Shown here piece after piece: positions 1 through 64,000 of a stretch of DNA of 64,000 nt. Each line of letters starts with the position of its first letter. Positions within the stretch are counted from its first letter, which is position 1. The notes under the pieces are model-generated. The model worked only from the letters and a program-made list of their open reading frames with translations, had not been told where the DNA came from and did no database searches. The DNA lies in the NCBI GenBank assembly GCA_964016885.1, contig OZ024742.1, forward strand, positions 82,274,001 through 82,338,000, in the 5' to 3' direction. Origin of the DNA: Eledone cirrhosa. Its lineage: Eukaryota. Made by a program: the position numbers and the translations under genes.

Positions 1-442
1 AGTTATACCATTTACGTGGTTTTGTCATTGCGTGTAATTGCTCTCAGCGATGCACATAATGACGTATTATTTTCGTTTTTTTCGTTCATTGCCAGAGAAC
101 GTCTCCATCAAGCACCTAATAGAATATTAGTCTATGACTTCATTTATCCCATAAATGTGGTTTTGTCTTTGCGTGTAATTGTTTTCATAGTGCCAAATAA
201 TGCCGTATTATCTTCATTTTTTTTTTCAGTTATTTGCCAGGGAACGTTTCACGAACCAACGTATCGTCTTCCTGTCTTCCGTCGGTTGCAACATTTTTTG
301 AAATATTTACTTCTGCGTTCACAGATTGACCTTTTTAGCTTTAGAAGATCCCGTTAAGGGTGAAAGCAGCGATTCTTTGCTTAAACTTTAATGTGTTATT
401 TTAATAAATATAAATATATATATATATATACACATACATACA

Positions 443-550
<108 letters not shown>

Positions 551-950
551 CGCTCGCACACACACACACACAAACACGCGCACCTCGAAATAAAAAAGAA
601 ATCATTTCCGGAAATAAACACCTGCCAAATACTTGATTAAAAGCCATCACTAATACTATACTCTGTTTTTTCTAATTACCCAGCACAAAAGAACTGTGAC
701 AAAGAAAGAAACTAAAACACACATATACCACACTACAAAAAACAAACAAACACATATATATACAATATACCTTAAAACCTTTTTTTTCTTTACCCCAAAA
801 TTATTTCTCTAAGTTTTGATCGAATCACACTTACAATACGACACACACGCACACACGCCCCACCCCCCCATATATATATATATATATATGTATATGGACT
901 AAGCACATACACATATACAGAGAGATCGGTACCTTTGCAGACATACACAC

Positions 951-981
<31 letters not shown>

Positions 982-1141
982 AATTGGAATAAATGCTCTG
1001 AAATAGCGATACATATGTGAATATAGACATAGAATATTCGAAAATATTCTGTATGTTTATAATAAACATTTTGAAGACCTAATCGCTATAGAATAGAATA
1101 CGTCACGTATTACAATTAGATTCTCGATAAAAGCAAGGGAA

Positions 1142-1184
1142 GTAATCTACGCGTTTCATTCTCGTTAGAAATCATCAGGACTAC
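1142..1184 (-). ncRNA. Minimal type I hammerhead ribozyme (also at 1452-1494, 1762-1804, 2072-2114)
   Basis: Exact reverse complement of the motif at 2259-2301. Confidence 0.93.
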
Positions 1185-2258
1185 ATATCCAGTGCTTTTA
1201 TCGAGAATGACACAGCTAGAGACTTATAGAATACTTAGCTGTGTACAGGAACTGGTTTGAAAGAGCGGTTGCCGGTCCGGCAGAAATTAGAAATTGGAAT
1301 AAATGCTCTGAAATAGCGATACATATGTGAATATAGACATAGAATATTCGAAAATATTCTGTATGTTTATAATAAACATTTTGAAGACCTAATCGCTATA
1401 GAATAGAATACGTCACGTATTACAATTAGATTCTCGATAAAAGCAAGGGAAGTAATCTACGCGTTTCATTCTCGTTAGAAATCATCAGGACTACATATCC
1501 AGTGCTTTTATCGAGAATGACACAGCTAGAGACTTATAGAATACTTAGCTGTGTACAGGAACTGGTTTGAAAGAGCGGTTGCCGGTCCGGCAGAAATTAG
1601 AAATTGGAATAAATGCTCTGAAATAGCGATACATATGTGAATATAGACATAGAATATTCGAAAATATTCTGTATGTTTATAATAAACATTTTGAAGACCT
1701 AATCGCTATAGAATAGAATACGTCACGTATTACAATTAGATTCTCGATAAAAGCAAGGGAAGTAATCTACGCGTTTCATTCTCGTTAGAAATCATCAGGA
1801 CTACATATCCAGTGCTTTTATCGAGAATGACACAGCTAGAGACTTATAGAATACTTAGCTGTGTACAGGAACTGGTTTGAAAGAGCGGTTGCCGGTCCGG
1901 CAGAAATTAGAAATTGGAATAAATGCTCTGAAATAGCGATACATATGTGAATATAGACATAGAATATTCGAAAATATTCTGTATGTTTATAATAAACATT
2001 TTGAAGACCTAATCGCTATAGAATAGAATACGTCACGTATTACAATTAGATTCTCGATAAAAGCAAGGGAAGTAATCTACGCGTTTCATTCTCGTTAGAA
2101 ATCATCAGGACTACATATCCAGTGCTTTTATCGAGAATGACACAGCTAGAGACTTATAGAATACTTAGCTGTGTACAGGAACTGGTTTGAAAGAGCGGTT
2201 GCCGGTAAGTATTCTATAAGTCTCTAGCTGTGTCATTCTCGATAAAAGCACTGGATAT

Positions 2259-2301
2259 GTAGTCCTGATGATTTCTAACGAGAATGAAACGCGTAGATTA
2301 C
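2259..2301 (+). ncRNA. Minimal type I hammerhead ribozyme (also at 2569-2611, 2879-2921, 3189-3231)
   Basis: gtagtc-CTGATGA-t ttct aacg agaa t-GAAA-cgcg-TA-gattac: stem I gtagtc/gattac, stem II ttct/agaa, palindromic CGCG stem III, GUA cleavage triplet. Confidence 0.93.
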
Positions 2302-3363
2302 TTCCCTTGCTTTTATCGAGAATCTAATTGTAATACGTGACGTATTCTATTCTATAGCGATTAGGTCTTCAAAATGTTTATTATAAACATACAGAATATT
2401 TTCGAATATTCTATGTCTATATTCACATATGTATCGCTATTTCAGAGCATTTATTCCAATTTCTAATTTCTGCCGGACCGGCAACCGCTCTTTCAAACCA
2501 GTTCCTGTACACAGCTAAGTATTCTATAAGTCTCTAGCTGTGTCATTCTCGATAAAAGCACTGGATATGTAGTCCTGATGATTTCTAACGAGAATGAAAC
2601 GCGTAGATTACTTCCCTTGCTTTTATCGAGAATCTAATTGTAATACGTGACGTATTCTATTCTATAGCGATTAGGTCTTCAAAATGTTTATTATAAACAT
2701 ACAGAATATTTTCGAATATTCTATGTCTATATTCACATATGTATCGCTATTCCAGAGCATTTATTCCAATTTCTAATTTCTGCCGGACCGGCAACCGCTC
2801 TTTCAAACCAGTTCCTGTACACAGCTAAGTATTCTATAAGTCTCTAGCTGTGTCATTCTCGATAAAAGCACTGGATATGTAGTCCTGATGATTTCTAACG
2901 AGAATGAAACGCGTAGATTACTTCCCTTGCTTTTATCGAGAATCTAATTGTAATACGTGACGTATTCTATTCTATAGCGATTAGGTCTTCAAAATGTTTA
3001 TTATAAACATACAGAATATTTTCGAATATTCTATGTCTATATTCACATATGTATCGCTATTCCAGAGCATTTATTCCAATTTCTAATTTCTGCCGGACCG
3101 GCAACCGCTCTTTCAAACCAGTTCCTGTACACAGCTAAGTATTCTATAAGTCTCTAGCTGTGTCATTCTCGATAAAAGCACTGGATATGTAGTCCTGATG
3201 ATTTCTAACGAGAATGAAACGCGTAGATTACTTCCCTTGCTTTTATCGAGAATCTAATTGTAATACGTGACGTATTCTATTCTATAGCGATTAGGTCTTC
3301 AAAATGTTTATTATAAACATACAGAATATTTTCGAATATTCTATGTCTATATATATATATATA

Positions 3364-4365
3364 TTAACTAGAAATTGATTGACATATAAACAGACATATG
3401 AAACAATCACATGGGATCATTTGTAAAAGTGTGTAAGGATCTGGCTTCTGTCGTTTACCAATCGATTAATTGGTGAAATATATTTCTTTAATGGAATATA
3501 TACGAGGAAGATTAATCATATTATAAGGTATCTATTTTTGAAGTTCTAGTTAAACTTTATTTAGTTACCTACCTAGCTATGTGTGCTTACACACTTTTAC
3601 CAATTATGCCCTGTGATTGTTTCACATGTCTGTTTATATGTTAATCAATTTCTAGTTGATATAAAATGCTCGCATCTACTTATTAGAATCTTGGAGCATA
3701 TTTTAGGGGTCATATGGCGCATGTCTATCTGGCATGACAACCTTAATTTAATTTGATTTAATTTAATTTAATTCAATTTATCTTAATTTTGGATATATAT
3801 AAATACGGCCCCTTAATTGTAGAGCTAACTCAGTTGAAAGGACTTGACTACTGTTTCTAGTTGTCGATAACCCTATTCACGCCACTGGGACGAAGCTGGT
3901 ATGATGTGTGTAATTTTATTGGATACAGCACGTGTTACTGGCCAGTCGGTGATTTGAACTTGATGCGCAAACACAGATGTCTGGACCTCTTCCTTGTTGA
4001 AAATCCAGTATCTGACTTCAGTCGTTTAACAATCGATTAATTGGTGAAATATATTTCTTTAATGGAATATATACAGGGAAGATTAATCATATTATAAGGT
4101 ATCTATTTTTGAAGTTCTAGTTAAACTTTATTTAGTTACCTCCTTAGCTATGTGTGCTTACACACTTTTACATATTATGCCCTGTGATTGTTTCATATGT
4201 CTGTTTATATGTCAATCAATTTCTAGTTGATATAAAATGCTCGGATCTACTCATTAGAATCTTGGAGCATATTTTACGGCTGATATGGCGCATATCTATC
4301 TGGCATGACAACCTTAATTTAATTTGATTTAATTTAATTTAATTCAATTTATCTTAATTTTGGAT
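3364..4365. mobile_element. Unclassified non-coding element: about 571-bp-period partial tandem preceded by a short inverted copy
   Basis: About 3440-3800 is repeated directly at about 4010-4365. 3364-3437 is the reverse complement of about 4155-4230. Both sides are (TA)n. No convincing HHR core found. Confidence 0.65.
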
Positions 4366-4375
4366 ATATATATAT

Positions 4376-4412
<37 letters not shown>

Positions 4413-4528
4413 CAGACACATACATTATCTTTCTCTCTCTCTCACACACACTCCGCCCCCACAAACACACACATACCCACCCACACATATGCACGCACAC
4501 ACACACACACATACGCACACACACACAT

Positions 4529-4575
<47 letters not shown>

Positions 4576-4777
4576 CATTATTTAATATTTTTCATTATTA
4601 GATCAAAGCGTTTCCAAATTAAAAGTGGCACTTTAAGTGTACAGCGCTTGTTATGTGTGGTAGTTAATCACTAAACATTAAACAAAATATTGAACTAAAT
4701 TCTGACTTTAAATTGTCTAAGTAACAATATAGTTTTATTTCTTTTATAACAAAATAGTATTATTTATTTCCGATATG

Positions 4778-4935
4778 GATTGAGAGTATCGATGGAGGGT
4801 CGGGCGCCATGCTTTCCAGCATAGAGTTACTCCAAGGTTAACTTTGTCTTTCATCCTTACGGGGTCGATAAAATAAAGCCCCACTAATACACTTGGATAA
4901 TTGCTGGCCTTGTGCTAAGTGTAGAAACAATTATT
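4778..4935 (+). mobile_element. tRNA-derived SINE family 1 (decayed copy)
   Basis: Shares ttcatccttacggggtcgataaaataaa...gctggccttgtgc..agtagaaacaattatt with the copies at 6863, 17943, 32470, 35706 and 56222. Confidence 0.75.
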
Positions 4936-5343
4936 TCTTTCAATATTTTGAAATGTTCTAACGGTTGGAGAACAGCCAAAAGAAGCAACACCTAATTACC
5001 AACAGCCCACAACCAATTATCTTTTTGCAACGAAATAATCTGTCATATATATTTATTAACAGTACCCATGCCTTAATTGTTGTTCCTGCTACAGCTGTTC
5101 CCATTTTGATGCATTTTGGGAAAATGTTTGCACGCTAATATTACATCGGTATCGGCGCATATTAAATATTTGATAAGAAATAGGAGACGTCTTATCAGAA
5201 AATCAGATTTCTAAATTCTGGAGAGAAGCTGGCAACGTAATATAATTCCATTCTTTTTATCATGCAGGTATTACGTACGTAACTACTAACACATGTTTAT
5301 ACTCACCTTCTTCTAGCTAATAGATATTCAAATAATAAATGAG

Positions 5344-5391
<48 letters not shown>

Positions 5392-5795
5392 TGTGTGTGT
5401 GTGTGTATGTGTGTGAGTACGCGCGCGCGTGTTTGTGTGTGTGTGTATTTATATATCATTTAGTCATGTGTATTTATGAGTTAAGTGTATCTAAAAGAAA
5501 ATTATCCCCTCGACAGTTTTGAGGGTGTGATGATTCATACAATTTTAATCATTGTTAAATAGTGCTCCGGAATTATCCAAGCAATCGCGTGTTAATAATC
5601 AGATATAAGTCACTTCTCTACGTTAAAAAGATATGTGCAAAATTCATTAAACAATAGACGCAATCAGCAGCAGGAAATTACAAGTGACAATACAAAATAA
5701 ATAGTGAAAAAATTCTAATGTGAAGATCAGAAGTTTTGAAAGTAGTCAGATATTGAATTAAGGAGCGGGTGAGACAAAATCATATATATATATTC

Positions 5796-5873
<78 letters not shown>

Positions 5874-6375
5874 TATATATATATTCACATACATATAGAT
5901 ACCATACAGGCAGTGTCATATATAACATATGTATATACGTATGTATCAAAGCTAGAAGATTAAAAATAGGAACTAATGTAAGAAGAAATTAAGATAACGT
6001 CAAAAAACGATGATGGAAGAATTGCTTTTGAATTGATATAAGATACGGTATATACCTAGAGAGAATGGAAACCTGAGTTGTGGAATATTGGTAAGCTGTT
6101 ATATCAGTATGGAAATAATTTGATGCTCTGTTACGTCAGTTCATTTTCTTTATTCCGATTGTGCTACACAATAGACAATTTTTCGGGCCCTGTGCAATGT
6201 TTCAACCCTACATCACATTATATAAGTAAATTGGAACCGAGGTGAAATCGACTTCAAATTACACTTCCTAATATATTTTAATATATATATATATAGTTTT
6301 GGCAAATATTGATGCAATTCAATTCAAGCACTCTACATACTCTTTCCACATAGGATCGACGGAGTATATTAAGAA

Positions 6376-6780
6376 TACGAAAATGTGAAGTAGTTTCAGG
6401 TGTTAAAGTAGATTATTGTTACGGATGTGATAGATATTTCAATGACAACAATGGTCACGCGATTCCACGTACCCAGTGCCATGCTCTCATCACACAGCTT
6501 CGTACATAATAAGTTTCCGTCCTCGAGGCAAACCAAATTAAAACGAAAAGGGAATGGAGAAAGATGATTTTCTTGAAGCGAAAAACAAAATCTTTGTACT
6601 TTACATTGTCGTTTTAATTTGGATTGCCTCGAGAACGTAACCTTATTATGTACGAAGTTGTGTGATGAGATCATGGCACAGGGTACGTGGAATCGCATGG
6701 CCACTGTTTGGGTTGAATTATGTATCACAGCCGTATCAATAAAGTACTTTAAAATTTGAAACTACTTCACATTTTCTTAT
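6376..6780. repeat. Imperfect fold-back (palindromic) element, about 170-bp arms
   Basis: gaaaatgtgaagtagtttca is inverted at about 6757-6777. About 6450-6546 is inverted at about 6609-6708. Spacer about 60 nt. Confidence 0.8.
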
Positions 6781-6862
6781 TATGTATATGTGTGAATGTG
6801 TGTGTGTATGTGTGTGTGTGAGCGCGCGCGCGTGCGTGTGTACATATAATATACATATATAT

Positions 6863-6970
6863 AATAATTGTCTCTACTTTACGCACAAGGCCAGCAATTA
6901 CCCAGTGCATTACTGGTACTTTATTTTATCGACCCCGTAAGGATGAAAGGCAAAGTCAACCTCGGCGGAT
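6863..6970 (-). mobile_element. SINE family 1, 3' part
   Basis: cacaaggccagcaattacccagtgcattactggtactttattttatcgaccccgtaaggatgaaaggcaaag. Confidence 0.8.
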
Positions 6971-6984
6971 AATGTATGTTTAAT

Positions 6985-7345
6985 ATATTTGGCAATATTC
7001 CGGCATCGCTGGGCCAGCAATCGCTCTGTATAATCAGATCCTGATTATTACTGGAATTCTATAAGAATCCAGCATTTATAATTTTCGACGGAAGCAGGGG
7101 GTGCTTATAGCTATATATGGATACATACATACATATATATATATACAGGGAGTGCGTGGCTCTGATGATCGCCAACAGCGTGAAACAGACTGTTAACTTC
7201 TCCCCCTTCTTTAGCCGAAAAGAAGTACGTTTCATAGTGACTACTTTAAAGCCGATAGCGTATGGTCTTCTAAATGTTTTTAATTAAAAATACGGTATAT
7301 TGCCAAATATACTATACATATATTCATGTATATATCGCACCAATC
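6985..7345 (+). mobile_element. Diverged solo monomer of the retrozyme-like family A, with degenerate HHR at about 7150-7200
   Basis: Homologous to 48900-49200 (cgctctgtataatcagatcctgattatt...attctataagaat; ggtcttctaaatg..ttaattaa). Core CTGATGA-tcgc caaca gcgt-GAAA-cagactg-TT is present but stem I pairs poorly. Confidence 0.75.
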
Positions 7346-7366
7346 CTAATATGTATATATATATAT

Positions 7367-7626
7367 CACCTTGATCACCTTGTCCGACCAGTCTGTCGAG
7401 CACCAATCGGCGCCGCTGGTAACAGCACGTCGTGCTGTTTTAGCCGTAAGATAACGCCATCCCACTGGCTGGGCGGGCAGGCCGGTACTCATTTATACAG
7501 CTGAGTAAACTGGAGCAACGTAAAATAAAGTGTCTTGCCAAGGAAACAACACATCACCCGGTCCGAGATTTGAACTCACAACCTTTCGGTTGCAAGCCCA
7601 ATGCTCTAACCACTAAGCCATGCGCC
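7367..7626 (-). mobile_element. tRNA-derived SINE family 2
   Basis: Minus strand starts ggcgcaTGGCTTAGTGGttagagc...GAGTTCAAATC (Pol III A and B boxes), followed by a tRNA-unrelated body. Confidence 0.8.
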
Positions 7627-8290
7627 TTTGCTGTACTAAAATTTGAATTTTAACTCCTAGAATTAACGATTAACTGATTAATTTAATTAGATGATTCTAT
7701 TCATTGATTAACTGTTTATGTTTGTTTGATAACTTCTGGTTGAGTGCTTAATCGGTCTGTCTAAAGGAATTTCATTCCTTCGTCTCACATTTCAATTCAC
7801 CGCCAAAGCGGGGGTTACCTCCCTTGGAGAAAACCACGTGTCTATACCGAAATTCACTGCTAGAACATACCCACAGAGGCTAAAGAACACATGACTTGCT
7901 GAAGAAGTAAATCCTCTGTTCTGTCGCCAATAACCATTAACTTGCAGATCCTGCAAGCGGAATTTGTCGATCTTGGTTTTGCAGAAACCTAGCGCTGATG
8001 TTGCGTGCTGTATGTGATGTAAATCGTGTGCTATACGATATGCATTATATATTCCATTCGGTCCCAGTGTTCTGTCCAGGTCAGTCTAAAATCTTTTCCT
8101 GAGTCCTGTATTTTCGTTGCTATGGTAATGCGGCTGGACTGCCGATCGCTATATTTGATTTATTAAGCTGTCTAAACGTATTGTTATTACTCTGGGGTAT
8201 TATTCCCATTCGAGTGCTAAAGCTACATACCGAAATTGCATTCGTTAGCTTGGCCGCAAACTAAAGCTTCGTTAATGCTGTACTAAAATT

Positions 8291-8405
<115 letters not shown>

Positions 8406-8499
8406 GGATACTATTTATAGTTATGTATATATTATACACAACTATAAACAGGTAAGGTCAGTCATTTATTACTACCTTATTACCAGTAAGATAAATAGC

Positions 8500-9830
8500 T
8501 CAATGTAAGAACATCATTTGTTATAAAAAGCAGTAATATAGAATACACAAGAATCAAAGCTATGTTAGAACATTTATTTGTTGACAATTGTTTCATCCAA
8601 GCCTAGGCTTGGATTCTGCGGAGCATTCTTAAAAGTGTTTGTATATATAATCAACCTCCTATTCTGCTGAAGAGTCATACAGATACATATTGTGGATAAC
8701 AGTGTGGAATGGATGCGACATATATTATGTTATACTTTAATTGTACAATAAGATTCAAAATTACAATTAAAGCTTTTGGTGGAGCACATGTGACAGATAA
8801 TACAAGAGCGTCTAGTAAATAAATAAAATTAAAGAGACAGTACGTTCGTTAGTTATATATAAAGCAATTGAACAAGCAAAAGTATCAATCATATATGAAT
8901 GCTGGGTGTTGCATAATAATTACAAGCACTTAACGCAGGTGTGTTATTACATTATGGTGGTTGCAATGCGGAGATATTTTCTGTGTAGATCAAATACGTG
9001 TGTGTGTAGAATAGAAAAGTTCCGGGTTTCACACCCATTACATATGTAACGATATATTTGTGTTGAGTGTTTGTCATAGTAATGGATGTAATGTAAAGTA
9101 TCGTAGTGTTAAACGACTCAAAATAATTCCATGGTTAATAGATGTGAGTTACAACCAACATATATACATACATAAGAACTACAACACAAAAACACTTGAA
9201 TGAAAATCACCTCTCCAATTCTATCACGTGCTTTGCGTTACACCTTACAATACCTACATTATCACCACATGTCTCTCTAACAAATTGCACGCTATCTTAA
9301 ACATTTTTAACACTTATAACATGCTTTAACATCCCACACGAAATATGTTTATTTCAACTGCATTATAACTCTTTCTTCATACATGCCTTATTGACTGTAT
9401 TAACTCCTGCATTGTACACCCATAACATTAACTGTTCTCCAATGTTAAGATATCTTATATCGTATGTCTATCCTATCCCACATTTTTACTTACTTACGAC
9501 GTGTTAGCCTGTACTTTTTTCTTACACTTTCAAACAGTGCTGCCTATAATTATGTTCTCTCAAGCAAAACATCTTTTTAACTCCTGACTCTCCACATGAT
9601 GTCTATGACACTAACAACAATTATGTACCCTTAATGATCTGAATGACTAGGATTTTAGTTACATGTTTCGAGATTCCCTATGCTCCGATGATTCCAGATT
9701 TCCCTCTGGAAGAAACAATGTTTAGCAAATAAATGTTCCAAAGTAAAATTTGATCGTTTTAACACTTTGCTCTGAAAAATACATGAAAATTTGAATTGAG
9801 CCTTTTGTCATACCGGTACCCAGATAGAAC
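8500..9830. mobile_element. Old head-to-head PLE-like 3' end/pLTR remnant with degenerate HHRs (- about 8575-8625; + 9681-9727)
   Basis: Plus arm reads tgct-CCGATGA-ttccaga tttccc tctggaa-GAAA-caatg-tt-tagcaaataaatgttc. Minus arm reads tgct-ccgcaga-atccaagcctaggcttggat-GAAA-caattg-TC-aacaaataaatgttc. Strand composition flips near 9130. Confidence 0.5.
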
Positions 9831-10441
9831 TGGTACTACCCTCCATATTTATAACTGTATTAAACATATATAAATATAAATATTCTTATTACTATATATA
9901 TATATATTTATGTGTGTGTCTCTGCGTCTGTGTGTGTGTGTCTGCGTGAGTGTATGTATGTGTGTGTGTGTGTGGGTGCGTGTAGGTGGGTGTTTCTGTG
10001 TGCGTGTGTGTGTGTATAAGTGTGCGCGTGTATGCGTGTGTGCAAAATCTATAACAATTCTAGAATTTAATCTGAAAATAATCGGTTAAATATCACGATG
10101 ACCTACTGGAAATTTTTCTTGAATATAAGTGGATACACATGCATACAAAATGATACATACGCAAATTAAAAAGCACACTCCCCGCAACATATACATTTGC
10201 ACACAGTCACGCACGATGAAACACCTCCACAGTAGCACAGATACAACCCGTATGGTATCAGGAATCTAATTAAATGTATACATCAAGTATGAATGTAGAG
10301 AGCACGTGAATAACATTGTGTATAAAAACGAACATGGACAAATTCAAACATAATATCTGACTTAAACATCTGTCCCCGATGAATACAGGAGGAATCGCAA
10401 TGTCGAAACACACACATATATATATATATATATAAACTTAC

Positions 10442-10799
<358 letters not shown>

Positions 10800-10844
10800 A
10801 TATATACATATATATATTTATATATATTTATATATATCTATATA

Positions 10845-11236
10845 CTAGCAGATTTACCCGGCGTTGCTCGGGGTTTGAAATTATGCTAAGACTATACAGC
10901 TAGGAAGTAAATGAAGAAAAGTATTTGTCCCCAAGCTGTCAAAATAAGCAGTCTCATTATAAGGATTGTCAATAAAGTTGGTTATCTCCCTTTTTTATAA
11001 GGATCGTCAATAAAGTTGGTTATCTCGCTTACATCAATTATGCTACCGATAATTTAGACATCGATGTTTTATTACTCAACGTGGGTCGATTGGAAAAATG
11101 TTTGTGATATGACCATCTTAGCGACCTATGCAACGTGCACCAACACATTTAGACAAATTCGGTCGGTAATTGTAAAAGCCTTAGGTATCCAACGTTGTAC
11201 ACTGACACACACACATCCTCGCTTTTATATATATAA

Positions 11237-11239
<3 letters not shown>
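10845..11239 (-). mobile_element. Non-autonomous Helitron
   Basis: Minus strand a|TCtttatatatataaaag...cccgagcaacgccgggt aaatctg CTAG|t: 5'-TC, subterminal GC hairpin, 3'-CTAG, AT target. Confidence 0.8.
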
Positions 11240-11273
<34 letters not shown>

Positions 11274-11724
11274 ATATTAACAAATGGAAACTATATTTAT
11301 AAAACCATATTTATTTCATTATACATATTTCAAGGGCCACCAGTGCAAATTATGGTGCGCTTTCAGTAGATAAAATATAATATAGGTTAGTTTTATAAAT
11401 AGATATTGACATTCCCTTAAAAAATGCAACCATTACGGTTGGAATCTCCTGGATAGTGGAGTTATTAGATTTATTATTGGTTTATTAGGCAAATAGTGTT
11501 GGAAAGGTTTAAAGCAGTATATTTAAATTAGTATATTTAAATTAAGCCGCTGGAATAGATTCCAACCAGAATGGTTCCATTTTTTAATGAAATAAATATG
11601 GTTTTATAAATATAGTTTCCATCTGTTAATATATTGTATATTTACACCAATAAATTGTTGAGTGCTTTATATCAGTTATAAAAATATTTAGCTTGTTGTA
11701 TCCCAACAAATTAAATATAACCTC

Positions 11725-11786
<62 letters not shown>

Positions 11787-11855
11787 AGTATGTATGTATA
11801 CGTACATACATATATGTATACAGACGTACAGTAGCATGCACATATATATATATAT

Positions 11856-11915
<60 letters not shown>

Positions 11916-12077
11916 GCATACAGGTACACATACATATATGCACGCATCAGATTAGCCTACGTTTATTATAACGCCGGCCGCTTTGTTCGTTTGTTTGTCA
12001 ACAAAGCGAACAGCCTGAATTTATGCCATACGGTGTTAAGGCAACCACGTCACCTTTTTGTTCAACACTGACACAGG

Positions 12078-12122
12078 AACGATGTACTAGTTTCAAGCTT
12101 GTTAGCTATCATCAGCACCGTT
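12078..12122 (-). ncRNA. Minimal type I hammerhead ribozyme (also at 12607-12651, 13128-13172)
   Basis: Reverse complement of the motif at 13697-13741. Confidence 0.93.
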
Positions 12123-12376
12123 TACCCATCTGCCAGATAGTTGAACGTTCGAAAGTATATACTTTCCTTATGAAAATTAACGGCTGAGCAGCCTAATTTG
12201 CATATTGAGTGAGTTAAATCGGTCAGGCATACCGAAAACGATTAGTTGAAAAAAAATGAAAACGAAATTTCATTTCTCACTCTTAGTATGGCACTTACTT
12301 AAATGTAAGTATGTATGTATACGTACATACATATATGTATACAGACGTACAGTAGCATGCACATATATATATATAT

Positions 12377-12444
<68 letters not shown>

Positions 12445-12905
12445 GCATACAGGTACACATACATATATGCACGCATCAGATTAGCCTACGTTTATTATAA
12501 CGCCGGCCGCTTTGTTCGTTTGTTTGTCAACAAAGCGAACAGCCTGAATTTATGCCATACGGTGTTAAGGCAACCACGTCACCTTTTTGTTCAACACTGA
12601 CACAGGAACGATGTACTAGTTTCAAGCTTGTTAGCTATCATCAGCACCGTTTACCCATCTGCCAGATAGTTGAACGTTCGAAAGTATATACTTTCCTTAT
12701 GAAAATTAACGGCTGAGCAGCCTAATTTGCATATTGAGTGAGTTAAATCGGTCAGGCATACCGAAAACGATTAGTTGAAAAAAAATGAAAACGAAATTTC
12801 ATTTCTCACTCTTAGTATGGCACTTACTTAAATGTAAGTATGTATGTATACGTACATACATATATGTATACAGACGTACAGTAGCATGCACATATATATA
12901 TATAT

Positions 12906-12965
<60 letters not shown>

Positions 12966-13426
12966 GCATACAGGTACACATACATATATGCACGCATCAG
13001 ATTAGCCTACGTTTATTATAACGCCGGCCGCTTTGTTCGTTTGTTTGTCAACAAAGCGAACAGCCTGAATTTATGCCATACGGTGTTAAGGCAACCACGT
13101 CACCTTTTTGTTCAACACTGACACAGGAACGATGTACTAGTTTCAAGCTTGTTAGCTATCATCAGCACCGTTTACCCATCTGCCAGATAGTTGAACGTTC
13201 GAAAGTATATACTTTCCTTATGAAAATTAACGGCTGAGCAGCCTAATTTGCATATTGAGTGAGTTAAATCGGTCAGGCATACCGAAAACGATTAGTTGAA
13301 AAAAAATGAAAACGAAATTTCATTTCTCACTCTTAGTATGGCACTTACTTAAATGTAAGTATGTATGTATACGTACATACATATATGTATACAGACGTAC
13401 AGTAGCATGCACATATATATATATAT

Positions 13427-13484
<58 letters not shown>

Positions 13485-13696
13485 GCATACAGGTACACAT
13501 ACATATATGCACGCATCAGATTAGCCTACGTTTATTATAACGCCGGCCGCTTTGTTCGTTTGTTTGTCAACAAAGCGAACAGCCTGAATTTATGCCATAC
13601 GGTGTTAAGGCAACCACGCAAATTAGGCTGCTCAGCCGTTAATTTTCATAAGGAAAGTATATACTTTCGAACGTTCAACTATCTGGCAGATGGGTA

Positions 13697-13741
13697 AACG
13701 GTGCTGATGATAGCTAACAAGCTTGAAACTAGTACATCGTT
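13697..13741 (+). ncRNA. Minimal type I hammerhead ribozyme (also starting at 14224, 14747, 15246, 15769, 16278)
   Basis: aacggtg-CTGATGA-t agct aaca agct t-GAAA-ctag-TA-catcgtt: 7-bp stem I, 4-bp stem II, palindromic CTAG stem III, GUA site. Confidence 0.93.
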
Positions 13742-13903
13742 CCTGTGTCAGTGTTGAACAAAAAGGTGACGTGGTTGCCTTAACACCGTATGGCATAAAT
13801 TCAGGCTGTTCGCTTTGTTGACAAACAAACGAACAAAGCGGCCGGCGTTATAATAAACGTAGGCTAATCTGATGCGTGCATATATGTATGTGTACCTGTA
13901 TGC

Positions 13904-13969
<66 letters not shown>

Positions 13970-14142
13970 ATATATATATATATGTGCATGCTACTGTACG
14001 TCTGTATACATATATGTATGTACGTATACATACATACTTACATTTAAGTAAGTGCCACACTAAGAGTGAGAAATGAAATTTCGTTTTCATTTTTTTTCAA
14101 CTAATCGTTTTCGGTATGCCTGACCGATTTAACTCACTCAAT

Positions 14143-14195
14143 ATGCAAATTAGGCTGCTCAGCCGTTAATTTTCATAAGGAAAGTATATACTTTC
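14143..14195 (+). promoter_or_regulatory. Octamer ATGCAAAT plus PSE-like motif upstream of the HHR in each B1 unit (candidate internal snRNA-type promoter)
   Basis: atATGCAAATtaggctgcTCAGCCGTTAATTTTcataagGAAAGT. The octamer and aattttcata are conserved in the diverged B2 unit. Function is inferred. Confidence 0.4.
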
Positions 14196-14430
14196 GAACG
14201 TTCAACTATCTGGCAGATGGGTAAACGGTGCTGATGATAGCTAACAAGCTTGAAACTAGTACATCGTTCCTGTGTCAGTGTTGAACAAAAAGGTGACGTG
14301 GTTGCCTTAACACCGTATGGCATAAATTCAGGCTGTTCGCTTTGTTGACAAACAAACGAACAAAGCGGCCGGCGTTATAATAAACGTAGGCTAATCTGAT
14401 GCGTGCATATATGTATGTGTACCTGTATGC

Positions 14431-14492
<62 letters not shown>

Positions 14493-14959
14493 ATATATAT
14501 ATATATGTGCATGCTACTGTACGTCTGTATACATATATGTATGTACGTATACATACATACTTACATTTAAGTAAGTGCCATACTAAGAGTGAGAAATGAA
14601 ATTTCGTTTTCATTTTTTTTCAACTAATCGTTTTCGGTATGCCTGACCGATTTAACTCACTCAATATGCAAATTAGGCTGCTCAGCCGTTAATTTTCATA
14701 AGGAAAGTATATACTTTCGAACGTTCAACTATCTGGCAGATGGGTAAACGGTGCTGATGATAGCTAACAAGCTTGAAACTAGTACATCGTTCCTGTGTCA
14801 GTGTTGAACAAAAAGGTGACGTGGTTGCCTTAACACCGTATGGCATAAATTCAGGCTGTTCGCTTTGTTGACAAACAAACGAACAAAGCGGCCGGCGTTA
14901 TAATAAACGTAGGCTAATCTGATGCGTGCATATATGTATGTGTACCTGTATGCATATGT

Positions 14960-14991
<32 letters not shown>

Positions 14992-15452
14992 ATATATATA
15001 TATATGTGCATGCTACTGTACGTCTGTATACATATATGTATGTACGTATACATACATACTTACATTTAAGTAAGTGCCATACTAAGAGTGAGAAATGAAA
15101 TTTCGTTTTCATTTTTTTTCAACTAATCGTTTTCGGTATGCCTGACCGATTTAACTCACTCAATATGCAAATTAGGCTGCTCAGCCGTTAATTTTCATAA
15201 GGAAAGTATATACTTTCGAACGTTCAACTATCTGGCAGATGGGTAAACGGTGCTGATGATAGCTAACAAGCTTGAAACTAGTACATCGTTCCTGTGTCAG
15301 TGTTGAACAAAAAGGTGACGTGGTTGCCTTAACACCGTATGGCATAAATTCAGGCTGTTCGCTTTGTTGACAAACAAACGAACAAAGCGGCCGGCGTTAT
15401 AATAAACGTAGGCTAATCTGATGCGTGCATATATGTATGTGTACCTGTATGC

Positions 15453-15514
<62 letters not shown>

Positions 15515-15975
15515 ATATATATATATATGTGCATGCTACTGTACGTCTGTATACATATATGTATGTACGTATACATACATACTTACATTTAAGTAAGTGC
15601 CATACTAAGAGTGAGAAATGAAATTTCGTTTTCATTCTTTTTCAACTAATCGTTTTCGGTATGCCTGACCGATTTAACTCACTCAATATGCAAATTAGGC
15701 TGCTCAGCCGTTAATTTTCATAAGGAAAGTATATACTTTCGAACGTTCAACTATCTGGCAGATGGGTAAACGGTGCTGATGATAGCTAACAAGCTTGAAA
15801 CTAGTACATCGTTCCTGTGTCAGTGTTGAACAAAAAGGTGACGTGGTTGCCTTAACACCGTATGGCATAAATTCAGGCTGTTCGCTTTGTTGACAAACAA
15901 ACGAACAAAGCGGCCGGCGTTATAATAAACGTAGGCTAATCTGATGCGTGCATATATGTATGTGTACCTGTATGC

Positions 15976-16023
<48 letters not shown>

Positions 16024-16484
16024 ATATATATATATATGTGCATGCTACTGTACGTCTGTATACATATATGTATGTACGTATACATACATACTTACATTTA
16101 AGTAAGTGCCATACTAAGAGTGAGAAATGAAATTTCGTTTTCATTTTTTTTCAACTAATCGTTTTCGGTATGCCTGACCGATTTAACTCACTCAATATGC
16201 AAATTAGGCTGCTCAGCCGTTAATTTTCATAAGGAAAGTATATACTTTCGAACGTTCAACTATCTGGCAGATGGGTAAACGGTGCTGATGATAGCTAACA
16301 AGCTTGAAACTAGTACATCGTTCCTGTGTCAGTGTTGAACAAAAAGGTGACGTGGTTGCCTTAACACCGTATGGCATAAATTCAGGCTGTTCGCTTTGTT
16401 GACAAACAAACGAACAAAGCGGCCGGCGTTATAATAAACGTAGGCTAATCTGATGCGTGCATATATGTATGTGTACCTGTATGC

Positions 16485-16546
<62 letters not shown>

Positions 16547-16678
16547 ATATATATATATATGTGCATGCTACTGTACGTCTGTATACATATATGTATGTAC
16601 GTATACATACATACTTACATTTAAGTAAGTGCCATACTAAGAGTGAGAAATGAAATTTCGTTTTCATTTTTTTTCAAC

Positions 16679-16757
<79 letters not shown>

Positions 16758-16933
16758 ATACCATTCTTGTGTATATTGATACAACTAGTATACCGTCGGA
16801 CTGTGTCTGCTGAAAGAGTGACATCAAAAACCATGAAGATGTCGTACCACGTTACTTCTGCAAAGAGAAATGATGTCCATTAAAGTTTTACAGGTAAAGA
16901 TTTTTTTTACTTCGTCCGTATACAAGCACCGGT

Positions 16934-17098
<165 letters not shown>

Positions 17099-17942
17099 GA
17101 TCAGTAGCATTAAATAAGGTAGCTAGTTAGTCACACCCGTGCATACATACGTATATATATATATATTTGAAAAAAGGAAAAGAATGACTTCACTTGCAGT
17201 TACGATGTGTTGGGGTATATATCAATCATTTGGATGTGTTTCTGCGAAAGTGTTAATGAGATCTAAAGTACATGTTATCTTTTGATGAAAAATAAAATAA
17301 ATATAAAACATTGTGATAAATCAAGATGATTGATTGAGAGTGGAGTTGGGAGATTTGGCGTGTGAAGGAGAGGTTGTAATAGTCAGATGTACTACATAAA
17401 TGGTATTTGCTGAAGAAAAAAGATAAAAACCAAAATATGAATGAAGTTAATGATTGTTTAACTTTTTTTGAGAGAGCACTATGTTGTTATTGTTGTTGGT
17501 TTAGAAGGGATTGTAAAAATGCCCTCATACAGATCAGACATCCCTAAGTGACCTTTGATGAAAGAATAAGATAAAATATAAAAAACATAGTCAATGAGTG
17601 TTTAATTGTGTGTTGGTGTATATGTACAGAAAATGAATTTGGGTGTATGTCTGTTGAAGTGTTAATGAGGTGAAATATATAGATGTATTTTGCTGAAAAG
17701 AAAATGAAAACAAAAAGAAAAATCAAGATGATTAATTGAAGGTGGTATTAGAAGGTGTAGGGAATGAGAGAGTTATGACGACCAAATTTCCCTAATAACC
17801 TTGTATATTCTAGAGGTTAACTGATATGAATCGACTGCCACTATTTCCATTGATATTTACGTTGGCTTTAATCTCTGCACCCCTCGGTTATGGATTCATA
17901 TCTGAAAGTCTTAGCCAGGTGAGGCTGTTTTGAACCTATCAA

Positions 17943-18122
17943 ATAAATGTTTCTACTTTGGCACAAGGCCAGCAAATACCCACTGCATTACTGGAACATT
18001 ATTTTATTGACCCCGTAAGGATGAAACGCACAGTTAACCTCGGCGGGATTTGATCTCAGAATGGGAAGGGCCGTAACTATACGTCAAAGCATGGCGTCCG
18101 ACCCTCTACCGATTCTGCCAAT
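17943..18122 (-). mobile_element. SINE family 1, near full length
   Basis: Minus-strand A box tggcagaatcgg, B-box-like gagatcaaatc and the shared body. Confidence 0.8.
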
Positions 18123-18505
18123 ACACCCCCTTACAAATGATAATACATCCAACCCACTGTGTGTCTACATTTATTCCTCCTTCATACCTTTTCTACGTCA
18201 TGGAGTCATTGTCGTTTTCTTTTTTTCCATTTTTCTCTTTTGTATATATTTTCTTCTTTTTTTATCTGAGCTAACTTACACCGTTTCTATTTATTTCTTT
18301 TCATTTCCAATGGATACATTCGGATGCTAGAATCTTTTTCTTTCCTGGACCCTATGTCTATTTTTTTTTTCCGTCCCAATATACAATGATGCGTATCAAA
18401 CTTGTTACTCAGAAATTCTGTTGATTTACCGTGGATGAATGGAGAGAACGAGATGTCCGTCTTCCGTTATCTTTCTACTGGTCCTGTGGGTTTGTGGGTG
18501 TATGA

Positions 18506-18705
<200 letters not shown>

Positions 18706-18923
18706 GTGCGTGTGTATGTGTGTGTGTATACGTATGCGCGTATGCCGGCAACTGCTGATTTGCATAAGGCACTAATATTTGTAACACAGTCAACAACATC
18801 TTATCCAAAGGAGTTACATATGCTGGAGTAGTATTTTAAATATTTTACAGCTACTAAATCATTATAAGTTACCAATGGTGGGCTTCAGGTGATTCGTAGA
18901 ATAATATTAGTGCCACCATGCCC

Positions 18924-19041
18924 CTTCTTCTTATTCTTCTTCTTCTTCTTCTTCTTCTTCTTCTTCTTCTTCTTCTTCTTCTTCTTCTTCTTCTTCTTCT
19001 TCTTCTTCTTCTTCTTCGTCTTCTTCTTCTTCTTCTTCTTC
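18924..19041. repeat. (CTT)n microsatellite
   Basis: About 39 triplets, and the source of the poly-L/F/K/R ORFs. Confidence 0.95.
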
Positions 19042-19044
19042 GCC

Positions 19045-20000
19045 CACATGTTCCTGTTAGGAAGCATTTGGTGGATGAGGAAGGCGCGACTAGGTATGCA
19101 GATACTATTGCATCCAAATTCAGAGAAATGTTCAGCGCGGTCGTTTCTGCTTCAGCTGTTAAATGCTGCGGGCGAAAGAGACAGGAAGAACCCTTGGTTC
19201 AATCAGAAGTCAAAGTTTCCATCCGAGCAAAGAAGGCAGCTTACAAATCTTGACTTGGAAATAAATACTCGTTCTTGCGTTACAAGCACATAGGAAGAAG
19301 CGCAGCAGAGACTGTAAAGGCTTCCAAATCTATCACATGGCAGGAATTTGGGGTTAAGCTAGAATCCAACTTCCCTGAATAAAGTTTTGTGGTAAACCAT
19401 CCGCCAACACTGTAATTGTAATTAGAAGCCCTCCTCCTCACCTACTATCCCGAACACGTCTGGAGTTCTCTCTTCAGAGAGGTGCATCCTTGTGAGTTTG
19501 AAAAAATAGTTTGCTGATCTCCTAAACAAGATCAAAACAGCATCAGTTGGGTTACAATAGGTGCAATTTGGAGCGGTGACTAATCTCTCAGAGGTTGAGG
19601 TCACACAAACAGTTAAAGAACACAATTTTGCAAGGTTGGTGGGAAAGATGAAATCTGGCCCAAGATTTTAAAAGCCTTAAATATAGTAGGTATTATCTGG
19701 CTGACTCGTGTTAGCCCGTTCACCTCGATCAATGAAGAGGCACCGAAGCAATGGCAATAGAAATGATAAACCCAGTTTTCAAAAAGAGACAGGGAAGATG
19801 GCTCCACTTACAGAGGGATCTCCTTGTTAAGACTCCCGGGTAAAGTATATGCTTAGTGTATGGCATAGAGATTGTGGATTCCAAGCTAGCTGATGAAGAG
19901 TGCGTTTTTCATCCCAGAATCACACAGCCGACCTAATTTTCACACTGCAGCAGTTCTTTGAGAAATTGTGGGCGTATTGCAGAGGGGCGTATTCTTGTTT
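19045..20000 (+). pseudogene. Decayed RTE-clade LINE fragment (linker plus RT N-terminus)
   Basis: Frameshifted pieces PWFNQ/EVKVSIRAKKAAYK, WQEFGVKLESNF, GKDEI..ILKALN..G..WLTR, YRGISLLRLPGKVYA. Confidence 0.7.
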
Positions 20001-22129
20001 TAATCAGTATATCGTTTGGCAAATATCGCATTTTATTACCACACGGAAATTAAAATCATATATTTTGTTTATATTCAATTTCTGGATTTAACAGAAGTAA
20101 ATATTCTGAAATAGCTTCGAGCCTATCTTCAGCGAATGTAGATGCAATAAACGTCACCGTGCTGTGTTTATCTTAACCAGATACATAATATCAATTTGTG
20201 AACACAGAGTTAAGTATTCTTTCAGTGAGGGTGGAATAGGGAACATCTGAATTAACTGAAATTTCTTCCATCATTGGATTTCTCCTAAACATAGAATGAT
20301 TTGAGGAATACGAAACATAATAGGTAGCATCAACTAATATAATATGCATTTGATTATACATAGTGTAGCAGAAGCGATTGGGTGCTGAACTCAAGAAATA
20401 TTAAATTTGTTCGATTATATTCTGAAATCACACAACAAAAACTCGAATTAATATGACATGTATCATCGGTAAAATTTCTTCAACGTATTCGACTTCCAAA
20501 ATATGTTTGAGTTAGTGTTTATTGAAATAAGAGATATTTCCGTCTTCGATATGTGTGCGTTTTCAACTACACATGACCTTATTCACCAAACTCTGTTCAG
20601 AATTCATATCGTTCCAAGCCCAAGTTTACATTTCATCATGTGGTTGATAATGTAAAACCTACCTCTGTGTTCTCGTATATGGAAACATTTACAGTCTACG
20701 GAGGTTGCAAGTGTACTGAATGGTCATGCGAAAATCACATTTATGTAAAAATTTAAATTGTAACTTTATCTAGACAGGTGGTGCTCATAGTTATGTGTCG
20801 ATCAGAAAACAACACATACATCTTCACTGTCATGCAGACTTTCTGAAAATACTTGCAAAATATATTGCTAGATTTATCTCACCCAAACTCGTTGCGATAA
20901 CTATATGAGGCGAGGTGATATGAGGGACTCTCTTGATAATGCACTCTAATATACATCTAAAATAGAATAGTTGCTGCAATAAATGTCATCTGGCTGAGAA
21001 ATGCGATGGTGAACATTTTTCATTATGGGAATAATGTGATACATCCTTCTGAAATATTGAACATGATATAGATTAAATATATTCATAAATAGCTTTCTTA
21101 TATCAGTATGGATGCCTAAATTATTTCCTCTTTTATGTATAACGCATGAAGTTAAACCTTTTGTTAGTTCCGATCAGGAAATTCCGCAAAGTAAAATAGA
21201 AAAAGTGGTAGAATAGTTTTCCAGGCATAGTAAATCAACGTATGTATTATACAATAGTTTTGTAATATCTTTTAAGCAACTAAGACACGACAGAAACTTT
21301 TTAAAAAGTCGTGGTCGTACAGATTTAATTAGTAGTAAATGTGGGAACCCGAGCGAAAATAAAGTAGTGTATACTTGATTACGAAATAAGCAGTGAGACG
21401 TCCTAAAAGCATAGCCTAAGAGGGTTCTTTTATCTGCATATTGAGTATTGGGGACGAAACCGAAATTATAAATTGCATGGCATTTATTCAAACATGTTAC
21501 CTCATTTGCTGTCTAAATTTTCGCATTCGATTCAATTAAATATCGAGCAATGAATCATAAATTAGGACACTATAATGCGACATTATTTTCAAAAAATTCT
21601 ATCCTATTATAATTTTTATTAGAAATTAAATGTTTCTTTGATTTTGTTTTCATTTTTTTTTGTGATCTGATAATCTTACTTCTGATGTTAATGGAAGTCT
21701 TTCAGGTTCACATTGCGCACTATCATACAAAATCTTAAAATTCAAATGATAAATTCCAGACATGGCAAACATTTCTGAAAGAATGTTTTAAACATTATTA
21801 ATGACAAGTCAGATGAAAACAAAATAAATTATGTTTCGTTGATAACATTGATAAGACGAAAAGTACAACATATGAAACAAACAAACAAATAATCATTTGA
21901 CTAGCTTTGAGATCATCAGATAACGAAATACATTTAAGCGGTTGAGAAAATGCATAAATTTTCTTGGACTGTTTACGAGTAAATTCTCAATTATATATTT
22001 GTATTAAATATGTATATAGTCACACACATGCACACAGACATACAGACATACACACACACATACACACACACACAAACATAGATACTTACATACATCTTAA
22101 ATGTATATACATATTATATATATACATAT

Positions 22130-23699
22130 ATATATTAGATATTGATTTAACAATGATAATAATAACGAAGGTAAGTCATTTTGCATGTTCATTTTATTGT
22201 TTTACGATCGTTTCGGAGCGTTTATCATATTGATATATTGACTGATATATAGCAATTAGAGAACTGTATACTATCAGTCATAATATATAGGTTTAATCAT
22301 ACCGTCTTCTTCGGAAACAATGAAGTTAGAATCTTTATTGGTAGTACATAAACTGGGTAGTTATAAGAATATACTTACCAAACAATTATATATTCCAGAT
22401 TGCCTCTTTGATTGATGAAGATAATGGAAGGAGTGTTCTAGGACCTTGTCCCCACTATCGTTTGAAGAAGAAGAAGAAGAAGAAGAAGAAGAAGAAGAAG
22501 AAGAAGAAGAAGAAGAAGAAGAAGAAGAAGAAGAAGAAGAAGAAGAAGAAGAAGAAGAAGAAGAAGAAGAAGAAGAAGAAAGTTGTGAGTGTCTTTTGCT
22601 AGGAGTGATAATCTTCTGAGAAAAAATGTGCTAATTGAGGGATGTAAAGCATTATAATAATTAAACCAGTTTTTACACGGGTCTTCTAGTTTAGATTTAG
22701 GGGAAAAAACTTGGTTATCTTACAGGTCCATTACATTAATTTGTAAGTTACTGTATTACTAACTTGAGAAAGTAGTATTTAATAAAACCCAATTTACATA
22801 TACAGTAAGAAAAAAAAGATTAATATTTCAAATCCAATGCTGATGTAGGATTAGTATTTCGTAAGTCATATAGAAATAGCAGGTGAATTGTAATACCAAT
22901 ATGGAAAAATATGAGTGATGTAAACATTTCCAAGGCAAATATTATTTCTGGTTAGGTGATATTAATACATGGTTATTTAAGTTATATTTAAATTTTAATA
23001 TTGCTTTTAAATATTCATGAGAGTTAAGATAGAAGTATATGATTTTCATTAAGTCAATTTAGTTAGTTAGATTGTAAGTTATTTTGATTAGTTTAGGAGG
23101 CATAGTATTATTGAAATGAGGAAATACTATAGCCGCTTTGAACGATCCGATTAATGCTGATTTAATTAATTACCAACATTCATTTATTTTATAGTTAAAT
23201 TATTTGGGTAAGAATATATTATTTCTAGATATGTCTCACTTGGTTGAAGAAACTAGTTATGACCATAGTGATTTCAAATATTAGGTAGGTTTATAGTATT
23301 TTGAAGTTTTCAGGATTTTATGATTATATGAAATAAGTAAATCCTGCTATTTATTTAGTAACTTGTCCTTAGATTTCATGATTTGGAACAGTTCCCTTCT
23401 TTCGCCTCGATAAGAATTAGTTCTCTTCAGGACAATCCATTTTAGGTTGTATGCTATATTATTAATTTAAAAATTGTTAATAGTTTCAGATAGCTAATTT
23501 AGTATTTTTATATGAATGGGGATGGGAAAATACTCTTCTTTTAAATGAATTAGAGGTAGCTCCTATGGAGGATTGTGTAGTGTCCTTAGTAATTACTTTA
23601 CATTTATATATTATACTGCTAATTATATCCCTCCCCCTTCTTCTTCTTCTTCTTCTTCTTCTTCTTCTTCTTCTTCTTCTTCTTCTTCTTCTTCTTCTT

Positions 23700-23732
<33 letters not shown>

Positions 23733-23930
23733 CCTCAAATGATAGTGGGGCAAGGTCTTAGAACACTCCTTGCACTATCTTTATCATGACTGATAGTTCT
23801 CCACCTGCTATAGATCAGTCAATATAACTATATGATCAACCCTCCGAGAAGATCGTAAAACAATGAAATGAATATGTAAAATAATTTGCATTCGTCATTA
23901 TTATCATTGTTAAACTAATATCTAATATTT
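22130..23930. mobile_element. Old inverted-arm element with (GAA)n/(CTT)n inside its arms; probable decayed PLE
   Basis: 22135-22200 is inverted at 23860-23928. 22412-22580 (including (GAA)n) is inverted at 23638-23788 (including (CTT)n). The minus arm keeps GAAA-cgatcg-TA. Confidence 0.55.
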
Positions 23931-24075
23931 CAGACTCTGTATCTAAGGAATTGACTTAGCGAAACACGAAACCTATCTCTGGATCTCACTGAATTAGTTG
24001 CTAACGGATTACACTGAGTTGTATCTACGATATAGACCCTACCACGAAAAGTAGACCACATTGAAAATATATATG

Positions 24076-24195
<120 letters not shown>

Positions 24196-24349
24196 CGTGT
24201 GTGTGTGTGTATGTGTGTGTGTGTGTGTGTGTGCGCGTGTGTGTGTGTGTGCGTGTGTGCGTGTGCGTTTGTGTGTGCGTTTGTGTGTGCGTTTGTGTGT
24301 GCGTTTGTGTGTGCGTTTGTGTGTGTGTATCCTGCTGGTAGCTGATTTT

Positions 24350-24620
24350 GTCTTGAGAAGACTGCAGACGCAGCCGCTTGGGGGATGTTATTGACAGGAA
24401 AATCAGGGCTGAAATACCTGGATTTTTCCGATGATATCGCCCTGCTACCTAGGGACAGTACCAACCATGCTCCAGCTAACAATCTCCCGGAAACTGAACG
24501 CAGATTAGATCGGGTTACACCCAAAAGACCAAGGTTATTGAGATGAGAATAGACACTAGCCAGGCGGCTACTGTTAATGTGAATCAACAGGAAATGGACG
24601 AGTTCAATATGCCCGAAAGC
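24350..24620 (+). pseudogene. LINE RT fragment
   Basis: ctgaaatacctggatttttccgatgatatcgccctgcta = LKYLDFSDDIALL (F/YxDD motif). Confidence 0.6.
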
Positions 24621-25644
24621 AAGTGGAAAACAAATCGAACAAAGATGTCCTGGTAGCGGTCATCCCAAAGGGACCTACTTCAACATAACCTCCCACGGAT
24701 GTCAACAAATTGCCGTCGTTAAAAGCGCTGGAGTCTATTGATGATTGTTTGACTTATGTTCCCTATATAACAAGCCGGACTAAGACCTAAGAGTAAATGT
24801 CTGTATAGCATAAATATGGATTCATATCGCTACGATGTTTCCGTGAACCAGTTCTCAAGGTCCAATTACGGCGACCATTGTGTAGTAGAAGAGACTATTT
24901 AAAATTGGCCGCTCATCGGATGCTCAGACAAAAATATGAAAAGAAACCCCATATATCCGACGCTATTTAGTTTGAAATCTTGGTGAGACACATTTCAGGA
25001 ATAAGAAACTTCTGGAGTTTTTGATCTCATAACTTTAACATATATAGGTGTTTAAAATTCGTGAATTTATAAGGATGTTTGTGTTTCTGTGTGTGCTTTT
25101 GGATTTACAATCAAGGGACAAATTTGGAATAGTATATCTTGTTGAATTTATTCAGTTCCTTGTTGATAATTCCTCTGACATTCTAGAGGTGCATAGTGTT
25201 ATTTGTTTCCTTTCTATGCATATGTATAACATAGATTTCTACTCTCCACTTTTTTTCACGAAATCAGTAATATGCATAAATGTGTGTTTATTGATTTCAT
25301 TTCGAATCGTAAGCTTCCTAATATTTAGTGATAGTAGTATCCGTATTCCTGCTTCGCAAATTCTTTTAGTATGTATCTAATCATTTTTGTTTCTTCTCTT
25401 TGAAATCTAAACATTAGGCTGACGAGAAAAATCTAACAGTATAATAGCTTCTTAATATTCTAGATGCGATTGTAATGAATAGTTTAGACATTAGATGAAA
25501 GCGTATAAAGAATTCAAATTGACAAATTGCTATGGTTGTTTTTTTTTATTTCTCTAAATGTAATGGTTTCGCAACTGAGTTTACTTAGCTATGTGTTAAT
25601 ACAAATAAGAAAAAATAATCATTTTATTTCCCCACATGTAATCG

Positions 25645-25789
<145 letters not shown>

Positions 25790-25824
25790 GCATATATAAC
25801 TATATAACTATATATATGTATAAC

Positions 25825-25901
<77 letters not shown>

Positions 25902-25939
25902 GCATATATAACTATATAACTATATAACTATATATATAC

Positions 25940-25978
<39 letters not shown>

Positions 25979-28302
25979 CTGTATATACTTATATACCCTT
26001 ACATGTATATATTTTAAACAACGGAACTTTTTTTATCCCAACCTCCTTAATGAAATCGGAATAATGAATTAGGACTTCATTAATTATTAATGCAATGTAT
26101 TAAAAAATAGTGTTGGATAACTTTTAATGAATGATGGAATATCGGAATCAATGCAACACGCAATTCTATATTGTTTTTAGATCTGTTACAGGGATCGATA
26201 AAAATATATACTTACTAAACGTAAATAATGTAAAGGAGAATCATACATTCAATGGTTCTAATTTAATAAGAACACAAAACACTGCGACTGTTATACCATC
26301 TATGAATACGAGGATACATAAACGCTTGGAATTATGCCGTCTGAAAAGCCATCCTATAAATGCGGTATTATGTATGTTGCACAGCAATATCTAAATCGTT
26401 ATTAATTTTGTTTCTAAATTACTCCTTAATATCTGAAATTAAAGAAATTGCTGTGTGCTATGTTGAACAAGTTACATTACTGAAGCCATGGTAGTGATAT
26501 ATAGTCTGTACTTATTTTTGTACTTCTACTCATTAACTGTGCGTAGTTATTCATTCGCCGATAGCATTATCTGTAGAATCAGTAGTGTGTCAACTCCTGC
26601 ATAATCAACTTTTCCTTTTATCTTTCCGAATATGATAGAAAATATATGAGTTGCCCAGGGACTTTAGTTGAAGCTTGCATCTGTAGTAGAAACGGCAGGC
26701 ACTATCGACGGGTATATTTCGTAAAAGTATATTCTAGGGATAAGCATATTATACATTGATTGGGGCATGATGTGGCTGATAAAGTTAGTGAGTTGTAGAT
26801 CTATATCCCCGAAACACAGAACGATACATCCCGGAAGAAATATCACAAGATACACATTTCGACACTACAAATTGCACCAGTCTGTGCTCTGGGCAGATGT
26901 ATTTTTTATTGACAAAGAATGGGTGAAATACACAATTCGTTTCGTCATAATTTTAATATCAATGCAAGTTCGGCACCTGATACTATAGACATATTTTGCC
27001 GAATAGTGTTCGATAATAACAACAATAACCGCAGTATTTAATTACTCTCCTGACAGGTTGTTTTAAGCGTTGTATTAAGATAATCAATTATATATTATCC
27101 TGCCAATATACCTTATATTATTTTGTTTATATAATATACGATATTACATTATATTCATAAAGTATTATGTTATCGACGTACTTTATATATATTTAAGCTT
27201 ATCGATATTCAGTGTATTATTGCTCGTAGGATTTCATTTATTAATTTTTCATCAGTACACACAATAAACTGAAGTAGATTGCTATATCAATTAGTATACT
27301 GTTTTTCTTTCAGAAGAGGCCGCCATTATGATTCAATCAGTAATGTTGGTGCGTGATCATTGTAAAAGCACTTAACTATTTATAAAGCCGCTCAATGTTG
27401 CTGTCAGCAGATATCAAGATGAAATACTCCTATAACTGACAGGTGTTTTTATAGATAACCTGTCTGAATCTCAGAAACATTATAAAACAATGCCGCTTTA
27501 TACTAGCATTCTTATCTAGCGAGATAGCGAATATAGGAAATAAAGACACATCTTATACATAGAGAGTGAGGGAGATATATATTTATATAGATCGATAGAT
27601 AGAGAGAGAGACATATCATATGTATCTGCATGTCTTTATAAGTACATATGTATATATATATGAGAAAGTGAGTTTTTTTTTTACAAAATGAAAAATGACC
27701 GAGGTGTCCTACACGAGTGAAAGTATAAAGGAAAAAAGAAGAAATAGAAAATGCAACTGGAGTCTTATTTTAGAAAAAAATATATATATTTATTTGGTTC
27801 CTTGAAGCGGCGGCCTACCGCATGCTGTCTTCTTCAACCAGCCCTTGTAAGTACATGTTATGTTTTATACTATGTTTCTAGATTTACAGTTAATATGTGG
27901 GCTAAGTTTATATTGTTATACTTTGGGAGGGACATGTTGCCAATAAGAAACACACGCACCAGCTGCTTTCAGTCCAATTTATTATAAATTAAATTATAAA
28001 TTTAAAAATTTATAAATTTCCGGTTGTTTGGTTGGTTCCACAACCGGACGGTTCTTCATATATTGTCAAAGTTCTTTCGTCACACATTATGTGACCTCTT
28101 CAGTGACTGGGATTATTTTCTTTGTTTAGTGCCTCTCCTTGGTTCTGTCCTACGCCATCTTGTTTTTCTGTATGTTGTGTGCTTAGTTTGCGCATGTGTT
28201 ACATCGGGGTGTCTGTGTGTGTTTTTATTTGATTATATATTTGTTTATTTACATGTTCCTGGTTGGTTGTTTGTTCTATGTGTGTGTGTTTTCATTTTGT
28301 CC

Positions 28303-30197
28303 TTAATTGTAAGTTGTGATGTTGTTATTCCATTCATGTTTTCTATTTAATTTTGGTTGGAGTTCATTTATGATTATTGCCTCTGTCATTTGTCTAAACA
28401 TTGCGTCTTTTCTGTGTGTAGATTTTATTTTTATTTCTATGTTCTCTAATTTGCCCTTATGTTCTATTTTAGTATGTTGGTGGAGTGCTATTGACTTGTT
28501 TGCATCTTGAAGCTCACGCCAGTGTTCATTTAATCGCTCTCCTCTACTACGAACTGTCTCACCTATGTACACTATATTCTTATCTTTACATTGTCCGTCA
28601 GTACATATTATGCTTTATACTATGTTTATAGATTTACAGTTAATATGTGGGCTAAGTTTACAGATTATGCATTTCTTATCTATACAGGGAGGTCTTTGAA
28701 AAGGGTATGTATTATTAATAAGTGTTTTTATGGAGGTACTTGTTCTTTGTACAATGTTAATATTTAGTTTAAGTTTATATAGAGCCCTTCTAAATTTGTA
28801 AGCTAGTTCACCTATAGGGGTTGTATTGATGAACATTACACTCTGGTATGTATTGCTATCATACCATGAGTTTATTCTATTAACCTTATTCCTAGTTCTT
28901 TCTATTCTATTCCAAAATGTTCTCCTATACAAGGGGCAGGTCCCATTTGTATCATTGTTTACCATTTTTTCCCATTTGGTTCTGGCTCGTCTATATACTC
29001 TGATTTTATCTCTCTGATTGTAATCAGAGAACTGCATACGGTAGATGAAGTGTTGTATGTGTCTCTCTAGTTCTTTGGGGTTACACATGCGGGACACGTT
29101 TCTCATCACCCGTACCAAATCCGCAATCAGTATGTTGAATTTTGTGTGATCTGAAACAGCTGAGTTTCGGTGGATCAGATATTTGGAAATCATGGGTTGG
29201 CATAATGGGAATGGAGGATTTGTTTTTTGTTATTAATGGTTTTTAAAGAGAGCTCTGTGTCTAGTACAGGTAATCTATGGTTGGGGTGTTTGCTTGGGTA
29301 GTCTATAGTAACACTAATACTCTGGTGGATGGAGTTAGCAATTTGCTGGATGCTTTCCATGGTATTTTTCTCTAATTCCTGACTGTTCTCTAGTGAGGGT
29401 GTTTTTACTACGATGTTTATATCATCAACGCAACGAGAGTACATTATCAGGGTTAAGAGGTTGTTGTCTTCTAATTGTTCTTTAAGTTTATTGTCCCACC
29501 ATACCATGAATAGGGTAGCTATGTCACCTGCAATGCTAACATCAATGGCTGCTCCCTCCTCTTGGGCATATGTTATTCCATTAAATTTGAACATATGTTC
29601 CTTAAGGTTTAGTTTTATGCTGGCCCCCACCGCATGTGCAATAATTTTCTTTAGTTCATCGTGGTTTTCGGGGTTCCGTATGACTCTGTTCCACCCGTTC
29701 CATCTTTCTGTGTTGGTTTTCTGGGCCATTGAGGTAATGGTAGAAGGTCTTGCTCTTGCTGGCCTTGTGCGGCATAGGTTGCTAAGGTCACACGTATCTA
29801 GATAATCATTACTATAAGTAAGTTTAAGTAGGAGTCCCAGCTCACTGGTATCAATCCTACGGAATCCAACATTGCTGTCACTGATCATTTCTACGCATTT
29901 CTCCACAGCAAATTCCACGTCAATGGATGGATATAGGGACACAACATCCATACTACCTATTATACTGTCTGTTAGGTTCCTAGATCGGTTATTTTCGCTG
30001 ATTCTGCTGAGGAGGTCCTCCGTGCTGTCACATATATCCGGGGACATTTCAATGATGGAGCGTATTATCAGGGAGAGGAAGTAGGAAAGTCTGTAGTTAC
30101 AAGCAATGTTAGCTACACAGACTGGCCGTGTTGGTGGTCCTGTGACTGGGTCACTGTTGGTCTTATGGTCTTTTCGAGCGCAATACAACGCTGGCAC
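28303..30197 (-). pseudogene. PLE polyprotein (RT + GIY-YIG endonuclease), frameshifted
   Basis: GSMDVVSLYPSID, QEEGAAIDVSIA, YSRCVDDIN, LPVLD; Cys linker CIDKKCIIC; YIGETVRS..ERLNEH...EAIII..QPKLN. Confidence 0.9.
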
Positions 30198-30516
30198 GTC
30201 ATTGTTCCAGGGCTGGAAGTTGTTAGCACTCCGTTTATAATAAACGGACTGCCAACAACTTCCAGGCCTGGAACAATGACGCGCCAGCGTTGTATGGGCT
30301 GGAAGTTGTTGGCAGTCCGTTGTTGGCAGGCTGGGAAATTATTGGCAGTCCGTTTATTAATAAACAGACTGCCAACAACTTCCAGGCCTAAACAAATAAA
30401 AACACACACAGACTAAGCACACAGCACACAGAAATACTAAGCACACAACACACAGAAAAACAAGATGGCGTAGGACAGAACAGAGCAGAGTCACAAAACA
30501 AAGAAAATAATCCCCA

Positions 30517-30559
30517 GTCACTGAAGAGGTCACATACTGTGTGACGAAAGTACTTTGAC
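30517..30559 (+). ncRNA. pLTR type I hammerhead ribozyme (partner copy on - at 28065-28107)
   Basis: gtca-CTGAAGA-g gtcacat act gtgtgac-GAAA-gtac-TT-tgac. Confidence 0.8.
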
Positions 30560-30887
30560 ACTATATGAACAACCGTCCGGTTGTGGAACCAACCAACCAA
30601 CCAGAAATTCATAAATGTTTAAATTTATAATTTAATTTATAATAAATTGGAGTGAAAGCAAATGGTACGTGTGTTTGTTATTGACAACATGACCCTCCCA
30701 AATTATAACAACATCGGTGTCAACACACGTTTTAAGATAAAGAATCTTGTTAAACAAATTCAGAAACGAAATATATATATATATATACATATGTGCATGT
30801 CCGTGTGTGTGAGTATATGCGAGTGAGTGTGTGATTGTGTGAATATTTGTCTAAAGATTTAGAACTATATATACATAAATATATATG

Positions 30888-31474
<587 letters not shown>

Positions 31475-31546
31475 GTATGTATGTTTGTATGTGTATATAT
31501 ATATATATACGTATGTATGTTTGTATGTTTGTATATATATATATAT

Positions 31547-32412
31547 ATATGAAAAACGGCGTGCTCCGTTGTTGCCAATGGGGTGCATATGAATAAAATT
31601 AATCCTTCATCGGTGATCTTCCAACCGTCATTGATATTTCTTCGAATTAAAGATCATATACTTCTGGTTGGTGCCAGCAATAACTAAAAAATGTCATTGG
31701 GACACGTAAAATAGGCTGAAGCGAGCGAGATATGTAAACAAACAGAGATGGTAAGGCAACGGAAAGAGAGGACGAGGAGAAACAAGTCCATGATATCTGT
31801 GAACTTAAGTTTGGTGAAATCATAGACGAGGAGAGATACAGAAGACCCGACATGGGTGAGATGTGAGCGAGAAAAGGATTTCACACAGGTCAAACGGGAG
31901 GAAGGAAGTGAGAGAGTGGGAGTAGCAGAGAGTCAATGAGTGAAACTGTGAGGAAGAGCACAGCCGAGAGAGAGAGACTGGCAGAGGGGTTAAAAAGAAG
32001 GTGAGAGATACAGAGAAAGGGGAAGGAGTAAGAAAGAAACAGACAGGTCACAACGGAGGGAAAAATATAAATATATGAAAAATGGCTCGCACCAACCAGA
32101 GGTTTATGATCTTTAATGCGAAGAAATACCAACGATGATTGGAAGATCACTGATGAAAAACTAATTTTATTCATATGTACCCCATCTGCAACAACGCAGC
32201 ACGCCATTTTTTATATATTTATATTTTTCCCTCCGCTGTTCCCTGTCTGTTTCTTTCTTACTGCTTCCCCTTTCTCTGTATCTCTCACCTTTTTCTTACC
32301 CTCTCTGCCAGTCACTCTCTCTCAGCTGGCCGTTTCCTCACACTTTCACTCACTCACTCTCTGCTACTCCCCCTCTCTCACTTCCTCCCGTTTGACCTGT
32401 GTGAAATCCTTT
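31547..32412. mobile_element. Head-to-head, circularly permuted non-coding repeat (about 540-bp unit)
   Basis: 31547-31673 is inverted at 32088-32215, and 31871-32085 is inverted at 32205-32412. The left arm reads B-X-A on minus and the right arm reads A-B on plus. Confidence 0.7.
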
Positions 32413-32469
32413 TGTATCATTCATGACACCCTTTATTTTGAAAGTAATAATAATAACTATTATTATATG

Positions 32470-32652
32470 GATTGGCAGTATCGGTAGAGGGTCGGACGCC
32501 ATGCTTTGACGCATAGAGTTACGGCCCTTTCCATTCTGAGTACAAATCCCGCCGAGGTTAACTTTGCCTTTCATCCTTACGGGGTCGATAAAATAAAGTA
32601 CCAGTAATGCACTTGTTTATTGCCTACCTTGTGCCAAAGATAGAAACAATTA
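32470..32652 (+). mobile_element. SINE family 1, near full length
   Basis: A box tggcagtatcgg, B-box-like gagtacaaatc and the shared body. Confidence 0.82.
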
Positions 32653-32839
32653 CTATATGTAGTAGCAGAAAAATCGCCCAAACGGCGGTTTTCTGCTAGC
32701 GTGTGTAGTGTGCATATTGGTATTATATGCAAATATATATGCATATAGATATATATAAATTGAAAGATAAGTTGACAATATCATCTTCTTCACCCACTTA
32801 TTGCTGAGGGTCGTGATGGCAGAGTCATTCTCAAACACT

Positions 32840-33330
32840 CATTCCAGCGAGTCTGTCAGTAGCAAACATGTATTACTGATCCAGCTGGATCCCAAAGCGT
32901 GAGCAGCCATGTATGTTATCCAACTATCATGCTCAGGGTCTACCTCTGGGTCTCTTGCTGGTTGGTTTTTCCTGTAAAATGTTTCCAGCGATCCTTTACA
33001 TTCTAACCACATGCTCATAATATCTGAATTGTGATCTCTCAATTCAGAGAACGGCTTTACCAGGAGTGACTCTCTAGTCTCTGAGCTATGCACTTTATCG
33101 AATAACGTTACTCCAAAGAGCTTTCGGAGGAATCCCATTTCTGACACTTTTATTTGCAATTGTATTCTTTTGATCATTACTCAAGATTCATGATCCTCAG
33201 TGAGAATTGGCAGGAATACCAGGAAGAGAGCGAGTTTGGCTTTTACACTTAGCCCCCTTCATCTAATTGCTGAATGCTGATGCTTGTGCATTACTGCATA
33301 ACCATTTGCAATTCTTGCACTTAATTCATC
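32840..33330 (-). pseudogene. RTE-clade LINE C-terminal fragment
   Basis: IKVSEMGFLRKLFGVTLFDKVHSSETRESLLVKP matches the typical RTE post-RT region. Confidence 0.7.
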
Positions 33331-33639
33331 CTCCTGCATTCCATCACTCATGAATATGGCTCCAAGATACTTTAACTTCTCTTACTGCTTCTGTAGAACT
33401 CCATTCACATGTATATACATATGAAGGACTGCTGTCCCCCCGTCCATCACACAGTGTGTATGTGTGTTTGTGTGAATGTATGTGTGTGTAAAATGAAGGA
33501 AATGGATACACACATGTATATATGTCTAACTTAAAAACAGTGACACACATGTCTCTAATTTAAGAACGCCGACAAACTCACGTGCGTGCACATACACACA
33601 CTGTCCTATTACCACTCAAGTGCTTAAGCCTGGGCCCTC

Positions 33640-34040
33640 AAATTTGGAACTATCTGGGTTGTCCAGAAGTGATGGGAAAAGGTTTTACGGTCTTACTCTG
33701 TGCTCCTGGTCAAGAGGCAAGTGCCTTACCTGGGACGTCACAGCTAGTGGCTATTTTGCTTATTCCTGCATTCTGGATGTAGTGGTAAGGACGAGAGCTG
33801 CAGCATCCGCAGCTGAATGGAACAAAATCCCAAAATACCGCGTTCTGTCAGCTAACTACATTATCCATCCTGTGACGTTCGAGACTTTTGGAGAAGTCGG
33901 ACTACTGACAGCTAGATTCTTATCTTCACTGGCGGCGCCAAACAGAGGTAACTGGTGATGCTCGTGAGGGCACTTGGTTGTTCCAACACCTCAGCATCCC
34001 CATCACCCCAGGTACGGCTGCGAGCGTGCTGGCCTGCCTC
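33640..34040 (+). pseudogene. CRE-like non-LTR retrotransposon restriction-like endonuclease fragment
   Basis: GLSRSDGKRFYGLTL..WSRGKCLTWDVT...AAASAAE..K..KY..L...Y..HPVTFETFG (decayed RPDG...WDVT pattern). Confidence 0.7.
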
Positions 34041-34282
34041 AAAAATTATTAGAGAGGTTATCCAGTGCTCTTCGCTATATTGCTATCTTTTGCTCTGGTA
34101 GCGAGTCGTTTTCCCACTCTTTTGCCTGCATATGTGGCCTAAGATGTGCGTATTACGTGCTTGTCTATTTTTCTCTTTTTTTTCCTTTCCCTTTCCTTTG
34201 TGTTATTATATTTGTTAGTGTTTTCGTTTAGTAACTAATATATTAAATGAGTTTTTTTTTTAAAGAATTAATAAAAAAGAAT

Positions 34283-34363
<81 letters not shown>

Positions 34364-35705
34364 TAACAGGGAGAATGACAAAGAGGCAAGTAGAGTTTTA
34401 TTCAATAGTTAGGATATGTTTAAAGACGAGAATATGATTTAAAGCGTGTTCATGATAAACTTAGTTTCCTGGAGATAACTGACAAATAAGTGTCTTTATC
34501 CTTTAAATAAGAGTAGGATAATCATTTTGAGACATTGTGTATCGGAAAAAAACACATGAAGCTAACTTTTCTGAAAAATCCAGAAATTTATTAGACCTCC
34601 GACCTTCAGCCACGACGCTAATTATGGACGAAACAAACGGAAAGGTTAATGCAGGTTATAAACTTTATCACGAAGGAAAAAACATGATAAATTATCCCAC
34701 GAAGAAGAAAAAGAAGTAAAACTTGACGCGAAGCAGTTAAGTCCGAAGAAAAAAAATGAAGTGTTCTCTATTAAGATGACAATTTAATGGTACTACTCGC
34801 CATAGACGAAAATGTGATGTATGTCTACATTCCTTTAATACTGACAAATACTACGATGATGGGAAAAAACATCTGAATACAATATAAGTAATAATTATCT
34901 TATCTCATTTTCAGTCGTAGGAAACAAATATTAAACAATGTAATATTTAGAACAGAACAAAAAAAAACTGATTCAAATTACAAACTAGGGGAAAGCTGCA
35001 ACCAAGAAGCGTATTATTGTTTCTCTATGTTATTGCTATTAATGTTACTGATTTTTTGGTAAACGCGATGCTGCTGTTTTAGTTAGTCGTAGTGACTTTA
35101 TTTGTTGTAAACTGATGCATAAATCTAATGTTGCACTGCAGACATCGTTTTGTTTCATTTTCCTTTTTTATTCTTTTTTAGGGCGTGGAGTTATTCACTA
35201 AATATAACCAAAGTCCCTGCGACGAAGATGCTGCTGGCAATAATGTGGTCGGTGATGATAATGATGTTTGTGTTTATGGTAGGATTTAATTTGGTGTCGT
35301 TAGCGTTAATTATAACACATAAGAAGTTAGAAAAGAAATAATGTTTGCGTTTATGTTAGTATGGTAATTAAGATGTCAATTATCGTTATTTATCACGCTC
35401 GTTTAATTTCTTTTAACCAATCTATGAGGATTGTGCTATACGTTACAATTTTGTTTTATTAAAGACTCGTGGGAAGAATATTGCTGATGATGATGACTAT
35501 GTGGAAGAGGGTAGCCATGTTCATGATGATGGTGTTGATCATCGTGGTTGCAGTAAAGTTGGTTGTGATGTTGTTGATGATGATACTATTGATAAAGATG
35601 ATTATCATAATGTTTATGACAGGGACGATTAACATGAGGAGACTGAAAATAAGGTGTTGATAATAATGGTGATAAATATGAAGATCATAATGATGAATGT
35701 GTAAA

Positions 35706-35891
35706 TAATAATTGTTTCTACTTTTGGCACAAGGCCAGCAATTACCCAGTACATTACTGGTACTTTATTTTATCGACCCCGTAAGGATAAAAGGCAAAAT
35801 TAACCTCGGCGGGATTTGAACTCAGATCATAAAGGGAGGTAATTCTATGCTTCAAAGTAAGGCGTCCGGTCCTCTACCGATACTGCCAATC
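35706..35891 (-). mobile_element. SINE family 1, near full length
   Basis: Minus-strand A box tggcagtatcgg and B box gagttcaaatc. Confidence 0.82.
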
Positions 35892-36489
35892 GAATAATAA
35901 TGATTTTCATTATCATTATCAAAACCAATGGAACTCTACAAAATAAATAGTTGTACCAGCAAGCCACCGGGAAATAACAACCCCGTTTTAAAGGAAATAA
36001 CATTGATGTCATAGGTATACAGGATTTATCAAATGATATTAATGAAGAAAACCACGACAACGATACTTATGTTGCTGCCAGTTCTACATAATCATGACGA
36101 TTGTGATGAGGATGGTTGTGGTGATGATGGTAATAATGACAATGAAGATAATGTCGATTATGATAATCATGATCATGATGTTGATGATGGCGATGATGAT
36201 GATTGTCATGATGTTCATATTAGTATAAAGGAAAAATGTGATCTACAGCTTTACAGGTATTCAGCCATTTTTAGATAATATTTAGGGTTTGTAATCAATT
36301 AGTTGTTAAGTCCTATAACTTACTCTACTAAATGCATTTTGCTTAAAACGGTAAGTTGAGATGGGACGTAGAATTTATACAGGCAATATTTAAATTTTGA
36401 GAGATATGTGAAATAGTGAGTTGCGTGGGCTCTGGTTGATAGTCGCCGCTAGTTAAATGGAGAAAATGATGGGAGCCAGGACAGAGCCA

Positions 36490-36780
36490 TGTTTCAGCAA
36501 GCGTGTATTCAACAGCAACGAATTCTCGCTCAGAACAAAACTCACATTGTTCCGAGCTGTTGTTATCGCCACCATGCTGTACGCTTAGAGTTATGGGCCC
36601 TATATAGTAAAGACCTGAGAAATTGAGCGTTTACAACAAGGCACGCTTAGGCTGATCGTCAACATCAAATGGCAGAACCGACGCACCAATAAGGAAATCC
36701 TCAATCACTCAGAAATGCCATGAATTGAAGCTGCTATCTACAAACAACGCCTCAATTGGCCAGGACATATCAGGCGGGTT
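36490..36780 (+). pseudogene. RTE/BovB-like LINE C-terminal fragment
   Basis: LRKLSVY/RLIVNIKWQNRRTNKEIL...IEAAIYKQRLNWPGHI. Confidence 0.65.
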
Positions 36781-37699
36781 GTTTCCCTGGATATTTTGAC
36801 CACATGACTGTACTTCGGAGCTGTCATCTAACTGGAGAAACTCCCTGATGTCCGAGCTACGCACTCTGTCGAGTAACGTTACATGAATGACACTTCGGAG
36901 TTACGGAATTTCTACTGTTTGTTTTGTGGCCGTAATCTTTAGGGCTTTACACCCGATACATCATCATTTGGAATAGATGATAAAAATACCACAATGAAAT
37001 TAGCGAATGTGGCTTTTTCCCCTACATCCCATGTCATAAACGAATGCTGAAGCTGGCATATTGCTGCACGGCTTTCTGCAATTCACTTTACTGGCCCTTA
37101 ATTCACTTTACAAATTTCAACAACTTGTGAAACCGGTCCTGCCATTTTTAGAATCAACATCCGATTCAGTAGAACTCCAATCATGTGAATACTGCACAGT
37201 GCAGATATTCTTGTGAAGACGATTATTTCAGTCTACGCAACAATTGTTCGTGGAAACCACCGCATATTCGCGTTATCCTAAATATCTTCCGCGATTTTTA
37301 ATGGCTTATTTTCTGGCAATATATATTTAGACACACTTTTTAATATTAAATTGTTGATAAAAACATACAGTATTTTCTGGCCTATATTTCACGCTATGTT
37401 TTGAGGTTCATAGGCTTTTTTATGGACCACGTTCAAAATTTGCTGTTTTTCATTAGTCGCGGGTGCTCCATGATGTAATGCCCGCGAATACTGGGGCATA
37501 ACTGTAAATGCATACACTTCAACATACATACAGAACAGATATACATACAAACATACATATATCGTCGTCGGCATCCACTCATATCCAAGCACTGATAACA
37601 TTATCCTCTCTCCTTATTCCAGCGCCGACAGATGCATTCGTAAGTCTCAGTCCCCTTCCGGATGGTCCTTCGATAGAAAGCCCGATTTACAGCAACGGT

Positions 37700-37975
37700 T
37701 TCACATATCACAGGGTTGATGTTGGCTTGTGTCTGGGATGTCTTTAACTGATCCTTGAAACGTCATTTTTGGCGTTCGCGTAGATTCCTCCCACTGGCGA
37801 GTTCTCCAAGCAGGATGGCATGACGGAGTTAGGCGGAGTGCAATGGGGATACGTGGCCCGCCCAGCGAACGCCATGTTAAGAATGGTAGCGTCGATGTTA
37901 GAGCGAGACGACCGAGAGAGGACCTCATTGGTGGTAATACAGCCCTCCCAACTGATGCGGAGGATTCTGCGGATT
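37700..37975 (-). pseudogene. RTE/BovB-like LINE 3' fragment
   Basis: Minus strand RILRISWEG...TNEVLSR...NIDATIL...RWAGHV. Confidence 0.55.
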
Positions 37976-39591
37976 CTTATTTACTGGACGTGCTATAGAT
38001 GTTTGATATCCCGATAGAAAAAGGTATATATGTCACAAGTGTGGAGAGGAACAGTTTGTTAATTATTGCGCGGCCATGCTTGCTAAATACCCTGTGCGAG
38101 TGTCTTCCGTCTGCAACATGAGCCAATTTGATCAAGCTGTCAAGGTCTTTCTCACAGGTAAGGCTACTTGAGAGAATGCTGCATGCATAGGAAAATTCAA
38201 TGACGATTTCTACACAAATACATACGTACGTAAATACGTTCGTACATGCATACATAAATAAATATACACATACATTATTACATACATTTTACATGTGTAC
38301 ATATCTGTATTTTGCTGGAGGCGACGAACATTTTCTGCAGTTTTCATGTTTCTTAACAATAATATGATAATTACTAAATAATATATCAGTAGAAACAGCA
38401 TATGTATTTCTAAGTATCGTATTTGTTTCTTCTCCTGAAATGATATTTTCAAACTGAACATTGTAATTTCAAATACATGACAGACGATGGAAATCAGCAA
38501 TGATCTGTTAATGTAATCAGTTTTAATTGTATTATTGTTTATTATTTTCATAACAATGTTTATTATTTTCATAACAATGTTTATTATTTTCATATCAATG
38601 TAGTCGTAAACTAATGGAAATCATAACAATTGCACCAACACGGTTTCTTAAAACTTTAATGAGCCTGTTGGCGTGATTTCGAAATTGTATTTATTTTCTT
38701 TTTCTTGTCTATATATGGCTTTGAAAACTATAATATAAAACAACAAAATATCAAATAAACTATCTAGTGAACATTGAAAAATAATTGAGAAAAAGAACGC
38801 ATGTTAACTATAATTTATGAAGCTTGGTTATTTAAGAGGTAATTAAATTTGCGTTTCTCTTGAGGTTAAAATATTTATTGAGTTGTAATTAAAAACTTGA
38901 AAAATGTTTTCCTGCAAAAAGAAATATATTTTCCACACCGAGGTACATATTTATTTAAAAATACGAACATTGTGTTGTTTCGACTTCAAGTTTCTGTTGT
39001 CTCCATGTGGTCGAGTTTTTAGGTCATAAATTTAGTTTTATTAGCAGTCACTTTATAGCACAAAATTATAACAGGCTGAATATATTATATGTTTTCAACA
39101 ACTACAATCCATTCCTTAAAAGACATCAACATCACACTGTAACATTCTGTTAATCGGTTAAACAAACACCACCGAAAATGTAAAGGGAATATAAGCATAC
39201 ACGCAGAGAAACAAAACAAATACATACATACACACACGGAAAAATATACAGTGTAAATGGTATGTGTGCATCCAGTCCAAGTAATTTATTACATTAACAA
39301 TACATGCTTTCAGATACACCTGTTACATACAGAATGTCAAGGTGAATTTCATCTATTTGAATAAGGCAAATCCTCGATCCAAGTATTTTGCATATGATGT
39401 CTACTTTCATTTCTCCTTAATCGAAGTGATTAAAGAAAGCGTTAGTAATTAAGGTTTAGAAATATACTTTGCGCTCTCTATTTTTTGTTAAAGACAGATA
39501 ACGCGGGCTAACTGAGCTTATATATATATACACATATCGGATCTAGCTGTCGAAAAGGCCGGAGCTCAGCCGTCGGGGTGCTGACTCTTTT

Positions 39592-39738
<147 letters not shown>

Positions 39739-39790
39739 TTTCCTTGGAAAAGGTAAAGGAAAGAAGAGTGCTGTATGTAAAGTACATAGC

Positions 39791-40030
39791 TATTTAATTA
39801 TGTAATAAACAACACAATATAATGATTCCATTACCTAAGGGTTCGCGGAGTTAGAAGCCTTGATATCGTTCATCAGAAGGAATCTTTATTTGGATATAAG
39901 CATATCTTATATCGACATAAAGATTCCTTCTGATAAAAGATATCAGATGTTTCTGCTTGTATCGTTTCAATTATTGAAACCTTGAGTAATGGAATAATTC
40001 TATTCTGTTGTTTATTACATAATTAAATAT
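39791..40030. repeat. 240-bp fold-back of an HHR-bearing pLTR-like end
   Basis: tatttaattatgtaataaacaac...gttgtttattacataattaaata, centred near 39903. Each arm has attcctt-CTGAT(G/A)A-long stem II-GAA(A/C)-ccttgag/cttag-TA-atggaat. Confidence 0.7.
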
Positions 40031-40591
40031 ACATTTATATATATGTGTGTGTGTCTGTCTGTGTGTGTGCGTGTATATGCATGAAAGCATATACGTACGC
40101 ATTCACCCCACATGTATGCATATATACATACCTTCAAAATACGTATATGTTTAACCACTATTGGATGACAGGTGACATTCTCGAATCCAAATCACCCTCT
40201 TCACCAAATAACCTCTATAGTGTTCTCAGTTTAGTTGCGGACGACCCGACCATGTAGCAGGTCGTACTGGGATACACGTTACCAGTAGCCAACGAGAGTA
40301 GCCAGACATATGAATATATACTATCGGAGAAGACGAAAGCAAATGGTATTTTTGTAATTTAAGTTCTAGTAAATTTTCATTGTTTTTCATTGATTTTGAT
40401 TTTGGAAATGTTGCCTCCCTTCAAGCTATTTAATATGTTTGGTTACCTATAGATATTTATAACTATTTTCGAAATTACCTGAAGAGCTCTCGTACAATCT
40501 TCAGAAGAAATAACATTTAACCACCGGAGGTGGTCATTGTTTTTATAACAGGCTGAATGAGATAGGGTGCATAACTCAACGTAACATAAGT

Positions 40592-41674
<1,083 letters not shown>

Positions 41675-41680
<6 letters not shown>

Positions 41681-42014
41681 ACAGGGAGAAAGAGACGATT
41701 ATTAGGAAGAAAAATATATTTTTTTCATTTGTTGCTTCTCTCTTTTTTCTGGGTTAGAAAATGATTAAAAAGAAATGTTTTACTTTGTGTGAAGTGTTAA
41801 GGTATTCGTTGATTTATTTATTATTTAACAATGACATTTATTTATCTATGTCTATATTTAATAATTCTCTATTACCGGTTTCACCATTTTTATGCTTATC
41901 AAATGATAGTGAAATGTATTAGTGTGGTGTCACATGTTAAACAGAAGGTGCAGAAAGAATAATATTATTTACAAACAAGGTTTATGAAGTGAAAAGAAAA
42001 AAGAAAAAGGAAAA

Positions 42015-42020
<6 letters not shown>
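41675..42020 (-). mobile_element. Solo pLTR of the 49.5-52.7 kb PLE family in (TA)n
   Basis: Colinear with 49495-49835. Includes the TTGATAA...GAAA-ccgg-TA HHR variant at about 41865-41915. Confidence 0.85.
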
Positions 42021-42108
<88 letters not shown>

Positions 42109-42290
42109 CAAACATTTGACCACGCAAACCGAGGAATATTGTTAAAGCACTCGCACTGCATCTTTGAGGCTTGTGTTCTATTAATAGCATTGTCAAATAT
42201 TATTGATAGAGATCGACTATAAGTATCATAGTCATTTACATTGAGACAAAAATATTACACACGCAAACAGTCACGCATACACACACACAC

Positions 42291-42350
<60 letters not shown>

Positions 42351-42935
42351 ATACATATGTGTGTTTGATTTTTCCAGGGGGGGGGGGGGCACGCTGTGTC
42401 CTTAATCCAATATATTTGGAATTTTATTTACGTATGTTTATTCTCTAGATACGTCTGAAGTACATAGAAAATCGAAAAGAAAAACACAAATATTTTTCCA
42501 TATTGAAAATTGCAGGCTAAGAGCTATTTTGGGTTCTTATTAAACAATGCTGCTGCCGGGTATGTACACAATTAGAGCCAACGAATTAAAATACTTTATA
42601 GCTGGAGGAAACAAATTAATTGCTATTGGAACATGAAAGTGGATATATCGAGGTAGGAAATGAAGGAAGCAAATGTAACTAAAATCAATGCTTCTTGTAG
42701 AAAATGTTTGTTACATGTATAAAAGTGTAAAAAGAAAATATATACACACAATTATGTAGATAGATATGTACGCACACACACACACATACATACATACAAA
42801 CATGCATGCATATATATATATTAATAAAAGGAATTGAAACTTTGTCTGATTTACGAGTTTTATTTACGATCCTTTAAAATTATAATTATTTTATAATGAA
42901 ATAGTATTGTAGAATATTAACTGTTAAATGTTAAT

Positions 42936-42974
42936 TGAACAAGTACTTTCATGCTTTCGCAATCATCAGGTTCA
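42936..42974 (-). ncRNA. pLTR type I hammerhead ribozyme (partner on + at about 48086-48123; partly deleted copy at about 43910)
   Basis: tgaac-CTGATGA-t tgc gaaa gca t-GAAA-gtac-TT-gttca. Confidence 0.88.
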
Positions 42975-43299
42975 GATTCAATGGTGACAGTCAAGTTTGC
43001 AATTTTCAACTGAAATGAGATGGGTAAAATCTGTACCTTATATACATTAAAAAGCGGCTACAGAATGCTAGGTTTTGCAGACTGTATTTCGACCAATCGG
43101 TGTGTAGTTTAACTAGATTACCAAAGCTGATTGGTTTAGGCGTAACGGTTGGTTGAGTACGTCTAACGACTCCTATTTGACCCTATCTAAAGCATCAATT
43201 GTTTGGCTATTTTTAGAAATGATGAAAATAGTATATTCTAGGATTTTTATAAAAAAATCTTCAGTAATGATCAACATCCACATCATTTTTATTATTATT

Positions 43300-43332
<33 letters not shown>

Positions 43333-44100
43333 AGTGGTGGCAGTCTGCATAGTCATAGGCGTAGTCACAGTGGAAGTAATACCCCTAAGCATTATTATTG
43401 TTCATTTAGAATTTATCAATATAATTCTTTTCTTTAATTTTTCTCTTGATTTCACTTGGGCTGTGTAATTTGTAGAATGGAAATATTATAAATATTTTCT
43501 GACCACATGTTTCTAGATGGTTACTCAGGGGTATCTGACGGACATTTGAGTCTCTGATTTGCTGTCGGTACACCGGTACACGTTCCGATTGTGCATTTCC
43601 AGTTTGACCGACATATAGTTCTTCACAAACCGGGGATTTAATGCAGTAAATTAGATTTCTGCTTTTGCAGTTCATATTTGCATTTGGGAATATTTTTGCA
43701 GTTTTTGTGTTCATATATTGACCAGTATGTATGAACTGACATGTGTAACATCGACTATTTGGTAATCAGGTGAAACTACACACCGATTGGTCGAAATACA
43801 GTCTTCAAAGGCTAGCATTCTGTAGCCTCTTTTTACTGTATATAAGACACAGATTTTACCCATCTCATTACAGTTGAAAATTGCAAACTTGACTGTCACC
43901 ACTGAATATGAACCTGAAGATTGCGACTACTTTTTCAATTAACATTTAACAGTTAATATTCTACCATACTATTTCATTATAATATCATTATAATTTTAAA
44001 GGATTGTAAATAAAAAGAGTAAATCAGACAAAGTTGGAATTCCTTTTATTAATATAATCTTCTATACACACTCATACACACCCGTGTATATTTATTTATA

Positions 44101-44153
<53 letters not shown>

Positions 44154-44172
44154 CTATTTTGTATATGCAAAC

Positions 44173-47100
44173 ATGTCTGGAAAGCAATAAATGAAATCAA
44201 CAGAATCAGAAAGAATTCTAAAGGAGATATCATGGAAATTATCAACACTTTTCAAGATGACTGGCACGCCATCCTCTATGTTAAAGGAAATAGAAAAACA
44301 ATCTACAGGCGGAAAACTTATAACTGAACATATAAACTCTGAAATTAAACATTTAGCTGAAAATTATACCAACTGTTATTAAAGATACAAGAGAAAGCCT
44401 ACCACAACCCTCTTGCATGTCAGAACTAAACGAAAGAAATTTGGAAAAAGAAACTCATCGAATAAGAAAAGAAATGTGGAAAACATGGAAAACATTTCTT
44501 AACATAAGAAAACAAAACTTCTGGAAAGCATACAAATGCGAAAAATATGTCGTAACACATTCGAAATGGCTCTCTCTAACGGCACCCATACTACCTCGCA
44601 AATACTTAATTAAAGAAATTGCAGGAGAACCAGAAGAAAAACAAAACTCTGTTGGGAACTTACATTGACAAAATTCAGAACCGACATCTCCATTACTCAA
44701 TGTAAACAATCCCGCTACAAAGCCAAATACGAAGCTATTGATGACCAAATTGAAGTCGAAATTTCGAAGCTAACGACAGGTAATAAAGCTGAAACATTAC
44801 GAGAACTATGGATCAGAGATTTCTCAAAAGAAGAAAGCAAATCAAGAAAGTTATGACAACAGAAACAATTATTTCTCGACGAAAATGCTGCAAATTACGG
44901 TAAAGACTCTCGAACTCTGAAAAAAAAGCATTAAAAGTGGACAATCTTGCCAACACAACATACGTCAGAACACGAGGCAACACAAACACTCACCTCACAT
45001 TGAATCAAAGAAGAACTACGGTAAGAACTCTTCGCTTTTTCTACAAAAACACCCTAAGGCACACAACATGAATAAAAAGCACAAACACGATAGATATTCC
45101 TTTGACCAGACCATGAGAAGTAGAAAAAACAGGAGATCATTCTCTATATCTCAACAGAGACTACCCACAAGAAACAGGGAAAAAACCCGTAGAATAACCA
45201 GTTCGCTCTCAAGATCTCAACAGAGATTACCCACAAGAAACTGGGCGAAAAAAACGATGTAAACCAGAAAGCAAACCTAGGTGATTTTCCCAGATTGTTA
45301 AAAATAATGTTAACAAGAAATGGAAAAATAATATACATAATACCAAAAATAGGACAAACAACATAACGAAACTAAGCATAATATCACGACCAAAAGTTCA
45401 TCAAGCAAACACCAACAGAGAAAAATCCAATTTGTATCGTCAGGGCAACAAAAACCGGAAAAAAGAAAAACTCCAGGAGGAAACATACCCAAAAAAACTG
45501 AACACGTAGATCATAAAATAATTAATTTATCCAAAAGAGATATTGACAATGATGAAATGCAAACTCTGTCAAAAGGACTGAAATTTACACCGACTCCAAC
45601 AGTCAACTAGCAAGAACTAATGTAGGATACCCAAGAATTCTGTCGTAAATTATGACTTGTAGAATTCTTCGCTGATAAAATAATGAGAGTGATGAATCAC
45701 TAGTAAAGAACAAATCAAATTTCACTCCGCCAAAAGGAAGAAATATCTATCTCTACCAATACATTGATATCCTGTCTCAATTTCCTCTAAGACGTAATAT
45801 TAATGTTAGGCCAAACATTAACCAATCGGAAGGGTCTACACTTAAACGTACACAAAATGATAAACAAGCAGATAAAGGGGGTGCAATTGTTATAATGGAT
45901 GCTGAATGCTACAAAAATTTGGTTGAGGAACAACTGAAAGACACAACATTCTACCATGAAATACAGTCAAATATAGACCACAACATCATGAAGAAGAACA
46001 ACAACCTGGCTTCAAAATACTACAACTAACTTACTGATAAGGAAAGAGATTATATCACCAATTTTGAGCCAAAACCCAGCAACCTGTATGGCCTACCAAA
46101 CATTCATAAGACAAAGGAAATCCAACTGGCAGTCAAAGAACAAAAAGGGGAGTACATTAAATTACTACACCCAAAAGACTTAACACTTAGATCTATTATA
46201 GCTAGTACAACATGCCCTTCCTACCGTCTAAGCAATTTTGTTGAGACTATTTTGAAACCACATACCCAGTTTTATCCGGGATGATATCGACTTCCTGTCC
46301 CATTTTCCCAAAACCACGGAAAGGAATTCACTTCTACATAGCTTTGATGTGGTAAGCCTTTACACCAACATTACACATGATTTAGAAATAAAGGCGGTGA
46401 AATACTGGGAGGAAAAACATAGAGAAGTGATTCCCACCACATTCACAGCGCCATTTATATTAGACGCACTCAGACTTATTGTGGAAAACAACACTTGTTT
46501 CTTAAATGGAAAGAATTACATTCAAATGAGAGGCACAGCGATGGGAACCAAGTTTTCTCCCATTTACGCGAACTCTGTAATGGGATACTTAGAACAACAA
46601 CTCTAACAAGAAATAGAGGAAAAATATAGCAGTGAATTTAGAAAGTGAATTGAAAAGTCTTGGAAGAGATACATTGACGTCTATTTCATCATGTGGGCAC
46701 AATCTCTAGATACTCTGGATGAGTTCAACATCCCCCTGAATAACCTCCATCAATCTCTCCAATTTACAAAAGAGATGAATAGTACAAACTACCATTCCTA
46801 GATATGATGGTAATCAAAAATGACACCACCATTACCCCGGATATACACTATAAACACACAGCCACCCATCAATATGTGAATTTTAAGTTGTGCCATCCAC
46901 CTGATACAAAACGCAACATCCCATACTGCCTAGCCAGAAGAATGTATACCATTGTAGAAGATACGAATACCAGAAACAAACGCCTAACAGAAATGAGACA
47001 AATTTTGCACAATCAAAAATACCCATCTCTACTTATATTAACAGCGGGCTATAAAAATACCTATACAACAACTTAGGACAACCCAAGGAAGAAGAAACCA

Positions 47101-47676
47101 AGAACTGGTCATACCATTCATAATGACACAGCCCATGTCACCAGAATATCTTCAGCACTGCCAAAGCAAACCTACCGACCATTTCTCAAAGTTAATAATT
47201 AAAAGGTTTAATCACAGACCGATCTTTGACTCATAGTATAAGACGGCTGAAAAAGTTTAAGCAATTACTAACAAATGCAAGGTTTGACCTCAAAAACAAA
47301 GACCAATCATTCACTGTATTTCACTGTATCTAAATGCAATGATAGTTGATGTGGCACATGTCAGTTCATACATACTGGTCAATATATGAACACAAAAACT
47401 GGAAAAATATTCCCAAATGCAAATATGAACTGCAAAAGCAGAAACCTAATATATGTCGGTCAAACTGGAAATCCACTATCGGAACGTGCATGGGTGCAAC
47501 GACAGCAAATCAGAGACCCAAATGTCCGTCAGATACCCCTGAATAAGCATCTAGCAACATGTGGTCAGAAAATATTTATAATATTTCCATTCTACAAATT
47601 ACACAGCCCAAGTGAAGTCAAGAGAAATAATAAAGAAAAGAATTTTATTGATAAATTCCAACCGAAACTAAATTAA
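44173..47676 (+). pseudogene. PLE polyprotein (RT + C-terminal GIY-YIG), multiple stops and frameshifts
   Basis: IINLSK...LSKGLKFTPTP, KQADKGGAIVIMD, LYGLPNIHK, SFDVVSLYTNI, GTAMGTKFSPIYAN, WKRYIDVY, LPFLD, NCKSRNLIY(...)YVGQTG..ER...QQI, FIDKFQPKLN. Confidence 0.92.
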
Positions 47677-48472
47677 AAATAATAATGCTTAGGTTATTAC
47701 TTCCACTATGACTACGCCTACGACTATGCAGACTACCACCACTAACAACAACAACAACAATAATAATAATACAAGTGATGTGGATGTTAATGATTACTGA
47801 AGATTGTTTATAAAAACCATAGAAAATACTATTTTCATCATTTCTATAAATAGCAAGACAATTGATACTTTGGATAGGGTCAAATAGGAGTCGTTAGACG
47901 TACTCAACCAACCGTGACGCCTAAACCAATCAGCTTTGGTAATCTAGTTAAACTACACACCGATTGGTCGAAATACAGTCTACAAAATCTAGCATTCAGT
48001 AGCCCCTTTTTACTGTATATAAGGCACAGATTTTACCCATCTCATTTCAGGTGAAAATTGCAAACTTGACTGTCACCATTGAATATGACCTGAAGATTGC
48101 GAAAGCATGAAAGTACTTGTTGAATTAACATTTAACAGTTAATATTCTACCATACTATTTCATTAAAGGATTGTAAATAAAACGAGTAAATCAGACAAAG
48201 TTTGAATTCCTTTTATTACTATAATCTTCTATACACAATGATACATACCCGTGTATATTTAATCATATATATAAATAAAGTATCGAGTATATGTTGGTTG
48301 TATAGCAACACCTCAGTATGCAGATTGGAGCACTCGACGAAATGCGCAGATTGGTTACTCCGGAGTAATGTAAAATAAACTAAAATAAATAGGTCAAATA
48401 TTTAAAATAAACGAAGCCAAATTTAAAATATTTGTCTTATTTATTTTAGTTTATTTTATATATATATATATA

Positions 48473-49218
48473 AATATATATGGATGTAAATATAATGTAT
48501 TTTGCAATACAGTTTATGCTTAATTAAAAGCATTTTGAAGACCGTAAGCTATTGTTTTAAAGTAGTGACAAATTCACTCACTTCGATCTCAGCAAACAGG
48601 AGGAGATAAGCCGACATGACATGTTTCGCTTTTGTTGAAGCTTATCAGGGCCAACTACCCCGCCCGTCTGCTGAGATCAATGATGTTATATTCTTATAGA
48701 AATCTAGTAAATAATCAGGAGCTGATTATGCAGAGCGGTTGTTGGTCAGGCAGAAATTAAAAATTAGAATTGTAGCTCTGAAATAGCAATATATATATGG
48801 ATGTAAATATAATGTATTTTGCAATACATTTAATTAAGCATAAAGTGTATTGCAAAATACATTATATTTACATCCATATATATATTGCTATTTCAGAGCT
48901 ACAATTCTAATTTTTAATTTCTGCCTGACCAACAACCGCTCTGCATAATCAGCTCCTGATTATTTACTATAAGAATATAACATCATTGATCTCAGCAGAC
49001 GGGCGGGGTAGTTGGCCTTGATAAGCTTCAACAAAAGCGAAACATGTCATGTCGGCTTATCTCCTCCTGTTTGCTGAGATCGAAGTGAGTGAATTTGTCA
49101 CTACTTTAAAACAATAGCTTGCGGTCTTCAAAATGCTTTTAATTAAGCATAAAGTGTATTGCAAAATACATTATATTTACATCCATATATATATTGCTAT
49201 TTCAGAGCTACAATTCTA

Positions 49219-49220
<2 letters not shown>
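48473..49220. mobile_element. Retrozyme-like array A2: about 317-bp unit, about 1.1 copies plus about 1.25 inverted copies, inside (TA)n
   Basis: Unit restarts at 48481 and 48798, with a strand switch at about 48829. Homologous to A1 (agagcggttg..ggtc.ggcagaaatta.aaatt.gaat...gctctgaaatagc). Confidence 0.88.
49010..49057 (+). ncRNA. Type I hammerhead, U3-A8 core variant (partner on - at 48609-48656 has C3/A8)
   Basis: agttggc c-TTGATAA-gctt caacaa aagc-GAAA-catg-TC-at gtcggct. Confidence 0.72.
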
Positions 49221-49273
<53 letters not shown>

Positions 49274-49304
49274 CATATATATACATATATATACATATAT
49301 ATAT

Positions 49305-49405
<101 letters not shown>

Positions 49406-49457
49406 TATATACATATATATAATAATAATAAAATGTGGAGAGGAAGCAGACGAGTTA

Positions 49458-49499
<42 letters not shown>

Positions 49500-50619
49500 G
49501 TATGTGAGAAAGAGACGATTATTAGGAAGAAAAACTTTTTTTTTCCTTTTTTGTTTCTCTCTCTCTTTTTTCTGGGTTAGAAAATGATTAAAACGAAATG
49601 TTTACTTCGTATGAAGTGTTAAGGTTTAGTTGATTTATTTATTATTTAACAATGGCATTTATTTATCTGTTTATATATTAAATTATTTTCTATTTCCGAT
49701 TTCATCATTTGTATGCATTATCAAATGATAGTGAACTGTATTAGTGTGGTGTCGCACATGTTAAACAGAAGGTGCAGAAAGATTAATGCTATTTACAAAC
49801 AAGATTTATGAAGTGAAAAGAAAAAGGTGAAAAAACGTGCATAATGTAAAACATAAAAAGTCAATGCGGAAGAAAAAATAATGTTATTTACAAGCCAAAT
49901 CATTGAAGTTAAGCAGATCAAAATGTGTTAATATAGCAAGAGTGCCTTGTTGATCCATGATTCCGTGATGGAGGCCAATGGTGGACTGAGGCTTGATATG
50001 ATTTCCCTTTTTAGAGAGTTACTATGCAGGGGGAAGCAATTCTTGCTGGATGATATTTAATTTATTTAAGAAAAAGGATTAGGTAGGGTGTGAGGGAGGT
50101 AACTCTTGTAATTATTTGATTGTTTGTTGCAGTTTTAGATTGGTCCGATTTTTAGAGCATTAAGTAGGGGTTGAAATGTATTAATGAAATATGTTTTCTT
50201 ATTGGTTCGTTGGATGAAAGTAGCGTTGTCTATGAATTTGTAAAACGCTGTCCTTGTTTAAAATGGAATGTTGAACCTTCTATTAGATTTATGCATATGC
50301 CAGAGTTGGGCCTTCCGAATTTTGTTACTGTAGGGTTCATTATGAGGGTTTGTTGGATTTTGGCTTGTGTGAGGGTGTATTTTATGGATTTGGGTTGTCT
50401 TTTGCTCTTTATGTTGTTGTGTGTTTGAAGGATTTTGTTCATTCGTGGGTCTCTTTTTAGTAAAGGAATGTTCTGGAGGATGGTGTCGAATGCCTCATTG
50501 TTGAGGGGGTTGTGTGTGGAGATGTATGGTATGGTTTTTTGGTGGGAGGTGGTTGAGCATGTCAAGGTCGTCCCTTTTGAAGCTTTTTATATGGTTTAGG
50601 AAAGATTTAAGCAGAATAT

Positions 50620-52065
50620 CTAGGAAGTTGCTCAATAACGAACATACAACAACACTCAATAACGAACATACCCTACTAGTAACCTTTCATGTCATCAATT
50701 TATATTCCAATATCCCACACAACCTAGGTATAGAGGCAATGCAATTCTGGATGGAAAATTTCCCTAGTGAACTCCCACAACTCATCCCTAAAGAATTTGT
50801 GTTGGAGGGACTCAAATTCATCTTGGAAAACAATTACTTCGAATTCAATGCCAAATACTACAGACAGAAATGTGGGACTGCCATGGGCACGAAAGTGGCC
50901 CACTCATACGCCAACCTAGTCATGGGATATTTGGAAACCATTCTCTACCGCAAAGTTCTAGAGGAATACGGCAACCACTTCTACCAACACATATAAAAGA
51001 ACTGCAAGAGATATCTGGACGAATGCTTCATCCTCTGGCATGAAAGTATAGATAGACAGTTTGAGTTTAAAACCCTTTCTGAATCGACTCAACACAAACT
51101 TACAATTCACAATGGATTAGAGCCATGAACAACTCCCTTTCCCCGACATCCTAATCAAGAAAACAAGCAACAAAATAGAATCAGACATATACTACAAACC
51201 CACGGACTCCAACCAATACCTTCATTCAACTCGTGCCATCCTAGACACACCAAAATGGCAATTCGTTATAATCTAGCCAGAAGGATCTGCACAATAGTTT
51301 CAGATAAACACACATGCTACATACGAATAGAAGAATTAAAAAGACACTTATCAGCAGAACATACCCACCATCCCTAATCACCAATGTAATCCAACGTGCC
51401 CTAAAACTATACAACCAGGAACTCAGACACCCCAAACCCAGGAATGAACCGCAAAGAAAACTCTACCATACATCTCCACACACAACCCCCTCAATGAGGC
51501 ATTCGACACCATCCTCCAGAACATTCCTTTACTAAAAAGAGACCCAAGAATGAACAAAATCCTCCAAACAAACGACATCATAAAGAGCAAAATCCAACCC
51601 AAATCCGTAAAAAAACATCCTCACACAAGCCAAAATACAACAAACCCTCACAATGAACCCTACAGTAACAAAATGCGGAAGGACCAACTGTGGCATATGC
51701 ATAAATATAATAGAAGGTTCAACATTCCATTTTAAACAAGGACAGCGTTTCACAGTTAATCACAACTTTACATGTGCATCTGAAAACTTTATCTATGTTT
51801 TGACCTGCTCAGGTTGTCAAGAGCACTACATAGGACAGACAAAAGACAACCTACGTCAACGAGTTACCGTCCATAAATCACAAATTAAAATAGAGTAATA
51901 CAGTAAGATTGCATTTAGTGAACATATCGCCAATTGTGCTCCAAATCAACATCCAAACTTAAAAATTTTCCCCATTTACAAATTCATACACAGCGCTACT
52001 TTCATCCAACGAACCAATAAGTAAACATATTTCATTAATAAATGTCAACCCCTACTTAATGCTGT
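50620..52065 (+). pseudogene. PLE RT + GIY-YIG, disrupted
   Basis: LVTFHVINLYSNIPH, GTAMGTKVAHSYANL, RYLDEC, DIYYKPTDS; KCGRTNCGIC linker; FTCASENFIYVLTCSGCQEHYIGQT..LRQRVTVH. Confidence 0.92.
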
Positions 52066-52477
52066 AAATATCGGACCAATCTAAAACTGCAACAAACAAT
52101 CAAACATTTACAAGAGTTACCCCCCTCACACCCTACAATAATCCTTTTTCTTAAATAAATTAAATATCATCCAGCAAGAATTGCTTCCCCCTGCATGGTA
52201 ACTCTCTAAAAACGGAAATCAAACCTCAGTCCACCATTTGCCTCCATCACGTAATCATGGATCAACTAAGCACTCTTGCTATATTAACACATTTTGATCT
52301 GCTTAACTTGGCTTGTAAATAACATTATTTTTTTATTCCACATTGAGTTTTTATGTTCTAAATTATGCACGTTTTTTTCCTCTTTCTTTTTTCTTTTCAC
52401 TTCATAAACCTTGTTTGTAAATAACATTATTCTTTCTGCACCTTCTGTTTAAAATGTGCGACACCACACTAATACAT

Positions 52478-52527
52478 TTCACTATCATTTGATAATGCAT
52501 AAAAATGCTGAAACCGGTAATAGACAA
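52478..52527 (+). ncRNA. pLTR hammerhead-like motif, U3-A8 variant
   Basis: ttcactat cat-TTGATAA-t gcat aaaa atgc t-GAAA-ccgg-TA-atagacaa. The stem I junction is non-canonical. Confidence 0.6.
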
Positions 52528-52722
52528 TAATTAGATATATAAATAGATAAATAAATGCCATTGTTAAATAATAAATAAATCACTAATACCTTAATACTGC
52601 ACACAAAGTAAAGTAAAACATTTCGTTTTAATCATTTTCTAACCCAGGAAAAAGAGAGAGAGAAAGAAGAAAGGAAAACAAATATTTTTCTTCCTAATAA
52701 TCGTCTCTTTCTCCCTGTTTTC

Positions 52723-52768
<46 letters not shown>

Positions 52769-52774
52769 TGAGAC

Positions 52775-52807
<33 letters not shown>

Positions 52808-52843
52808 ATATATATATATAGAGATATAGATATATACATATAT

Positions 52844-52892
<49 letters not shown>

Positions 52893-52940
52893 AGACGTAA
52901 AATAAAAAAATTATAAAATTAACTTACTTACTAAAATTTC

Positions 52941-53023
52941 ACTCCCAACTAATTAGTTTCTGAAAGGGAATAAACATACTTTCCGAAGAAGTGTACGGAG
53001 AAGCCTTTCGTCATCAGGGAAGT
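52941..53023 (-). ncRNA. Type I hammerhead ribozyme with extended stem II, in a solo about 260-bp insert (52890-53150) between (TA)n tracts
   Basis: acttcc-CTGATGA-c gaaagg...cctttc a-GAAA-ctaattag-TT-gggagt: 6-bp stem I, 6-bp stem II base, 8-nt palindromic stem III. Confidence 0.85.
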
Positions 53024-53474
53024 CTATTCTCAGCTAAGTTTCCAGGCAATACGTGGACACAGGGAACTTATACAAAAATAATTCATTAGATGGAAAAAAA
53101 GCAAAGCGTGGACTAAATTCCTAGCCATTGAGAAAATCAGTGCCTACTGCGTTATATATATATATATAGATATATATAGATATATATATATATATATATG
53201 CGTGTGTGTGTTTGAGGGTGTTTTAGTATCAAACATACAAAAGGCAATGAGGGAAAGTTCTAATGTGGTAATATTATCATTGAATATTGAAATGGGGGGG
53301 GGGGGGTTACAACACCGAAGTATCTATTGAGTTATCGCCAATAAAATACATTACTCCAAATTCTGGAGAAGTAATATTTACAAAACCAGAATAATTTTCT
53401 GTAAAGCCAAATACAGAATCATTCTTTGTGGTATGAGAGCTTCAGAGCTCGTTCGAGACATACACACTTACACA

Positions 53475-53571
<97 letters not shown>

Positions 53572-53682
53572 GAAAAACTCGCATTACACTTATTGTAATC
53601 AGCCATGTAGATCGGAAATTTCTTTTTTATTTGAATTTGGCAATAGAATTCGGCTATTTACAGCTCGTATAGAGACAACTGA

Positions 53683-53806
53683 GTGGCCAGTCTACTGATA
53701 AGCAAATCTGGTTGATCAGTGGATCTGCTAATATGCAGATCTGACTGATCATCCAGTCTGCTTATATGCAAATCAGGCCGATCAGTCACTGTGTACTTTT
53801 GAAAAT
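53683..53806 (+). promoter_or_regulatory. Three about 33-bp repeats with octamer-like cores followed by a PSE-like motif
   Basis: AAGCAAAT, ATGCAGAT, ATGCAAAT (53766-53773), then TCACTGTGTACTTTTGAAAAT (53786-53806), which resembles a vertebrate PSE (TCACCGTAACTTGAAAGT-like). Confidence 0.45.
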
Positions 53807-53853
53807 AGCATATATTTTCACCAGCTCTGACAGTTTAGCAGGTGAATAGTAAG

Positions 53854-53897
53854 CTGTACTGATGAAGGGTGATACACAGAAACATTAGTGTATGCAG
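53854..53897 (+). ncRNA. Type I hammerhead ribozyme (weak stem II)
   Basis: ctgta-CTGATGA-agg gtg ata cac a-GAAA-cattagtg-TA-tgcag. Stem III is one change from the palindrome cactagtg. Confidence 0.72.
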
Positions 53898-54023
53898 ATC
53901 TGTTTACATGCCAACACAAGAGCAAGAATGAAGGGTTCATTCTACTGACATGACTATAAAATGGAGGCTTGTTTGCATAATTGCAAACGAATCGAATGTT
54001 ATTATTAATATTCGAAAAATATG

Positions 54024-54073
<50 letters not shown>

Positions 54074-55469
54074 CTGTGTGTGTGTAAGGTAAACAGAAAT
54101 AACAACACAATCGGTACAGTATATGGAAAGGATATATTAGGTTTACGCTTGATATAGCAGGAAGAAGGTCTTAACCTTTCGGACGTAACTCGGTTATCAG
54201 AAGAAAGAATGGGAAATAAGATAGATTGAGGGGACGGTTGGGCTGGAATTGGATAAAATGTCTTTAGATAAAAATAACAGGTCCATTCATGCTGACAGCT
54301 CGAGCTAAAGATCCGCATAAAGCACATTTAAGATCGCATGTTCGCTCTTGGTCATGCCTTCGTGTGCACAGAAAATGTATCTGTTTTTTCTTAGTTTAAT
54401 AGAGTTCAATTTAAAATGAAAGTACGTAAATCGATGTATTCAAATTAAATTATTTTAAATCCTATTGTTATTTATTGGATAAACAATCTATTGAAACGTA
54501 CACCACACTCATTTAACTGAAATAGCAAAACATATTTAAACGCCAAATAAAAAAAGCTCGAGGATTTTTTAAATGTCTATCTGCTGTTTAATTTAGCATT
54601 ACCAATTGTTTTTTAAATCACTATACTGTCGACTGCAGAGCTCTAATAGAATATTGTTTTAAAGATTTCTTTATTGATCAGAAATTTCAATTCGATGTCT
54701 TTAAGATTGGTTCCCATCAGTATATTTAATATGATAATAAGCATAATCGAAGTTATTCATTTCTTCTTTATATATAACAGAGGCCTAAGTGAACATTAAT
54801 TATTTCTACTTGCCGAATATATAGCCATCGATCAAATGATTTTACAATCATTTAAGAGTAGAAAGAATAAATTAGTGTTATTTTTGCAGGTGTATATTGA
54901 AATCACGTCGCGTTTGAATTTGTGTGGCCTCACTTCTGTTTTGATTAAAGAAATACAAAACAATCGTACATGTCAATTTAGTCGACTTTACTCACCTACA
55001 AACATTTATCAATTTTGTTTATCATGCAATTGTAATGTATATACTGATAAGATATTCGCGTTTAATATCATATTTTAGAAATACAGGCCATTAACTGGAG
55101 TTTTTATTTTCCGTAAAACGCTTCAATTTTTTAAATTTTCCTCGTTTCTATATACAAAAGAGCATTACCAGCAAATGGGCATAACACAAAATTCTACATA
55201 GCTTATAGTCGATTGCATTCCTGTACGATTTGAGTAATTTTCACCGATGGAAGATTATTTAATCTTGAAACAGTTTGATATTCTCTTAATATTGTAGCAA
55301 CTCGTTGATATATTCACCGATATAAGTAAAGAAGAGTGAAATATATATTTCTTTTCGTTTTTTTGTGAAAACATATTTTTGCTTCGGCAGCGAGGTTACT
55401 AATACGTATATGAAGGTGTTATATATGTATAATATATGTTTTAATATACACCGATCTCTCTCTTCTCTA

Positions 55470-55608
<139 letters not shown>

Positions 55609-55628
55609 CGCTCACTCTCTCTCTCACT

Positions 55629-55678
<50 letters not shown>

Positions 55679-55725
55679 CTCTCTCTATCTCTTTCTCTCT
55701 CTATATATATATATATATAGATATG

Positions 55726-55915
55726 TAGGGAAAGAGTCAGGACACCGATTGCTGAGCTCCGGCCGTTTCAACAGCTACATGCAGATCTAGCTGTCGAAAG
55801 GGTTGGAGCTCAGCTGTCGGTGTCGTGACTATTTTCCTACTACCCACTCTACTTCCCTAATTATTAAGTACCCTGTTGCATTATGGTCCACATGGTACCT
55901 TAGCACACCTTTGTT
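55726..55915. mobile_element. Asymmetric fold-back element (family of 10603-10799)
   Basis: Arms at about 55726-55778 and 55788-55840, plus an extension, in TA-rich microsatellite. Confidence 0.75.
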
Positions 55916-55925
55916 GTGATATATA

Positions 55926-56033
<108 letters not shown>

Positions 56034-56221
56034 GAAAGTGAAGTTTGTTTACAAAATGAAAAAAAAACGAGTATACATATATATATGTATATATGTATGT
56101 ATGTATGTATTTATTTATTTACTAATGAATCAACTTACGTAATGTAATAGGAGGAATCACCTGTAAGGGAGTTAATATCATGCAGATGTGTGATATATGG
56201 TTCTCCTCTCAATTCCTCTTT

Positions 56222-56286
56222 AAATAATTGTTTCTACTTTAGGCACAAGGCCAGCAATTACCCAGTGCATTACTGGTACTTTATTT
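56222..56286 (-). mobile_element. SINE family 1, 3' fragment with flanking direct repeat
   Basis: aataattgtttctactttaggcacaaggccagcaattacccagtgcattactggtactttattt, flanked by aattcctctttaaataat twice (TSD-like). Confidence 0.7.
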
Positions 56287-58559
56287 CTCTTTAAATTCCT
56301 CTTTAAATAATGTTGTTACAATTTCCTGCATGATGCAATTTATATCATGGTTTAGCAATCGCATTATATCCAAATAATTTCCATCTTACTTTCCTTAGTT
56401 CCTATGAAATCAAATGAAATTATTGTAATTAATTTAATTGCTTTTCGTAGCAATAGCCTGCTACTTCAAACAAACGGTGTAGCAACATGTCTTTCCTGAG
56501 ATAATATATTTGTTTGAGACACATGATGCAGACAACACTATTGGAACCAAAGACGAATTTATTTTGTACCATATATTTTTAAGCTTAGACAGGGTTTATC
56601 TATCCCCAACAAATCATATTATGTTTTGGTCAACCAGCAATATATGATACTTAAGAAATACAAATATAGCATTACTTCTCTCTCTCCCAGAAACACACTC
56701 AGATACTAATATGTATATTATATATATATGTAGTATATATATATATGAATTTTCATAAAATTGTAGGAATCTGAATCATGCATTAGATGTAAAACAGCCA
56801 GCTGATATTATCCATATTTTCAGTTAGGGGAGAATTAGGAAACAGAAAAATATTGTACTATAGCGTCATAATTACCTCATTAGCTCCCTTCTAACTCAAC
56901 ATGATTTCGCGCTGGGAAAGTTAGTACCATGTATTTAGAGCTAACCTGTGCAACAGAATAAGGAATTTTGTTGTTATGACATTGGTATAAAGAGAAACAA
57001 ATCAGAAGAGAGCAGTTGAAAGATATCTGAATCTGTCCATTGCCAACCCAAAAGAGAGGGTTTCAGTGATTCTGGTGCAATTAGCCGCAGCAGTACGAGA
57101 GGTGACGGTGGAGTAGCACCAACAACAGTTGTATCAGCCTGGGATAGGGGTGAGAGAGGGAAAAAACAATATAGAGAGATAGGGAGAAAGAAGGTGAGTG
57201 AGAGAGAGAGAGGGAGAGAGACAAAAATGTGAAAAATAATCTGACCCTGGCACCGTTATCCGTGCATGTTAGAAATAGAAATTGACTCAATCTCTGTATA
57301 TAATCAAGATTGAAATAGATAATTAAAGGGCCCAACCGGAATCATAAAACCATGAAAAGTCGATACGAATCTGATATCATCAAGGAACTGACTTTGTTAG
57401 ATATTTGGAAAATACAAGGCGTGAAATTTCATAATATGCACATGGAATAACTTAGAGATGAGAGTTATATCGGGCTGAATAAATTGCCTCCTCATATATA
57501 TCATTCGTTGTGTCATCATGTTCTTTTCCGAATGAAAGTTGGCAATGGTCGTCGAGTTCGAATACGACTATATTTAATTCCTTTGGCTTTCCTCTCTACA
57601 CATAGTGTAAAAGTTTATGCTCCAAGTTGTTAACTCTACTGACTGTCCTTTAACGCTGCCGAGCTCAGAAATCCCACCCTATCATACTGCACGTGACTTA
57701 GTACACAGTTTTATATTAGACCACAGAGAGAGAGAAATATCATACTCTTTGTCATAGGGTGTATTTCGAGTTAATGGCTAGGATACAGAGTAAGAACGGC
57801 CTGAAAGAATTTTTGAAAAAAGTGAACCTTGAATATCAGCAAGATTCACTTTTTTTCACCTCTCATTAAACACCAGGTTGAAGCGTTTACTGTTAGGATC
57901 CTGAGTGCGAAATACATTGCTTATTGGTAGACAGGATATGGAGCTTGATTGCATAAGATCTGCGGAGGCTAGTAGGAAAGGAAGCGGTCATAGTCCTGCA
58001 GATACACGTGAACCGTGTATTATTACTCATCACAATCATCGCATACACTACGTCCCTTGTCATCTGAAAAAATATTTCATTTCCCACCTCCAATAAATAA
58101 CGCAATCTCAATTACCCACCTATTCATTTTCTATACATCATAACCTCAAACTTCATCTTTTGTTCACTTTACAAATTACACTTTTTATCACCATGCTATT
58201 TCCCTTTTGATTTCTTTATCCTTTTTCTTTCTGTTCTTAATTCCTTATTTCCTTTTCTTCTTTTCTTTTAAAACTCCCTTTATCATTATCCTCATTATCA
58301 TCACTCACTATTTACAAAGTTAATTCCATTATCCATTAAGTACTTCATACAGGCACCTACTCATCAAATTTATTTCCATTCCCATCATCATCTTCACCCA
58401 TAAGCATAAATCTACTGAACCTTTTCATTTGATTCACTCCATACATTCTACCGTTTCTTTATTAATTCCTGTTTTCTCAAGTAATTTCATATTTAGTAAA
58501 TATTTTATTCACCCCACCAATTACCATATACTCAACTATCTAACACAATTGCGATCATA

Positions 58560-58985
58560 ATGCAAGGCCTAAGTGGCACAGGCTTCCTTTCACAGCTCGA
58601 GCCAACAGAGCAGGACCGAGGAGAGTGTAAAAGACCATACGGCAAGATAATCTTCCTTTTCCGCGGGGCTCGGTCCCTCACCTGGGATGCCCTATGCGGA
58701 TATACCTACTTAAGTAGCAACCTGTTGCATTCGGCTACCAACCCATGCTCTGCTGTTCGCTTTGACGCAGAGAGCAAATTGCCCAAATATCGGCAGCTCT
58801 CAGACAGATTCCTGGTCGAGCGTGTAGCTCCGGAGACTTCCGGCTTTCTTGACCTCTACTCACTGATCTCATCCCAACTCATTGATATCGGAGGCACTTT
58901 GACCACCCTCATGTGAGCCCCGCGATGTGGAGTGGCTGTTCCAGCATGCCACGCCCGCCGTCCTCCGGTTCAATGCATTTTCATC
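58560..58985 (+). pseudogene. CRE-like non-LTR retrotransposon endonuclease fragment
   Basis: SQLEPT..DRGECKRPYG..IFLFRGARSLTWDALC..TY...AESKLPKYRQL...F..VAPETSG. Confidence 0.7.
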
Positions 58986-59015
58986 CTATAGGCAGAGATC
59001 TATAGACTGAAGTAA

Positions 59016-60360
59016 CTTCATCATCATCATCATTCGTCGACTACTGTCGAGATGATGGATCTCACTCTTATGCCCCAGAATTCCCTGTCCCCCATCGCTG
59101 CCCCCAGGTTCTTTCTACTGATTCCCGTATCCCTAGAGATAACGTCGGGGAATGACAGCCTCCTACTCCTAGCAGGCTGGAGTCAGGGTTCCAGAGCGGA
59201 TATGATTTCATTGCTGGCACGGTGACAGTGGCCAGCAAATTGAGCTCTCCGGGATTTTAGAAGGGCGGAGGCACGAGGGAGTTTGCCATAGATTTTAGAC
59301 AAGGTGGGATGTCGTTTACAGGATAGGTTTTGCACTCTCATTAAGAGGCGGGTATATGTGCCATCCAATCTCCTCTCGAGTTGTGGATGTTAGTGTCCAA
59401 GTTTCGGATCCATAAAGTAATATGGGCTTAATGGTTGCTTGGAATATTCCCAGTTTTAGCTTGTTGGTAAGTTGAGATGTCCATATGGCGTGCATGCCAT
59501 TGCACACTGACCATGCCATACCCTTCCTGGTTAGAAAATCTTTATTGGAGGAGGAGATATATGAGCCAAGATACTTGTAATCTTCCACCTGATTAAGGGT
59601 GGTACCATTAAGGGTTCTGATGTGGTAGTTTGGGCTGTTTGCGCATCTGTTCACATACTCAGTCTTGGATTCGTTGAGATACAGTCCAACACAATCGGAC
59701 ACTTGCTCTAATGACTTCAAAAGACTCTCAGCATTTTCCAGTGACCGACTGATCAATGCGATGTCGTCAGCAAAGTCGGTGTCGGTCAAGTATTTTGCTG
59801 GGTAGCGTGAGCTTCTCCTAGGCTTTAGTTGGTATCCCCTATCCTGAATCCTATCCACAGACATGCGCAAAACATAATCCACAACAATGATAAATAGATA
59901 CGGAGCGAGGATTGAGAAAGGTGGTGTGTCCCTATCTGGGGTCAGGACAGTTGATTTGGTATCTGTATACATTACACGTATGGCCGCAATGATTTTATCA
60001 GAAATCCCATAGAGTTGTAGAATTTCAAACATCCCCAACCTGTCCACTGAGTCGAAGGCTTTTGAAAAATCAACAAAGACGAGTGCAAGGTCTAGATTGC
60101 GGTTTTGGGACTCCTCTATAAGTTGGCGAAGGCAGAGAATCTGGTTAAGTGTTGATCTACCTCTCCTAAATCCATTCTGGTTGTTACGAAGGATTGGCTC
60201 AAGAAATGGGATTAAGCGGTTAAGAAGAAGCTTGTTGTATATTTTTGCAGCAATTCCCATGAGAGAAATTCCTCTATAGTTGGTGGCTAAAGAAAGATCT
60301 CCTTTTTTGGGCATGGGGATGATTTGAGCTGCATGCCAGACGCTAGGTGGTTTATTGGTC
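59016..60360 (-). mobile_element. 5'-truncated RTE-like LINE with (GAT)n tail
   Basis: RT ORF continues by frameshift to about 59040. The tail tcatcatcatcatcat is at 59018-59033. Confidence 0.88.
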
Positions 60361-60416
60361 TCGAGGTAACTTAGGTGATAGGGGAGGATACCCGTTCGAA
60401 TTTCACTTTCAAGCAT
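59316..60416 (-). pseudogene. LINE reverse transcriptase (RTE-like), truncated
   Basis: IIPMPKKGDL..NYRGISL, QNGFRRGRST, FVDFSKAFDSV, LAPYLF (QG motif deleted), DFADDIAL, YKYLGS, LLYGSETW. Confidence 0.9.
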
Positions 60417-60818
60417 GTATTGAGTGCCTAAATAAGTGTATAAATAACATTACAATGTGTTAATAATATAAGGGAACTAGACAGAAAGACCCTCACCTCC
60501 AAAATATATACATATTTGCGTAAAGTCTTTCCAGGCATATGCTTGCTCCTCGCTGAAGTGAATAAATCGTATGACCGGCTGCATATCAACAGGATATTTA
60601 TAGCTTTTGCTGATTTTATCTCAATAAAACACTGTAGCATATGTTAAATAAATGGCATACGACTTCGAAATACGTATAATGAAATAAATAGCGAGAGACT
60701 AACGTAACCGACTTACTTGTATAGTATTATACTAAAACTCCGGATAAACATAAACTATTGAGTGGTTGATATTTGTTATGTAAAGGTCGGCAGATTTTCA
60801 ATCAACCAACTTTCTCGA

Positions 60819-60853
<35 letters not shown>

Positions 60854-60970
60854 GGGGGGGGTCTGTATCTCTGTGTGTGTGTGTGTGTTCGTACATCGTA
60901 TATTCTTCATCATTCCACTCCTTTTTTTTCTTTTTGTAAATATTTTACTGCACCAATATATTTCTCGCAT

Positions 60971-61052
60971 TTTCTCCTGATGAGTTTGAAGCTCGAGAAT
61001 TTATCCTTGATAGGCTATTTCCGAAAGCGAACGAAACCCTAAGGGTAGAAAC
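60971..61052 (+). ncRNA. Type I hammerhead with extended stem II (solo pLTR-like)
   Basis: tttctc-CTGATGA-gtttg...cgaac-GAAA-ccctaaggg-TA-gaaa. Stem I is imperfect. Confidence 0.65.
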
Positions 61053-62820
61053 GTAATCCTGGTATTTGTATATGCATTTTTTCTTCTAACTTAAAGTTTA
61101 TACCTAATTGAGTATGATTGACGATATATTTAATCGATTTCCACGCGTTATTGAAATGATGGGTAAATATTATATGGTTGTGATCGCGAATAAATGGCTA
61201 TCGTTTATTTATCTTTTATTTCTTCACAGGTGCCTTTTAATCTTATAGCCTGGTTTAATTGGTTTTTCTGTGTGGTTGATTATGCTAATTGGGAGAGGAA
61301 ATTGAGTATAATTTGATATGGTCGATCATGATATTTCAAATGTAAAACGAAATACACTTTGAAAATTATATAGAAAACGAAAAGAGGATGCAGCTTCCTT
61401 TCTTCACTCCATAATCATTTCTTTTTGTTTATGAAAATGGATTTCAATTCCTCTGAGAAACTACTTTCCGTATATTTCAAAATATCAAAATAACGTTTAT
61501 TTGGTAGAAATAGATCAAACATAGTAGAGAATCATATTAACAAAAAAATGCGCTTTCTCCGTCTCTTCGACACTAGTGACCAAAGAATACACATGCAGCT
61601 TGATGAAGAGCGGGGCATGTTTTATAAGGAATGCAAACAGTCGGTAATGATGTAGACAACATTTTCGAGAGTCAAACTTTAAAATGTACAAATTAATTCA
61701 GTCCAGGCACTTTTCAACCATCATATGAATTTCAAATTAGAAAAAAAAAAATTGAACTAAATTATGAAACGAGAAATGATGGTTAATAGCTGTAAATCAG
61801 TTGCAATGATGTTATTAGGGTATTTCCGGTATTCTGAGAAAAAAATATGTGCTTCAGATTCTCTTTTTTTTACATTCCTATTTAACCTACAGATCAAAAA
61901 GAACTCTCAAATTCTAATAAATGGGTAAAATCCTTGATCAAATATAAGTACTTATATGTAATAATTTAGCTTTCAGCCTATCATTTATAAAGCGCACTTA
62001 ATGAATAAATCATCATCCATTAGGAGTGTATAGGCATATACTATTTACTTGCCTCCCCAAATAATTTAATCACGAACGTCTACATTCTCAATTGTTGTTT
62101 ACAAATACATATGTAATATAGGAATATAAAATACAATACTATCAAAGCAAATCCAATACGCATATATACATATACATACATACACACATATATACATATA
62201 TTTTAAACTTCATATATATAATCTCCTACATTGCAGAGCCGACATTAATCGTAAGTTGAACACAATATTTTATTTTATTATCGTTGTTTCTCTTTCGTAT
62301 ATCTAACTAGGTTGAGAGATGTGGCTCGTATTCAGCTATTTGAAGTTCACTGGTCAAGGTATGTTACCTTGTAACAGTGGACTTCCACAGCCCTCATTTT
62401 GCCACATAAAGAAACTGCTATCAGTATCACTCTGATGTGTAGGTTCAACTCTGCTAATTTCTCAGAGGTAAAATCGGCTGTTTGGACTAGAACTATATTC
62501 CATTTGATTAAATATGTGTAATATTAGGAAATATTGCATGATTTCTGGGTAAAACAGTTACCGATGAAATAGGTGCACAGATGACGTGGCATGCTGTATA
62601 GCTCGTATCAATTAACTGTATCACACTCAGACGTTTATCTACTAATTAACTTATAGTGTCCACTCTGAGAGGGCAAATTCGGATTTACAACATATGGTTG
62701 TTGTAAATCCAATGAGTGACTAGATACCGACCAAGTTTGGACGAATTGTAAATGGACAGCTTCTTGAAATTAAATCTCTCTCTATCACTCTTTCCCTCTC
62801 TATCTCTTCCCTCTCTCCCT

Positions 62821-62889
<69 letters not shown>

Positions 62890-62891
62890 AC

Positions 62892-62968
<77 letters not shown>

Positions 62969-63029
62969 GTGAAGTAATTCCGTCGGAAAGGTCCAGGCAA
63001 AAAGAGTGCTCTATGTAGGCTACAGAGCT

Positions 63030-63960
63030 TAATAGTTATGTAATAAACAACATAAGGTAATTATTTCATTTACCAGTGGTTTCTTGAGGTCAAGAAATTT
63101 CCTTCCTACATTAGTTTTGACAGTTAGTTTTGTCAAAACTAATGTTGCAAGGAAATTCCTTGACCTCTTAGACAAACATTTTCATCCTAATCATAGATAT
63201 TATAAGATATCTAAAGGGTATGTAGTTAAAATTAGTTACTCTTGCTGCCCATAAATGAAGTCTAAATCACGAATTCTAATCGTACGAGAAAAAATCCAGG
63301 ATGTAGTTGCAGGATGCCGGATGAATGCTCATTACAGGGCAAATGTAACACTAAATCCGTTATATATGAGGCCAAAGTCACACCTCTATTTAACAACCAG
63401 CCAGCCAGGAGTGAACGATATGTTTTTATGACTCAGGACAGGTTTAAAACCAGGTTTTATGCACATGTCGCTTCTTTTAAACACTCCGATAAAAGAACAG
63501 CTGCGGCTTTCGCAAATAAGGTGTGGGAATTCAAGGATAAAAACATCCCGTACTCTATCAATTGCTCTATTTTAGACAATTCGAGGGAGTACCAAAGGGG
63601 CACAAATAATTGTTCTTTGTGTACCACGGAAAAATATAGGATTTTACAAAACTTGAAAGCCACTTCAACTTGCCTGAACTCCAAGACCGAGATCTTCAGA
63701 TGTTGTCCTCACCTGAAATCACATCTGATCTGTAACTGGATTGACATTCCTACGATGACTCAACCACCTTGAACTTCTTCTCTGCTATCTACGCGTTACA
63801 TCCACTACGATTTTTATTACTTTCTTAACTCACTTTCTGTACTCTTATATTCTTTTTCTCCCTTATCTCCCGTTATATTTAAACTTTTTCCTATGTCATT
63901 TATTTTCTATATTTCCACTACTTTCTAACTTACCCTTTACATACCCACCTTTTTATTTTT
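63030..63960 (+). mobile_element. 5'-truncated PLE-type fragment: GIY-YIG endonuclease end plus T/C-rich 3' UTR, with a 5' fold-back junction
   Basis: ORF 63314-63772 CSLQGKCNTKSVIYEAKV...YVFMT..FKTRFYAH..SF...CSLCTTEK..LNSKTE. Hairpin at 63086-63167. Inverted half-HHR (GAAA-ccactgg-TA-atgaaat) at about 63060-63082 on minus. Confidence 0.72.
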
Positions 63961-64000
63961 AAATATTTATTTCTGTGTGTGTGTGTGTTGTGTATCTGTA

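Follow-up and report, generated by a model that had tools for sequence, protein, structure and literature searches.

The window analysed here, a stretch of 64,000 nt from Eledone cirrhosa, contains at positions 981-3352 an array of 310-bp units that each bear a hammerhead ribozyme motif and that change orientation midway, and the question raised by the locus is what sort of event could have deposited near-identical units in two opposed arms within (TA)n. An earlier note on this DNA had read it as the footprint of a self-cleaving, probably circular RNA that was reverse-transcribed in a single insertion. Retrozymes, their proposed dependence on PLEs and the inversions and tails of PLEs are already known. 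Retrozyme mobilisation via circles is given as a hypothesis (PMC7229834) or left open (bioRxiv 10.64898/2026.07.22.740005), and the origin both of the tandem and inverted structure of PLE insertions and of their tail is named as unsolved (PMC8557442). In the literature searched, mostly open-access main texts, no account was found of retrozyme insertions with two arms, of a one-tail rule that is strictly kept or of a monomer template traced in genomic copies. Based on the sequence evidence collected in this study, the array is understood as one insertion of a young and abundant non-LTR retrozyme family.

Anatomy of the array

Positions within the unit are expressed as u (window position minus 2205), which places the predicted ribozyme cut after u90. 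The left arm (981..2206; 1226 bp, 3.95 units; ribozyme-sense strand minus) and the right arm (2206..3352; 1147 bp, 3.7 units; plus strand) both show a period of 310 in TRF, with 4.0 copies at 100% matches and 3.7 copies at 99% matches, respectively, and are reverse complements of each other (1159 nt, 99%). They meet head-to-head at 2206..2206, the base T2206 being common to both in an overlap of 1 nt (left u272, right u1). Type I hammerhead cores were located by the core pattern at 1148-1178, 1458-1488, 1768-1798 and 2078-2108 on the minus strand of the left arm, and at 2265-2295, 2575-2605, 2885-2915 and 3195-3225 on the plus strand of the right arm, hence four per strand and all pointing away from T2206. 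Target (TA)n lies to the left at 956..980 (from sequence and TRF) and to the right at 3348-3364, of which 3353..3364 is beyond the arm; the right-arm end has TATAT in common with this target. The left arm terminates in its 3' direction at the tailed position u257, the 28 nt from the untailed end zone (to u229) up to that position (981..1008, minus strand) representing a PLE-type 'tail' in the sense of PMC8557442 and PMC11167929, and the right arm terminates untailed at u217. The insertion is built solely of 310-bp units, judged non-coding by eye and without LTR, and comprises no ORF combining RT and GIY-YIG as found in an autonomous PLE.

The earlier note had described eight type I hammerheads, one per unit, on strands diverging from 2206 with both 3' ends fused to (TA)n, and the anatomy agrees with it in each of these respects. 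It had also placed the four arm ends at different phases of the unit; the phases do differ (u257 at 981, u272/u1 at 2206, u217 at 3352), but only the inner ends are free in phase, the outer ends being located at two family-wide fixed sites, one per end.

Predicted self-cleavage of the unit

The ribozyme cassette (2235..2325, plus strand) consists of a long closing hairpin, a 6-bp stem I, the core at 2265-2295 and stems II and III. Cleavage is predicted to occur after GUA at 2295, and the cut-to-cut monomer of 310 nt (2296..2605, plus strand) is the putative circle. The ribozyme lies in a long hairpin with a folding z of -4.88, as compared to -3.95 for the monomer. Stem II starts with U.U and stem III consists of one pair and a palindromic CGCG loop, and in the young form the inner pair of stem III could arise only between two ribozymes. 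Rfam returned no match at gathering level, nor did a hammerhead emerge when E values up to 10 were admitted, so that the ribozyme call depends on motif anatomy, folding and covariation. An older subfamily provides the last of these: it has another ribozyme sequence arranged in the same stems, with the remaining unit ~78% alike, and in an alignment of these two subfamilies only, 93% of cells are paired and 16 of 27 pairs are changed on both sides, compared to 40-46% paired in slid controls; with a set of this size, the count from shuffling is not to be read as a probability.

Two axolotl ribozymes described in PMC7229834 likewise combine a weak stem III and palindromic loop with U.U at the base of stem II, and they cleave well only as dimers. 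Cleavage was observed for just one of nine predicted retrozyme dimers in bioRxiv 10.64898/2026.07.22.740005, and PLE insertion in vitro does not need ribozyme cleavage (PMC11167929). Analysis of motif and fold suggests that the 310-nt unit is probably a self-cleaving hammerhead and probably active as a dimer. A lone hammerhead at C1:18.7 Mb was considered and proved unrelated.

A young family dispersed through the genome

The search for the family covered 3.0 Gb in 1,796 contigs and returned 14,218 exact hammerhead cores (7,455 + 6,763; control 0); a relaxed core pattern gave 18,810 matches (control 23), a count that includes some other families. Patterns for the outer ends matched 1,749 tailed (control 0) and 2,246 untailed ends (control 88), from which about 2,000-2,500 insertions are estimated. 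Multiplied by 310 bp, the two core counts, the larger with its share of other families, indicate that this family, in the form of long and perfect inverted repeats, accounts for about 4-6 Mb of the genome. On 36 Mb, the first 100 core matches listed resolve into 15 loci; 11 of these are head-to-head, 4 have cores on one strand only, and a tail-to-tail arrangement is absent. Arms range in the family from under one to over 25 units (longest 26.4). The loci are dispersed over many contigs, and nearly all end matches run into (TA)n, to be read with the caveat that the untailed pattern selects A/T flanks and the tailed pattern does so weakly. Copies of the older subfamily (L048-L050) represent the same retrozyme at a greater age, and their arms are short at the loci read.

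With a unit inside the range of 170-400 nt, one hammerhead per unit, covariation of the stems and dispersal, the family has the sequence properties of a non-LTR retrozyme, and the inverted 5'-truncated copy, the tail at one end and the AT-rich or (TA)n target are those of an insertion mobilised by a PLE. The identification as a retrozyme offered in the earlier note is thus strengthened by the 14,218 cores, the non-coding 310-nt unit and the covariation, and the PLE-type inversion, the targeting of (TA)n and the dispersal that it had supposed recur genome-wide: inversion is the prevailing form, outer ends are fixed and flanks are (TA)n. The claim of a single insertion event found its support in locus L095, situated in non-repetitive DNA, where a target-site duplication of 13-14 bp encloses both arms, which implies one integration event. 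At the 981-3352 insertion, a duplication is unreadable since the site is itself (TA)n.

Contigs from sequencing runs were inspected in addition. Of the 15 joints listed for run X5, which is possibly not independent of the assembled sample, 13 are head-to-head and differ in phase from the junction at 2206. No contig of the four sequencing runs spans the junction at 2206, and none represents an empty site or spans the flanks. Single contigs of 340 nt in runs X1 and X2 (one 310-nt cycle plus 30) were discarded as circle evidence, tandem DNA explaining them equally. At G000:C14:25.02-25.32 Mb, one junction occurs in 25 copies, the insertion having been amplified there as part of a larger satellite or duplication.

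One tailed and one untailed outer end

The 3' outer ends of the family fall at two fixed sites ~30 nt apart, either in u216-229, the short TA tract of the unit (untailed), or in u252-257 (tailed). In C1 0-123.6 Mb, 69 tailed and 96 untailed ends form 59 head-to-head pairs of one tailed and one untailed end, spanning 0.2-15 kb at a pairing limit of 20 kb, and neither a tailed/tailed nor an untailed/untailed pair was found within that limit. Under independent choice at each end, one of each in 59 of 59 pairs would have a probability of ~0.5^59; end pairing, arm-length correlation and probabilities were worked out by hand, with one internal and four unrelated rows dropped. An apparent tailed/tailed pair 21 kb apart was recognised as two separate insertions. 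Unpaired in the same region are 10 tailed and 37 untailed ends; of the four unpaired tailed ends that were inspected, two had an untailed partner, one ran into a gap and one was atypical.

Reading of individual loci gave the same picture. Two-armed loci readable at both ends show one tailed and one untailed end in 25 of 25 cases (11 of them on C1 0-123.6 Mb), with atypical ends at two loci (L043, L081) and unreadable ends at two more (L041, L093); single-arm loci that were examined have the untailed end (4/4). The rule is kept in both old-subfamily loci analysed (2/2) and also in 2/2 loci of the unrelated 466/520-bp family, there with an extension of 55-60 nt. The 981-3352 insertion obeys it with u257 on the left and u217 on the right. 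At the untailed ends of L038, L040, L041, L047, L039 and L034, G is found at u226 and the inner units have A, which suggests priming beside a GTAT variant of the target.

The relevant biochemistry comes from PMC11167929, in which the PLE tail is traced to two internal RNA start sites of the PLE enzyme and the protein, modelled as a dimer, is described to cut and extend both DNA strands. What makes the one-tail rule important is that these two start sites, defined in vitro, are thereby matched to the pair of DNA ends present in a single event, and the origin of PLE inversions and tails becomes testable. In the PLE papers the tail is called 'optional' or 'often' present, in contrast to the strict occurrence in 59 of 59 pairs here.

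Inner ends and junctions

The ribozyme cut is not a favoured place for arms to begin (9 rows, compared to 48 at a control phase, of which 25 belong to one amplified cluster), implying a template without a free 5' end at that position. Judged by boundaries from TRF and BLAST, the two arms overlap by 0-9 nt at the inner junction in nine of ten loci, the remaining one having a filler of 20 nt; the phase of the junction varies between loci and there is no fixed palindrome. Within arms, all aligned monomers join without indel (16/16). Arm asymmetry occurs either way, with 2.1 untailed against 7.2 tailed units in one case and 26.4 untailed against 4.1 tailed units in another, and lengths of the two arms are loosely correlated (Pearson r about 0.48 from core counts, n=25; 0.78 without L034).

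Variant runs and the monomer template

A template composed of several units would pass a new variant to one unit only, and fixation of a variant across a whole locus therefore indicates a one-unit template. The near-private G at u226 occupies all seven sites available in the 981-3352 insertion (2431, 2741 and 3051 on the plus strand; 1012, 1322, 1632 and 1942 on the minus strand), and its nine matches genome-wide are completed by two lone units. One of these, at G000:C6:65.10 Mb, is 1 of 12 units in its array, and its monomer is identical (310/310) to 2296..2605. By sequence identity, this unit is a candidate parent of the 981-3352 insertion, though independent mutations could also explain the candidate parent matches. 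C at u237 behaves similarly elsewhere, being present in 6 of 6 units across both arms at one locus, in 3 of 3 at another and in 1 of 13 at a third; two variants fixed in whole insertions thus are found also as lone units inside other arrays.

More general sampling leads to the same result. A loop variant is common to both arms in 11 of 11 loci among the first 100 core matches listed, with four variants segregating. A position chosen blindly gave 168 matches, and the first 100 listed include 94 in seven unbroken two-arm runs, one pair and four single units, with no run of at least three confined to part of one arm. Four of these runs were checked and each covers the whole locus (24/24, 11/11, 9/9 and 16/16). 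An earlier blind position (302 matches) was a subfamily allele and mainly exposed mosaic loci.

Certain observations stand against strict fixation. The 981-3352 insertion has C237 in two adjacent right-arm units (2752 and 3062, plus strand) and T at the other five sites. L147 (G000:C2:381.02 Mb), an older 312-bp locus with a 22-unit arm, carries C in 19 and T in 4 of 23 units at one site, and a mixture of T and C is found at two further loci. The C237 pair and the mosaic loci could be due to units duplicated or converted afterwards, to use of a second template or to an RNA base that was read ambiguously. Taken over the genomic copies, the variant runs show the insertion template to have been a monomer, and the rolling-circle origin proposed in the earlier note gains added support from private variants fixed across both arms. 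Thousands of near-identical insertions appear to record this monomer bottleneck, and the question of mobilisation via circles thereby becomes testable.

Proposed mechanism and its alternatives

The collective evidence is probably best understood as that of a non-autonomous retrozyme, the monomer circle of which is reverse-transcribed by a PLE from both ends of a staggered cut. To proceed, the reaction would require transcription of an array, release of 310-nt monomers by the hammerheads, probably acting as dimers, and ligation to circles, the latter steps being adopted from known retrozymes. A PLE protein with RT and GIY-YIG nuclease would cut AT-rich DNA, the duplication at one locus suggesting a stagger of ~13 nt. 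Both DNA 3' ends would then prime, as is evident from the one-of-each rule, on what is presumably the same RNA molecule, one at the short AU tract of u216-229 and the other ~30 nt further 3' at u252-257. The number of turns that each enzyme makes on the template would range from less than one to more than 25, both cDNAs would be joined at random phase in the manner seen at the junctions (overlap of 0-9 nt or short filler), and the host may fill the second strands. Priming from one DNA end alone would leave a single arm that ends untailed. We suggest tentatively, and with somewhat less than even confidence, that one 310-nt circle is copied simultaneously by both subunits of a PLE dimer, each from its own start site and under strand displacement, and that several unrelated ribozyme circles use the same route.

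Different templates might be considered for the same two-ended priming. An uncleaved linear multimer, with arrays lengthened and homogenised only later in DNA through unequal exchange and inter-arm conversion, would agree with unprocessed RNA being the main PLE substrate in vitro (PMC11167929), and arm starts that are not enriched at the cut fit uncleaved RNA equally. The adjacent C237 pair and the L147 mosaic suggest that units are occasionally duplicated or converted after insertion. Yet this reading appears unlikely, considering that lone variants survive unhomogenised in long arrays (1/12, 1/13) and others are fixed over both arms, that partial runs within one arm are lacking among the first 100 matches listed for the blind position, and that old-subfamily copies have short arms, not longer ones. 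A linear monomer, copied by an enzyme that jumps from the 5' end to the 3' end or to identical sister molecules, accounts equally for whole-locus fixation, and non-LTR reverse transcriptases frequently jump between templates. Jumps should leave stops or errors at the cut, yet no excess of arm starts is seen at that position and the 16 aligned monomers join free of indels, which makes the linear monomer about as unlikely.

Other explanations dispense with the second priming event or with the inversion itself. In the fold-back or self-priming model, proposed for rotifer PLEs (PMC3846280), one cDNA turns and copies itself, and head-to-head geometry and identity of the arms are thus predicted; the loose correlation of arm lengths also fits. 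A copied arm could at most equal its template in length, yet the longer arm by far may be either of the two, which rules out simple fold-back, and the junctions vary in phase, overlap by 0-9 nt and show no fixed palindrome. Barring great changes of arm length once the insertion was made, the model is refuted for the most part, and we consider it very improbable. Fold-back as an artefact of assembly or of long reads could be suspected from the fact that the 2206 junction is unspanned in the contigs of four sequencing runs. The two-armed form is, though, met again at loci that have junctions of their own, it obeys strict rules at its ends and is accompanied by a target-site duplication, and it is seen also in the head-to-head joints of the perhaps not independent run X5, all of which makes the artefact hardly credible. 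Self-insertion into the unit's own TA tract as a source of arms was rejected because nested inversions are predicted from it and the loci consist of two clean arms.

Returning to the monomer circle primed from both target ends, we note that twin-primed rolling-circle TPRT, if true, would explain the PLE tail, the head-to-head inversion and the retrozyme multimers together, and lineages from parent unit to daughter array would become readable from the genome. The in vitro PLE assay that already exists would also gain a compact substrate in a short circle that directs insertion of a multi-kilobase concatemer.

The putative partner PLE

From 10,596 first-look candidates, 150 GIY-YIG matches were considered and 46 loci fetched. 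The genome has PLE ORFs with RT followed by GIY-YIG, the near-intact ones measuring 938, 844, 1096 and 636 codons from stop to stop. L100 and L101, with the 938- and 844-codon frames, are near-identical copies, and the family to which they belong is young and perhaps active to this day. In one PLE family a hammerhead core is present, and its head-to-head copies have their ends in TA-rich DNA. The flanks of L100, L101 and L111 harbour hammerhead-like motifs, with no clear likeness to the 310-bp unit. Among the 46 GIY-YIG loci, no autonomous PLE was found to have sequence in common with the unit, isolated short-motif matches being the only ones and none of them demonstrably a pLTR, and no RT motif was found near 22 diverged unit matches. 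The CxxC linker of the ORFs suggests the Neptune clade, in keeping with the label used in PMC8557442, and the presumed mobilising protein is most likely of Neptune type.

Relation to known elements

Regarding the use of both target ends for priming, there exists an analogy to L1 twin priming, in which both ends prime on one RNA and the inversion is joined by microhomology. The second primer of L1 engages variable upstream sites of a linear RNA, whereas here the first site is followed on its 3' side by a second one that is fixed, and each arm is a concatemer.

Metazoan non-LTR retrozymes (PMC7229834, bioRxiv 10.64898/2026.07.22.740005) resemble the family in having a non-coding tandem unit of 170-400 nt with one type I hammerhead each, low GC, dispersed monomers and multimers, and co-occurrence with PLEs. 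In the text of these sources they are described simply as tandem arrays, whereas the insertions here are mostly two-armed, head-to-head and fixed at their ends. In Xenopus, 24 of 57 families are linked by sequence to an autonomous PLE, as opposed to the 310-bp unit for which no such link was found. Neptune and Poseidon PLEs (PMC8557442, PMC3846280, PMC11167929) are similar in their partial tandems, inverted 5'-truncated copy, preference for (TA)n, tail of 30-40 bp that is often one-ended, larger target duplication and hammerhead upstream of the initiation sites; the 310-bp element differs from them in lacking an ORF and in consisting of multimers, with up to 26 units, on either side of the junction. 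MRC1 of Chlamydomonas (PMC8557442) is likewise non-coding and PLE-driven and forms multicopy head-to-tail insertions, but the 3' end of MRC1-like derivatives resembles an autonomous family, and their clade is described as mostly without canonical hammerheads.

Other hammerhead arrays in the window

The window contains additional arrays and motifs. A second head-to-head hammerhead array, at 11,835-16,680, belongs to an unrelated family with a ~520-bp unit and internal (TA)n; it has three cores on the minus and six on the plus strand, a junction near 13,618 and one short and one extended end, and a 466-bp form related to it is found in L033 (1393-4092). A third family, with a 466-bp unit, is present at 40,689-41,640 between (TA)n tracts, in 1.9 copies and a short inverted arm, and a related copy in L034 (2629-3657) matches a hammerhead pattern. 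Cores that match the L111 PLE family diverge ~5 kb apart at 42,932-42,969 (minus) and 48,090-48,127 (plus), possibly as a decayed head-to-head PLE, and the interval of 41.7-49 kb has no ORF of at least 150 aa. Immediately to the right of the 981-3352 array, inverted arms of 78 bp (91%) occupy 3360-3663, and a duplicated high-copy repeat of ~330 bp lies at 3460-3790 and 4030-4360. A tRNA-like match at 7563-7620 (minus) is probably the head of a SINE, and hammerhead-like cores at 28,059-28,103 (minus) and 30,521-30,565 (plus) diverge 2.4 kb apart.

Follow-up and report, generated by a model that had tools for sequence, protein, structure and literature searches.

This locus raises the question of how two opposed tandem arms of a non-coding, hammerhead-bearing repeat came to lie within a (TA)n run. 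In the window, which here means the whole 64,000-nt stretch of Eledone cirrhosa DNA that was analysed, an inverted-tandem array with a unit of about 520 bp had been proposed at 11782..16680 by a sequence-only reading, and this architecture was confirmed. Units of 499–529 bp were found in two opposed arms, a structure scan returned the nine expected hammerheads as identical type I motifs (three on the minus and six on the plus strand), the central strand switch was located at 13618, where the arms overlap by 1 nt, and (TA)n adjoined both outward-facing 3′ ends. The array consists of the following parts:

11728..11781, no strand: (TA)n target, left side
11782..13618, minus strand: inverted arm of 3.5 units, with its 3′ end (11782) at unit position 305 from the predicted cut, the short site A, and its 5′ end at unit position 36
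13618..13618, no strand: head-to-head junction, a single base common to both arms, with no fold-back palindrome
13618..16680, plus strand: direct arm, 5.9 units; 5′ end is unit position 407, 3′ end at 16680 is the long site B (position 365)
14262..14784, plus strand: non-coding 523-nt reference monomer, from one cut to the next; longest frame starting with Met is 66 aa (sense)
16621..16680, plus strand: 60-nt "tail" (site A to site B), at the right end only; predicted hairpin, then a U-rich run
16681..16715, no strand: (TA)n target, right side

The hammerheads were spaced by 527, 523, 499, 523, and 509 on the plus strand and by 529 and 521 on the minus strand, and an internal (TA)11–26 run was the source of this variation in unit length. 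A 289-nt non-microsatellite core was identical across all units, and the two single-base differences detected among units were both located outside it. The unit is low in GC, non-coding, a few hundred bp long and without LTR. The left flank (window 11225–11787) contains a weak inverted repeat (68%) resembling the end of another Penelope-like element (PLE), and the array is therefore inserted in the TA run of an older element. Among the public contigs listed, none spanned the junction at 13618, which is uninformative either way.

An intact type I hammerhead core was present in all nine tandem units, with stems I and II of 7 and 4 bp, the latter over a basal U.U pair, the triplet GUA and a stem III that is palindromic (ACUAGU), as had been noticed before:

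12078..12122, minus strand: hammerhead motif 1, type I, predicted cut at 12085
12607..12651, minus strand: motif 2, predicted cut at 12614
13128..13172, minus strand: motif 3, predicted cut at 13135
13697..13741, plus strand: motif 4, predicted cut after 13734
14224..14268, plus strand: motif 5, predicted cut after 14261; used for the Rfam match and covariation
14747..14791, plus strand: motif 6, predicted cut after 14784
15246..15290, plus strand: motif 7, predicted cut after 15283
15769..15813, plus strand: motif 8, predicted cut after 15806
16278..16322, plus strand: motif 9, predicted cut after 16315

No hammerhead match at gathering level was found in Rfam for the array motif; the match obtained was weak (HH9, E 0.043, 18.5 bits vs a gathering score of 52). 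Stems I and II covaried among 12 related motifs of the same genome, both sides changing in 9 of 14 pairs, and this score was reached by none of 500 shuffles, a control that is inflated by the kinship of the 12 motifs, one row of which is misaligned. The reference monomer showed a strong predicted fold, partly through its TA/TG block, and its predicted best fold did not form the full hammerhead junction; predicted folding is ambiguous. The available text of PMC4209133 describes minimal hammerheads that depend on dimers; the present hammerhead, if active at all, would work as a dimer. Its putative role may be confined to transcript processing.

Genome-wide counts were made in the 3.0-Gb animal genome containing the window. 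The 40-nt hammerhead gave 10,122 exact matches, and the reversed control gave none. The first 100 matches gave 52 clusters, all on contig C1 up to 69.6 Mb, and in all 14 clusters with both strands the switch was head to head. Besides, public runs of one organism, from another source or sample, contained the family in thousands of contigs. The array is thus not an assembly expansion, an outcome that the earlier reading had left room for and that the 10,122 exact copies contradict. With a hammerhead in every unit and thousands of copies, the proposed retrozyme-type nature of the family was upheld, and as judged from its DNA it belongs to the non-LTR retrozymes (non-autonomous PLEs).

Other insertions of similar kind were found in the window. 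Family A1 (981–3352) has a 310-bp unit, 4+4 hammerheads and 4,033 exact motifs genome-wide. A sister family (40689–41638) has a 466-bp unit with 78% likeness to the 520-bp unit across 59 nt; in this insertion G12A is present in both hammerheads, and a related intact-motif pattern gave about 10,900 matches genome-wide, in arrays of up to 31 units. A decayed, near full-length Penelope-type element (42817–48277) with an inverted 5′ copy, pLTRs and a tail of about 40 nt contains hammerheads at 42969 (minus) and 48090 (plus). A small two-armed insertion (48474–49220) has an end like that of A1 and no hammerhead by structure scan. The idea of a general mechanism, which had been drawn from the nearness of the array to A1, was borne out by thousands of copies and the same design in several families; it is this recurrence across the genome, and not the nearness, that counts as evidence for it.

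The ends of the arms were surveyed in 55 regions (six around the best matches, the rest taken in positional order on contig C1, plus the window). The 3′ ends were found at two sites, A at about 305–308 and B at about 364–366 (unit position from the predicted cut). Of 36 minus-then-plus end pairs, the 29 contiguous ones were scored and seven non-contiguous ones were left out. All 29 contiguous two-armed insertions with both ends classed were A+B (A+A 0, B+B 0), with A on the left in 22 and B on the left in 7. Compared with independent choice by each arm, this exclusivity has a binomial p of 2e-9, with a classifier that scores sites A and B only, a few arms ending elsewhere. The claim that the ends are permuted therefore holds only in the narrow sense of two fixed unit positions for 3′ ends, 60 nt apart, and does not hold for freely permuted 3′ ends. 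One form of the exact site-A/(TA)n junction was counted 2,153 times genome-wide; a site-B count of 169 was set aside, the commonest junction phase having been missed. The unit showed an insertion bias for (TA)n, inside which a target-site duplication is indistinguishable.

The 5′ ends were scattered, and none of 55 lay at the hammerhead cut site; copying therefore passes through this site. The junction at 13618 joins unit positions 36 and 407, and most other junctions likewise join unrelated positions. The same short/long end rule was found in family A1 (9 of 10 loci, the remaining one clipped by the region edge; tail about 40 nt), in the window insertions at 40689–41638 and 48474–49220, in the decayed ORF-bearing Penelope element at 42817–48277, and in 9 of 10 pairs of a young Hydra-clade PLE family, with locus L171 (short+short) as the exception. 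Complementary fixed ends of this kind are the "tail plus inverted 5′ copy" signature of PLEs.

This Hydra family, found outside the window, contains an open 821-aa ORF with RWT, DKT, CxCx5C, CxxC, and CxH motifs, and has a C-terminal nuclease, a hammerhead and a (TA)n target. Its assignment to the Hydra clade was made by comparing motifs read by eye (P0004) with the published description, with RWT in place of RWK. Nineteen other copies were 97–99.7% identical to the copy with the 821-aa ORF, a first look gave 2,236 candidates in the genome, and the tail of the family is about 95 nt. At two loci, L163 and L164, the 520-bp unit was joined directly to the Hydra ORF without a TA spacer, and short and long ends were kept across two RNAs: in L163 the short end comes from the PLE and the long end from the unit, and in L164 the short end comes from the unit and the long end from the PLE. 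L163 might have arisen by nested insertion and loss of about 35 nt. Nesting hardly accounts for L164, because about 1.5 kb of the PLE is absent and the end of the unit lies in a TA run that is missing from the ORF; the Hydra piece in it is only 93% like the reference copy. Such fusions were seen twice in 61 stretches and in none of 20 Hydra loci. Since they keep complementary ends, the Hydra element is a candidate helper.

No similarity beyond a chance 12-mer was found between the unit and the Hydra element, and no pLTR homology to the unit was found in the Hydra family or in the few other PLE families compared, including three seeded from the window. Many other PLE families are present in the genome, any of which is a possible helper, and we consider a helper from the Hydra clade to be slightly favoured by the present data. 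Long ORFs beside the unit at three further loci were false leads, namely an RTE-type LINE (L120), a gypsy-type element (L121) and another PLE behind a TA run (L125). Four PLE fragments were not recognised by Pfam, and a PDB search with the helper protein gave nothing useful.

With high probability, this array represents one young insertion of a hammerhead-bearing repeat without coding capacity, a non-LTR retrozyme, and it was probably inserted in trans by a PLE reverse transcriptase/GIY-YIG protein, most likely of the Hydra clade. The observations behind this reading are the structure and copy number, the two fixed 3′ sites with one per arm, the scattered 5′ ends, the haplotypes shared by arms (see below), the (TA)n targets and the two direct fusions with one Hydra family. 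The PLE protein, probably as a dimer, would nick both strands of the self-complementary (TA)n, and each 3′-OH would prime cDNA within the RNA, at site A for one and at site B for the other. Both cDNAs would extend 5′-ward over several units, crossing the hammerhead cut site, with a circle or an uncleaved multimer as template; they would stop at random and would then be joined head to head at points of little or no homology. This proposal would extend an in vitro result for an anole PLE, in which both strands were cut and extended, two internal start sites defined the tail, the protein was predicted to be a dimer and insertion did not need hammerhead cleavage (PMC11167929). An inverted 5′ copy, a tail at one end and a (TA)n bias are described for PLEs in the available parts of PMC8557442 and PMC3846280. 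Counted against the PLE/Hydra account are the arms that end outside sites A and B and the seven non-contiguous end pairs. Besides, no cross-mobilisation between PLE types was seen according to the available text of PMC3846280, which counts against an unlike helper, and pLTR homology was reported in 21 of 57 Xenopus families (Li et al., 2026), compared with none to Hydra here.

A bolder form of this account, which we regard as possible but rather doubtful, is that PLE insertion is a two-RNA, two-primer dimer reaction and that several unrelated retrozyme families exploit the Hydra-clade protein. The dimer could start cDNAs at the short and long sites, and could hold and switch between different RNAs, and the retrozymes would offer a two-site start element without sequence likeness to the helper. 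If true, this would name the first specific helper for an invertebrate retrozyme, and one rule would explain both the PLE tail and the inversion.

The template was approached through the haplotypes of the arms. In 22 two-armed loci, the arms diverged by 1.2% within a locus compared with 4.9% between loci (permutation p 5e-5), with one outlier pair 9% apart, which probably represents two merged insertions. TA-block patterns were private to each locus and common to both of its arms, even among loci with identical cores. Both arms of a locus derive from one source.

Within the favoured PLE-driven insertion, this source may have been a circular monomer RNA, formed through hammerhead cleavage plus ligation and reverse transcribed as a rolling circle; we give this model a substantial chance that stays short of even. 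The nine identical cores in the window, the single haplotype in both arms of each locus, the uniform arrays of 16–21 units, the absence of stops at the cut site and the covarying stems all fit a circle, and circular RNAs are reported for other animal retrozymes in the available text of PMC7229834. However, a three-unit pattern (short unit, normal unit, C>T unit) was found in both arms at L053/L202, twice in one of them, and multi-unit patterns recurred at C2:330.83 Mb; a monomer circle alone is insufficient because of these patterns, which fit a multimeric template or later duplication. Furthermore, cleavage is dispensable for PLE insertion in vitro (PMC11167929), and 8 of 9 Xenopus elements were non-cleaving (Li et al., 2026).

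Another plausible template that we would not call probable is a read-through transcript of an existing array, linear, multimeric and uncleaved (or a pair of sibling transcripts), in which the hammerhead would be a passenger. It accounts for multi-unit patterns common to both arms and is in line with the weak, minimal hammerhead motif and with the sister insertion at 40689–41638, both tandem units of which have a hammerhead with G12A. However, long uniform arrays with locus-private TA patterns require a source that is uniform and just as long, an unsystematic search yielded no parent-daughter pair of arrays, and duplication after insertion or conversion between arms could yield the same patterns.

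The inverted arm might instead stem from self-priming by fold-back (Arkhipova et al., 2013), perhaps with an antisense template, and not from priming on two strands. This process has been suggested for head-to-head palindromes of PLEs (available text of PMC3846280), and a few near-palindromic junctions, e.g., at L038, were found. It agrees poorly with the data, since the unit positions joined at most junctions are unrelated (36/407 in the array at 11782–16680); the end of the second arm at the other fixed site and the fusions with arms ending in different elements are also left unexplained, and we consider it unlikely. Satellite expansion with inversion at the DNA level, or an assembly artefact, is highly improbable: multi-unit patterns suggest some growth after insertion, but the 10,122 exact motifs are dispersed, ends are fixed with one-way polarity at many loci, TA runs vary between units, and public runs from another source or sample also contain the family.

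Compared with known systems, tandem type I hammerhead repeats are non-LTR retrozymes, for which PLEs have been proposed as helpers (available text of PMC7229834). The present family resembles those of metazoans in its non-coding tandem units with one type I hammerhead each and a GC below 45%, and in occurring as monomers to multimers in thousands of copies; the U.U at the stem II base is shared with axolotl HHR_Amex2. Retrozyme lengths are given as 170–400 nt in the available text of Cervera and de la Pena (2020; PMC7229834) and as 51–972 bp by Li, Clavereau and Pollet (2026; bioRxiv 10.64898/2026.07.22.740005). The latter range includes the present unit, which is thus not longer than known metazoan retrozymes, contrary to the sequence-only reading. 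Unlike those described in the available text of PMC7229834 and the main text of Li et al. (2026), the present elements have inverted two-armed arrays, fixed end sites and a tail; the word "inverted" does not occur in the former text and occurs in the latter only in a reference title. Unlike 21 of the 57 Xenopus families of Li et al. (2026), the unit showed no pLTR homology to the PLE families compared, and the family is described here from its DNA.

The inverted-tandem design in (TA)n, earlier taken as new, is not so, because it is a described form of PLE insertion (PMC8557442; PMC3846280). Insertions of endonuclease-positive PLEs (PMC8557442 and PMC3846280 in their available parts; PMC11167929) share with the array a head-to-head inverted copy, a tail at one end, 5′ truncation, (TA)n and two fixed start sites. 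The array differs from them in containing no ORF, in having both arms multimeric and in a tail of 60 nt vs 30–40 bp, and descriptions of PLEs give the tail as optional or as often one-ended, whereas the array family is strictly complementary (29/29). Like Hydra-clade PLEs (available text of PMC8557442), it combines a (TA)n target with a hammerhead, and the young Hydra family is fused to the unit at two loci; unlike the Hydra-clade family of this genome, the unit has no homology to the pLTR of that family, the tail of which is about 95 nt. Non-autonomous Chlamys elements, e.g., MRC1, are likewise non-coding PLE dependants with multicopy head-to-tail insertions, but they generally resemble their helper at the 3′ end and are mostly without hammerheads (available text of PMC8557442), unlike the unit here.

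No published account of a strict complementary-end rule for retrozymes, or of retrozyme-PLE fusions, was found in literature that included few subscription papers and no supplements. The element class, inverted design and size are already known, and the interest lies in the strict end rule, the arm-shared haplotypes and the candidate Hydra helper. The process of tandem and inverted PLE insertion and the mobiliser of animal retrozymes are stated as open questions in the literature. In this family, a strict end rule across thousands of young insertions is combined with a defined start element of 60 nt and a candidate helper that is nearly intact, which makes the mechanism directly testable in vitro.

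Some further elements were observed. Three other PLE families are represented by fragments in the window, which also contains a LINE reverse transcriptase (28306–30389, 50141–52081, 63099–63769, and 59316–60449 for these elements together); by their motifs, one of the PLE families is likely Neptune-type, one Penelope-type and one Hydra-type. A tRNA-like match at 7563–7620 (minus strand) is probably the head of a SINE. Elsewhere in the genome, about 25 nt of the left flank of the array at L035 (757–804 and 4429–4533) recurred inverted past its right end. Two loci, L126 (C3:199.33 Mb) and L127 (C4:182.01 Mb), contained PLE open frames of 1,257 and 1,085 aa, respectively, with Asn/Thr-rich inserts like those described in the available text of PMC3846280.

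What the first reader, a model, noticed from the sequence alone, without database searches (positions are those of the whole stretch)
14116..14230. Conserved upstream module shared by otherwise unrelated retrozyme families A and B
Seen: B1 TGCCTGACCgatttAACtcaCTCaataTGCAAATtag.ctgct...aattttcATAAG, A2 TGCCTGACCaacAACcgCTCTGCATAATcagctcct...atttctATAAG, A1 TGCCGGACCggcAACcgCTC...attctATAAG, B2 ATGCAAATtagtctgc...aattttcATAG. ATAAG lies 44 nt (A1, A2) or 51 nt (B1) upstream of the catalytic core, while the rest of the units do not align. Inference: a selected cis-element (promoter or RT-recognition signal) of common ancestry.
Basis: partly seen in the sequence, partly recalled or inferred. Interest (0 to 1): 0.72.

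Follow-up and report, generated by a model that had tools for sequence, protein, structure and literature searches.

The report
Shared copy-start signal in ribozyme repeats
Two lineages of small self-cutting-RNA repeats in this animal genome share a roughly 70-base stretch that begins right where their DNA copies start, so it is probably the signal that a Penelope-type jumping gene's copying enzyme recognises, with possible promoter motifs in its second half.

Summary
The module is real but faint. The window holds seven type I hammerhead (retrozyme) insertions in two lineages, A and B/C. Unanchored A-versus-B similarity is marginal (12 to 439 of 1000 shuffles reach it), and TGCCTGACC is not invariant.

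In A1, A2, A4, B1 and B2 one arm ends, against (TA)n in four of them, 6-13 nt before the motif. The other, inverted arm ends about 30-75 nt earlier. This is the Penelope 'tail', which marks two reverse-transcriptase start sites. Aligned from that end, all four A×B pairs find their best register within -1 to +6 nt (summed score 0 of 3000 shuffles). The end lies in a U-rich loop closed by a GAG/CTC helix in A1, A2, B1 and B2.

Best reading (0.55): an RNA start/anchor signal for a Penelope-like enzyme. It is followed by an octamer and TATA-like half that may be a promoter, as in newt satellite 2. No RNA data or biochemistry were available. 'The rest does not align' is partly wrong.

The parts
14043..14103 (+). 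B1 'tail': the stretch between the short start site (unit position of the end at ~11782) and the long start site (unit position of the end at 16679-16680); holds a hairpin at 14071-14092
   Evidence: End mapping; hairpin pair probability 0.95
14064..14070 (+). 5' strand (GAGTGAG) of helix P1, which closes the loop holding the long start site
   Evidence: pair probabilities 0.82-1.0
14093..14110 (+). U-rich, largely unpaired linker holding the long reverse-transcription start site (~14101-14103)
   Evidence: in run X1, 29 contigs leave the unit here into (TA)n (loose end at 14086)
14111..14127 (+). Small hairpin P2 with the TGCCTGACC motif (14117-14125); consensus over families about YGYYNRRCC
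   Evidence: a hairpin also forms in A1 and B2, not in A2/A3
14133..14139 (+).
14142..14177 (+). Inverted repeat P3: octamer ATGCAAAT (14143-14150) facing a degenerate inverted copy (14169-14176); RNA hairpin or paired POU-type DNA sites
   Evidence: 11 pairs, no double change between B1 and B2; no variant at 5% or more in the octamer in X1
14175..14190 (+). ATAAG and TATA-like TATATA (14185-14190); candidate core promoter
   Evidence: function inferred only
14199..14290 (+). Type I hammerhead of B1: extended stem I, core 14231-14255, palindromic stem III, predicted cut after 14261
11782..16680 (.). B1 insertion: ~3.5 units on - and ~5.9 units on +, diverging from a junction at 13618; unit ~500-530 nt; both ends in (TA)n
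981..3352 (.). A1 insertion: 310-nt unit, ~4 (-) and ~3.7 (+) copies, junction 2206; long end 981, short end 3352; module e.g. 2772-2840
48474..49220 (.). A2 insertion: two divergent arms, 309-nt unit; long end 49220, short end ~48474; cores CUGAUAA and UUGAUAA
30964..31243 (-). A3: decayed sub-monomer of the A2 type with a broken core; short 3' end; 5' end beside the long site
6971..7345 (.).
40689..41636 (.). B2 insertion: 466-nt unit, ~1.9 copies on - (long end 40689) and a short inverted arm (short end ~41636); core reads AAAA for GAAA
53569..54017 (+).
42817..48258 (.). Decayed autonomous Penelope-like element with hammerhead, inverted arm, ~40-nt tail, and TATATAAG 74 nt before the core; comparison only, not shown to be the partner

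Best explanation
The module is the stretch of retrozyme RNA just 3' of the site where a Penelope-like (PLE) reverse transcriptase starts copying, and it helps place the enzyme there.

Step 1 (inferred): units are transcribed, cut by their hammerheads and probably circularised. Step 2 (inferred from literature): a PLE protein binds the RNA and cuts a (TA)n target on both strands. Step 3 (shown as a DNA pattern): each cut strand primes at one of two fixed RNA sites. The 'long' site is a U-rich loop 6-13 nt before the YGYYNRRCC motif, closed by a GAG/CTC helix; the 'short' site is about 30-75 nt upstream. Step 4 (pattern shown, cause inferred): both cDNAs run on for up to about six units, often stop on re-entering the module, and join with 1-3 nt of overlap, giving divergent arms.

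The module itself is not copied first, so it can act as the enzyme's anchor. Its 3' half (octamer hairpin, ATAAG, TATA-like box) may also be the unit's Pol II promoter; I put that extra role at about 0.4.
For: One long and one short end in 5 of 5 two-armed insertions (A1, A2, B1, B2; A4). A1, A2+ and B2 ends were walked by script; the others were read from the printed flanks.

Chance that one of two ends falls 5-15 nt before the motif in B1: 0.046. In run X1, 29 contigs run into (TA)n at the same place.

An A×B alignment anchored on these ends is significant, and the best register coincides with the anchor in 4 of 4 pairs.

A GAG-containing helix of 5 bp or more spans the long end in 4 of 4 complete units; shuffles give this in 18-51 of 2000. 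In the inner register A and B differ by three double changes that keep pairing. RNAalifold finds this helix as the only A1/A2 consensus structure.

6 of 10 5' ends fall in the module against 1.97 expected, P=0.005. None falls at the hammerhead cut.

In the anole PLE, reverse transcription starts at two internal sites that bound the tail, and the minimal RNA (to +172) extends past the start at +111-118 (PMC11167929). The decayed PLE in this window has the same ~40-nt tail.
Against: No binding, priming or RNA data.

A4 ends at the long site although it lacks the 5' strand of P1; the gap may be later than the insertion. A3 and C could not be tested for P1, and I saw no such helix in C by eye.

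The P1 register is ambiguous. By sequence, A's CGCTCT aligns with B2's second CTC, not with the paired one, so the three double changes may not be true covariation. Some helix of 5 bp or more spans the end in 1595-1936 of 2000 shuffles, and the GAG criterion was chosen afterwards.

P2 is absent in A2/A3 and P3 in A1. RNAalifold on six P3 regions gave no pairs. The anchored 3' half alone is not significant (478 of 3000).

There are only two independent lineages, and windows and scoring were set after seeing the data. A T>C change in two adjacent A1 copies does not fit copying of one circle without a later event.
Confidence: 0.55

Rival explanations
1. The module is only an internal Pol II promoter (octamer plus TATA-like box, possibly snRNA-type as in newt satellite 2). 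It starts a transcript near the base of hammerhead stem I; the nearby insertion ends are set by the tail alone.
For: Exact ATGCAAAT at -88, -100 and -93 in B1, B2 and C, against 5 background octamers in 57.6 kb. P3 arms are identical in B1 and B2 with no double change. No octamer variant at 5% or more in X1. C carries three tandem octamer-like repeats. TATA-like boxes at -46 to -59 in 5 of 6 units scanned; A3 lacks one. The window's PLE has TATATAAG and CCAAT boxes before its hammerhead. Newt satellite 2 has an snRNA-type Pol II promoter (PMC2220036 passage citing Coats 1994; the octamer detail is recalled, the paper was not held).
Against: No exact octamer in any A copy, and none at all in the young A1 array. 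The A-B similarity is stronger in the 5' half (39 of 3000) than in the 3' half (478 of 3000). It does not explain why ends and 5' truncations cluster at the module. A's TATAAG aligns with B's CATAAG, not with B's TATA-like box.
Confidence: 0.2
2. A and B descend from one ancestral retrozyme or PLE terminal repeat, and the module is an unselected or weakly selected remnant. Ends fall nearby only because the U-rich linker pairs easily with a cut (TA)n end.
For: A-B identity is low and profile searches do not cross. Other parts, notably the A1 versus B hammerhead, also align. The ends show 0-2 nt of overlap with (TA)n, more at A2's short end. Animal retrozymes are reported to derive from PLE terminal repeats (bioRxiv 10.64898/2026.07.22.740005). 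In X1 the module has about the same variant density (4 in 74 nt) as the downstream part (7 in 110 nt).
Against: Within A and within B the module is the best-scoring region (72 and 63 against at most 44 and 39 elsewhere). About two thirds of each unit is A/T, and B1 holds a long internal (TA)n that is not used as an end. The tail next to the module does not align between A and B (1952 of 3000).
Confidence: 0.2
3. The A-B resemblance is chance in AT-rich sequence.
For: Two of four unanchored pairs are no better than shuffles; no cross-profile hit.
Against: Anchored sum 0 of 3000, and best register at the anchor in 4 of 4 pairs. Independent coincidence with the insertion ends.
Confidence: 0.05

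Closest known systems
Metazoan non-LTR retrozymes (Cervera and de la Pena 2020, PMC7229834: parts 2-3 of 6, Discussion and passages read; Li et al. 2026, bioRxiv 10.64898/2026.07.22.740005: parts 1-3 of 5 read)
   Same: Short non-coding AT-rich tandem units, each with a type I hammerhead. A1 and B1 have the one-pair stem III with palindromic loop, and the U-U pair at the base of stem II described for axolotl motifs. PLEs occur in the same genome.
   Different: No cis-element or insertion end is described in the parts read. A review states that these repeats seem to have no promoter and no conserved motif pointing to the partner element (PMC7761336 passages). Here fixed ends and a shared module are seen.
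Penelope-like element insertions and the anole Poseidon reverse transcriptase (Frangieh et al. 2024, PMC11167929: parts 1-2 of 4 read; Craig et al. 2021, PMC8557442: passages)
   Same: Inverted 5'-truncated arm, a tail at one end only, AT-rich or (TA)n targets, and two internal start sites.
   Different: Non-coding multimers. Tails are about 30-40 nt in A but 60-74 nt in B. The start lies in a U-rich loop, not an AC-rich stem-loop. One long plus one short end per insertion in 5 of 5 cases, whereas the anole enzyme showed no strand difference in vitro. The partner protein is unknown.
Newt satellite 2 promoter (Coats et al. 1994; seen only as cited in PMC2220036; details recalled)
   Same: A hammerhead tandem repeat with an internal promoter; octamer element (recalled).
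   Different: The octamer here is 30-40 nt from a TATA-like box and is present only in B/C. No proximal sequence element could be tested and no transcript was mapped.

Membership tests
Non-LTR retrozyme | Short tandem non-coding units of a few hundred bp | tested here: met
   Units 309-523 nt; ORFs over them are low-complexity microsatellite frames
Non-LTR retrozyme | Type I hammerhead in every unit | tested here: met
   Intact cores in all 8 A1 and 9 B1 copies and in C; 15 of 24 consensus pairs show double changes. A2, A3, A4 and B2 have altered cores or stems. Rfam at gathering score did not detect them.
Non-LTR retrozyme | Self-cleavage and circular RNA in vivo | not testable with these tools
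   Needs RNA data or bench work
PLE-type insertion | Inverted 5'-truncated arm next to the main arm | tested here: met
   A1, A2, A4, B1, B2; not seen in A3 or C
PLE-type insertion | 30-40-bp tail at one end only | tested here: met
   A1 40 nt, A2 28-36 nt; B1 60 nt and B2 74 nt are longer than the published range
PLE-type insertion | Mobilised by an identified PLE RT/GIY-YIG protein | not testable with these tools
   Decayed PLE fragments are present (RVT_1 below its cut-off, GIY-YIG above it). Retrozyme queries hit none of them by blastn.
snRNA-type promoter of newt satellite 2 | Octamer ATGCAAAT upstream of the hammerhead | tested here: inconclusive
   Present in B1, B2 and C; absent as an exact match in A1, A2 and A3
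snRNA-type promoter of newt satellite 2 | Proximal sequence element matching the host's snRNA genes; Pol II start site | not testable with these tools
   No host genome is held and no transcript data were available

The most novel reading that the evidence does not exclude
The module is a conserved template domain of a retrozyme circle, built somewhat like telomerase RNA (recalled analogy): an unpaired start site in a loop closed by a long-range helix. A dimeric PLE protein would prime both cut target strands on one circle, one at each of two sites, and roll in both arms. The unit would be a minimal fusion of this anchor to a PLE promoter and a hammerhead. That would be a first defined enzyme-recognition signal for animal retrozymes.
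Probability: 0.3. Interest if true: 0.78.

Novelty: new variant of a known kind. Interest (0 to 1): 0.56.

Why it matters
How animal retrozymes are transcribed, and which enzyme copies them, are stated open questions (PMC7761336; preprint Discussion). Fixed start sites with a one-sided tail tie these repeats to PLE machinery by mechanism, not just by co-occurrence. A 70-nt shared module next to the start gives a small target for an in vitro assay that already exists for an anole PLE. If the 3' half is a promoter, the newt case would extend to an invertebrate. The elements themselves are of a known kind, and the A-B signal is faint.

Tried and rejected
No whole genome is held.

Sequencing runs: no RNA holder listed; 6 rows. 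Four were laid; only X1 was informative (4681 contigs; the others 1, 1 and 2). Contigs show no expression.

Search for relatives with octamer + hammerhead patterns:
- Viral contigs: 1 match (looked coding), then 108 and 65 matches. These were not scored as hammerheads, only included in the blast.
- Genome contigs: 61 matches, 1 of 61 passed a loose hammerhead filter.
43 of 108 rows passed, as minimal PLE-type hammerheads in about 20 clusters, one holding 19 rows. None of the 340 loci matched A, B or C beyond low-complexity or short weak hits. The pattern selected for the octamer, so these rows say nothing about enrichment and were dropped.

Rejected: 'short start sites sit in hairpin loops'. 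True in 3 of 4, but 19-36% of A/T positions do as well. A common P3 structure over six units was not found by RNAalifold. The X1 variants at 14171/14173 shift one mismatch in P3 and give another octamer-like word, so they do not separate RNA from DNA roles. Core-like matches at 27255(-) and 53017(-) were not accepted as family members.

Literature: searches listed no paper describing start sites or this module in retrozymes; the library lacks most subscription journals. PMC48510, PMC308520 and PMC5785218 were not held. The supplement of PMC7229834 (retrozyme sequences) was unreadable, the supplement search of PMC11167929 gave no hits, and bioRxiv supplements are closed. These may bear on novelty and on whether other animals carry the module.

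Full report
Setting. The window is 28-44% GC in 2-kb bins and full of microsatellites. It holds a tRNA-like repeat and several decayed Penelope-like elements (PLEs). It is animal DNA; a cephalopod is my guess from recalled genome style, and no call shows this. No whole genome is held.

Families. A scan for hammerhead cores with stem I and stem III pairing and blastn within the window gave seven insertions: A1 (310-nt unit), A2 (309), A3, A4, B1 (~520), B2 (466) and C. A4 and C were not in the finding. All are type I hammerheads; an alignment of five shows double changes in 15 of 24 predicted pairs. A1 and B1 have intact cores with a palindromic four-base loop III, the form reported to cut as dimers (PMC4209133 passages; PMC7229834). 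A2, A3, A4 and B2 have altered cores or stems.

Checking the observation. Motifs and the 44/44/51 spacings are correct. Within lineages the module is the best-conserved region (A1-A2 score 72, B1-B2 63, B1-C 41; each 0 of 1000 shuffles). Across lineages it is borderline (12, 12, 187 and 439 of 1000), and profiles of one lineage do not find the other. TGCCTGACC varies (A4, B2, and a variant in run X1). The units do align elsewhere within lineages. A1's hammerhead resembles B's more than A2's, though core letters were not masked.

Insertion ends. Five insertions have two arms that diverge from a junction with 1-3 nt of overlap (read by eye for A1, B1, B2). In RNA sense, one arm ends 8 (A1, 981), 10 (A2, 49220), 13 (B1, 16680) or 6 (B2, 40689) nt before the first base of the motif; A4 ends at A2's position. 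The other arm ends 40, 28-36, 60 or 74 nt earlier, and A4's short inverted arm fits the same pattern. In run X1, 29 contigs leave the B unit for (TA)n at about 14101; X1 may be the source species, so this shows only that the end recurs in the family. A one-sided 30-40-bp tail, inverted arms and (TA)n targets are PLE hallmarks (PMC8557442 passages). In the anole PLE the tail is the stretch between two internal start sites of reverse transcription, and the enzyme needs RNA beyond the start (PMC11167929). The decayed PLE at 42817-48258 shows a ~40-nt tail with an AC-rich stem-loop.

Anchored test. With the long end as anchor, global A×B alignments of -15..+75 gave 68, 0, 84 and 208 of 3000 shuffles, sum 0 of 3000. 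The stretch upstream gave 1952 of 3000. Over all circular offsets of the B units the best register was +1, -1, +6 and +4 nt from the anchor. The signal is mostly in the first 40 nt (39 of 3000) and not in the last 35 (478 of 3000). Caveats: the scoring was chosen, and the four pairs are not independent.

Structure. A GAG-containing helix arises in 18-51 of 2000 shuffles, any helix of 5 bp or more in most. Three A-versus-B double changes appear in one register, but sequence alignment suggests another register. A4 lacks the 5' strand. The B1, B2 and C regions fold well (z -3.7, -6.6, -5.0), A1 less (-2.2) and A2 not (-1.1). The octamer inverted repeat is identical in both arms between B1 and B2, is present in altered form in A2-A4, and is lost in A1.

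5' ends. Six of ten fall between the long site and ATAAG (expected 1.97, P=0.005; window set afterwards; five of the ten read by eye) and none at the hammerhead cut. All 8 A1 and 9 B1 copies are identical over 205 nt around the core, in both arms, while the B family in X1 is polymorphic at 23 of 386 sites. This fits repeated copying of one circle with stalling on re-entry to the bound module. An uncut multimer from a uniform array is not excluded, and one change shared by two adjacent A1 copies argues for caution.

Promoter half. B1, B2 and C carry ATGCAAAT at -88, -100 and -93, and C has three tandem octamer-like repeats. TATA-like boxes lie at -46 to -59 in five of six units, and the window's PLE has TATATAAG at -74 with CCAAT boxes. 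Newt satellite 2 uses an internal snRNA-type Pol II promoter (I saw only the citing passage). A lacks the exact octamer and no transcript could be mapped, so this stays a candidate.

Comparison. The elements are non-LTR retrozymes by every feature I could test. Their insertions are PLE-type. A review says metazoan retrozymes seem to lack promoters and show no conserved motif pointing to their partner (PMC7761336 passages). The 2026 preprint derives them from PLE terminal repeats and, in the parts read, describes no cis-element. Eight library searches listed no description of such start sites; unreadable supplements may bear on this. Pattern scans of three public collections gave no relatives.

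Verdict. A real, weakly conserved module, best read as the RNA start/anchor signal for a PLE enzyme (0.55), with a possible promoter in its 3' half. New variant of a known kind; interest 0.56.

Noticed in passing
window 49506-49698, 41686-41877, 52515-52713: A ~195-nt repeat (88% identical copies) lies next to the (TA)n beyond A2 and B2 and at a third site; the retrozymes may land in the microsatellite of another repeat.
   Followed up: no
window 48648(-) and 49018(+): The two A2 arms differ at hammerhead position 3: C with A8 in one arm, U with A8 in the other, which restores the 3-8 pair. One arm also lacks 8 nt inside the module.
   Followed up: partly
window 2575-2915 versus 14231-14300 and 48648(-): A1 has an A-type backbone but a B-like hammerhead, suggesting exchange of ribozyme modules between lineages (core letters not masked).
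   Followed up: partly
window 53695-53793 and 53890-53902: Family C's second 33-nt repeat shares a 12-nt word with the sequence at its own hammerhead cut, so it could compete with stem I. B1's TATGC-CTGACCGAT resembles that repeat with four bases missing.
   Followed up: no
window 27850-30714, 42817-48258, 50239-51754, 63266-63772: Four decayed PLE-like fragments, three with inverted arms; the two tested matches were RVT_1 (weak) and GIY-YIG. A broken LINE-type RT lies at 59316-60449(-).
   Followed up: partly
window 7563-7620 (-): tRNA-like match (32 bits), probably a SINE head.
   Followed up: no
B1 array 11782-16680: The internal (TA)n differs in length between otherwise near-identical copies (22-52 nt): slippage in copying, afterwards, or in assembly.
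   Followed up: no
L175-L279: Many metagenome contigs hold AT-rich, apparently host-derived minimal PLE-type hammerheads.
   Followed up: partly

Follow-up and report, generated by a model that had tools for sequence, protein, structure and literature searches.

The retrozyme family found at 53566-54019 (+) of the window (the 64,000-nucleotide stretch of Eledone cirrhosa DNA that was analysed) carries words that match its host's snRNA promoters just before its hammerhead. We estimate a probability of about 0.5 that this family, called family A here, is transcribed from its own Pol II promoter built of host snRNA-gene words, namely octamer blocks, a PSE core and a TATA-like word. That family A is a non-LTR retrozyme appears almost certain; judged by its letters it is a real feature, and an snRNA-type promoter in it is plausible. 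An earlier note on this DNA had proposed such a promoter. Its general idea stood, as the words of the unit match host snRNA words at host-like spacing, but the vertebrate-like layout it had in mind did not. The features of the window copy and its flanks are as follows.

53509-53569 (no strand): upstream flank, (TA)30 target microsatellite from the repeat scan; the whole flank reads (TC)n(TA)30
53574-53586 (+): 3'-box-like word, mutated in the window copy; marginal
53619-53628 (+): T-run at a second cluster of family A 3' ends; would stop Pol III
53687-53787 (+): three 33-bp repeats (TRF: period 33, 3.0 copies, 72% matches)
53714-53727 (+): PSE-core-like word of repeat 1, outside promoter spacing
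53765-53777 (+): U6/U6atac-type proximal octamer block, common to families A, B and C
53780-53793 (+): word resembling the PSE core of host Pol II snRNA genes, 79 nt ahead of the hammerhead core
53786-53806 (+): PSE word of the earlier note, present in the sequence
53801-53819 (+): small hairpin enclosing the TATA-like word (53811)
53836-53844 (+): predicted transcription start zone, from host spacings
53844-53905 (+): type I hammerhead fold, with stem I from 53844, CTGATGA at 53859-53865, GAAA at 53879-53882 and the predicted cut after 53892
54019-54086 (no strand): downstream flank, (TA)n(TG)n

The window copy comprises 1.03 units of family A, which means one 442-bp unit plus 12 nt (the majority unit has 438 bp). 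It sits in (TA)n and belongs to a different retrozyme family from those found elsewhere in the window, both as the earlier note had said. The same note had called it terminally redundant. This is right for 12 nt only (53566-53577 and 54008-54019), and since family A copies run on into the next unit, the redundancy reflects a circularly permuted tandem unit present 1.03 times. An LTR-like designed terminal repeat was therefore dropped. A search of the 3.0-Gb genome gave 1978 candidates, 40 of which were scored, and the best 39 other copies are 88-90% identical. The 438-bp unit, aligned from 30 copies, is non-coding, and most copies are dispersed and span 0.3-1.6 units. Among the 30 aligned, the window copy has diverged furthest (91.6% versus the majority).

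The hammerhead was called from its core letters and three helices, because Rfam reports none, either at gathering score in the window or at E<=1 on three loci. In the predicted fold of the family A majority, the three helices have every pair formed (-13.3 kcal/mol). In the window copy GUA replaces GUC and stem II contains a G-A mismatch, and the fold of this copy reaches -3.0 kcal/mol. The core pattern is intact in 22/30 copies, 6 of which have the G-A variant of stem II; GUC is present in 19. The MFE fold is a different hairpin. The hammerhead descriptor matched 60 times in 1 Mb of evenly spaced sample DNA, and 0 times once that DNA was reversed. These 60 motifs (L161-L260) fall into several families, none of them family A; if the sample is representative, hammerhead motifs of the order of 100,000 would be present genome-wide, extrapolated from 60 per Mb.

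Host promoters were read from 130 loci of the Eledone cirrhosa U1, U2, U4, U5, U6 and U6atac genes (L031-L160); a literature search gave no description of this layout of snRNA promoters. The 18 non-redundant Pol II promoters (U1/U2/U4/U5) share a PSE core, ATCAGT-GGNTGTA, at -55..-59, in which C, A, T and a downstream T are present in 18/18. The best ATCAGT match served to anchor each PSE row, and the invariant T at position 9 lies outside this anchor. The earlier note had suggested comparing the unit with U1, U2 and U6 of this species. The comparison did bring out words shared with the unit, but the PSE of the host is not the vertebrate-like word that had been expected. Host Pol II snRNA promoters also carry AATTAA near -90 and, in most, a TATA-like word near -30, and the genes have a 3' box near AAAATCAGACT. 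A distal TTACCTCCCTTG-like word is common to 12 host promoters (-257..-271 in eleven, -288 in one). This distal element is not an octamer; an octamer within 400 bp was seen in only 1/18 Pol II promoters, at -399.

The octamer belongs to another class of host genes. Three U6 groups and the best U6atac locus carry TATG(C/G)(A/T)AAT(G/T)AG at -76..-78, together with TATA at -30, and the octamer matrix was built from these 4 promoters, chosen out of 30 U6/U6atac loci. The block is absent at -76..-78 in L064, L065 and 9/10 U6atac loci, which are mostly pseudogene-like. These two U6 loci and nine U6atac loci were left out of the matrices, as were near-identical tandem snRNA copies, the U4 locus L154 (no core) and L057/L058 (promoter insertion). 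In the last two, both U6 copies, an insertion of a ~190-bp repeat at the TATA box has displaced the octamer block from the gene. The 3'-box set was used without L072, whose 3' flank is the same as that of L071.

The three 33-bp repeats with octamer-like cores described in the earlier note were confirmed, with the cores AAGCAAAT at 53700, ATGCAGAT at 53733 and ATGCAAAT at 53766; the first-repeat core of the family A majority is ATGCAAAT, where the window copy has AAGCAAAT. Each repeat consists of an octamer-like word followed by a PSE-core-like word. The octamer block of the unit scored 16.3 bits at -94, which was reached by 2/2000 shuffles (host leave-one-out 12.4-15.3). The PSE core at host spacing, at -79, scored 8.4 bits. 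This score has a genome frequency of 1.8e-4 and lies in the low part of the host range (leave-one-out -1.1 to 20.4). The best PSE match in the unit, 11.1 bits at -145, is in repeat 1 and is not the spaced copy; it was reached by 47/2000 shuffles. The frame of the PSE had to be corrected, since the match starts 5 nt upstream of the word first proposed, whose frame gives 3.6 bits versus 8.4.

Applied to the unit, the host spacings imply a start at 53842-53844 (octamer), 53836-53840 (PSE) or 53841 (TATA-like word). These estimates together span 9 nt at the 5' border of stem I and replace the start near 53850 that had been suggested. The order of a small hairpin and then a hammerhead was found as claimed. 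The octamer-TATA spacing is 45 in family A, 42 in family B and 46-48 in the host. The TATA-like word of family A is non-canonical, and the T-N-N-CCT that follows it in the host is missing.

Other parts of the host layout were looked for in the family A unit. The AATTAA element is absent (best -9.4 bits at about -90). The host distal element is absent as well, with 1732/2000 shuffles scoring as high, and the claim that the octamer serves as a DSE was given up on this result and on the rarity of octamers in host Pol II promoters. A 3'-box-like word at +157 scored 8.9 bits (132/2000 shuffles), a value that depends on the alignment (12.5 bits before three host rows were realigned). In the 1-Mb sample, 0 of 345 sites with a PSE score of at least 8.4 had an octamer block 8-25 nt before the PSE. 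Since no host gene seen pairs the octamer block with a Pol II core, the layout of family A would be a chimera.

Two further hammerhead families of the window share the octamer block. Family B (~520 bp, window about 11900-16560) forms head-to-head arrays with an octamer block, its inverted partner and a TATA word, without a PSE. Family C (466 bp, 40689-41582 (-)) is present as 1.9 units, both hammerheads lacking the G of GAAA. The block lies at -89 in B and -101 in C (0/2000 shuffles each), so that its offset ranges from -89 to -101 across the three families, and it is the sole part common to A and B (87% over 23 nt). The matrix scan found no PSE core in B and C. These findings could also be read as a Pol II promoter of the ordinary kind, with a POU octamer and TATA, that came from a Penelope pseudo-LTR, with the PSE-like word as a by-product of a palindrome and SNAPc uninvolved. 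This reading would explain why the octamer block and the TATA-like word are common to A, B and C and the PSE core is missing in two of them. It also agrees with promoters carried by PLE pseudo-LTRs, according to the available part of PMC6765202, and with family A templates that run through whole units. Nevertheless, the likeness of the octamer block to the host U6 word extends past the 8-mer, and the PSE core of A keeps host spacing; family D, which has the host distal element too, shares this offset of the PSE core. We consider an ordinary promoter unlikely, if still a serious competitor.

Family D (310 bp, window 981-3352) consists of two head-to-head arrays of nearly identical units, and it does not align with family A. 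Its PSE core lies at -79 (8.5 bits, reached anywhere by 110/2000 shuffles), a TATA-like word follows 28 nt beyond the PSE core, and the host distal element lies 199 nt upstream (19.2 bits, 0/2000; the host has it at -257..-271). The distal word doubles as an arm of the hammerhead stem I. By its motifs, the layout of family D is more cleanly snRNA-type than that of family A. The remaining hammerhead families of the 1-Mb sample have neither an octamer block nor a PSE above the scores of A-D. Further single hammerhead-like motifs of other families are present in the window at 7162 (+), 48090 (+) and 42969 (-), and a partial tRNA match at 7563-7620 (-) is probably a SINE head.

The earlier note had asked for conservation of the motifs within the family, and the repeats are indeed retained. 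The 82 family A copies that span the block have three repeats in 75, two in 5, four in 1 and five in 1. The motifs are 0.95-0.99 identical among copies versus 0.966 overall. The copies are young and dead, at about 3-5% from the majority, so this conservation is uninformative on function. The third octamer block has 3.2% mismatches among copies versus 5.5% in the background, the copies not being independent, and the spaced PSE word varies like the background (5.0% versus 5.5%).

The repeat block also folds as a very stable RNA hairpin (z -5.5 for the window copy, z -7.2 for L002), and the repeat words may therefore be kept for RNA structure. The predicted fold of the circular family A unit reaches -167 kcal/mol, compared with -98 +/- 6 for 40 shuffles. 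The spaced PSE-like word overlaps the TGATCA palindrome of the repeat hairpin, and the octamer has an inverted partner in families B and C. Such pairing would be expected if there were no internal promoter, the words being RNA-level signals (hairpin arms, or sites for proteins or the reverse transcriptase) and the donors being read through from host genes or neighbouring elements. However, a hairpin needs pairing and not a fixed word, and yet families A, B and C all have the same 12-13 letters, placed at almost equal distances and identical to the host U6 word. Family D, in which the distal element, PSE and TATA-like word are spaced as in the host, likewise speaks against a purely RNA-level role, which we consider rather improbable.

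The ends of family A copies were mapped as offsets from the C of the hammerhead core, on which scale the cut is at +34. In copies that were not chosen by their 3' end, this end fell at +156..181 in 26/38 and at +200..222 in 11/38, which places 37/38 in two zones; most 3' ends run into (TA)n, just behind the 3'-box-like word or at the T-run. An inverted piece abuts the 5' end in 41/67 copies (L261, L279 and L321 were dropped from this map as duplicates). The 5' truncation and inversion, the fixed internal 3' ends and the microsatellite target are insertion marks of Penelope type. According to the available text of PMC8557442, Penelope-like elements leave truncated 5' ends, adjacent inverted copies, partial tandems and (TA)n targets; internal priming by them is described in the part seen of PMC11167929, and Penelope elements have been proposed as helpers of retrozymes. 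A scan of 42 of the 167 long ORFs for a Penelope helper gave 0 GIY-YIG matches. The window contains a 377-aa open frame with a reverse transcriptase domain at 59319-60449 (-) (RVT_1, E 9e-28). At L135:1170-1500, an inverted piece of family A directly abuts a U6atac-like copy, a hint that snRNAs may be copied by the same enzyme as family A.

The 5' ends were informative on the templates. They fell at +30..51 in 7/21, 2/6 and 6/10 passes, compared with 2, 0 and 1 in the following 22 nt (P 0.002-0.008 for the first set, 7/21). This excess at or just behind the cut fits ribozyme-cut templates, and a structural stop may have the same effect. Among 76 copies picked by the hammerhead alone, 70 reach upstream of -23 (L426 and L427, which look like one duplicated insertion, were both counted). 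It follows that the templates held the promoter region, as read-through multimers or as circles. The earlier proposal that the promoter is retained through multimer or circle copying is borne out to this extent, and the 5' ends would support both kinds of template equally. A 5'-end cluster at -23..-7 (9/67 at -18..-7) was considered as a fossil start site and rejected, since independent copies gave 3/73 versus 6.2 expected. Its loss removes support without being a refutation, because efficient cutting at +34 would hide start-site ends. The 5' ends show no step at the predicted start, a further point on the side of there being no internal promoter.

The T-runs bear on the choice of polymerase. 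A Pol III promoter of U6 type, made of the octamer block and TATA, would give an RNA of about 220 nt ending at the T-run. The strongest match of the unit is the U6/U6atac block, no T4 run occurs from the predicted start to +200, where T4 and T6 follow, and the 3' ends of 11/38 copies lie at the T-run; schistosome hammerhead repeats use Pol III, according to the part of the literature available to us. However, an RNA of about 220 nt would not contain the promoter, which 70/76 copies do contain, and the TATA word is non-canonical, without the T-N-N-CCT of the host. The unit holds four T-runs (T4, T6, T5 and T4), all of which read-through would have to pass. Because these runs block the read-through that the copies require, we think Pol III transcription very improbable, and Pol II read-through is favoured.

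A Pol II promoter of snRNA-gene words would then act in a tandem donor as follows. The promoter of one unit would fire at about 53836-53844, just before the hammerhead, and the polymerase would read on through the next unit or units. The hammerheads would cut part of the time, which would give unit-length or multimer RNAs and possibly circles. A Penelope-type reverse transcriptase would nick (TA)n, start from AU-rich priming sites some 125-180 nt behind the cut, and copy back through the promoter, which would thus be inherited. The triplicated block may stand in for the host distal element and also fold as an RNA hairpin.

A broader reading, which we offer as tentative and more doubtful than the promoter itself, is that the retrozyme families here each took different modules of the host snRNA promoter. 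Family D would have taken the distal element, PSE and TATA; family A perhaps took the tripled U6-type octamer block, PSE and TATA, and conceivably a 3' box. Retrozymes might then be SNAPc-driven snRNA-like genes with a promoter dual-coded as RNA structure, and snRNA-type self-promotion might be general in animal retrozymes. High expression in all tissues tested was reported for animal retrozymes (PMC7229834, in the part available). A promoter made of the words of housekeeping snRNA genes, if true, would explain such constitutive expression, and it gives the exact bases to mutate. The host snRNA promoter words could also serve U6-type expression tools in this animal group.

On how animal retrozymes are transcribed, the literature gave only the newt and schistosome cases, as citations. 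An internal promoter is not described in the available parts of PMC7229834 or 10.64898/2026.07.22.740005 (0 occurrences of 'promoter' in the latter), and the supplements of PMC7229834 may list mollusc retrozymes. A paper on the repeats of Octopus vulgaris has 0 occurrences of 'hammerhead'.

Compared with the metazoan non-LTR retrozymes of these two sources, as far as their available text goes, family A is alike in its non-coding unit of a few hundred bases, a single type I hammerhead, low GC, partial tandem copies, a strongly self-paired predicted circle and the proposed Penelope helpers. The mismatch at the stem II base of the window copy is also found in the axolotl HHR_Amex2. With 438 bp, family A is slightly above the 170-400 nt given for metazoan retrozymes in the part seen, and it is mostly dispersed. 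Penelope-like elements and their pseudo-LTRs, in the available text of PMC8557442 and PMC11167929, resemble it in priming at fixed internal sites and in having a hammerhead in the repeat; unlike them, family A has no ORF.

The snRNA gene promoters of the host and the DSE/PSE/TATA promoters of vertebrates (PMC9652321, in the part at hand) have in common with family A a PSE-like word and a TATA-like word, which in family A lie about 58 nt and about 30 nt ahead of the predicted start. Family A differs from them in having no distal element or AATTAA and in mixing words of Pol III genes with words of Pol II genes. The same text places the octamer of vertebrate snRNA promoters at -250..-170, whereas that of family A is proximal.

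The closest precedent is newt satellite 2, a hammerhead repeat that contains a promoter of snRNA type (Coats, Zhang and Epstein 1994, as cited in the available part of PMC2220036), read by Pol II (PMC6765202, likewise in part). The newt promoter was shown by experiment, whereas that of family A is predicted from sequence, with host-specific words. The octamer block of family A is proximal, of U6 type and tripled. Non-LTR retrozymes and an snRNA-type promoter in a hammerhead repeat (newt satellite 2) were thus already known. New here are a host PSE derived from 18 promoters, the finding that two unrelated families have their PSE at one and the same offset, the chimeric layout of family A and the end maps of about 170 copies.
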